From Lytechinus pictus (lineage: Eukaryota): 64,000 bases of DNA. The notes beneath the pieces were generated by a model. The model searched no databases and had not been told where the DNA came from. It saw only the letters and a list, made by a program, of their open reading frames with translations. Shown one piece after another: positions 1 through 64,000 of the stretch. Within the stretch, counting starts at the first letter, position 1, and the number at the start of each line of letters is the position of its first letter. The translations under genes were made by a program, and so were the position numbers. The stretch is taken from assembly GCF_037042905.1 (NCBI RefSeq), contig NC_087251.1, positions 48,424,001 to 48,488,000 of the forward strand, in the 5' to 3' direction.

Positions 1-695
1 TTACATGTAAATTGTACATAAGATATTCAATTCCTTTGAAACGGGACACAGAGTACCTTATTTGGTTTGCAGGAGGCAGCAGCATCTATAGGTTCACAAC
101 CTCCGTGCGCATGCAGGAAACTCGGGATTCATACTGCAGTGGATGGTGGCAGTTCGGCCGTTGCTAACCATTTGCTGAGCAATTAAGCATGTGCAGATCG
201 ATATTGTTCATCTTGGTTTAAGATGCTCAGCTGAGCAAGGAGATTCACGCACCTACACATGCTCGAAGCAGCATTCATTCACCAGGCAAAATACTATGTT
301 ATTTTGGGGACTACTTTTCACGACCTACTACATGTGTACCTAAATCTGCAACATTGGATGGGTTTTAACATTGCAGTGAATGAGGACTTCAAGGTCTCTA
401 TTTCATTTTCCAGGCCTCTCTTGAGCATTTTAGGGGCAAAATCGCCCCCAGCTCACCTGTAATTTTTTCCCTGGACCCCATTCTGTGCCGACGAAAGGAA
501 TTTGTAAGAACCTTTGCGTTAATTAGTTGCTAATGCTTGAATTAATGTTTGTTTACTAAGCCTAATTTGTTTACCTTGACAGTAAATCACAGCTCATCAT
601 TTCGCGTCCACAGTATTTTTCAATTCTATATTGTTTTTTTTTCAAGCTTTATGTTTATTCATTCAACTGTATGTTGAAAAACTTCATTATATCAG

Positions 696-2043
696 TTTTT
701 GTCTCCCCTGCATAGCAGAGCGAGACTATAGGCGCCGCTTTACCGACGGCGATAGCGGCGGCGTCAACATCAAATCTTAACCTAAGGTTAAGTTTTTGAA
801 ATGACATCATAACTTAGAAAGTATATGGACCTAGTTCATTAAACTTCGACATAAGGTTAATCAAGTATTACTGAACATCTTGCCTGAGTTTCAGGTCACA
901 TGACCAAGGTCAAAGGTCATTTAGGGTCAATGAACTTAGACCATGTTGGGAGAATTATTTTCAAAATCTTAACCGAAGGTTTAGTTTTTGAAATGACATC
1001 ATAACTTAGAAAGCATATGGACCTAGTTCATGAAACTTGGGCATAAGGTTAATCAAGTATTAGTAAACATCCTGCTCGAGTTTCAGGTCACATGACCAAG
1101 GTCAGAGGTCATTTAGGGTCAAAGAACGTTGGTCAAGTTGGGGGTATTTGTTGAATTACTATCATAACTTTGAAAATTTATGGATCTAGTTCATGAAACT
1201 TGGGCATAAGGTTAATCAAGTATTAGTGAACATCCTGCTCGAGTTTCAGGTCACATGACCAAGGTCAAAGGTCATTTAGGGTCAATGAACTTTGGCAAAG
1301 TTGGGGGTATTTGTTGAATTACCATCATAACTTTGAAAATTTATGGATCTAGTTCATGAAACTTAGACATTAAGTTAATCAAGTACCACTGAATATCCTG
1401 TGCGTGTTTCAGGTCACATGACCATGGTCAATGGTCATTTAAGGTCAATGAACTTTGGCCGTGTTGGGGGTATTTGTTAAATTACCATCCTAACTCTGAA
1501 AGTTTATGGATCTAGTTCATAAAACTTGGACATAAGAGTAATCAAGTATCACTGAACATCCTGTACGAGTTTCAGGTCACATGACCATGGTCAAAGGTCA
1601 TTAAAGGTCAATAAACTTTGGCCATGTTGGGGGTATTTGTTGAATTACCATCCTAACTATGAAAGTTTATGGATCTAGTTCATAAAACTTGGGATACAAG
1701 AGTAATCAAGTATCACTTAACATCCCCTGTGAGTTTCAGGTCACAAAACCAAGGTCAAAGGTCAGTTAAGGTCAATAAATTTAGGCCATGTTGGGGTAAT
1801 TATTGAATTGCCATCATAACTTTGAAAGTTTATGGATAGAGTGAATGAAATGTGGACATGGGTGTAGTTGACAAGTCTTAAGTCACCGTTCAAATGTCAT
1901 TTATGGTCAATGAATGTGGTATTATGTCATTATATGAATGGTGTTTTTGTGAATGATTATTTTATAGTAGTTTTCAAAGTTAGCACTGCTGCTATATTAA
2001 ATCGCGTAATGCAGGCGAGACTGCCAGAGGCGTTCCACTTGTT
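696..2043 (+). mobile_element. HINE/Tsp-like non-autonomous element with about 6 internal ~163-bp tandem repeats
   Basis: 5' T-run plus gtctcccctgca...gcgagac hairpin and GGC microsatellite; 3' subterminal inverted repeat tgcaggcgagac, short hairpin and cttgtt. Unit anchors at 893, 1085, 1248, 1411, 1574 and 1738. Confidence 0.8.
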
Positions 2044-2261
2044 TTATGCTATTTTTTATTATTATTTTTTTTTTACCAAGCACTTATTTATTTGTCCCCT
2101 AAATATGTATATTATTTATATCAGTTAATCTTTTTCATTTCCCAGGATCCATGTGACTCTCTTGATCTTATTGCGTATATTTGGTCTGTATATGTTTTCA
2201 GATCACACCAAAGGAAATAATTATAATATAATAGCCTTCCTATTGCCTTTCTCATCCTCAG

Positions 2262-2474
2262 GGTATGGTCCTTGGTGATCTTGCTGCTCTTCATGCACAC
2301 ACCATCAGAGCGGCACTGTCCAGGATTGTGGCTGCCTGCTCTGTAGGTAGCAAGCTCTCCATCCAGGAAGAGAAGGACATCTGTGCTGCTGGGGTACAGA
2401 TCCATCAGAGTGACTTTGAGGTGGCCCTCAGCAAGCTCCAGTCTGCGCATGCTGACAGCATTGGTGCTCCTAAG
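2262..2474 (+). CDS. PEX6: PEX6 internal coding exon (end of D1 region and linker)
   Basis: AG at 2260-2261 and GT at 2475; 213 nt, phase 0/0. Translates GMVLGDLAALHAHT...LSKLQSAHADSIGAPK; the 'IGAPK|IPNV.W.DVGGL' junction is a PEX6 hallmark. Confidence 0.93.
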
Positions 2475-3148
2475 GTATTTTGAAGTTATTCATCCCCTTT
2501 ACTGATTCAGTCAGATTTAAAAAAAAAAAATCTTTACCCTTCTAGTTAATGGTTCAATCTTGATGAAGTTTCTGGAGACTGAGGAAATAGCTAAAAGAAC
2601 GGGGTCATATATTCAAGTTTGACTACTGCAAAGAACATGATCGCCTAGGCAGTTGAGAGAGGGATTTGGATTGCGATGACCGGAGTTTGAGTCCCTCTTT
2701 GTGCGCTAGTGCCCTTTGTTACGTTTTTATCCTCATCACCAAGTCTCTCGAAGAGAGGACTTTAAACATTCGGTCCTTTGATTGCTTGCTTACAACCATT
2801 CATGCTTTCTTTGCAATTGGGTAAAAAAAAAACACAAAATCACCACCAAATGATGTGAGATTGTCTGTAGGTTTTATCTCTTTTTTCTCACTTGGCTGTG
2901 GAATAAGCTCCCTCCTCTCGTTAAATCATCACTAATATTGGATCAATTAAAACGAAAGTTGAAGACCTACATTACCTTTTTTAGTATCCTATTCATGTAT
3001 GCACTGGACTTAGAGCAATACTGTCACTGCCTGGTAATTTGTATTTATTTTATATCCTTTGCTGACCAGGGTTGGCATCTCAAAGCATGTTGTATCCTGT
3101 GAAACAGGAGCTGTATAAATATGAACCGTTATTATTGTTATTACTTAG

Positions 3149-3269
3149 ATTCCTAATGTGAGCTGGGAGGATGTTGGTGGTCTGTCCGATGTGAAGGCTG
3201 AGATCCTGGACACCATACAGTTACCTCTACAGCACCCTGAATTGTTTGCTGCAGGACTCAGAAGATCAG
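3149..3269 (+). CDS. PEX6: PEX6 coding exon (start of D2 AAA domain)
   Basis: ttacttAG acceptor and GTcagt donor; 121 nt. [40 protein letters not shown](G). Confidence 0.96.
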
Positions 3270-3980
3270 GTCAGTTTTTCACAAAACTGTTCGTAAGTTA
3301 CAAGAAATTTATGGATGACTGGTATAAACCCTTTTTTGTCTCCCCTGCATAGCAGAGCAAGACTACAGGCGCCACTTTTCCTACGGCAGCATCAACATCA
3401 AATCTTACCCTAAGGTTAAGTTTTTGAAATGACATTATAACTTAGAAAGAGAAAGTATATGGACCTAGTTCGTGAAACTTGGACATAAGAGTAATCAAGT
3501 ATTACTGAACATCCTGCCTGAGTTGTAGGTCACATGACCAAGGTTAAAGGTCATTTAGGGATCAATGAACTTGACTAATTTTGGGGGTATTTGTAGAATT
3601 GGCATCATAACTTAGAAAGTTTATGGGTGTAGTTCGTGAAACATAGACATAAGGGTAATCAAGAATAAATGATTGTTTTGCACACATCTTAGATCTTATT
3701 ATCATGGTCAAAGTTAATTTTGGGTCAATGGACTAGTATTTTATTATCATATGAATGTTTTCGTTTGTGAATAATTATTCAATAGCTGTTTTCAAAGTAA
3801 GAACTGCTGCCAATTATCGAATCGCGTAATGCAGGCGAGACTTCCAGAGGCGTTTCACTTGCTTTTAAACTAAATCGGTACCTATGAAAATCTGGTGCGT
3901 ATCATCATTTATCACAAAAACGGTCACCAGTGGTTTGTGAAATCGTTTGTAACTTACAAAGAGCTTTTTGAAAGACCAAA
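3270..3980. mobile_element. Degenerate Harbinger-like palindromic MITE interrupted by the HINE copy
   Basis: Left arm tttcacaaaactgttcgtaagttacaa and right arm ttgtaacttacaaagagctttttgaaa; related copy at 49284-49412. Confidence 0.6.
3332..3862 (+). mobile_element. Short copy of the same HINE-like element (1-2 units), nested in a MITE
   Basis: Same 5' and 3' modules as 696-2043; inserted in a T-run. Confidence 0.8.
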
Positions 3981-4962
3981 TATGTCAGTTCAGGAGAGAG
4001 AGAGAGAGAGTTTCATGAAGCATCTTTCAGTGATTTTTCTCAGCAAACTTGCTTGTAGCCAATCAGATGCAAGGATTTCAGTAGCATGTTAAAGTTATCA
4101 GTGTTAATCACAGTGCTTCCCATGCTTTCAACCCTTTCATCAGAGGTTTATTTATAGGGATGAATAGATCACATATTCTTCCTCAAATTGGCAACATTAA
4201 TTTATTTTGATTGCTACATTAATTATTATTACAACTTGTGATTAGGATTTGATCTAAGGTGGATTGGAAATTACCAAACATTAGTGAGCAAAGAAAAGGA
4301 GAAATTTGTATATAAGTTGAGAAAATTGATGCCAAGTTTTGAAATGATAGACAATATATCCATATCTCCTTGTGTGATGAAATCTTACACCTCGAAATAG
4401 TAAATATTTTAAGAGAGTGAATAATTACGACTTCCATAATACCGTTGTTTTCCTTTTCATGTGGCGTAGGGTGTTTTTAATGTCAATTTTCAAATATAAG
4501 TAGCACATGAGTCATTATTGAAAACACAATTATAAAGTGTGGATATAATGTGAAATAGAGGGTGTGTTGACTGTCCCCCATTTCTGGTCATAAAAGTAAA
4601 CAAACGTCTTTCAGATCTTGATTCGGATGAAAATTTAAATGCCAAAAAGGGTATGTTTGGAAATGCGATCAACACAGATTTTACAAATGTGACACTGAAC
4701 ATTGAAACGTCTTTAAATTTGCGCTAGCAGTGGAAGCCTACTCAGACACATGCCAGAATTGACCTTTCTTGTGATGGGTCAAACAGTGCAGTAAGCTGCG
4801 CTAACGAGAGTGGGAAATTTAAAGACAATCGATGTGCAATCAGCTTTATGTTTTCAACACTGAAAGGTGTACCCCTGATTGTGTTCATGTTCTGTGTTTT
4901 GTACATGTAATTGCGTTTTCAATCATGATTCATGTTGCTGTTGAATTTTCATGAAGCTCTAA

Positions 4963-5163
<201 letters not shown>

Positions 5164-5691
5164 TGAGGTTGGACGGGCAAATACTATCTTTTTCTGATTG
5201 CCAGTCCAACCGAGGATGAATGATTCCCACTAATACTTTCAAAAGAAACTCGTAGTATATTTGTTTTATATCTCTTCCCTAAATTTAGCGATAAACCTTG
5301 GTGGTTTTAAATGTCCTAGTTCCTATTCTGGACTAAATTTGTTTAGCCACTACACACCAAGGGTTTCCCACTTGAGACAATTTAACATCTGCTGTGCCCT
5401 AGATTTACCGTTTACTCTGTGTAGTTTTCAATATTTTTTCTGGGGAGAACTGCTTATGCTCAATGTTTATTTGGCTCCGAATAGTTTTTTAATGGAAATA
5501 ATAGTGGAAAAATATATATTTGTCACATGAGCACCAATTGACCAATCATTTTTACACATGAATATAATTCTTCATAGACAGATACGTGACACACCCTCAA
5601 AAGATATATAATGCCCCACCCCTGAAAAGAAAACAGTAATGTACTGTATTGTAGATGTAATGACACCCTTTCCTCCTTGATGGGTGGGGGG

Positions 5692-6662
5692 TGTCACGAA
5701 ACCAAGCTGAAGTATATTCTCGCCTTGACGCAAAGAAATACCTGTGACTAAAAGCTTTGCAAGAAGAAGTTGATTTTATTACAAGTTCAAGACTTCAAGA
5801 TGAATCCTCAATTCAACGCAGCGCAATCAAATACCAGCTCTGAGACATACGTCACCCTCTTTTTCATAGCTATACCATCTTCTGCCTAAAATTCACTTTC
5901 CTTCCACTATTTATAACCTACTGTTACATATAAATGTATAAAGGAATATATAGAGAATTACATAGAAATGTATAAAGGAATAAATAGAGAATTCTCTACC
6001 CTATGTTTCTCCTTGATCGAAATTACATAAACTACTCTAGCCAATCAAGGCTCAGGATTGACTTATATAAGTTATATTAATCATTATCTTGGGATGGATA
6101 TTTGTGATACATGTACATAGAGTAACTACTTGGAACCAATCATCTCACAGGACCACCTTACATAAGCGTTGGGAGGTGCATTTAAAGAAATACGTAATGA
6201 AACTTCTTTGGACCAATCACATCAGAGGAGTTCCTTACATCAGTTAAGTTGTTCCTTGTCTGGAGATGGATGTAAAGAGTTACAAAGAATAACCACTTTT
6301 GGCCAATGATACTATAGGGCTATCTTGCATAAGTGTCTGGATATGAACTAAAGTTTTGTAAAGAGAAACGCTTTCTGACCTGCCAATTGCAGTTCAGTAC
6401 TTTCTTACAATTTTTCCAGTCTGGGGTAATGAATGTTTATTCCTCCCTTGACGTTTGTATCAAGGACAAAGACCCCTGCAGTAGGAGAAAAGACCCTGGC
6501 CTATTTTGAGCCATGGCCTTAAGACTTGAAGCCATGTGAACGTAAATCCTGGCATGTGAAATGGGATACTGTATTAGGACTTTCACATGCCTACTTTAAT
6601 CTTAGGTACACACCTATCACTTAGAAAGAATATTATTTAACTGTGAGAATTGCTTCGTCACA
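5692..6662 (-). mobile_element. Solo LTR (971 bp) of an LTR retrotransposon
   Basis: TG...CA ends with short inverted termini (tgtcacgaa / ttcgtcaca) and G-run TSD on both sides. Minus-strand TATAAATAG (5915-5907) followed by AATAAA (5780-5775). Confidence 0.8.
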
Positions 6663-8322
6663 GGGGGTAGAATGGATGAACACCATTGCCTAACAAAATC
6701 AAGACTCAAGACAACTGATGACATCTGTAATTCTGTAATATTCTCTCTTCCAAACTATAAAAGTATCCTACTTGTATCCTACATGTAGGCAATTCCATAA
6801 AATATGTATGTCCAACTGATAGTGGGACCTTTCTTAATTAATTTTCCACTATTCATAGTTCATGAATTGTTATGATTATATTTGATTTGCTTGGTGTCAC
6901 CTGTGCCCGGGAGGCGAAATGCAAACTAAATCACTATGACACGCAAGCCTCTCCCAAACAGTTCATGAGATAAAGTCAGATTTGAGAAAAAGGAGGGTCG
7001 GACATTCAAACAGGTTGATTATTTTTATGGAACTGCTCATGTGTTGATAAATAGTAATATGATTAGGAAAGAATGTATTTATCAAAAATAGCTTTTGCTA
7101 ATCTGAATATAAAATGCTCTTCTTCGGTCCTGCATAGTATTTTGTCAGTAGTTTGAATTTTGCTGTAAAAAAAAATATTGAATGCTTAGTCTATTTTAGT
7201 TTGCTTGCTACTTAATGGGGTATCCTGGGATGAAAAATATGTGATTTGAAGAGATAGAATCAAATCAGACAAACAAAACTGAAAACTTCATGAAAATTGA
7301 ATGAGGAATAAAGTTTTGACATTTAAATGTGATGTATTATATAGTTTAAACAGTTCTATTTACTGTACGCCCTGGTGGATATGCAATTAGAAATCTGATG
7401 TAATCTCCCCACTTATTATTTTGGTATTTTATTATATGCCATTATCTTTGTTAAGATATTGTCCTCCGAGAATCTAAAATTAGGATTGTCTAATGATATA
7501 CAGTGTAAGATGATCATTGTTGAATTTTTTTTTTAACAAGGGAGACACGTTTTATTCATACATGTAATGAAAAAAAGAAAGGATGGTTATATTATCAGCC
7601 CACGTATAGTGCACATTCATGAGGGTGTGCATCAAAATGTTTTCATAAATATTGCTGAAGTGCAGTGAAGTTCAATAACTTCATCATTTTTCATTGTATT
7701 TTAATGAACTTTACAGGGTTTTGCTCATTGAATTTTACTCTGTTCATTTAGGTTATGTTACTTGCAGACTGTAATACCTTTTTAAAGTGTTGTGATGTAT
7801 GGAAATCCATCAGCGTCAAATTTTTTATTTTTTTGTGTAAGAAATTCGCACAATGTCCTTTGTAAACAAAGTGAAGCACCCTAGCTTTCTAGGAAAGCAA
7901 TGAATGTATGAATAAACAGCATCTATCTAGAAAATATTTTGAACAAACATGCATTTTAGATGTTGACATTGCTGGCTTTCCATAGTTGTGGTTGATAGGA
8001 TCAATCACAACTTTTTGTAAGATGGGGCCCAGACCACATTTCATTGATGTTGAGGCTCATAGTGCTGAAAATACAATTGTCCGGGGGGTCTGTTTAACAG
8101 AAAAAGAAGTATGACTTATAGGGTGTTTCAAGAAACTTGCAAGTGATGGCAATTTAATTTTAGGTCCCAACAACAATTGAAAGTCATGCATTTCAATGTA
8201 TAGATGGTCTGCTTCTTGCATCAACAAATATAAATTGATTTGCTTGAGTTAAAATTGATCTATCACTTTTAAACGTGCAATTGATTGCAAATATTTTCTT
8301 GCAATACTAGTACCCCCTCCCT

Positions 8323-8530
8323 CCAGGGGCGGATCCAGCTTTCACCAATGGGGGGGGGGGGCGAAATTCTTTTTACCCATATTTCCCCGATCGGCTGCTC
8401 AAAGTTGATTTTCATTTGTTTCTTTGAAGGGGTAGTCCTAACAGTCACTTCTTAGCTTTATTCTCACAAAACATGAATAATGTCTTATAAGCCCTAATTG
8501 AATAGTACGAGCGCGAGCTAATTTTTTTAA
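8323..8530. mobile_element. Truncated inverted copy of the right end of the 17878-20722 family
   Basis: caggggcggatccagctttcaccaat...gatcggctgctcaaagtt is the reverse complement of ~20620-20722. Confidence 0.65.
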
Positions 8531-8881
8531 AGAAAAAAAACACCATCCAGTGGCTGTTTGGCTGGCATCTTGCCAGTGTTCAGCTTGCACTTGGCCTGGT
8601 GCGGTTCTCTTAAAGCAGTGGCAGTTCTCTGAGCACTGTTGTTTTTGCATGATTTCTCTCATCATATTTTATGTTTATCAAGTATTGAGATCAAAATTTT
8701 CTAACCAGAGTTAAATATGGAGTAAATAAACCCTCCACAGACTCAACTCAAACCTCATTGCTTGTGCAGCCACCAAATGCCAAAGCGATAAATTGCTTAG
8801 CCCATTATAAAACAAATGTGCTTAATATGACAATTTTATCCTAAAGAAAAATCAAGATTATTTTTCTTGTTTTTACCATAG

Positions 8882-8943
8882 TGTGAAAGGACCTGAACTG
8901 ATCAATATGTATGTAGGGCAGAGTGAAGAGAACGTCAGAGAAG
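8882..8943 (+). CDS. PEX6: PEX6 coding exon with pore loop 1
   Basis: catAG acceptor and GTatg donor; 62 nt. (S)[20 protein letters not shown](V). Confidence 0.97.
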
Positions 8944-9116
8944 GTATGTCATTTTGATGGTTTATGCTATCTTCAAAGGTTTCTCAACGTAAGTCAGAAT
9001 CTTATTTGTCCTTTTAAGCTTGTTTTTAAAAGCCCAACCCCAAAGTGACCAACCCCAAAGTGACCTTGGGTATCTTCTTATCTTAATACTGAAACCCTTC
9101 ACAAATTGTTTTTATT

Positions 9117-9504
9117 CAGGGTTTCCAGTACATCAGGAAAATCAGGGAGGATGTTTTTACTTTTTCCAGTCAGGGTAAAATCAGGAATTTGATCAGAAAT
9201 ACCTCATATCAGGCAAATGACAGAAAAATCTGAATTTTTATCAGCCCAAAAGTCGAAAGCACAGTAGTCAGTCAGAATCTGTTATATTTTGTTGCATATA
9301 AAAACAACATCCATTGAATGACTGGTTATGGAGGTGCTAATTAGTTTCACATTATTGTTTTTATACTGAAAATACATGTAATTCAATGCAACTACTTAGA
9401 AAGCATGCGAAACTGGGAATGGTTTAGATAATTATCAGGAAATTTTTAAACTTCATCAAGGAAAAATCTGGGAATTTTGTTTTCTTGAAATGCTGGGTAC
9501 CCTG
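9117..9504. mobile_element. hAT-like MITE
   Basis: cagggtttccag...ctgggtaccctg termini; flanks tttttatt / ttattatt (7 of 8 match). Confidence 0.6.
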
Positions 9505-10307
9505 TTATTATTACTGGTTCAAAAGAACCTTACGGCTCCTCATTAGTCAAGTGTGGTGATGAGTTTGTACAATTCCAAGTGACCTCCCACGTAGCCATGA
9601 TGTAGTTTTGGAGGGGGCGGTAAGTGCACGGGAATTGTGCCAGGTGCAGGGACTTTTAATGTCTCATCAAATTCAAATAAAAAAGACATCTCTAGTACCC
9701 TATATCACCTTGAATTCAATTGACTTGATGTGATTTAAAACTTATTTTCGAAAGAGATTATGAATGCCCCTTAAGGGATAAGATTGAGGAATTTGAAATA
9801 ATTCCTTGTGTGGAAGTTAAAACACTATCAAATTTTGAGAAAAGAAAGGGCATTTTTGGAGTCGTATCGGATGCCTACCTTGGTCAGATCAAATTTGATA
9901 GCAAAAAATAAATTAGGCACATTAGACCCCTGTTACATCTAAAAATCGGTGGCCCGGGGCCAGCCTGAGACCAGTTGCAACCTTGACAAGGATTAAGTAG
10001 ATTAGCTTTGCGAACGGACCTGGTCCGTAAATGTGTCTGTTTTACATGTACATCACAGCATTTTTCCTCCACTCTTCGGGACGCAGACGGAAGGTTGAGC
10101 TACATGGGACCGAGTAGATTTTTTGTTTTATAACATGTTTTTCTTGGTTTATTGTCTTCTATCAAATCAAATATAAACTACAGGTAACAATCAATCTCAT
10201 AAGCAAATCACTCATCTGGCTTTTTGGATGTATTATGTTAGTAATTAGTAAAGTACAGAAGTAAATGTTATGCCTTTGATGCAATATTATTTTATTCACG
10301 ACACTTT

Positions 10308-10437
10308 CCCCTTCTTCTCTTTCTTCTTCTTCTTCTCCTTTTTCCTTCTTCTTTTCTTTCTTATCTTTTGAGTCCTCTTCTTCTCCTTCTTCATCCTCTT
10401 CTTTGTCTACTTCCTCCTCTCCTTCTTCTTCTTCTTC
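10308..10437. repeat. Imperfect (TTC/CTC)n polypyrimidine tract
   Basis: Read directly from the sequence. Confidence 0.9.
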
Positions 10438-12274
10438 ACAAAACAGAGTAGAAGACTTGGTATGCAGAGAGAAGATATTCCTTCTTGCAAATAGTGCAGA
10501 AACTCTGAAATTTCAAAATTTTATGAGATTTTCACATGCTCTAATTCAGTTGATTTTTCTATGATTTTAAAACCTGATTACAAAGAAAAGAGTGTACGAA
10601 ATGGGAAATGGATGGTGCAAGGAGAGGGATTTTTTTTATCTCAAGCGAGGCACAGAAACCTGTGTGATATATTAAAAAAAGAATATGTGTAATATCACTC
10701 ATATTAAATGTTCCCTTTTATATGATTACGAAGTTGAGTGATATTCAAAATTTCAATGTTCGGGCGCGAATCAAAACAGGAAATGGATGTGCAAATTAAG
10801 ATGTGAAATAATAGCATATGGGGAATGGTTGTTGTTTTCATCCGCTATGACCAGAAGCGCCAATATTTTGTGTCATCACTTTAAAACAAACAAGATAACT
10901 TGTCATATACTGAACTATTTCGACTCTAATTCCATGTGGGAATGTGTACTCTTATACTTTCTGGCAAGAAATACACAAGTCCTGCAGATGAGAAAGGGAA
11001 AACGGTGTAGGGAGAGGGTGTTGGAAATAAAGGGGAAAGGCAATTTTGAAATTTTCCTATGTGGAGTATGGAAGCAAAATATTTTGTATGAATCCCGAGA
11101 GATAAAATATCTCGTTCAGGTTTTTGATCTTTTGAGAAAAGAAGGAAAAACCATATAGCTATATCCCTCCTTCCCTTTTCTCCCTTTGCTTTTTCTTTCT
11201 CCCCCTTTTTTTGTTGGGGGGCTAACCATTACCCCCTTAAAAATGACCATAATTGTCCCTATCCCGTTACCATCGAAACATAAATTCAGATGTATGGGTT
11301 TACACACATCTGTAGATGAATTTCAAATTTAATACAGGCTCTGTTTCAAAAGCTCAATAATATCAACCTATAAAGCATTCAACATTCCATCGCTTAGCAG
11401 TAATTGACTGAATTAATCAGACAATAAAAATGATAATAATAGTCACTGGTTTCATCATTTTGAATAGTTTCCCTAGTAACATCCAGTCATGTCCTTAAGT
11501 ACAGTTTTTCAAAAACAAGCTAAAAAACTAGTTTATCTATGAAATCCACTTTATAGATTGTAGGCACTTGGGGAGTACATGTAGATCTGCATGTTTGCTT
11601 TTTTTCAGTGATATTTGAAAGCGCTTTGAGCATGTTTAAATGGAAAGGCATAATGAACAGGCTGAAATGTATGTCATGCATGTATGTACATGTATGTGTG
11701 TGAGGATGTATGTGCGGGTGTATGTATGTACATGTATGTATGTATGTATTATTATTATGCTGTTGTATAGCACTAGGAACCGGTAAGCAGATTCTTGTTT
11801 GCCTGTACACAACGTATTGAATTTCTACCCTCCCTCTGGAACATCTCTTTTCTTCTTTTTTCCACTCCTTGAGGAGTATTCCAGGAAGGGTTTTTGTACT
11901 CATCTCTTTTCTTCTTTTTCCCCCACTCCTTGAGGAGTATTCCATCAAGGGCAAGGAGATGACGCGACGTGACGTGGTCTTGGCGTCCTGAGATTATTGC
12001 CAAGATTTGCAAGAAGATACTGATTTCTTTTCTATTTTTTATGACTTGACTTAATTGTGATTGTAAACACCTATGTTTTCGTGATGTAATTGCCACAAAA
12101 TTTTCGTTATTGGACTGATCTGGAGGGAGAAACAGCAAATCTGCATTGCCGAACGCTCAGCATTTGAACGTAACTATATATATTCTCTCAGTCCCATATG
12201 TACTTTTGATCGTCACATATATCCGTGTGTATATTGTTCCCGCCTAAGCCTTACGTTCGCTTTGGTGTCCGATC

Positions 12275-13120
12275 ATGGCGGGTAAGGGGGATGGCGCCAA
12301 AGTGAAGCGCACCCCTAAAAGCAAGAAAAAGGTGAAACATAACAATCCAAATGATTCTGAATGTGATATAGCTGATGACACTGTTATGATTGATATGTCT
12401 GAACATTCACCAAATGATGATTATCACCTTCAAACAATTCTCACTAAATTACTAAAAACAAAAGAACTCATGAAAACACTGGAGACTGTCTGTAAAGAAA
12501 CAATGGATAAAGTAGTGAATGTTCAATGTGAAAACATGCGTCGCCACATAGAAGAAAATGAATCAGCCATCATTCAACTTCAAAATTCTTTGGAGAGTAA
12601 AGAGAAAGAAACATATATTCTGGAGAAACAGCTACAGAATGAAATCGAGAAAAGAGAAGACGTGAAGCGCCAATTGAATATTCTCGAGCAGTATACAAGG
12701 AGAAACAGCATTAGAATTTTTGGTGTGAAAGAGAAAATAAGTGAAGATACCGATCAAATAGCGATTGACATTGCCAAGGATCAGCTTGGGTTCAAGTTGA
12801 AAAAACACCACATCGATCGATCCCATCGAGTAGGTCAAAAAGATCCAACCAAGGCTAAACCCATCATCGTTAAATTGTGTTCCTACAAACAGAAGACGCA
12901 ATTTATGAAAGCGAAAAAGACATTGAAAGGGAGTGGAATTTCTATTCAAGAAGATTTGACACTGACAACCCTCAAACTCCTCAAGAAGACAAGCCAACAC
13001 AAAAATGTAAACGCGGCATGGACAAGTGATGGCCGTGTTATCGCCTCGGTTAAAACGACAGATCCTAACACTTCAATGAAGAAACAATTCTTCAGAGAAA
13101 GTGACCTTCTTGCCTTATAA
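12275..13120 (+). CDS. LINE ORF1 protein (coiled-coil plus RRM/CTD-like), intact, 281 aa
   Basis: Motifs LEQYTRRNSIRIFGV, IDRSHRVG, PIIVKL, ISIQEDLT and AWTSDGRV, typical of L1-like ORF1 in CR1/L2 elements. Confidence 0.88.
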   Translation: MAGKGDGAKVKRTPKSKKKVKHNNPNDSECDIADDTVMIDMSEHSPNDDYHLQTILTKLLKTKELMKTLETVCKETMDKVVNVQCENMRRHIEENESAIIQLQNSLESKEKETYILEKQLQNEIEKREDVKRQLNILEQYTRRNSIRIFGVKEKISEDTDQIAIDIAKDQLGFKLKKHHIDRSHRVGQKDPTKAKPIIVKLCSYKQKTQFMKAKKTLKGSGISIQEDLTLTTLKLLKKTSQHKNVNAAWTSDGRVIASVKTTDPNTSMKKQFFRESDLLAL

Positions 13121-13429
13121 ACTCTATTAACGCTACAGTTTGTCTATTCCCTATGGGCAATTTTAGTAGATCCTGAAAAACTGTGTTATATTAAATACCC
13201 TTCTATAATATTCACGAAACTGTTGTTCAAGTTAAATCAAACCACATTGTATTTGTAACTCAACATTAATATATATATATACATAATCATAAAGATTGTA
13301 ATTTTATATTCTGCATTTGAATAACTCTTTGTATGTCTCAATACAACTTCAACCCGATAAATTTAAGGGTTAAATTACTGTCTATATCATATGTCTATCA
13401 ACATATCATTGATATATGCATACTTTTAA

Positions 13430-13957
13430 CTTTTGTGGTTAATTCTAAGATTCATAATTATAACAAACGTCAGAGACATCTTATTCACCAACCCTATGCT
13501 AGAATTAATGCTACATTGAAATCCTTCAGAACAATTTGCGTTAAAGAATGGAATATGTGTCCTGCTGATATAAGAAGTAGCAGTACCCTGTCTCGGTTTT
13601 AGAAATTATGTCATAAATACCTACTTGATAAATTTAAGACCAGTTGTTAGTTGCACCTGGGAGTGACATGTTTGGAGTGTGAATGGGTGTGTTTGTCTGT
13701 GTGAGTGTGTGTATGCTTGCGTGTGGGTAGTGTTCCTGTTGTGATCTTTAAATACCTTGTATTTTTTTTCTTCTTCTTTTCATAGTTATTCCATGTTTGA
13801 GTAAAATATCTTATGCAGGGGCCCCTGATTACAAGCTGTGCTTCTTTGGGGTCCCAAACCTGTCATTTGTTTTAGTTCTTTATAATGTAACCATTTATTT
13901 TGTTTGTATTTTGTTCTCCTTTGACTGGTTTGAATAAATTAAATTCAATTCAATTCA
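13430..13957 (+). mobile_element. 5'-truncated 3' end of a second LINE between ORF1 and ORF2
   Basis: FVVNSKIHNYNKRQRHLIHQPYAR...SFRTICVKEWNMCPADIRSSSTLSRF parallels the ORF2 C-terminus at ~17050-17240. Has its own 3' UTR and AATAAA plus (AATTC)n tail at 13933-13957. Confidence 0.75.
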
Positions 13958-14311
13958 CTTACATTATTATATTATCATGTGTCTATATATTTGCTGAAGG
14001 CAAACCTAAAATTGACGAATTTTCCTCCAGATTATCCGAATTGTTTATGCGCTAAATAATATATAGTAATTGTTTTATACTTTTATATTCTACTTCATTA
14101 TTATACACCATTATATTGTTTAGATCTTTGCTTATAGTGTGTACATATTCTATATTAGATCTTTAATGGGCTTTTGTATATGTTTTTCCCGTGTATTTAG
14201 TCTCTCAAAGTCATATTGTAACAATTGCCATTTCCACTTTAAGAACATGTCTTTAGATATCAATGCCAGTGTCTTAACGATAGTAGATAAACAAACAATG
14301 TAAATCCTTAG

Positions 14312-17261
14312 ATGGTTGAGTCTTTAAACATGTCTTTTTCTGAAGAAGAACTCAAATCTAATGAATGCCACTTTTATTTACCCGATGAGTTTAATTCCTG
14401 TCATAAAAACAACAAGTCTTATTTCAGCTTACTACATTTAAATGCCCGGAGTTTAAGTCGCAACTTTGACATTGTATCTAATCTACTTAAATCCCTGAAC
14501 AATTCGCTATCCATCATTGGAGTAAGTGAATCATGGTTAAACCCTAATTCTCCTACTTTATTCAATTTAGAAGGTTATCAGATGTTACAGTCGGACAGAT
14601 TACATGGACGTGGAGGAGGCGTAGTATTATATGTAAAAGAAGATATTTCCTTTCAATTAACAACCCCTCTGTCCGAATCACCAGACTTAGAGATGCTTTT
14701 TGTAGAAATTACCAATGTCAAATATAAAAATGTAATTGTAGGTGTAGCATATCGTCCACCCGGTACGAATATTGAATCATTCACTCTTCAATTAGAATCA
14801 TGTATCAGTAATTTTTCGAAAGGTGGTAAACATATTTATCTAATGGGCGACTTTAATGTAAACTTACTTACAAAAAACGACCAGACTTATAATACATTCA
14901 TGTCGTTTCTGAATAGTTACGCCCTCTATCCATTAATAGACAAGCCTACCAGAGTATCCCCGGCATCCGCAACGCTTTTAGATTTTCACAAATGTTGTAA
15001 GAGAAGATTTCCAAAGTGGTATTTTATACTCTGATATATCAGATCACCTTCCTATTTTTTACAATATCAAGAACACAAGGGAAACGATGTGAATCTAATG
15101 AATATTTTAATAGACAATATTCAATCGAAAATATAAACTCCCTTAAAATCGACCTTATAAAAGAAACCTGGTCAGATGTTTTTCAAGAAACACATGACAT
15201 GAACATAGCATATGAACTTTTTCTTCAAAAATTTAAGGAATATTATGATAAAGATATACCTTGTTTGCTCAAAAAGAAAAGAAAAAATAATGTTCATAAT
15301 CCCTGGATTACTAATGCGATAATGAATTCTATCCGAAAAAAGAACCGATTATATAAGTTGTATATACGCAATCCTAGCAATACCGTCCAACATAACATAT
15401 TTAAGGCTTATCGTAACAAACTAACAGCCGTTATTAGAGCATCACGCAAAATGTATTATACAAATAAACTTAAAAGAGTATCGGGAAATATGTCTGCTAC
15501 CTGGTCCATCTTAAACAATATCTTAGGTAGGGGCAAAAGAACAGAATTCACAAAGAAATGTACTCTGAAAAAGAAAAGACACATGACCCACAGAAAATTG
15601 TAAACATCTTAAACAAATATTTTGTAAACATAGGGCCAATGTTATCAAAAACTTTTATAACTAATGAGCACTCTTTTAAAGATTTTTTACCTGAACGAGC
15701 TGAAAACTCGATATTTTTCAAACCCGTAAGACCACACTAAGTTATATCCATAGTAAAATCCCTTAGAAATACCAAAACTTGTGGTCATGATGATATTAAC
15801 TCACTTATCTTAAAACAAATAATCTTTTTTATAGCTGAACCACTATGTCATATTTTCAACTTATCATTGTCTCTTGGATGCTATCCGAATTCTTTCATAT
15901 TAGCACGGGTCGTACCAATATTCATAAAGGGAAATCGTATCCAATGTGAAAATTACCGACCTATATTTATCTTACCCTCTTTATCTAAAATCTTAGAAAG
16001 AATAATCCATATCCAGGTATATAATTTTTTAGACAAAAACAAATTACTTTGCACCGCCCAATATGGTTTTAGGAGACAACATTCAACTGAATTAGCAGTT
16101 TTGGACTTATATGATAGAATAACCAAATCCCTTGCAAAAAAACAATATATAACTGGATTATTTTTTGACCTTTCAAAAGCGTTCGACACGCTTGATCATT
16201 CAATATTAATACATAAACTTGAACATTATGGTATAAGGGGTACGCCTCTTGCATGGTTCAAAGATTATTTAAAGAACAGAATTCAATACACTGAGGTCGA
16301 CTTAAATAAATCACAAATTTTAGAACTCCAGTGTGGCGTCCCACAAGGATCCATTCTTGGGCCGCTTCTTTTTATAATATATATGAACGACATTGTAAAT
16401 TCTTCCAAAATGCTTAGCTATGTGTTATTTGCAGATGATACGACACTGTTATATTCCCATCATGATTTTAATAAAATGATCGTCACTATCAATGTAGAAT
16501 TACGTAAACTAACCAACTGGCTACAATGTAATAAGTTATCTCTAAACCTCAGTAAAACCAATTATATTATATTTCACAACCCAATAAAAAAGATTATGGA
16601 AGACCAGTGCCAAATCTTAATAGACAATACCCTAATTGAAAGGAAAACTAATGTTAAATTTCTTGGCGTTGTTCTCGATCAACATTTAAACTGGAATTAG
16701 CATTTTCAGCATCTAAGAACTCATATTTCTAGAATTATTGGTATAATGTTTAAACTTAAAGATACGTTAATGCCAAAGTCTATTATACTATTGTACAATT
16801 CTTTTATATTATCTTATTTATCTTATGCTAATATTGCGTGGGGTTGTGGAACAAAAAGAAATGTTAATTCCTTATTGCTACTGCAGAAAAGAGCCATAAG
16901 AATTTGCACAGGTTATCCTTACTTAGCCCATACTGATCCAATTTTCAAAAAACTGAACATGTTAAAAATATCTGATATCATTATCTTACAAACTGCAAAT
17001 TTTATGTTCAATTACACTAATCACTTGGTTCCAAGCAATTTCAATTCAATGTTTATACGCAATACCCAGGTTCATGAACACAATACCAGAGGTTCTAACA
17101 ATTTTCATCTTAGTAATCCCAAAACAGTACTTGCTTATAAATCCATTAGACATAGAGGACCTGATGTTTGGCACTCGCTGCCTTGTGAAATTAAAAGATG
17201 TTCTTCGCTTTATTCTTTTAAACGTAAGCTAAAAAAACACATATCATCATATGACTCATAA
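14312..17261 (+). pseudogene. LINE ORF2 (AP endonuclease plus reverse transcriptase), disrupted
   Basis: APE motifs HLNARSL, GVSESWL, YRPP and GDFN; RT motifs NYRPI, QYGFR, DLSKAFD, GVPQGSILGPLLF, FADDT and FLGV. Two frameshifts (~14985, ~15560) and two in-frame stops (15738-15740, 16698-16700). Confidence 0.93.
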
Positions 17262-17572
17262 ATCTTCTTAAAGTGTATTTTGATAATTTATATATTGTTA
17301 CACTGGCTTCCAGTTCCCGATGGGGGAGGGGGGGGGGTTAGGACATTTGTTCATGTCATCATTTTAACCTATGCCAATATATGTATTGCCATGATGGCAC
17401 TCGGGGTCTGCCTCGTCAAGACCTTTCGGTCTTTTGCAGTCTCCCAAATTTCATTTTATATTTATGTATGTTTAATTGTTTTGTTACTATGTATTTCTCT
17501 GATATTGTATCTTGTATTTTTATTGAATGGAATTTGAATAAATTGAATTGAATTGAATTGATTTCATACTAA

Positions 17573-17701
<129 letters not shown>

Positions 17702-17877
17702 TAAATTTGATTCAATTGTATTTAGCAAGAGATGCGTGTGACCATAAAGTTTAGTTTAATGGTATTGTAACATTAGATTTTCAAACAATACTAGATGGAA
17801 AGCAGACCAGTTCCAAATACACAAACTGATTATAGGTAAAATTTTTATGACTAAATCAATAAAACATTACTATTGGG

Positions 17878-20722
17878 CATAGGCAGATCCGGGGGGGGGG
17901 GGGCCAAGGGGCCTGCCCCCCCCCCCCCCTATTGGCAGAGCAGAAAAGAGAAAAAAAGGGGGAAAGAAAAAAAGGAGGGAAAAGAAGGGAGAAAAAAAAA
18001 AGAAGAGGAGGAAGATGAGTGAATAAAATAAGATGAGGGGAAGACTAAATAAAAAAAATCTTTCATGTCACTATATAAAATTTTAACTCGTGCTTTGCGC
18101 TCGCATTGCCTGTTAGGTGATTTACATATATTGCTCAATATGGAACTTAAAATATCAAGTTTGGAAGTCAATATACATGTACAAAACATATTTCAGCTTG
18201 TTTTTGGGGGTTTACATATTGATTTTGAAAAAGCGCTCTGGATAGTACAGAACAAGCCGAGATGTGAACCATGGAATTGAGATATTTCTACAGTGTTGAT
18301 TTGTAGATTTTATTCAATCTGAAATGATAAAAAACAGCATATTTTGAGTCATCTCATCCTGAATTAAAACATGCACTTAAAAATGAATATCTTGTGTAAC
18401 CTGGTCTTGATGCATTAACATTTGTCCATTCTGACCAAGATTGACTTTCATTGTTTATAGTAAAAGCATGGATTAAGACTAATATAAATCAACTGAAGGT
18501 CTGAATGTAGCAGACAATATTATTTTCTATCAAAATCACTCCTTATACAAAAGGTAGAAAAATTCATCGCCCAATTTTGGCAGGGCGCCATCAACGCATA
18601 GTTGAGTCCAACTATGCCGAAACAATTCCCTAATAGCTTTTAAAACTGCTTTTCTCTAAATTAAATGTATATGCAATTATTCATGAACCAAAACTAGTTT
18701 TGTCAGAAACTTATTTCTACTTTTTTTAAAATACACTTCATGAGTTCACCAAACGTTCATGTATCAGACTCATGACCATGTTTTTGTATCATTTTGTATA
18801 GATCTATATAAATTTATGCACTTTCACCTCGCAATGAGCAACTTGTCTTAAGCATAGATATGCTTTAAAATACATCAATCCAAACTTTGTAATATGAAAT
18901 TAAACCCACATATTTTGTCTCTTCAATCTCACTAAAAGAAGTCTTATATTTTCATGCTCTTGCTAAGATTATAAATCCAAACCAAACTAAACTTCCTGGA
19001 AATGTTCATATTCACATTTTCCAACATCACTAATTGCTCCCAAAAAACTAAACAAAGCTTTCAACTGAAGCCTTTCATTAATTAAATATTCAGAATTTAG
19101 ACATTTTGTATCTTTTACCTTATAACACAAATTTCAGTTATGTGCATTTAAGACAATTGTGATCAGATTCAACACGAACCTTTCGAGCCAAAAATTGTCT
19201 ACTAACTTCAACCCCTTTTCACGTGTACATTTATAATGAATTTTTACTTCTGTTATTCGTCAATAACTCTCTTTGACTTTCTTGACATAATTATACAATC
19301 AACACATTATCTCCCCTATTATCTGATTAATCTACGAAACTTACTTCTATGACGGGACACAAATGAACATTGCTGAATTTGACATAAAAGGTGACGAACT
19401 GCAACACCTCCGTTAATTCATGAACGTGAAAAATCTGATGCTGAAGATAGCGCACTGCTGTAAATTGACGTGTTGACAAATTTGCTATGGTATCTTTGAG
19501 ATAGATAATTAAAACAAAGGTTATAATAATTATATGGCGTTTAATCCAAAACAAATCACTTTTTTCCAAAGTTTAATCTTCTCTCCAATTTAGCCTTTCT
19601 GAAGGATTAAATTTTCTCACATACGGTATTCAGCTTCTTACCAAAACACGCTCTGTAAAGATTTTTATGGTCTGAAAATTTTTTCTCGCACTAGGTCTAG
19701 ATTTTGATAATTTTCAGCTCGTGCTTCCCCCTCCCATTCCTTGTTTAGTTAGATACAAATGATGTCATACGAATTATGTTGTATGATTAAAAAAGCACTA
19801 ACTTAGAATATTCCGCCTTAACATCTTAATATTGAAAAATATTTGCACTCACATGTTTTTCTTTACTTGTCATGTCTTTACTAATTGCCCTAGATACGCC
19901 ACTGCTTAAATTGACCCATTTCGGATAGGAATGTCAAATGTTTGAAGCTCGCGCTTCGCGCTTCTTTATGATGAAAAGTGTATTTAGAATGCCCAGATTC
20001 TAGGTCTAAATCTGAAACCCGCTTGCATGTTTTTTCAGATACGCAGCTTGTTCTCTATTCAAATAATTTTCCAGTTTCAGATCAGAATTAAAAAAATATT
20101 CTTAATATATAGTATATTATTAATGTAGGAAGATCCCCAATTACTCATCATTTTCATGATTTACAAAACATAAATAGAGTGTCCCAGTTTTAGGTCTAAA
20201 TCTTGAATTCCGGTTTACTTATATACCTATCCTGTTCAGGATTACAAAAAGTGCTTAAAATTTCCATTCTTTAGGTAGAAATGTCAAACATTTTCTCATT
20301 ATATGATTATTGAAACATGTAACATCTTCATGGCTAACTGCAAGCAGTCCTTTACAGGTACCTTTTCGATCAGTTAAAAATGTAATAATAATTTCTGCTC
20401 ACGCTTTGCGCTCGCAGGAATTATTTAGTTGCATACACATCTTCTTCAGGATCACAAACATTGCCCAGAATGTTCAAATTTTACGAAAAAGTACATAAAA
20501 TTTCAAAAAAATTTAGCTTGCGCGTTGCGCTTGCACTGTTTGAATAAGGACTATGAGATTATTATATATTTATGTTGATTTATAAGAATAAAGCTAAGAT
20601 GTGACTATTAGGACTACCTCTTCAAAGAAACACAAAAATAAACTTTGAGCGGCCGATCAGTGAAAATATGGCTGAGAAAAATTCCGGGCCCAACGTATTG
20701 GCGAAGGCTGGATCCGCCACTG
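17878..20722. mobile_element. 2.8-kb non-autonomous hAT-like element
   Basis: Termini cataggcagatcc / ggatccgccactg; perfect 8-bp TSD ctattggg (17870-17877, 20723-20730); recurring gctcgcgcttcgcgctcgc-like motifs inside. Confidence 0.8.
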
Positions 20723-21073
20723 CTATTGGGTTATAGAGAGTAATAGATGAAAATAACAAGGGAAAGGGGAATATGAGATTGTGAAATATCTTTCATGCTA
20801 TAATGTGCAGTCCTTAAAGGGATTGTTATGCAAATAAAATTGATGACTTGGATGAGACGAGATGAGAATTCCTGGTAGCGTGATGAGTAGATGAGTTCAG
20901 ATTAGAAGTCCTGGCAGTGATGAGTATATGAGCGACGACAAGTAGATGAGCATTGAAGACTGTCTGGACAGTCAATCTTGGCTGTTTTTGCCAAACCTGT
21001 AAACCACTTTTTTGCAGGTTTCACAATTACCCACTGCCTTTCATGAAGTATTTCTTGAAGTACCTGTAACTAA

Positions 21074-21235
<162 letters not shown>

Positions 21236-21246
21236 TAAATAGAGTA

Positions 21247-21490
21247 GAGGTGTGGTCACTCAGTGGCTAAGTCTCCAGACTTTGAGCCCCAAGGTCCAGG
21301 GTTCAAATCCTACAGGTAGCACTCATGTTCTTTCACAAAGTGTTTATCTGCAATTTACACTCTTCACCCAGGCATAGTAAATGGCACCTGATCAGGGTAG
21401 CCATGCCAAGCCGGGGTTTTAATATGCAGCACTTAAGAACATTGTATGAAGTGCTTTAATATAAATGCTGCATATTATAATAATTATTAA
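21247..21490 (+). mobile_element. tRNA-derived SINE
   Basis: A box (tcagtggctaag), B box (ggttcaaatcc), cactcttcacccagg...taaatgg core and ATT-rich tail. Confidence 0.75.
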
Positions 21491-22101
21491 GTATTGAGAG
21501 TGGTATTTGGATTGCCTCTGTATGACTCTTATGGAAAGTTAGGAATTCAAGATAAAGGACAATTACACTCATATCAAACATTTTCATTTTCGAGGCAATG
21601 CAAATCCATAGTTTCTTCTGATTTATTTTGCCTGTTGTGGTTTCTTGGAGGCATTAGGTTTTGTTTCCACGATAACTGATACAACTTTTGACTTCTTGGT
21701 TTATACATGCTGATAAGAGGGATTATCAGAAATTTGAATTATAAGAGATTGTAAACAAATGAAAATTATATAATCAACAAGACCAGCTCAGCATCACTTT
21801 CACGGATACTGAAAAATTGCCCCCCCCCCCTTGGGGTATGCTCCTCGCATAAGAATCTCTTGTCAAATAATTTTCACAGACTGGAACATTTTCATTTGTT
21901 TACAATCTCTTATAATTCAAATTTCTGGTCATCTTGATTCCTAATACTTTCTCAGATTGCTGTTAAATGGTGTTTCACTTGCAGTTGATTATGGTGTTGA
22001 AGCATTTCACAAATTTGTACTTCATTGGATTTGTCTTGAATATTTCTGTTGCCTTTTTCCATATATCAGTTCTCTATTTTTTGTTTCCTCCTGTCTTTCA
22101 G

Positions 22102-22179
22102 GTTTGATAAACTTCTTTACCTAGGAGTAAGTGAAGATAGATCATCACAGTCAAGAATTCTTCATGCCCTGACAAGAAA
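22102..22179 (+). CDS. PEX6: PEX6 coding exon
   Basis: tttcAG acceptor and GTgagt donor; 78 nt. (R)FDKLLYLGVSEDRSSQSRILHALTR(K). Confidence 0.95.
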
Positions 22180-24038
22180 GTGAGTATTATTGACCTTTGA
22201 ACTGGCATAAAAATCGTTTAAAGTATAGATCCATCTAAACATTATTTTAAAGCAGGAAAAATGATGAAAATATTGGTGTAGTTTTGACAAAATTCCATCG
22301 AAGAAGAAGAGAGTTATAATATTTTTAAAGTTTTGAATTTGCGATGTCATATGGTATTAGCTGCCCTTATCAGTTGGTCAATGAAATATAAATGATATCA
22401 TAGGTCATGAAATATTAATTATATAAATACACATTTTTAATGGGTCGTGATGACTAATAACATTTTTTTCATAGAACAGAAGTGTGTATAAAATTAAATG
22501 TGTCTGAAAACATATTGAATGCGTAGGTAAAATCCCTTCTTGGATGTTATGAGAAATGGCATTTTATGCAATTTATGTTGTCCCAATAACAGGGTTCTTT
22601 GACAGTTTTTTTTTTGTTGTTGTCAAACTTCATGAATATGTCTCCTTATTTTTTCTGCTTTTATAAAAACCATGTTTACATCAACATGAACTTTTCAGTA
22701 ATTGATAAGTATATCAACCATGATGGTGAGGTCTTGTACAATGCTATGTCTGTGAGATATACGACTCATGTGATCCACAAGTTTTACCCTGGACTTTGCC
22801 CAGGCACGGACCGAGCCAGATTAGACACAAGAGCATTTCAGGGCCCATATTGTTTTTACACAATACTAGTAGTCGGTCTTTCAAAGCTATTGTATCGGGG
22901 TGGATCCAGCTCTGCCTTCATGTACCTGCCAGCATCAGAACTCTGGCACACACTTATCGTGGCTTCAGAATAGAAGCTAATAATGGTCTGTTACTGTAGC
23001 ATTACTGGACATGCATGTGAATTTCTTCTAGGTACCTATTTATGTAGGTCAATCTACCCTAGTATTTGATGCTGTAATTCGATTTTGACCTTGACCTTAA
23101 TATGGTTCATAGATGATTAGAGACAAAAAAAATATACCATGATACTTCCCAATGTTTTTTTATCATTTCTGCACTTTTCTGGTTGAAAATCCGAAGTAAT
23201 TTTATTTTGAATGCCTTTTTCATTGGTTTCTTGTGCAGTATTACATGATAAGTTTGAGCTTCCAACCCCTCTGCCTCCCATACATTAAGAAATAAATGTA
23301 TCCAAAATCAGAATTTTTATAGTGAAAGAGAGGAAAGTAAGTACATTGTAAGTATTATTTAGTGAAGGTCTGTTCCTGTATGTAAGAGCATTTTGTAGGA
23401 GGTTTTCAGAAGTCCAGGCCAAATGAAAAAAAAATTGTTTGATGTCATAGTGTTTATTTGGTAAACCATTACTAAATTAATAAAACATCAGTCTACAAGA
23501 AAATGATGATAAACTTGAACGATGATTGGATCAGTTTTTTCAGAATATTTTCCAGAATGTTTTGATACATGTGTGTAATCTTCAAGTACATTGCCTTTTA
23601 TCGCTTTGTCACGATTTGATAAAATCAATGATAAATGATCACATCAAGTCCTTAATTGACAAGGCATGCTGAGTACAAATCCTTCCCATGCAATTAACAA
23701 AGCGCAATGGCAATCCAAGATATCCAACATGACATAATTAATGCGTAAAGATGTCCCTGATCATGCTGTAAATCTTCTTTATAAAAGAAAGAATAATGCA
23801 GTACAGATTAAAGCTTTGATAAATTGTTGTTTGATGACAGCATATGCATACCCTAAATGTCAAAGGTATTTGTAAAGCATTGTTCAGGATGGATGAGTAT
23901 TTACAAGTAGTTTTCTATAATGAACTCTCTTTCCAGCTCATTGCAAATACTTTTTTTTGCGGAAATAAAGTTTGATCTTCAGTGATTATTTTAAACATTT
24001 TAAAATCAAATGACGTAGGCAACTTGAGAAACCAGTGG

Positions 24039-26047
24039 TTTTTGTCTCGCCTGCGTAGCGGAGCGAGACATAGCTATCACTATTTCCGGTGTCGGCGTCG
24101 TCGTCAACAATTGTGTTGTACACCCAATAACTTTCTATAGCTTCGAGGTGGGATCACCAAATTCATACCAGAGGTCCATCTCCTGAAGGCACAGGTCAAG
24201 TTCGAATATGAGTCGAATTTGAATAAGGTCAAAGGTCAATGAACTTTCCATGACTGGCACTGTGCTGTGTTGTACACATAATAACTTTGTACACCCAATA
24301 ACTTTCTATAGCTTCGAGGTGGGATCACCAAATTCATACCAGAGGTCCATCTCCTGAAGGCACAGGTCAAGTTCGAATATGAGTCGAATTTGAATAAGGT
24401 CAAAGGTCAATGAACTTTCCATGACTGGCACTGTGCTGTGTTGTACACATAATAACTTTGTACACCCAATAACTTTCTATAGCTTCGAGGTGGGATCACC
24501 AAATTCATACCAGAGGTCCATCTCCTGAAGGCACAGGTCAAGTTCGAATATGAGTCGAATTTGAATAAGGTCAAAGGTCAATGAACTTTCCATGACTGGC
24601 ACTGTGCTGTGTTGTACACATAATAACTTTGTACACCCAATAACTTTCTATAGCTTCGAGGTGGGATCACCAAATTCATACCAGAGGTCCATCTCCTGAA
24701 GGCACAGGTCAAGTTCGAATATGAGTCGAATTTGAATAAGGTCAAAGGTCAATGAACTTTCCATGACTGGCACTGTGCTGTGTTGTACACATAATAACTT
24801 TGTACACCCAATAAATTTCTATAGCTTCGAGGTGGGATCACCAAATTCATACCAGAGGTCCATCTCCTGAAGGCACAGGTCAAGTTCGAATATGAGTCGA
24901 ATTTGAATAAGGTCAAAGGTCAATGAACTTTCCATGACTGGCACTGTGCTGTGTTGTACACATAATAACTTTGTACACCCAATAAATTTCTATAGCTTCG
25001 AGGTGGGATCACCAAATTCATACCAGAGGTCCATCTCCTGAAGGCACAGGTCAAGTTTGAATATGAGTCGAATTTGAATAAGGTCAAAGGTCAATGAACT
25101 TTCCATGACTGGCACTGTGCTGTGTTGTACACATAATAACTTTCTATATCTTAGAGGTGGGATCACCAAATTCATACCAGAGGTCCATCTCCTGAAGGTA
25201 CAGGTCAAGTTCGAATATGAGTCGAATTTAAATAAGGTCAAAGGTCAATGAACTTTCCATGACTGGCATTGTGCTGTGTTGTACACATAATAACTTTCTA
25301 TATCTTAGAGGTGGGATCACCAAATTACCAAATTCATACCAGAGGTCCATCTCTTGAAGGCACAGGTCAAGTTCGAATGTGAGCCAAATTTGAATAAGGT
25401 CAAAGGTCAATGAACTTTCCATGACTGGCACCGTGCTGTGTTGTACACACAATAACTTTCTATAGCTTCGAGGTGAGATCACCAAATTCATAACAGAGGT
25501 CCATCTCTTGAAAGTGCAGGTCAAGTTCAAATGTGAGCCGAATTTGAATAAGGTCAAAGGTCAATGAACTTTCCATGACTGGCACTGTGCTGTGCTGTAC
25601 ACACAATAACTTTCTATATCTTCGAGTTAGGATTGCCAAATTCATACAAGAGGTCCATCTTTTGAAGGTGCAGGTCAAGTTCAAATGTGAGTTGAATTTG
25701 ATTAAGGTCAAAGAACTTTCCATGACTGGCACTGTGCTGTGTTGTACACATAATAACTTTTTATATCTTCGAGGTAGGATTGCCAAATTCAAACAAGAGG
25801 TCCATCTCTTAAAGGTGCAGGTCAAGTTCAAATGTGAGTTGAATTTGATTAAGGTCAAAGGTCAATAAACTTTCCATGACTGGCACTGCTGTATTGTACA
25901 CACAATAACTTTCTATAGCTTCGAGGTGGGATCGCCAAACTCGTAAACGAGGTCCATCTAAGTCATATAGCATACATGTAGTTTTGACATGCAGTCTCTT
26001 CATGACTGCAATATGCAGGCGAGACAACGCTTGGCATTTGCCTTGTT
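24039..26047 (+). mobile_element. HINE-like element, second subfamily, with about 12 tandem units of 171/153 bp
   Basis: Ends gtctcgcctgcg...gcgagac and tgcaggcgagac...ggcatttgcc-ttgtt. Period 171 bp at 24121, 24292, 24463, 24634, 24805 and 24976, then about 153 bp. Confidence 0.85.
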
Positions 26048-26471
26048 TATTTTTATCGCTATTTCTAATTGATAATAAAAAAAAAAATTCTTCATTATCT
26101 TTTGACAGAATGATTTTGCAGAAAAAATTTCATGAAATCTAATAAGACTATACACATGTGTTTGTGGGGGGGGGGGAGGAGGCGGTCTAGGCATTCCTTC
26201 TTATTCTCTCTTATTCCATGTTTTTCATTGATTGTTACAATTTTGCCCTACATTACGTTTGTAGGTCAATGTACAAAGGAACAACCACGATTAAACAATA
26301 GCAAATTATACAACAATGATCTTCTAAGATGTTTTTCTGTATTGAGTATTATGATGAAAAAGTCCTGACTTTATTGTTTTGATTATTTTGTACAGAAAAA
26401 GACCATTGCTCCCTTTCCAACTAAACTTGGGTGATGATGCATATGGGGAACCTTCATTGTGTAGTGGCATC

Positions 26472-26785
26472 AGGGCCCCGTCTTACAAAGAGTTGTGATT
26501 GATGCAATTAATCGCAACTATAGAAAGCCAGCAAAGTCAACATCTAAAATTCATGTTGTTTTTTTTTATTAGATATGAATGTATATCCATAAATTCATTG
26601 ATTTTTTGACAATTTGGTGTGTTCCCCTTTTGTTTACAAAGGACATTTTGCAAATTTCCTGTAGAAAAAATTATGACACTGATGGATTTCCCAGACCTGC
26701 CAACCAGTACTTATTAGCCGTATTTAGTACGTTTTTGCAACCAAAATACGGCAGTACGTTTTTTCTTTAAAAAATACGTTTTTTG

Positions 26786-26816
<31 letters not shown>

Positions 26817-27311
26817 TTTTTTTTTTTAAACAAAATCGTAATTTATTGAGAAAAATCATCTCTATATGTCTCTATTTCATAAAACGTACACAAATATGGT
26901 TATTAGATCAATGTAATTTCAGGTAACTTGTTTTTTTTTAATCATTATGTAAAAACCAGGGTGAGATATAGACAAGTTTCAATGTTTTTTTTTTTTCATC
27001 TGCAAGAGCAGTGCGCATTTTAGCATGCATGCAGCTTGAGCGCCGTGATGGGCGAGTGCGCCAAGCATTTTATTATGAAATACACTTTTTTGGGGAAAAA
27101 TACAAAATATTTACCTCACAAGAAATATGCGCAATGTCCTTTGTAAACAAAGAGAAGCACAGTGAATTTTCCAGAAAACAATGAATGCATGAATGTACAT
27201 CATAGTTAGAAAATATTTTGAACAAACATGCATAATAGATGTTGACATTGCTGGCTGTCCATAGTTGTGATTGATCGGATCAATTGCAACTCTTTGTAAG
27301 ATGGGGCCCAG
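26472..27311. mobile_element. Harbinger-like palindromic MITE with a nested truncated element (~26692-27113)
   Basis: ggccccgtcttacaaagagttg / caactctttgtaagatggggcc arms. Related pieces at ~7797-8032 and ~47652-47785. Confidence 0.65.
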
Positions 27312-27513
27312 ATGTCACATCGTTTTGTCAAAGGACATTTCATTTCAAACATTAAAGTGTACCTGCTATACTCTAATCACTCATAATTCGACAACCGTTA
27401 GTCCAATAGCTACCATTTGCGTGACTTTTAATAAGGTTCCTTCCAGGCAAGAATAAGAACCACTACACCATGTTATGATGTCATAATGATGTCATTTTTG
27501 CGCTCTTAACTAG

Positions 27514-27653
27514 ATTTAATCTGAGTCCGTCACTGGATCTTGATGTGATTGCCGAGCAATGCCCTTTGACCCTGACTGGAGCTGACTTCTATGCACTGTG
27601 TTCTGATGCCATGCTTGGGGCTATCAAGAGAAAGATAGCAAGTCTAGAAGCAG
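27514..27653 (+). CDS. PEX6: PEX6 coding exon (AAA lid)
   Basis: actAG acceptor and GTaac donor; 140 nt. (K)FNLSPSLDLDVIAEQCPLTLTGADFYALCSDAMLGAIKRKIASLEA(G); TGADFYALCSDA is typical of PEX6. Confidence 0.95.
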
Positions 27654-28339
27654 GTAACCGCTCTCATTCAAATCATACCTTAACCTTTTTGAAATACAGC
27701 TTGGGAAATAATTATTAGACCACTTTCCTACGAAGCTCCAGTATTTTGCGGTCTAATAATTATTTCCCAAGGTGTACTTGTACATGTCTTACCTCCCCCA
27801 ATGCCTTAACCTCAATGAGTAATCTAGCTGTAAATGAGGCTGTGCAGTGTGTCGGGTTCTAGCCAAATACACTTGTAGATGATCGAAATGAAAGAGGAAA
27901 ATTGCGAGGATTTTTTTCTTGGAGATATGAACCATATAAGAAAAAAAAAATGTAATGAAAATAAAGACACATTGTGTGCAAAATTGATTTTAGGGAATTC
28001 AATCATTTCTGTACGGTGATGCTACATTTCTTAAATTGCTGAATTAAAAAAAAAAATGCATTTTATTTTTTCTTTTTCAAAGCGGCAGATCCAGTTATGG
28101 ATAAACTGAGCCTTGGGCTAATTTGGTCTTTATTGAAGTCAAAGTTAGGGAAGAAAATACAAAATATTGATCTTGTCAGTATAATGATGTTATCTATAGT
28201 GAGGGCAGGGGAAGGGATAAATCTGTTGATCAGTTTGTTGAAAATGGCATGTATTTCTGAGTTGTCTGTGTTCTTCACAACATTGTTGTACCAAAGATAC
28301 AAAAATCACCAAATTGAAGGCAGTTACTAGCAGACGAAT

Positions 28340-28600
28340 GGGTCGTGTGGTCCAGTTGTTAGAGCATTGGACTCATAATCGCAAGGTTGTGAGTTCGAAT
28401 CCACACTCTGCCATTGTATCCACTTTGATAAAAGGGCCCAGGAACAATATCTGTCGTCTATAAGGACAGTCACTATGACTGATTAAGCTAGACGTAAAAT
28501 GTTTCCCAGGTAATTGGTTATATACCAGCTTGGCGTTAACCACTAGCAAAACGCTGTCCTGCCGAGTTCGTGCGGGAGTTACCGTAAACAGAAACAGAAA
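28340..28600 (+). mobile_element. tRNA-derived SINE
   Basis: tggtccagttgttaga A box, gttcgaatcc B box, non-tRNA body and (AAACAG)n tail. Confidence 0.75.
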
Positions 28601-28798
28601 TGTAGAGGGCGTCAACACTTGTACTCAATCTTGATTGCATATTGTCATGCAAATCAGCTGATAGTGATTATAAAAGATACTGAACTTTAAAAGAACTGAA
28701 GTGATGTGGCAGGATAAAAGCTATATCCAGGTAATCCAGTAGTCCAATAAGTAACTAATGATTGCATTCTCTGGATTTGTTTCTTGTTTACTTTCCAG

Positions 28799-28938
28799 GT
28801 GAAACAACTGACCAAAGCAGCATAGTGGTCGAGGAGAACGACTTCTTGCAAGCTCTTGATAGATTAGTTCCATCTATCTCAGAGCTTGAACTCAATCATT
28901 ACAAACAGATCCAAAACAGAATAAGCAGGGGCTTATAA
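28799..28938 (+). CDS. PEX6: PEX6 terminal coding exon, stop TAA 28936-28938
   Basis: ttccAG acceptor and phase match with the previous exon. (G)ETTDQSSIVVEENDFLQALDRLVPSISELELNHYKQIQNRISRGL*. Confidence 0.92.
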
Positions 28939-28972
28939 GTCTATATGACAGATCTTTCCAAATTTTTTCAAA

Positions 28973-29430
28973 AGGTGGTGTAAATCACTCGGTAAGAAGA
29001 CCTTGTCTATTTGGGATAAGACTAAATACTTGCAATGTGCGTTGGTTCGAGTCCCACTCATGGCGAAAGACGTCTTACAAAACAGGGGAGCGTTTCATCA
29101 ATATTTTCATCCGACAAGTTGTCAGATCTTACATCTTTCCTTGATTCTGATTGGCTGAGAGGCACTGTTCCTATGGTAACTGTCGGATAAACTGGTACTT
29201 GTCGGATAAAATGTCCGACAAGTCCTTTCATGAAACGCCCCCCAGATGTGCTTGCTGTATTCAGTGCAGGTGTGAATTCAGTTGGAAGACACTCCGTCCA
29301 TTGGAATGGATGCTGCTGTTGGTCCTGTGTGTAGGAGGGTCACAACCTATCCATGTTAAAACCATTACACTGTGCATAACAGAGGAGGGTGTTCACTCGG
29401 TGTATTGCACCTGCTGGACCCTGCAATACT
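28973..29430 (+). mobile_element. Degenerate tRNA-derived SINE just after the PEX6 stop codon
   Basis: B box ggttcgagtccc at ~29044; body continues after the nested MITE. Confidence 0.5.
29086..29242. mobile_element. Harbinger-like MITE with CAG TSD, nested in a SINE in the PEX6 3' region
   Basis: gggagcgtttcat / atgaaacgccccc termini with cag on both sides; second copy at ~31197-31348. Confidence 0.75.
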
Positions 29431-29570
29431 ACAAGAAACTTCAGAATTGCAGGAGGCAGCATAGCTCAAAGAAGAAGAATAAGGAGGAGGAGAAGAAGAA
29501 GGAAGCGGTGGTAGAAACAGAATGAAAAATGATAAAATTTTAGAAAGGAGCAGAAAAGGAATTTAAAGAA

Positions 29571-29616
29571 GGAGGAGGAGGAGGAGGAGGAGGAGGAGGA
29601 GGAGGAGGAGGAGGGA

Positions 29617-29683
<67 letters not shown>

Positions 29684-29684
29684 A

Positions 29685-29717
<33 letters not shown>

Positions 29718-29762
29718 GAAGAAGAAGAAGAAGAGAAAAGGGAGGACAAGTAAGAGGAGGAG
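29571..29762. repeat. Compound polypurine microsatellite (GGA)n-(GA)n-(G)n-(GGA)n-(GAA)n
   Basis: Read directly from the sequence. Confidence 0.97.
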
Positions 29763-29961
29763 GCTTGCAACTATGTTTCCTCCACGTCAGAACTAAATTT
29801 CACCTATAAATGTGCTCCAATGGATGCCAGTGAGTGTTAAAGATCTCAGATTTTGATGGATCTGGGTTGATCCGTCAATCATGAAGTACAAAAATATTAC
29901 AGTCAAACAAAAACTGACCAGGTGTAAGAAATTGAAGTGCAATTAGTCTGATATTCTATTA

Positions 29962-30874
29962 CAGGGGTTCTCAAACTACGGCCCGCGGGCCGAATCCGGC
30001 CCGCGAGACTCTGCTGGGTTTTTTTTTAATCACTTTTAAGTCAAAATATGAAACATAGCTAAATATGATTACATTGTGTATCCAATCATGAAACCGTAAT
30101 AAAAGTGATGGCAGTCAAATTGATTTGACTTTTAAACAAAGCTTAGTGGAGTCTTTTCTGTCTGTTCTACTTTTTTATTAGATGACCAGCGCGGCGCTAC
30201 ATTGAAAAAAAGGTAGCTTCATGTCAAACGTTGATAACACGTTGCATTTAAAAACACGTGTGCACACATTCCAACACGCGATCAATTTGGTTAAAACGTG
30301 TTGGTTCAGTTCTGCAGATTTTCTCAGGGGTACATTAGTCATCATTAATTGTTAGCCAGGTCAAGATGGCATCAAATTCTGCAATGAAAAGAAAGGTGGA
30401 TGCTGAAAATTGTGTTTTCCGTGAAGAATGGACAGACAAGTATGCATTCATTTTGCAATCGAGCACATTGCCAATGTGTTAGCCAATCTACTTTGACTAC
30501 AAAAAAATATTGATAGGCCTACTACAAAACATTATCTGTCCCTTCAGTTCCACGTATGTGTTAAAATTGACATAGGTACAATCTACATTCCTTTTAACAA
30601 AGTACAACAATTTTGTTGTCATTACTATTGACTCTCGCTGTATTTTGAAATCTTTTCTAATTTTGCCTGTGTTCCATATGAAACTGTTATATTAATTTGT
30701 TGGATTAAATTCCCCCCAAATAAGGGCCAGATTGCACCAGAGAGCATCTAGGTCCCCAGCCGCAAGAGACTTCGCGCACATTTTTTTTCTTCTAAGTATC
30801 CACTTTACCCTGGCCCTTTCAGGTTTATTTCGAGTCTCATCTGGCCCTTCAAAGAAGAAGTTTGAGAACCCCTG
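29962..30874 (+). mobile_element. Internally deleted hAT (Charlie/SPIN/Buster-type) transposon
   Basis: TIR caggggttctcaaact / agtttgagaacccctg; perfect 8-bp TSD ttctatta. Residual transposase N-terminus MASNSAMKRKVDAENCVFREEWTDKYAFI at 30366-30482. Confidence 0.9.
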
Positions 30875-30949
30875 TTCTATTATGTATTTAGCAATTTATA
30901 TATCATAAATGATTAAGGGAATACATCTTTTTCCTTGATTTATTTTTAA

Positions 30950-30969
30950 AATAAAACTGAATAAATAAA
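30950..30969 (+). terminator. Candidate PEX6 polyadenylation signal cluster (three AATAAA)
   Basis: aataaaactgaataaataaa about 2 kb after the stop. Not unique in AT-rich DNA. Confidence 0.3.
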
Positions 30970-32955
30970 TAGTTTTGTTAGTATTCCATTATTAAAGGGA
31001 TGCCCTGAATCATCTCTTCAGTTTTAGCCAATGTAACGTGGTTACTTACATGGATTATATTATTGGTCGCATATTTTTACAGTTGTATTCTCTTTCTCAC
31101 TACTCGCTCAGTAGAATTTCATGTACATTACACATGATAGGTTGTTTACATAATATACTTTACTTTGGATGAATGTATCAAGTTCAAATGTCTCCTGGAG
31201 AACATTTCATCAACATTTTTTCCTATAAATTGTCTGATCCGACATCTCTCCTTGATTTTGATAGGTGGAGAAATACAGTTTCTATGGTAAATGTTGGATA
31301 AAACAGGACTTGTTGGATGAAACAAGTCCTTTCATGAAAAGCTCCCCCATGTATCCCTTATGGGGCCCGTTACACCAAGTTTAGTGAAGGATATATTTTT
31401 TTTCCAGCAATTTTTCGTTATCTATATCTCTTGTCAGGTGGTATGCTTCATGCATATAGCTGACATGTGAATGTAATGGGGTTTTTTTTCTTTTCAATAC
31501 TGAATATGAGTGCTTTGGGAAAATGGCCTCTTGGTGTCCATTGTTGTTGGTAATATTCTTAAAGATTTTTTAAATTTTTAATTCATGTTTATGTCAGTTT
31601 GTAACTGAGATGCGATGATTTCATTCAAATCTATCTTCTTTGAAGAATTGCCCAATAAGGTTCTCCATATTTTTTAGCTTAATGTCAACAATCAGAGATT
31701 TGAAATATAGGTAATAAAAGGTATGTAAACCCCTAAAAAAGATACCCCTAAAAAATATATATATATTTTTTTGAGATGGTAATTAATTTCTTATTCTGGC
31801 ATCATCTTCATTGTAAAGGAAAATGGTATAATTGGAAACCTTGATTATTCCTTTTTACCATGATGTGTCATTTTTAAATAGTAATTTAATCATGGATTCT
31901 TGATAAATTTGCATCGATGTCAAAATTCAATGTTGCTAACTCTGTTGGTGTCAGTAGTGATTTCAATTGCAGTGGTTTCAATGTTTTTCAACATTTAATA
32001 TTTATAAAAGATTTCACTTCAAACCAAATTGAATCACCATGGCAACATTAAAAACACATTCTTTTAGTTATGTACTGTTTATCAAATCTTTTAAATTACA
32101 GTGTTCATGAATAGATAGTCCTAGTACAGGAGGCAAAATGATACATGTATTCTATGTGCTTATGCATTAAAGGAAGACCATGCAACAGATAAGCTTTCCA
32201 ATATGATCTTTGACTTGGTCATTTGTTCTTTCATGAAATTGGAATGCAGAAGCTTGCTATGTTGGGCAATATATGTAACATATTCTTTTCAAAGGTGTAA
32301 GTGTCACCTATTGAGATGCACTTGAAGTCATTTATTGAAATTTTGAGACCCATAATCAAAATACCGGAACCCAATATTGGGCTTTGTTAATGAATTATCT
32401 TTACATTGTCATTACAATGACAATTTTAGAAGATCAATTAATGGTTATATGACACATGTATATCTATTTGATTATTGCAATAAATATATACCAGATGTAC
32501 TGTACATGTACATATATGTTATTCCTGTTAAGACCCATTTGTTTATCATGAGCATAATTGAAAGAGAGATCTGTGGTTCATATTGTATTTCTGGGAATTG
32601 TGTGTGCATAAGATAGTTTTTGTATGTAATTCATGTGTTCACTAAAACCATTAAAATATTTAAAGTATTGAAATTTGAGTTTCTTTTTTTTTTCAGCAAA
32701 GTAAGAAAGACAATTCTTTTCAATACTTGTTTTGCTTCACTTGCTTTCCCTATATATATATATATATTTTTTTTTGTCAGCGAGAGTTGGGTGTAATCAA
32801 GTAATACATTCACTCATAGGAATTGGAACAATGATATAGTATACTTTCATGGAAACAACTGCAGCAGGTTTTTGTTTATCGTAATGACGATTAATATCCT
32901 CCTCCAGTCCGTACTCCCTTCCTCCTCGTCCATATTCTTGCTTTTCTCTTCTTTA

Positions 32956-33653
32956 TTGTCTCGCCTGCATAGCATAGTGAGACTATAGGCGCTGCTTTTC
33001 CGACGGTGGCGGCGGCGTTGTCAACATGAAATCTTAAAGCAAGGTTAAGTTTTTGAAATGACATAACTTAAAAAGTATATGGACCTAGTTCATGGAACTT
33101 GGACATAAGGGTAAGAACTAAGACATAAGGGTAATCAAGTATTACTCAACATCCTGCCGTGTTTCAGGTCACATGACCAAGGTCAAAGGTCATATAGGGT
33201 CAATGAACTTAGACCATGTTGGGGGAATCAATATTGAAATCTTAACCTAAGATTTAGGTTTTGAAATGTGTTCATGAAACTTACACATAAGGGTAATTAA
33301 GTATTACCGAACATCCTGTGTGAGTTTCAGGTAACTTGACCTAGGTCAAAGGTAATTTAGGGTCAATGAACTTTGGGCATGTTGGGGGTATTTGTTGAAT
33401 TTCCATCATTACTTTGAAAGTTTATGGATATAGTTAATGAAATGTGGACATAGGGGTAATCCAGTATCATTGCTCATCTTGCATAAGTCGTAGGTCACTT
33501 GATCAAGGTCAAATGTCATTTAGGGTCAATGAACTTAGTATTGTATGAATGGGTTTTGGGGGGAATAATTATGTTAGTCATTTTCAAAGTCAGCATTGCT
33601 GCTACATTGAATCGTGTAATGCAGGCAAGACTGCCAGAGGCGTTCTACTTGTT
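32956..33653 (+). mobile_element. HINE-like element copy (2-3 units)
   Basis: Same terminal modules and repeat unit as 696-2043. Confidence 0.8.
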
Positions 33654-34879
33654 TTGATTTGATTCTTCTCGTGCATTTTATAATTAAATATTATCTCTAC
33701 ATCATCATTGTATTGACAACTTTAGATCAAAGGAATGGTTATAGTTAACATCTATGTTTTCTATTTTTTTAATGCAATGAGTATGTAGCAGATGTATATG
33801 TATTAATGTACATCTGATACATGTGCATCATATTTGTGTTCAGACCTCTTAGTTTGTCATGTTTGCATGAGGGAATTGTGATGGAGATCTTTTGTGCATT
33901 TTCTCGATGACTTGTCCATGATAATTTATGTCTCGTAAGAACAACGTTACTTTTGAATGTATTTGTTTTTGTCTTGTTTTGTGGGGAAAAAATGTTGAAA
34001 ATCTGTGTTTCCTTTCTTCTCTCAGCGTTTTCTCCATCTCCTTCCTTCTTCTTCTTCCTTCTTCTTCTCCTTCTTCCTTCTTCTTTGACTTCTTTTTCGT
34101 GCTTTAAATTCCTTTTCTGCTTCTTTCTTAAATTTCATAATTTTTCATTCTTTTTCTACCACTGCTTCTTCCTCCTTTCATATCTGCTCCGACCGTGAGG
34201 ACAGCGGTCATCTTCTGGAAATCCTGTCACAACCAATCGACACAAGTTTATTTTACTACTTCTTGCCTATTGTCTTTCAGATGAGGCTTTAAGCCGTCGG
34301 TCCCGTGTAAGAGAGAGCCACACAGTGTACTTTAAAGAACATGCTTTACGCCTTTATCGTTTGTAAAGAGTTGGAAGTAATCCCAATGAAGGAGTAATTG
34401 ACATTTAAATTTAGCTATTATTTGTAAACAATGGGATAAATAAGAGGATATTATTACTATGCTTCTTTTTAGAACAACTCTTTCTCCCTCATATGACATA
34501 CATGTGTTGTTTTTACCAACTATCATCGGGGCAGGGGGGGGGGGGGAGGGTGGTCAAACTATGATAATGATTTTGTTTATTTCTTATATGTGTGGAAAAT
34601 GGGAGATCAACTGCCCGGCAGTGTTTTTCGGGAGTGGATCCCTCAGACCATAGTCTCAAGCCTATTGTTTAAGAACTGCGTCAATCCTTAAAATGCAAAT
34701 TTTACTATTTATATCCATAGTCTATTAGGAATCCATGTAACGTTTAGTGGGCCCCTCGATTAACATCAGAATACATTTTGTATATCCCTGTGTAATTTGA
34801 TTTCGTTTTATGTACTTCAAATTAGGCAGCATAGCTTGCCATTTTACAAAAATGAATTATGAATACCTTGCAATAGGCA

Positions 34880-36632
34880 TTTTTGTCTCACCTGCATAGC
34901 AGAGTGAGACTATAGGCGCTGCTTTTCCGACGGCGGCTGCGATGGCGGCCGCATACATTCGTAATTCCGAAGCTTCGTAATTCCGAAGCTTCGTTATTCC
35001 GAAGGTTCGTTAATCCGAAAACGAAATAAGGTTCGTAATTCCGAAGGTTCGTTAGTCCGAAAACGAAATGAGGTCCGAAGGTTCGTTAATCCGAAAACGA
35101 AAGGAGGTTCGTAATTCCGAAGGTTCGTTAGTCCGAAAACGAAATGATTAACGAACCTTATTTCGTTTTCGGACTAACGAACCTTATTTCGTTTTCGGAT
35201 TATCGAACCTTCGGAAAAACGAACCTTCGGAATAACGCCACAAATGTTCGGATTAACGAACCCTTTTACGTTTTCGGATTAACGAACATCGAGGTATAGG
35301 CAATTTACGTGTTTCGGAATTACGAACCTTCGGAATAAAGAACCTTCGGAATTTAGAACCTTCGGAATTACGAAGTGTAACCGATGGCGGCGTCAACACC
35401 ACATCTTAATCGAAGGTTAAGTTTTTGAAATGACAGCATAACTTAGAAAGTATATGGACCTAGTTCATGCAACTTGTACATAAAGTTAATCAAGTATTAC
35501 TGAACATCCTGCCTGACTTTCAAGTCACATGACCAAGGTCAAAGGTCATTTAGGGTCAATGAACTTTGGCCAAGTTGAGGTTTTTGGTTGAATTACCATC
35601 ATAACTTTGAAAGTTTATTGGTCTAGTTCATAAAACTTGGATATAAGAGTACTAGTAATCAAGTATCACTGAAAATCCTGTGCGGATTTCAGGTCACATG
35701 ACCAAGGTCAAAGGTCAATGATCTTTGGCAATGTTGGAGGTATATGTTGAATTACCATCATAACTTTGACAGTTTATGGATCTGATTCATGAAACTTGGA
35801 CATAAGAATAATCAAGTATCACTGAACATCCTGTGTGATTTTCAGGTCACATGATCAAGGTCAAAGGTCATTTAAGGTCAATGAACTTTGGCCAAATCGG
35901 GGGTATTTGTTGAATTACCATCATAACTTTGAAAGTTTATTGGTCTAGTTCATAAAACTTGGATATTAGAGTATTCAAGTATCACTGAACGTCCTGTGTG
36001 GATTCAGGCACATGACCAAGGTCAAAGGTCAATGAACTTTGGCCATGTTGGGGGTATCTGTTGAATTACCATCATAACTGAAAGTTTATGGATCTGATTC
36101 ATGAAACTTGGACATAAGAGTAATCAAGTGTCACTGAACATCCTGTGTGAGTTTCAGGTCACATGACCAAGGTCAAAGGTCAATGGACTTTGGCTATGAT
36201 GGGGGTATTTGTTGAATAATTATCAAAACTCTGAAAATGTATGGACGTAGTTCATAAAACTTGGACATAAGAGTAATCAAGTATCACTGAACATCTCATG
36301 TGAGTTTCAGGTCACATGAACAAAGTCAAAGGTCATTTAAGGTCATTGAACTTTGGCCATTTTGGAGGTAATTATTAGATTGCTGTCATAACTTTCAAAG
36401 TTTATAGATATAGTTTATGAAATGTGGATATAGGGGTAATCAAGTATCACTGACAACTCTTAGGTCGCATGATCAAGGTCAAATGTCATTTATTGTCAAT
36501 GTATGTGGTATTGTATTTTTATATAAATGGTGTTTTTGTGAATAATTATTTTGTAGTAGTTTTCAAAGTCAGCACTGCTGCTCTATTGAATCGCGTGATG
36601 CAGGTGGGACTGCCAGAGGCGCTCCACTTGTT
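34880..36632 (+). mobile_element. HINE-like element copy (6-7 units) with a nested foldback MITE
   Basis: Same terminal modules; interrupted in its GGC microsatellite at 34950-35382. Confidence 0.8.
34950..35382. mobile_element. Foldback (Mutator-like) MITE built from ~16-bp repeats
   Basis: ttccgaaggttcgtaa units in the left half, inverted in the right half. 9-bp TSD gatggcggc at 34941-34949 and 35383-35391. Confidence 0.75.
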
Positions 36633-36726
36633 GGTGTTTTATATGCAAATATTTGTTAGTTTGATTTTTTTTTTTTGGGGGGGGGAGGGAGTAAATTAGA
36701 TAATTCATACCAATATTCATCTTTTC

Positions 36727-37005
36727 AATAATAATGATAATAATATAGGGTATTTATATTGCGCACATATCCACCTTGTTAGGTGCTCAAGGCGCTCCTA
36801 TATTACCCGGCTAAGCTAGGCGTTCATAGCGCACACAGCTTTTTAAGGAATTACTTCCTACCGGTACCCATTTACCTCACCTGGGTTGAGTGCAGCACAC
36901 TGTGGATCAGTTTCTTGCTGAAGGAAATTACGCCATGGCTGGGATTCGAACCCACGACCCTCTGTTTCAAAGTCCGAAGACTAATCCACTGGGCCACAAC
37001 GCTCC
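36727..37005 (-). mobile_element. tRNA-derived SINE (well preserved)
   Basis: Minus strand reads tggcccagtggattag (A box), ggttcgaatccc (B box), cactcaacccaggtg..taaatgggtacc core and (ATT)n tail. Confidence 0.88.
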
Positions 37006-39299
37006 ACAACAACGACAAAAAAAAAAAAAAAAAAGGGGAATTAGCCAAAAGTATTTGGGGGAAAAACATGGCACATGGAGCGAATTTTATTTAAAAATCG
37101 CGAACAAGCGGTCGAAAATTTTTAACTTTTTACACCAAAATGAAAATGCATGTATAAATGTATAATCTTAAAATAACATAATATTTCACCCAACTTCCCT
37201 TTTCATTTTTTCTTCTTGGCCGTATTTTTTATTTATTTTTATTGAGAGGGCTGGAGGGCCATGTGCCCCGAACCCTTCTATTTATACGCTAGTGACAGTG
37301 ACCGTATTTTTGGGGAAATTTTGTAATTCATTGAAACAAATGAATTCTAAGTTTGCTATATACGGTTACTAAAAAATCAATGCAGGCCTGCAATCTCGAC
37401 TCGTTTGACTGCTCGTTTGACATCGTTACAGTAGGAAATGTGTCGATAATCAAGTGAAGCAGAAATTAATAATCCATAAATCAATGAACAACTATAAAAG
37501 CACCAGTGATACTGTTTGCACGCACTAAGTGCTTACAAATTTATATATGGGAACAGGGCAGCTGGCTATTGGCTGCTCTCTGCATTGAGGGCTCGCAGCT
37601 GCAGCGGGCGCGCCAAATTCCCACTATTTCTTTTCGTATGAGCATGGATTACTCTTCATATATCGGAACTGTGGAAACGTGGAAATGGTGAACGGTTTTA
37701 CAAGAAATAATAAACTTGTGAAAAATTGTCATACGATATTGTATTTTTTGAGTGTTGGAATTTTTTGTTTTAATGAGAGAGTTTTCGTAGATGGAGCAGG
37801 GGCCTCGGAAACGGAGGGGGTGGGTGGGCTTCAGCACCCCGCCCCACTTCAAACCGTGTACAAAAACGTAAAAAGGATTTTTTGCATGGTCAGCAACCCC
37901 CCCCCCCCCACTTTCAAAACCGTTTTCCGCAGCTGGTACTAGGTTCGCTAGGCCTACTGGTTATGCACATGAGCATTCAAACGAGTATTCATAGACCGGT
38001 TTTATATGCCTATATGATTTTATTCATGGCTATTCACAGGAAATTTCTGAACAATTAATTGCTGATTTTTTTTATGGTCTGAATTATTTTTTGTATACCC
38101 TTTGCGAGAGTGGGGTTCTGTAATATTCGCAACTCAAAAACTGGGACGTACAAACTATAGGGTTTCGATGATTTTATAAGTCAATTCAACTTTTGTTATA
38201 TGCAACGTGTTTTATATCCTGATATAATTATACAAAACCGCCCAAGAGAGTCAACTCCCCTTCCTAAGGTTTATGTTGCTACGTTATCAAGACTTTATCA
38301 AGAAATCTTTTATTGATATAAGCCTCGAAAATTGAACAAATTCTTTTATATGCATGCAGTGACGGCTGCCAGTCAAGAGCTTTGCCCCCCCCCCTCCCTT
38401 CCACCCCTGTTGCCCCAGAAATTGTGAAAAACTTGAAAAAATGTAGAAATTGTGAAAAACTGGGGGGGGGATGTATAGTATTAATGTGATAGTTGTCGAT
38501 ATTTCGTGAAAACATCTTTATGCACTCCGTCATGAATACGCATTAGTTAGGCTCATGATGTCATATCCCCACTTTATATTACATGAAATCATATTTATTT
38601 AACATATACATAGGCCTACATAATTATCATGTTTGTATGATACTACCTCTGTAACAAAGAATCAGTTGCCAATCCAATTTTCTCATTCTTGTAGGACAAA
38701 ATTGAATAAACATAATTTCATACGATGAAATACATAATAAAAGATTAAGTGGGGATCAGCTTCCTCATAACATATAAAGACATGCATGGACCTATTTATT
38801 GAAAAAAATCAAAAGCTTCAAATGTCATAACCATGTTATTCATTGCCAGAATTTGATGAAATTTGCAATGTCTTGTTCGTGTGTTTTTCTCTGTCCGTTC
38901 ATGTCATATTTCTGTTCTGCCTGGAGTACCCCTTTTAATGTTAATGCTTTGTTATATAGTTAATATAAACCATGCGAATCAATTCTTCTTAACCCGGTTA
39001 TATTATGACGAATGACGTAACGAAATTACATACGAGGGTTACACCCGGGGATTCAAACCTGGATACTAATAAATTGTAATGGTTTTAGGGAGTAGGCCTA
39101 GAACGCCCCCCACTCCTTAAAACGCCATTTTATTAATGTTTAAATCATTTGAGAAAACGAATATGTCAATATCAATCGTCGATGAACTTGTAAAAATAAC
39201 CTCTGCGAAGCTTTTGATGAAGTATATATAGGCAATATTTATTTTCCACTCGTCTGGGGTATTGCGATAAATTTTTTCTTACCCGATCTTCACCCGACA

Positions 39300-39830
39300 C
39301 GATAAACGGAGCATGCGCATTGGCAATGAATGCAATATAGTGGGTCCACATTGGTTAGGAAAGACTGGCAGGTGGAGGTGCGTGGAATCATTCCATATCT
39401 ACTCTAGATTAGCCTTCAAAACACCTGTTGAAAGTCCAGATACGTTTTTTTTAAACTTTAACACATTTTTTATGTATCGATAGATTATGAAAAATATTCC
39501 TCTGATCATACGACGAACGAACATGGATGAGAGTTAGTACTCGCTTCCTCTCTAAAGTAGCAGTCCCTCCAAAAACATGTGCATGATGCGCAGATGAAGT
39601 TTGTTTATAGCAATGATGCGATACGAGTCGTTGTCGTCGCTTCAATCACTTTAATGCGATCCCATCAGGTGCGGGTTTTTTGCGACTTCATTAATATTCA
39701 TAAATTATGAAGCAACGCTCAGCCAATCAGCGAGCTCGACATCCTAGCAGGCAATTAACATGACTAGGTGTGGAGCAAGCTTACCCCCCCCCCCCTCTTC
39801 CACTCTGTCTCTCTCTCTCTTTCTCTCTTC
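39300..39830 (+). promoter_or_regulatory. Candidate promoter of the K2P channel gene
   Basis: CpG-richer unique sequence about 1 kb upstream of the ATG, with gcatgcgca (~39311), ATTGG (~39350), agCCAATcag (39721-39730) and a C/CT tract. Confidence 0.35.
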
Positions 39831-40810
39831 CACATGAAGGGTTTCCTACTACAGTGTACAGTGCTACACGAAACCATGGTGATACAGATGCCTCGCCGCC
39901 CATTGCATGCGATGTTTCTCAACTACAAACTGAAATCTGTTGTCGGTGAGCATTCAAGATGGCCAACAATCAAAATCTAAGCCCGATGGTTGCGAATCAC
40001 TATTGTTGTTTTAAGGCAAAGCGTGAAAGGAAAAGATAATGCCTTTCAACATTCTCATAGGTGTTTTGGATCTCCAGACATAAAGTGATGTCTGAAGTTT
40101 GAGGATCCTGCCGAGAAAACGTCAAACAGGTTTCTCCAAACTGTTGTTGACGGCTTGTGTCGAAAGTGCGGATAGTGCTCAACGAACAATTAGTGCGCAG
40201 TATGTATATAGAAAGTGTCAGTCTGGTGGGAGATTTTATCCGCCATCTTGATCTACAGTGCTGATATTGTAACTACATGGATTCTTTAGTGGTTTTCGTT
40301 AATTCAGCCTCCAGGGCCATGATAACTCATCAGACCCAACAACCCAAACCATGCTGTGGATGGTGTTCCGATGAGATTTAGCCATCTTGGTTTTTCGAAT
40401 CACCAAGATATCACGATAGCATCGAAACATCAATCTGAAGGTTCACAAGATTGCTTCTGTGGAAGATTACATCCACCAAAACTCTGTAATGATCCTTTGA
40501 ATGCTTGAAAGTTGTTTCATATATTTTGTTGGATCAGAGTTTGATCAAAGAAGAGGACGTTGGATTCCGAAACCAACTTAAAGACAATTGGATTGCATCC
40601 GACGATCTCCAAACCAAGTGCGATGGAGGATTACCTATACCGTGGATAACCTAAACATAAATAATGGAATTACGCAAAATTCTGTAGGATGTAATCCATT
40701 GTCCTGACCGTGTGGTCGTCTTGAAACCCTTAAAGAGTCATCTGTTTTCAGGGATCTTTTCGGCAGGAACAAAAAAAAACCAAAAGAGGTAGAAACAGGG
40801 TTTCATCGTG

Positions 40811-41156
40811 ATGGCGCGGGGCACAACATTTTGTGCAATTCTTCATCTCAAAGAAGACAACGCCCGTTTCGTTCTTCTGATAATAATTCTTTTGTTGTAC
40901 ATGCTAATCGGTGCAGGGATATTTCACGTGATCGAAGGGGAGTACGAGCTTAAGGAAAGGAATGAATACCAAGAATATTTCGATGATTATATACTCAGAC
41001 ACAGTAACATGAATGCAGTTTTCAATGAAACAGAATTTAAGATGGTATTAGAAAGATACGCCACGGCGTCTGCAAAAGGACTGCTCCCTCATAAAAGACC
41101 AAGATGGGATTTCCCAGGTTCATTCTATTTTGTCGCAACGGTGGTATCAACAATAG
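40811..41156 (+). CDS. KCNK13: First coding exon of a THIK-subfamily two-pore-domain K+ channel (KCNK12/KCNK13-like)
   Basis: MARGTTFCAILHLKEDNARFVLL...(TM1)...RPRWDFPGSFYFVATVVSTI(G); HL.EDNARF and RPRWDF.G.FYFV.TVVSTIG are THIK signatures. In-frame upstream TAG at 40790. Donor ATAG|GTAAG splits the TIG(F)G selectivity filter. I found no downstream exon in the window. Confidence 0.92.
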
Positions 41157-43983
41157 GTAAGACAAAGTCTATCAATTTATCTCAAACAAAAATGTTAAAT
41201 TATCCATTGTCTATTATCCGAGGTAAAGAGAATGCTTATACGATGTGCATGTCTGTAGCTAGGAGGTAAGACGGCCTCTACTACATGCGGAACGAGATGC
41301 AAAAATATTGCTTTGAGCAACTCAAAACAGTTTTCAACCCAACCTCTCATGGGCTTCCTGGGCGCAAATATCGGTTTAAAAAAAATTTGAATAGATTATC
41401 AATTTACCTTACATGTTCTTTTATTATTGCGGATATGTAGACAACGATGATGTGTAATATTCTGTATAGGTGCGTGTGTTTAGATGGGTGAGTGTGTGGG
41501 GGTGTGGGTAGATGTATGTTTGTATCCTTTGGAGCATATCTGGGTGTGCAGGTTGAGACTCAGCCTTGCCATTGGACGTTTTCACGACCCCCTGTTTGGG
41601 AGATGATGCCGATTCAAATAACATCAATATTTTCTTTGATGATTGAGCCGAGCTCGATGCTAGAAATCTTGATGACCTTTAAACCCTTTTTAGCGACCTT
41701 CTATAGTATCAATGTCAACTCAAAGTATCCCTTTCTACGATAGCTATAAGTTTATTCAAATCCTTTAAATAGATATTCATAACAAATGTCAAAAGCAAAT
41801 GATCTGTGGAAAATTTATGGGAACTTTAAAATTCTTCAGTTCCTGCACACCTTTCTATCCTAGTTTTCGATTGTTTAAAATCGAATTTATTATACCTATA
41901 TTTTAACCACTTTATTAACATTTCTGTGTAAAATTACGGACATTTTCATTTCATGTAGTACTATAGTGTAAAGAGTCATCTGTATCTGTAAAGACTGGCA
42001 AGAATAGCAACGGTGGAGTTAGTCATATTGGAAGTTATCAAAAACTCATATTTCAAGCCTTTTTTTTAACAATGACAGTGCAGCAAAGCTAATCTCAATT
42101 TCGGAATTTCTAGTCGATGATGACCTCAATGACCTTTCATTGAAATTATTGATACATATGCCCTGGGTTTTGTAAAAGCTTCTTCACTCACAACAGCTGT
42201 TTGGTTACAATTGGCATGCAGTATACTATTTTAGCATGTGATATCATATAAATATTCCTGAAGATATCACATTACTGATTCCCCTAGTATTTGAAATATC
42301 TGACAAACATAAATTATATTCCTCTCTCTTTTGCCTGAATTAAGCTTAAACTATATTCCTCCATGCATAAATCTCCATCTGATACACAGATGTTATGGTT
42401 GTGACACAATAATTTTCCATGGATGGAATTGTGTTTAGATTAAAAAACACGATTTCAAGCCTACTTTGCTTTATCACTCATAAAAGTTGTGATTTGTTTT
42501 TATTTTATTTATTTTATTTCTTACCTATCACACACATCAGTTTTGCGAACACATTCTTCCACAACAAATTAAAGAATCGCTTTATGAAGCAAGCATATGC
42601 TTAATTGTTATAGACTTACTTTCCACTTTAACCTCCAACTGATTACCGGTTTTTAGTTGTTGTTTTTTCTTATCAATCGATTAGGTCAATTGCTATTTAT
42701 TTCATTTATTTATCAACTTATTCAATTATTTTTTGTATTTTACAAGTTTATTATTATCTCAATTATATTGTGAGCATTCAGTGTTATATATCGACAGATA
42801 ATATGCGAGTTTTATGAATGTGAAAGTAGTATTATTACACTATTATTGAATAGTTAACAAAAGTCTATTCTTTCTATAGTTATTATTTTACTTCTATGAA
42901 AGAAGGACAATGATTGGTTATCATTTCGAATGAATTTTGTTTTGAAAACGATAATATTGCGTCTTTTCACTATGGATTTGAAACTGATAATGGTGGATCA
43001 ATCTTATCTGAATTTTCCTAGTAATTTTTATTGAAATCAAATATTTTGATTGAGTAAAGCAAAATATAATATTAAAACATTGGAATAGTTAAATGGATAT
43101 ACCCATCGATAATTATATACAAAGACAGTTTTAAAAGGTGAAACATACAAGGTTCACTATTACATAATAGGAGGTGCAAAGTCCACTTGAACATTGAATT
43201 TTACCCAACAATCTCACTAATTGTAACGTGCATTCATATGACATGAAAACAAATTTGCCCTTTGAAAGAGTGAGGGGAAATATAATCTATACCTCTGACA
43301 AATTTGGTTTGATATGGACTTTTTGCACGTCAGGTTTGCCCGAGTCACACTGGCAAAATTCACTCAAGACAGATCAAAGCTATTACGTTATTAGCAATGA
43401 CATAGCAGCTGTCTGTTTTGAGTTGGTTTCGTCTGTGTGGCTGTAGCATGAGAAAAATGGCGGTTTACTTCAGATCCTTCACATTAGAAAGTCCTATATC
43501 CAACCGTTGTTTTATACCAATGAATAAAACTGAAGTTAGCTATAGTTTCATATGATATGAAATCATATTAGACTGTTGCTGTAGCTCTTCATAGAGAATC
43601 AGCAAGTTTGTGGAACTAGGATCAAAATCATATCCAGCTTCATCCAAAAAATTATATCACGCTAAAGACAAAAATACCGATAAAAAACAGTATCAGTTTA
43701 TGACAATCCAACTGCATGCAGGAAATATCAATTGGCTGGCATATTACGTGCCTCACCTCTTTTTAACAAATATTTCTGGTATAATTAATACTCGAAGATC
43801 ATCATATTTTCGGGAATGTTTCATTCCAAATGAGTGCCGAAAAGAACACATTCCAGCCTGAAAGTTACTTTAGAGGGTGTATACGCATACCTATACCATA
43901 ATTTGCTTTAATTTGTCGCAAAGGAAGAAGTGAATTAAAAATGTTTGTTATGTATGTTGCATCCCAGAGGAAAGATATATTAA

Positions 43984-44592
43984 AGGACAAGTCCACCCCA
44001 GAAAAATGTTGATTTGATTAAATAGAGAAAAAAATCAAACAAGCATTATACTGAAAATTTCATCAAAATCGGATTTAAAATAAGAAAGTTATGACATTTT
44101 AAAGTTTCGCTTATTTTTCACAAAACAGTGATATGCACAACTCAGTGACATGCAAATGAGACAGTCGATGATGTCCCTCAATCACTATTTATTTTGTTTT
44201 TTATTGTTTGAATTATACAATATTTCATTTTTCACAGATTTGAGAATATGGACCAACTTGATTGAACCATATAGTATTATTAACTATGCTAATTGCACAT
44301 GTTCAGGGAGGAATTAATCGTTGTTTCACACGACAACAGGGAGAAAATTGGAATATTTCATATTTCATATAATAAAATACAGAAGAAATAGTGAGAGAGT
44401 GATGTCATCAGTCTCCTCATTTGCATACCGACACGGATGTGAATATAACTGTTTTGTGAAATTAAGTGAAATTTTAAAATGTCGTAACTTTCTTATTTTA
44501 CATCCGATTTTGATGAAATTTTCAGGGTTATGCTTGTTTGATTTTTTTCTCTTTTTATTCGAATAAACTTTTTGTTGGGGTGGACTTGTCCT
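43984..44592. mobile_element. Kolobok-type non-autonomous element (TTAA TSD)
   Basis: TIR aggacaagtccacccca / tggggtggacttgtcct with TTAA on both sides. Decayed relatives at ~7213-7785, ~22218-22670, ~38530-38938 and ~56860-57200. Confidence 0.8.
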
Positions 44593-47500
44593 TTAAGGAC
44601 AAAGCAACAAGAAGAAATCATCTTTGGTTATCATATTCAACCATATCTATTGTTATTATTGATAACATGCATTTTACATAACAGTGCTTTCAGCGGACAC
44701 CGAGCTATATCGAGCGCTCTCCACTTTAATGATAAGAAAAGAACCAGAGTAAAAAAAAAGCAATTAAAATTCGCTCTCATCAATTAAATGAAACCAGCAA
44801 GAAACCGAAGATGATAATTGGAAGTGGGTCCAAAACTCTTTTGTTTGTTTTTCGCCCCTTCTCTCTGCGCTTTTGTGCAAACGGGCTGGCTGGTCTTGAA
44901 GAGCACGGAGCGAGAGAGTATACCGGATGCGGGCGTCAAGACAACCAAGCCCGACGTCAGCGGGACATGGACCTGTTAAGTTCTCTGTGTAATTAAACCC
45001 TCTGCTTTCTAATGTAAGGATAGCGATTAATGGAGAGCGACGGCTAAAACTACTATAGTACCCGTGATGATGATATTCGCTCCGCCTGGGCAACGATGGA
45101 CGAAATTAATTTATAATGGAGAGAAATTAGCGCCATCGTTAGGGCTTGCATACAAGCCAGGTAACCAATGACAGCTAGTGTCAATCGGAGACTTGGGCAT
45201 TAAAAAAATTACCTCTAAAGTTCACGAAAGTTGGATACATAAAAAGTTGTGTTTTCATATTAGTTTCTTATACACTCCATCTACGCCAGCCGGTGAATTA
45301 TAACGCCCCAATATCATCTCTTTAGTTATCTTTAAATGACATTTTAATGTCTTGTGTTTTTTATCACTGTACAAATAAATTGTGATATTTTTGTTGCTAA
45401 GTCATGACGCCAACAATATTCATTCTGCCATTTTAGTACCTACGCTTCGCTTCAGTGCAACATCATCGTTTACATTTTATTGTGAATTGTTTTCCGTAGG
45501 CGTACATCAGTTTTGTCTTTAGAATGCATAAACATATTTTTTCTATTCGGCAGGGGATTAGCATGAACGATTAAACAATAATAATGGTGATAAACACGTC
45601 TACGTTCCTCCAATACTTGAGCAATTCTAAGCACGACTGGACATGGAATATCACGAACAAAAACTGGTATTTTCCGAAGAAATTGTTAACGCAGATTTGA
45701 ACATCACTTCAAGATTGGTATTAAGTACATGCAAAGATAATCCAACACATGCTTTGCTCAAAGTATGGACTTTCTTCTTCGGCGAATCGCTGGCGTGCAT
45801 GCGTGACTTCACCAGTATCATACATTACTTGCTAATGTTGCCGTTCCTGGCATTCATAAATCATTAAAAGAAGACAGAGCGCTTTTCAGACGCCGTTGCT
45901 TTATCTGCGTACAATACAGTCCGAATTCATCAAATCGTGACCTGCATTCTGCTAGTGTAGAAATCAACCAATCATTCCAGTCCATTAAGAAATATGCCTA
46001 TTGGTTACTCTGGAGTAGTCATACCAACCAACATCAGGTTTGATCTTCCCACACACTAAAAAAACCACAAAAAAAACAGAAGTCGTGAAATGTATCACAT
46101 TATGCCTATGTGATCACGTTGATGATGTTATAATCTATATATTTTACATATTTATGCCAACAATGGCATTGTCTCAGAATGCAATATTGGGAAAAAAATA
46201 ATTATAATATGAAAACTCTGTCATCACGAAAATACTGAAGGTTGCCAAATTTCCAAAGAAAAGGCATAACCAGATTCTTATTAAGCAAAGAGTATGTAGC
46301 AATCGGACTAAGACTGAATATATGAATTCAAAGGACGAGAGAAACAAAATAAAAGATAAGTAATATCTTTTAGATTATTTAAAAAAAAAATTTGTATCTT
46401 AAATACTGACATCATTGTGTTGTAGGAGATGAAGCAAAGGCGTTTGATATTTGGTAGCCTTAAAGTGAACACCTTTTCCGTCAAAAGTTCATTATGACAC
46501 ACTCATGAACTTGATAAACTTATGCAATGTTTCACCTTGAGAGGATGTTAATGACTTATATACATTTTAATGTTCGACCCTAAACCTTGAATTTAGAATG
46601 TTGAGTATTCGGCATGTACTTTGGGTGTTAAAACTTACACTGGCGGCAGAATGGTGGCGCCGCACGGATGAACGTTGAGATCACATGACTCGTAGTACTG
46701 ACCAATCACAAGCCTTGGATGGCGTTTGGCTAGCCACGTTGGTTAAGAGTGATCCCCTAGGTAAATCGCCAACGTGTTTAATCGTCAATTCCTTGGTATT
46801 GGTTAGACAAGTAGAGATTTAGGAAATATTTGGGGAAATACCTAACATGATTATTTAGTCTGACGTAACAATTTATTGTTAACAAAAAAATTTGTTTAGC
46901 CTACAGCGACACGGAGTTTTTTACAGTCGCTATGACTTTTTTGTCATTTTGAAAAAGTAGAGGTATGTCGGGGGTATGTGAGTGTAAGGTTTATCAAAAC
47001 GACATAATTACAATTGACTGTGATATGATTTCAAGTTATTTCGATGGGAACGGTTGTGGGCAGTCGAAAGACAAGAACTAAAAATATTAAATTAGGCAAT
47101 GGAATATTGTAAAGATTTACGGCGTTTTAATGTTTAATCTTCTAGTATTAGCCACATGCGATGTGAACCAACTAGGTTTCAGATAAACATAAGCGGTTTA
47201 TTTTATTAACAAGTGCACACCTAGTTACCAATAATGCATATTATTTCTATTTATTTAAATGCAGGATGAAAGAGCACTGTGGATTGAATGCCTTGCTCAT
47301 TGGCAGAGATGCCGCGGCCGGGAATCGAACCCCCTTTATAGTCAGGCGCCTTAGACCACTCGGCCACAGCACCTCCACTTTTAAAAAGTCGAAAAAGATT
47401 TTAATATTATCGAATCAGAAACCTATTCATTAAAGCTCGTAATCTTATTGATTAAAACATTTAAGATTATATTATCCCCCTTTACTATCTTTAGATTGAT

Positions 47501-50500
47501 AGCTCATCTACAAACTGATGCTAAAAGTAACAGTCCAACTAACATAACATACACTATCCATTAACGATAGGCCATTCGATATAACGTAAACGCTCTGATC
47601 GGTCCTGAATCGGTTTTGTTGATGTGACTGTATCATTTTAGTGCACGGAGAGGGTCTCGTAACACAAAGGTTAGCGATTGATCGTACGCTTGATTTTCAC
47701 CATTGATTGTACATTGTTAGTAAATGTAATCAATCGTAGAACAATGTTCTATGATCATTGCTAAGTTCTGTGTTACGGGCCCCAGATAGAGATGACGACA
47801 TGGAAGTAATCCAAAATGGATGTTTTGACGTCATAAATATGACCTCGATTTTTTTTTTCGAACTAAATGTCATTTTGATCATGTCAATGTTGAACGCATT
47901 GCTGCAGATTTCATTTCTTCCTAATTTCAAGCCAAATAATAAATACTAGTAACACGGACGTCTTATTCCTGTACACAGTCTTATATATAATCATAATCAA
48001 TTCTTATTAGGTGTTGAATACATCAAAATCAGTATTATCCGTCACATTTTTAGAAAATTGAAACATATTTCCATTGCATCTTTGGTTTTTGGAATCGCAT
48101 TTTCTTGTATGGCATTCAAATTCTTAGAAAACTAACGCTTAAATGAATATTAAAAAAAAATATATATCCAACGATGCAGACTTCACTATCACTAATTTGT
48201 CTAAAAATACCTTAGTACAAGGTAAAATAAAATAATAATGAATAAAAACCTTCATTAGGAAGGAGGATATTTACAGAATTGTGCGGGAAGGATGCTGTTG
48301 AAAATTAATGGCTGAATGACCAAGGATATATGCATGGAATTAAAGTAAACATATTATTTGTTCATGTAAGATTATTCATAATCAATGGCATGTGTTTACC
48401 ACCTTTTTCAACCCCTCATTATTAAATTCAAACCCCAAGTCTTCTTCTTCTCCTACATGGAGAATTTCTTATAAAATAAGTTATAAATAGGACTCTTGAA
48501 ATGTCCATAAGGACATCATGGTGGTTTTAAATTAATCTAATTGGATACGGTGTTGCTTTTTTCTTTATTATAACAATTGTTCTGATGGTACAGGGCGGGT
48601 GATGGATCCATTAGACTGATTAGATCAACGACTAGCTGTGAAATCTTTGTTGAGCAATGTCAAAAAGAGAAAGGAAAATAAATACAACGATGCAGCTAGG
48701 TATAAATTAAAAACATGGAAGAGACAGTGAGAAAGAATAGAGAAAGAAAAAGAGAGAGAGAGATATAGGAATGATCATAACAGCAACAACAACCACTATA
48801 ATGGAAAAATGTGATGAAAATGATTACGAGAATCATGATGAAAATGATTATTATTATCATAACAACAACAAAAATATAATAATAACAAAGCTGTATTGCA
48901 AAGTGTTAATAGTGAAACAAACTATCGGATTTAAAATTTAAATCGCATTTGATTTTTTAATTTATAAAATGGTATGATGATTGTAAAAAAAAAGTTTTCA
49001 ATTTCTATTTTAATATTGTAGGTTATAATAATTTGGAAATCTTGCTCACTTTCTAGGAAAGCATTCACTTTACAAAGTAAAAGGAGTATGATGTTTGATG
49101 ATATAACCATCATTATTACATCTATGTCCATTGTGACGATGAAATTTTGAATTGCGATAGCGAATTTGACATTTTTTTTTCATGTTTGATGGCCCTTTAT
49201 AAAACAAAGTTATCTTTGTTCATAATTATGATAAACATGATAGTATACTCTAGCTGGTGATAGATTTTTTATTTTAATTCTAGGAGAGTGTTTCATAAAG
49301 CTGTTCGTAAGTTACGAGCGACTTCTCGAACGACTGATGAGCCTTTCTCGTTGTAAATGATATTATATAACATCGGATGTTCATTGGTTAAACAGCTTTA
49401 TGAAGCACTCACCAGGGACCTGTTTCAAAAAGAGTGCAATCCAACACATCCCTAAATGTCATTCGCGACATGATTGATTTTTTTTGGGGGGGTTAAAATT
49501 GTAAAAAAAAAATAGCCTCTGTGATTAAATACAATTTCTAAAACATAGAGTCAAAATAAGATTGTATATAATATTGGATGTAAAATTGGAAGCAAATACT
49601 CAGCTTTTGTTTTCAGTGAATGAGACTCCCCCACAAAAAAAAAAAATAATAAGATAAAATAAAATGATAATAATAATTTTCTCAGTGATATGAAAGTAGC
49701 CTCTATCTTCCGTCTATCTCGCTTCAGAAAAAGAGCTATATAAATAAAAATAGCATCGGAAATTATGTTTTGACGACATTATTTTTTTGCATATTTTTTA
49801 GCATTCCTCGTGTTCAGGCAATCAATAGGAAATATTTTTCTATTCAAACAAGGATTTTGCGAATGGTGTTTCGAAGAAGATGGAGGAGGGGATAGAAAGA
49901 AGGAGAAGCATAGGAGAAGGAGGAGAATGAAGAAGAAGACGTAAAATAAGAACTAGAAGAAGAAAGGAAAGGAGGAGGAAGGAGAAGGAAAGGAAGAAGA
50001 ATAAAAGAAGAAGAAGAAAAAGAAAATATGCAAAAGAAGGAGAAGAAATGGGATACTAGTCTTCTTAACCTGCCTGTCAACAATCCATGATGGGACCTCT
50101 TGAATTGTGATGTGACGGCAAGCGAGTCCGTCATCCGATCCACATTGAACGGCTTATACAACATCAAAGTACAGTGCCTGGTCCTTCCGTCAATGTACAT
50201 GATATATACGCCTTGAATTTTCTTACCGGAAATTAGCAGTAGGTATACAGCCTCGTTGTCCAAACCAATGAGAAGATAACAACGAATAAATCAGTTGCAG
50301 ATGTATTAAGTTCTTCTCGAGGAGGAATGATTTTACTACACCAAGCGTGAAGAATCATTACAATTTCGTCAAATTTTTGGGACACCTCTGTCTACTCTCA
50401 AATGTATTACAATAATGATAGAGGAGTGATGTAAAAAGAGAAACGTTTAGATCCAGTATTTATTATTTATTTCTTCGAAAATGGTCAATGTGACGTAAGA

Positions 50501-51731
50501 TTAGTCCATTGGAGTTACAATATGTAATTAGATAAACTCCTATAAGCGCGGCAGCTTATTGATCTGCTTCAACCAAATTGTCTTGATAATAGGCATCTAT
50601 ACAATAAACAGTAAAGTCAGTTAAGTTTCCCAGAACACCATGCAGGACTAGATGACCCTTTCACCAATCGCATACAGTTGGGGGGCCAAGTAAATCCTCA
50701 AAATTATATGATAAAGAAAATAAAATGGAAACAAAAATTAAAGGAAAAGGAGTGAAATGTGAGCTTTTTATGAATATTATGTCCAAATCTATCACAAAAG
50801 TAGATTTTTATTTATAAGGTGATTTTTTTCTGCTCGCCCACTTCGCTTGCTCGCTGCTGTTTAGAAACATTGCCCCATACGCTATGTCTGCCCCCTCAAA
50901 CAATTTGGTTCATTACGACCTTGATGCCACAGTCACACCTTGGAAAGCTTTATTACCACATTATTAATGACATACCAGATTGGAGTCGATCCCCTTGTTG
51001 TGACTGTATCTCATTAAAGAGAGGTAATGGGTCCCCAGTAAACATGACATACAAGAAGAAATAATGCAATATGATACAGTCACACTTACGAAACCGACTC
51101 CAGGCCGACCAAAGCTATAACGTTATGTCCAATGACAGACCAACTCTCGGTTCGGGGTCATTTTTGTTGATCTGACTGAAGCACACGTAAGAAAAGTTTG
51201 CGTGGCGGATAACTGTCCAAAATAGTCATCCATATTATGGAATGCGATCTCAAGTTTATGCATGGGTTGGGAGGTTCTCGCCAATACCGCTTCTTCTTAA
51301 GATTGTGAAACGCGAGCCCTTCCCGTATTATTTGAATTTCAGAACACAACTAAGATGCAAAGTGGAGGTGCTCAATCTTAAAACGTTGAAATAAAGACAA
51401 ATGTTTTGGTTAAATTTCGTTTGGGATTCGTGCCTCTTTCTATCACCCCATCTCCTTGCTATTAGGAAGCTTTCGCACAGCAAACTACGGACGATTGAAG
51501 AACAGAGAGAATGAGTTGTCAAATGCCTTTCATGACAAACAAACAAACAAAAAACTTGAAGTCTTTGTCAACATTTGATAAATCAAAACAGCAGTTTAGT
51601 CCTTGACTCTGGGCGAACGACTTGCCTGCAATTTTGGTCAGCTCTAAAGCTGAGGATGTAACTGCTCTTCTAGTTCACTAATTTACGACAAGGACCTCCC
51701 AGTCGTTCTTTGTCATTTACCGGGCATTGTC

Positions 51732-52036
51732 AATGATAATGATGATGATAATAATAATAGTAATGATAATATAGCTTTTATGAGGTGCCGATTTATCTAG
51801 TTTCCTATTCAATGGCGCACTATACATTACCCCGGCTGTATAGCTCCAGCTGCTAAAGGCGCTTGGTGCATTTAAGGAATTAACCCTGCCGAGCACCCAT
51901 TCACCTAACCTGGGTCGAGTACAGCACAATGTGGATATAATTTTTTGCGGAAGGAAAAACAGGCCGTGGCTGGGATTCGAACCCACACCACTGTCATTGA
52001 AAGGCGAGATTCGTTACCACTAGACCAGAACGCCCC
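51732..52036 (-). mobile_element. tRNA-derived SINE related to 36727-37005
   Basis: Minus-strand tggtctagtggtaa A box, ggttcgaatccc B box and (ATT/ATC)n tail. Another fragment at ~47260-47378. Confidence 0.85.
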
Positions 52037-52040
52037 CACA

Positions 52041-52356
52041 CAGGGGCGGATCCAGGATTTTCCAAAAGGGGGGGGGGGAATTTTTCGGAGACAAATTTTG
52101 ACAAGCCCCCCAAAAAAAACAAATCAAGGAAATTTCGCACCCGAAAAATTTTGAAAGGAAAAAAAAAAAAAGATTTTCTTCCATAAATTAAGGCTATTTT
52201 GTACCCAAAAAAATTGACAAGCAAAAAAAAAAACGTCTTCAATTTCAAAAGAGGGGCCACACCTTTGTTTTCATGGCATTTTTACATCACAAACTTTTAA
52301 TTTTGCTTCTCAAAAGGGGGGCACGTGCCCCTTGTGCCCCCCTGGATCCGCGCCTG
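52041..52356. mobile_element. hAT-like MITE
   Basis: caggggcggatccagg / cctggatccgcgcctg termini; perfect 8-bp TSD cccccaca. Confidence 0.85.
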
Positions 52357-55300
52357 CCCCCACAATCAATGCATTTACGATGTTCTTGAATTGTCCGTAC
52401 GTTGTGGGGCGAAAAAAAAACACTACTGAGAATACAGGAGGGAGTATAGGATGAACGAAATTCGAGATATAGTAATAACCATCATGTCACCAGTATTGCC
52501 AAACGATAGGCCTTACGTAATTGCTCAAGTTTTATATTGTAAGGTTCAAAGTTGTAAGTTAGAGGGAACATGTGAAGGGATATTATTATATTAAAATATC
52601 ATCACCCTCTTTGTCTCCTCTCTCCCTCCTTGTTCCTTTACAAAATAATAAAACTGGTGTTGTCTTGTTTCTGCAGGCGAGCGTTCCCAGATCATGTCCC
52701 CGTGTTGACTTTGACATATCGCCCGGGGTAGGAACACGCCAACTTTTGTTTTCCGAAACTCTTCAGTGTTATTTGAAGGAGACAACTGCCCCCTGAACGT
52801 CGGAGCAACATCTTGAAGGCAAAGAAAAAAAACCCGACTCTTCTATTTCTATTCGAATGTCCCAAATGATGTGATCGACCGCTCTTGTTATGTTGTACCA
52901 CAAGGTGATTCGTTGGGTCAGATTTACGGTTTCGACATGTCAGTCTCCTATCCACTTTCTTTCCCCCTAAAAAAAATTGTGATATCCATATTTTCAAAGT
53001 TTTAGCTCATAGTCATAGCGAAAACCTACTTTATCTTTTTGTTACATAGAACTATTTTTTGTCAGATAAAAATATTTATAGATTAAAATGTAATCAAAAG
53101 CCGTGCTCATTATCTTGCATGCTCCCCGATAAATTGAAAGTCAATATAATAGATTGTGGAATCGACTATGGAATTTGGAGAGTGTGCTTTTGATGAGAGA
53201 ATATTCATTTTAAAAAGGCAGCGACATTTAAAACCTCAAGAAAATTCTCATCAAATATCTACATCTTTATCCGCCCTTTATCTTGGCATAATCAGAATTA
53301 CAAATCTTAGGCTTATAAGAGGAAATTTAATATATTAGATTTGATCAAGACAGATGGCTAAAAAAGAGTGTGTGAGGTTCTGTGTGTGTAAGAGAGAGAG
53401 AGAAAGAGGTGTGATGAAAGAAAGAAATAATGACAAGATTGAAAGGAGGGAAAACAAAGAGTAAAAGAGAGAGAAGACGAGAAAAGTGATTTACGTGGGC
53501 GATGAAGCTTGTTGAACTGGAGAGGGTAAGATTTCGCTTTTTGCCTTCTCACGAGTATGCATAGCATTTGCATATGACAGCGGAGACATGTTCTACTGTG
53601 CATAGATATACACAATGCACCCAAGATACCTTCACCATGCAAACAACACACACTGTAGCAGCCTGGATCATGGTGACACGGGTTGCTATTGTCTGCAGCC
53701 GATATGAAACATTACTTCTTATTACCAATTTATATAAATCCATTATTATGAGATACAGATACGTTTATAATTAGAACCATGATTTTCAAAGAACGTTATT
53801 TAAAAATACTATTTATATGAAGTAGGCTATTACTTTATTTTTATTTCAGGAAAGGGAATGAGAATTTCATTCAAATACATATCTGATGTATTGCATTATC
53901 ATATTATTTTTCTATTGCATTTATTTTTATCTAGTCACTAGTCACGACTGAAAACCTGCTCTCAGCTTTACGAGCCATTTTACAGCAAGGTCATGAATAT
54001 GGATTCAGCAATTTAGGCAATATAAATAATACGTAAAATAATCATTAAAAGTAAAAAAAACAAACTAACGGATACACAAAATTATATAAACACTATTATA
54101 TGTCAGGAGACAATGTGAAATTAACCTAAATTAAATTACGTGGAAGAATTGCATTTTATTCCTTAAAGATCCGGAATTGAAAAAAAATAGCACACATGAA
54201 TGACGTATTACTGGGGGTTTAAACATTTCTAGTAATATTTAGTAAACATTTTATAACAAAATTTTGGTTTTCGAGACGGGGCAAGATAACTGAGAGAATT
54301 TAATTAAAATGTAAATTCGATCTATTAGGCCTGGGTTATAGCTTGGAGATAAATCTGATTAGTGTATAAACAATTTGATGATAACACAGGACACAAAACG
54401 AATCACCCAAGTCAGATCATATTAAGACATTACGTTATACATTTTAAAAGATTCTTTTCGAATGATTGGTTTAAACAAGAATCTTGCTTCCATTAATTGT
54501 ATTGTTCCTGAATATCCAACAAACCTTTCAGAATACGTTGCCCTTTTGTGATTTGTTTTACTTAAACCGATCATTCTTGTGTGATATGTTAAGTCGCCAG
54601 TTCCAGAGTAGTCGTGACATTTTTCCATGCTCCTGTGCCTGAAGTGAATCCAATTCCTCGTAAGCCCCGACAGTAAACTTTACGAAAGTAGCCTTTTTCC
54701 CGCCGAGCTCACGGTGGAAAATTCAAGGACTCGATGCCGAAATCTTCCGCGACTGTATTCATTTGAGCACGCTCAATTCGCACATGATATCTCCATAATT
54801 TACCCTTCATAATACTTATAGCACGTGAGTTTCTTATCGAATGAAAACAGATGCATCACATTATATTGTGTTTGCATTGATATTCGATTCACGGCCTTTC
54901 TTTGATATAGGGGGTACGTGATTGTGATGAGTCTAACCCAAACAGTCATGTTGATTTATATGAAAATACATAACATCATAAGGGTGCTTTCTCTAGGAGA
55001 AATGAGTACCATGTTGTATTGAACCGATATCGTAAGTTTGGCTGAACGTGCAGATTTTCCATCGGAGCAATTGTCGCCGGAGAAAATGCCATGGAATCGT
55101 ATTGTTCACAGATCCAAAAGAATGAGGAAACAGGAGCTAACAGTATAGATAATGCTGTTCCTTATTTAAAAAAAAAGAAAATTACGAATGATAATACATC
55201 ACGTATTATCGAAATGATGCACCTACCAGAGAAACTGATTTCATGAGTCTCACGATATCAGTTCAATACAATATGGTATCATTTCTCGAAGGGAAAATAC

Positions 55301-64000: not shown

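What the first reader, a model, noticed from the sequence alone, without database searches (positions are those of the whole stretch)
893..1800. Each HINE tandem unit is a dense cassette of nuclear-receptor response elements
Seen: each ~163-bp unit carries AGGTCA-ca-TGACCA-AGGTCA-a-AGGTCA-ttta-GGGTCA-a-TGAACT (e.g. 893-936 and 1248-1291), six RGKTCA-type half-sites in 44 bp. Established: AGGTCAnAGGTCA is DR1 (RXR, HNF4, COUP-TF, PPAR), a 4-nt spacer is DR4 (TR, LXR), and GGGTCAaTGAACT is an IR1 of the FXR/EcR type. Roughly 25 units across five element copies place these sites in and around PEX6, a peroxisomal gene. Inference: a rolling-circle-type element may be spreading copy-number-tunable NR enhancers or sinks, or may recruit host NRs for its own activity. 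The motif could instead be a transposase-binding site.
Basis: partly seen in the sequence, partly recalled or inferred. Interest (0 to 1): 0.7.

Follow-up and report, generated by a model that had tools for sequence, protein, structure and literature searches.

The report
Receptor-like sites in urchin jumping DNA
A common non-coding jumping element of a sea urchin carries, in its internal repeats, a tight cluster of the six-letter word that hormone-type receptors bind, and look-alike elements from other animals keep the same word, so it may help the element spread rather than control the neighbouring gene; no binding has been shown.

Summary
The window is Lytechinus pictus DNA around PEX6. The repeats are central units of non-autonomous Helentrons (HINEs): five copies, 29 units, two subfamilies sharing termini. 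The AGGTCA cluster is real and confined to the elements (76 sites inside, 12 outside, 10.7 expected). What is kept is AGGTCA-a-AGGTCA. Subfamilies A and B share a 23-bp word while the rest is about 54% alike. Tens of thousands of contigs pile up on the cassette. A motif-only metagenome scan returned three other HINE families, with different termini and the motif in the same polarity. Oyster Cg_HINE_6 carries a DR0 version. Best reading: a core kept for the element's own success, most likely a landing pad for promiscuous or monomeric nuclear receptors (about 0.45). Rivals are a transposase iteron and slippage; bacteria also make (AGGTCAA)n repeats. Nothing supports a PEX6 enhancer. No binding data exist here.

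The parts
696..2043 (+). HINE copy A1 (non-autonomous Helentron), six ~163-bp units, upstream of the PEX6 exon that begins near residue 884, so in an intron
700..726 (+). 5' subterminal inverted repeat (700-713) and its partial inverted copy (720-726), forming a hairpin after a T run
   Evidence: 696-760 folds at z -2.3; the B copy at z -3.9
746..765 (+). short GGC-type microsatellite of the left module
893..936 (+). cassette of unit 1: five perfect RGKTCA sites plus one mismatched (TGACCA); DR1 at 907-919
1085..1128 (+). cassette of unit 2 (DR1 and DR4 intact, IR1 broken)
1165..1213 (+). upstream boxes of unit 3: TAACTT (1165) and AAACTTGG (1196), 31 bp apart and 66 bp before the DR1; subfamily B has the same spacing (31 and 67)
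   Evidence: second depth peak
1248..1291 (+). cassette of unit 3, complete; DR1 at 1262-1274 is the part invariant in public contigs
1411..1781 (+). cassettes of units 4-6 (1411-1454, 1574-1617, 1738-1781), each with one or more sites broken
2009..2031 (+). 3' subterminal inverted repeat (2009-2021) and a short palindrome (2023-2031)
   Evidence: palindrome not stable above shuffles
3337..3865 (+). HINE copy A2, two decayed units, PEX6 intron
24043..26045 (+). HINE copy B1: same subTIRs, different 154/171-bp unit x11 sharing a 23-bp DR1/IR1 word with subfamily A; PEX6 intron
32957..33655 (+). HINE copy A3, three units, about 4 kb past the PEX6 coding end
34884..36632 (+). HINE copy A4, seven units (three with a 10-bp deletion), with a foreign foldback element nested in its microsatellite
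2262..28935 (+). host gene PEX6: nine coding exons for residues about 884-1237

Best explanation
The repeats are the central tandem units of a non-autonomous Helentron (HINE), copied by rolling-circle transposition with the RepHel enzyme of an autonomous partner (anatomy shown; mobilisation inferred from the family). Each unit is an amplified copy of an old internal core: an AAAyTTGG-type box followed by a run of AGGTCA direct repeats with an A-rich 5' extension, always on the element's forward strand. The core is kept across subfamilies and unrelated HINE families because copies that have it spread better: selection acts on the element, not on the host gene (inferred). The most likely reader is a host nuclear receptor that tolerates any spacing or binds as a monomer (COUP-TF/TR2-4/RXR on DR0-DR2; NR4A, NR5A or ERR on the extended half-site, the latter recalled). 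In oocyte or early embryo it would open, tether or mark the element for replication (inferred, no data). Effects on nearby genes would be occasional by-products. PEX6 is a bystander.
For: Motif confined to elements, one strand: AGGTCA 76 inside vs 12 outside (10.7 expected), TGACCT 1 inside. Subfamilies A and B share subTIRs and an exact 23-bp word (unit A4u4 vs B consensus; 14 bp between consensuses; shuffled mean 7, max 11 of 300), while the rest is about 54% alike and their last 60 bp 58%. Contigs of 4 public runs (30,704, 31,342, 21,982 and 3,149 laid) give about 4-5 times more depth on the cassette than on the mid-unit linker, and no variant of 8% or more in 1261-1275. A scan with the motif alone returned 119 metagenome loci; 58 fall in three families with HINE-type ends unlike the urchin's (both ends seen in 16 of 30, 9 of 15, 3 of 13), with the motif in the same polarity. 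GTCY microsatellite lies upstream on the same strand in 42 of 107 loci vs 1 on the other strand (8 vs 1 of 52 clusters). Oyster Cg_HINE arrays hold AGGTCAAGGTCA 442+327 times. RXR, COUP-TF2 and HNF4 bind DR1 (PMC3384313, passages). Sea-urchin COUP-TF protein is maternal (PMC4227642, passages).
Against: No binding, chromatin or transposition data. The metagenome scan selected for the motif, so it cannot say what share of HINEs carry it. Oyster CL1-CL5, including the abundant Cg170 families, have no CAAGGTCA match and only 3 stray reverse matches before CL6, so the cluster is not needed by all HINEs. Spacers are as conserved as half-sites, and the cassette as a whole varies at the same rate as the rest (5 of 44 vs 13 of 119). 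The depth peak may partly reflect other AGGTCA-rich repeats aligning. 12 high-GC loci carry (AGGTCAA)n; at least one, L054, is a bacterial ATP-synthase operon with no nuclear receptors. Units and families are related by descent, so counts are not independent.
Confidence: 0.45

Rival explanations
1. Iteron model: the 6-7-bp AGGTCA direct repeats, with the upstream box, are binding sites for the Helentron RepHel (or another replication factor), like the short iterated repeats beside rolling-circle origins (recalled: circoviruses, geminiviruses, RCR plasmids). The match to the NR half-site is coincidence.
For: Fixed polarity relative to the termini in 5 of 5 families or subfamilies examined. The core is kept even in one-unit elements of about 250-300 bp. 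Spacing between boxes is the same in A and B. The oyster paper invokes repeat motifs recognised by transposase-related proteins (PMC7492417, discussion passage).
Against: Families with different subTIRs, and so probably different RepHel partners, share the same word, which fits a conserved host factor better. Major oyster HINEs lack it. No autonomous partner was found to compare: none among the window's ORFs of 90 aa or more (read by eye; 3 scanned) or in 60 of 178 locus ORFs scanned.
Confidence: 0.22
2. Neutral inheritance and slippage: an ancestral HINE core happened to contain AAGGTCA; slippage and unequal exchange multiply it, and homogenisation among copies keeps the block alike. NRs may bind it in vitro, but nothing depends on that.
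For: Spacing wanders between DR0, DR1 and DR2. A 10-bp microhomology deletion occurs in 3 of 18 units. A thrice-repeated hexamer is common in shuffles (759 of 2,000). The same heptamer repeat occurs in bacterial intergenic DNA. The conservation excess is small (about 6 points) and covers spacers too.
Against: An exact 23-bp word survives between subfamilies whose other bases are near background (upstream-only score reached by 12 of 500 shuffles). The same word in the same polarity occurs in families with unrelated termini and in an oyster family.
Confidence: 0.23
3. Host-selected enhancer or sink: arrays act as copy-number-tunable NR response elements for neighbouring genes, here PEX6 or the downstream K2P channel gene.
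For: In this window only HINE arrays exceed 10 RGGNCA half-sites per 520 bp (max 13 inside, 6 outside). In S. purpuratus, genes with more than 10 such sites near the start respond 2.0-2.6-fold more to T3/T4 (PMC10250714, methods section and passages). Helitron-borne HSEs rewire genes in Caenorhabditis (PMC6927752, passages).
Against: Copies decay freely (units 61-93% alike; 4 of 18 complete). All five copies are intronic or downstream. Arrays never reach the 8 DR4 sites used in that paper (max 3 exact, 5 with two mismatches). Conservation among paralogous copies is not what host selection on one locus predicts.
Confidence: 0.08
4. Structure model: the cassette is kept because it folds into hairpins in the single-stranded transposition intermediate.
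For: 1240-1300 folds as ssDNA at -9.5 kcal/mol, z -3.6. The TGAACT and TGACCA 'half-sites' are the return arms of two hairpins.
Against: No covariation in 15 units (65-203 of 500 shuffles as high on every measure). Subfamily B does not fold notably (z -1.4). Units with the 10-bp deletion lose one arm.
Confidence: 0.04

Closest known systems
Cg_HINE elements of Crassostrea gigas (Vojvoda Zeljko et al. 2020, PMC7492417; read: parts 1-2 of 7 of the text, passages, supplement 1 whole, searches in supplement 2)
   Same: 5' subTIR + IR + microsatellite, short array of 140-180-bp units, 3' subTIR + palindrome; often in introns. The CL6 units carry an AGGTCA cluster, CL9 one CAAGGTCA per unit.
   Different: The urchin subTIR is not among the 11 listed. 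The oyster cluster is DR0 (442+327) and almost never DR1 (0+1). CL1-CL5 lack it. No passage returned for 'conserved', 'motif', 'box' or 'protein binding' mentions nuclear-receptor sites.
DINE-1/HINE non-autonomous Helentrons, including sea-urchin Tsp (Thomas et al. 2014, PMC4067079; read: passages and a supplement search)
   Same: Terminal anatomy, T-rich ends, a conserved internal core beside variable central repeats; Helentron proteins and Tsp are reported for S. purpuratus.
   Different: I could not compare with the Tsp sequence (not held). No DR0/DR1 string occurs in the 42,774 characters of held supplements, which may omit the sequence file.
HSE-carrying Helitrons of Caenorhabditis (Garrigues et al. 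2019, PMC6927752; read: start of abstract and passages)
   Same: A rolling-circle element carries many binding sites of one host transcription factor, which may serve the element and can rewire neighbours.
   Different: There binding and regulation were shown. Here the motif is an NR half-site, recurs in unrelated HINE families, and nothing is shown functionally.
NR2F2/NR2C2 binding to TCAGGG variant repeats at ALT telomeres (review PMC7073516; read: passages)
   Same: Orphan receptors bind tandem half-site arrays and are linked to recombination and insertion of repeat DNA, a model for how a landing pad could aid a mobile repeat.
   Different: Human cancer cells, telomeric repeats, no transposase. 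The review notes that targeted insertion was seen in one cell line only.

Membership tests
HINE (non-autonomous Helentron) | 11-15-bp subterminal inverted repeats, near the 5' end and 20-60 bp from the 3' end | tested here: met
   subTIR at the 5' end of 5 of 5 copies; the 3' copy matches with 1 mismatch or fewer in 3 of 5, and the 3'-end motif is found in the other two
HINE (non-autonomous Helentron) | partial inverted repeat beside the 5' subTIR (hairpin) | tested here: met
   folds at z -2.3 (A1) and -3.9 (B1)
HINE (non-autonomous Helentron) | microsatellite then central tandem repeats, no coding capacity | tested here: met
   GGC-type runs and 154-171-bp units; only chance ORFs inside B1
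HINE (non-autonomous Helentron) | short palindrome after the 3' subTIR | tested here: inconclusive
   9-10-bp palindromes present, but folding not above shuffles (z 0.41 and -0.46)
HINE (non-autonomous Helentron) | insertion into TT/T-rich sites without target duplication (empty site) | tested here: inconclusive
   T runs at 5' ends and TT at 3' ends in 5 of 5 copies; no empty site could be compared, since no genome is held
HINE (non-autonomous Helentron) | autonomous Helentron partner with the same subTIRs | not testable with these tools
   no genome held; no RepHel seen in the ORFs examined
Nuclear-receptor response element | RGKTCA half-sites in DR/IR arrangement | tested here: met
   DR1 20, IR1 19, DR4 9 inside elements; 1 DR1 (reverse strand), 0 IR1, 0 DR4 outside
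Nuclear-receptor response element | half-sites more conserved than spacers, spacer length fixed | tested here: not met
   spacers 0.93 vs half-sites 0.927; spacing differs between families; DR4 lost by deletion in 3 of 18 units
Nuclear-receptor response element | receptor occupancy and effect on transcription | not testable with these tools
   no ChIP, ATAC or reporter data reachable

The most novel reading that the evidence does not exclude
Many animal Helentrons (urchin, oyster and other animal hosts) keep an ancient AGGTCA core to recruit host nuclear receptors for their own propagation. Their arrays are thereby the main source of dense receptor-site clusters in invertebrate genomes, including the half-site-rich promoters reported to respond more strongly to thyroid hormone in sea-urchin larvae.
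Probability: 0.2. Interest if true: 0.82.

Novelty: new variant of a known kind. Interest (0 to 1): 0.5.

Why it matters
The element class is known and ordinary. What my searches did not find in print is that a nuclear-receptor-type half-site run is a shared core of several unrelated HINE families. If receptors read it, it would give a first function to the internal core of DINE-1-like elements and name a host factor in Helentron mobility. It would also mean a repeat making up about 10% of this window seeds hormone-receptor sites genome-wide. Even without function it matters for analysis: motif counts for TRE, RARE or PPRE in urchin and mollusc genomes will be dominated by these arrays. The published link between half-site-rich promoters and thyroid-hormone response in S. 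purpuratus (PMC10250714; its main text has no hit for 'repetitive' or 'transposable') can be re-tested at once with repeats masked.

Tried and rejected
No whole genome is held, so no genome-wide consensus, empty site or partner search. The 20-bp shared word gave 1 hit in genome contigs and 0 in viral contigs: chance level. An HMM of subfamily-A units found only short, weak matches in the 120 loci (best E 2.5e-6, output partly cut): the other families share grammar, not alignable sequence. A fixed 52-bp distance from the upstream box to the first half-site, seen by eye, is inconclusive: 6 of 40 clusters at 50-53 bp, against 7 at 8-11 bp and at most 4 away from these two peaks, and no peak. Over cluster representatives the box was not enriched upstream (1 of 48). 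A strict automatic HINE-end test found only the L002 family (13 of 30 loci, 0 in reverse control; 2 hits in the L003 family are artefacts of the motif). The counts use looser motifs read from the same loci. The hairpin model failed the covariation test. DR4/TRE and IR1/FXR-EcR readings were rejected as family-specific. No RNA holder is on record among the 24 runs listed; I laid 4 of them, all contigs, so nothing on expression and no copy number. The oyster array file holds 3.35 M characters against 4.76 Mb in the paper's table, and I did not see CL7, CL8 or CL10-13 row by row. The C. gigas satellitome supplement gave 8+8 half-sites, with a DR0 cluster in CgiSat21 (PMC8268682, supplement search only). 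The PMC10250714 supplements had no site list. Earlier-finding look-ups by sequence and by words found nothing on this element.

Full report
Setting. A 71-residue exon at 2262-2474 is 100% identical to a protein named PEX6-like of Lytechinus pictus. Nine exons map from 2262 to 28935 and encode residues about 884-1237. No whole genome is held.

Observation. The quoted string stands at 893-936 and 1248-1291. It has five perfect RGKTCA sites; TGACCA is one mismatch off. Self-comparison and tandem-repeat search give five elements, all on the + strand: A1 700-2045, A2 3337-3865, A3 32957-33655, A4 34884-36632 and B1 24043-26045. Subfamily A has 18 units; 10 keep a perfect DR1, 9 a DR4, 10 an IR1, and 4 all five half-sites. 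B1 has 11 units of another sequence, with 10 DR1, 9 IR1 and no DR4. The elements cover 9.9% of the window and hold 76 AGGTCA against 1 TGACCT; outside there are 12 AGGTCA for 10.7 expected. Two earlier notes on other genomes describe AGGTCA saturating whole loci (unchecked); that is not the case here. The consensus count of 6 RGKTCA is reached by 2 of 20,000 shuffles, though some hexamer occurs three times in 759 of 2,000 shuffles.

What it is. Each element starts after a T run with a subTIR and partial inverted copy that fold back, then a GGC-type microsatellite, the array, a 3' subTIR, a short palindrome and TT. This is the HINE anatomy given by Thomas et al. 2014 (passages) and Vojvoda Zeljko et al. 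2020. A and B share the subTIR, but their last 60 bp are 58% alike: one family, two subfamilies by the published rule. The 3' palindrome is weak, and empty sites and an autonomous partner could not be tested.

Is the cassette constrained? Within the 18 A units, half-site columns are 0.924 identical to consensus against 0.856 elsewhere (3 of 162 circular shifts as high); with gaps counted, 0.897 against 0.836 (6 of 162). Without CpG-touched columns: 0.927 against 0.863, but the 8 spacer columns score 0.93 and the upstream box 0.90. The block is conserved, not specifically the half-sites, and the units are not independent. Between A and B an exact 23-bp word holding DR1 and IR1 is shared (unit A4u4 vs B consensus; shuffles give at most 11), while other positions are about 54% alike in a gapped alignment; the boxes upstream keep their spacing, 31 then 66-67 bp. 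Laying one unit on 4 of the 24 listed public runs drew 30,704, 31,342, 21,982 and 3,149 contigs. Depth peaks on the cassette (X2: 11.4 M at 1262-1267, 2.2 M at 1220-1225, 3.7 M at the upstream box). No variant of 8% or more falls in 1261-1275 or 1280-1291, but over the whole cassette 5 of 44 positions vary against 13 of 119 outside. This depth is no copy number, and other AGGTCA-rich repeats may add to the peak. The DNA runs hold only 0.17-0.23 of the words of a PEX6 stretch, so they are probably from a related species.

Beyond the urchin. The three largest (30, 15 and 13 loci) have HINE-type ends with three other subTIRs; both ends are seen in 16 of 30, 9 of 15 and 3 of 13 loci, with the motif in the same polarity as in the urchin. 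A strict test confirms the first family only (13 of 30; 0 in reverse control). The GTCY microsatellite lies upstream on the motif strand in 42 of 107 loci and on the other strand in 1. Hosts were not determined; an L27-domain fragment beside one copy points to an animal (L27 as an animal domain is recalled). These families show DR0, DR1 (searched for) and DR2, never DR4 or IR1. In the oyster arrays of PMC7492417, AGGTCAAGGTCA occurs 442+327 times, first in cluster CL6, and the DR1 form 0+1 times; CL1-CL5 lack the extended site and CL9 has one per unit. So the half-site with an A-rich 5' side recurs in HINE cores of at least two phyla; spacing does not, and some successful families do without it. 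As a control, 12 high-GC loci carry (AGGTCAA)n, one between bacterial ATP-synthase genes: the word can arise with no receptor.

Mechanism. Conservation among paralogous copies and across families is what selection on the element predicts; selection on a host enhancer would show at orthologous sites. Families with different termini probably use different transposases, so a shared internal word points somewhat more to a conserved host protein. Receptors that accept DR1 (RXR, COUP-TF, HNF4; PMC3384313 passages) or extended single half-sites (NR4A, NR5A, ERR; recalled) fit. Urchin COUP-TF is maternal (PMC4227642 passages), and orphan receptors on tandem half-sites are tied to recombination at ALT telomeres (PMC7073516 passages). 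I put this at 0.45, a RepHel iteron at 0.22, neutral slippage at 0.23, a host-selected enhancer for these loci at 0.08, and ssDNA structure at 0.04. The cassette folds well (z -3.6) but shows no covariation. All steps from motif to binding to transposition are inference.

A testable link. In S. purpuratus, genes with more than 10 RGGNCA half-sites near the start respond more to T3/T4 (PMC10250714; methods section and passages). In this window that density is reached only in HINE arrays (max 13 per 520 bp; max 6 in 54,533 overlapping windows outside). Whether S. purpuratus has this cassette was not tested, promoters differ in composition, and the arrays do not reach that paper's DR4 threshold.

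Known and new. The element is a member of a known class; Helitrons that spread transcription-factor sites are known (PMC6927752). Seven searches found no paper linking HINE cores to nuclear-receptor half-sites, within a library that lacks most subscription journals and Repbase.

Verdict. Observation partly confirmed; HINE about 0.95; the PEX6, DR4 and IR1 readings are not supported; the cross-family AGGTCA core is the real lead. Interest 0.5.

Noticed in passing
window 34949-35381: A foldback element of about 430 bp built from 16-bp units with long inverted arms sits inside the microsatellite of HINE A4, flanked by a 9-10-bp direct repeat (34940-34949 and 35382-35391), like a Mutator-type target duplication (label recalled).
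   Followed up: partly
window 12248-17261: A LINE in a PEX6 intron: a 290-aa ORF1-like frame and an ORF2 in several frames with a reverse-transcriptase domain.
   Followed up: partly
window 40793-41269: First exon of a probable two-pore potassium channel gene (weak Ion_trans_2 hit), about 4 kb after HINE A4; if any gene start in the window is near the arrays, it is this one.
   Followed up: partly
window 700-36632: All five HINE copies lie on the + strand, the sense strand of PEX6 (chance about 1 in 16).
   Followed up: no
window 24128-25136: The first six units of B1 are nearly identical (171-bp period with a 17-bp duplication) while later 154-bp units diverge, suggesting recent expansion at the 5' side of the array.
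   Followed up: partly
L003:180-600 (also L029, L035, L084, L110, L112, L118): A seven-locus repeat family with very dense DR0/DR1 AGGTCA runs and no HINE ends found; in L003 it abuts a 476-codon open frame with no Pfam match.
   Followed up: partly
L054, L021, L008, L010, L012, L030, L056, L063, L070, L092, L109: High-GC contigs with (AGGTCAA)n-type heptamer repeats right after stop codons or between genes; L054 is a bacterial ATP-synthase operon.
   Followed up: partly
window 63353-64000: Long CTA-type trinucleotide repeat running to the window end.
   Followed up: no
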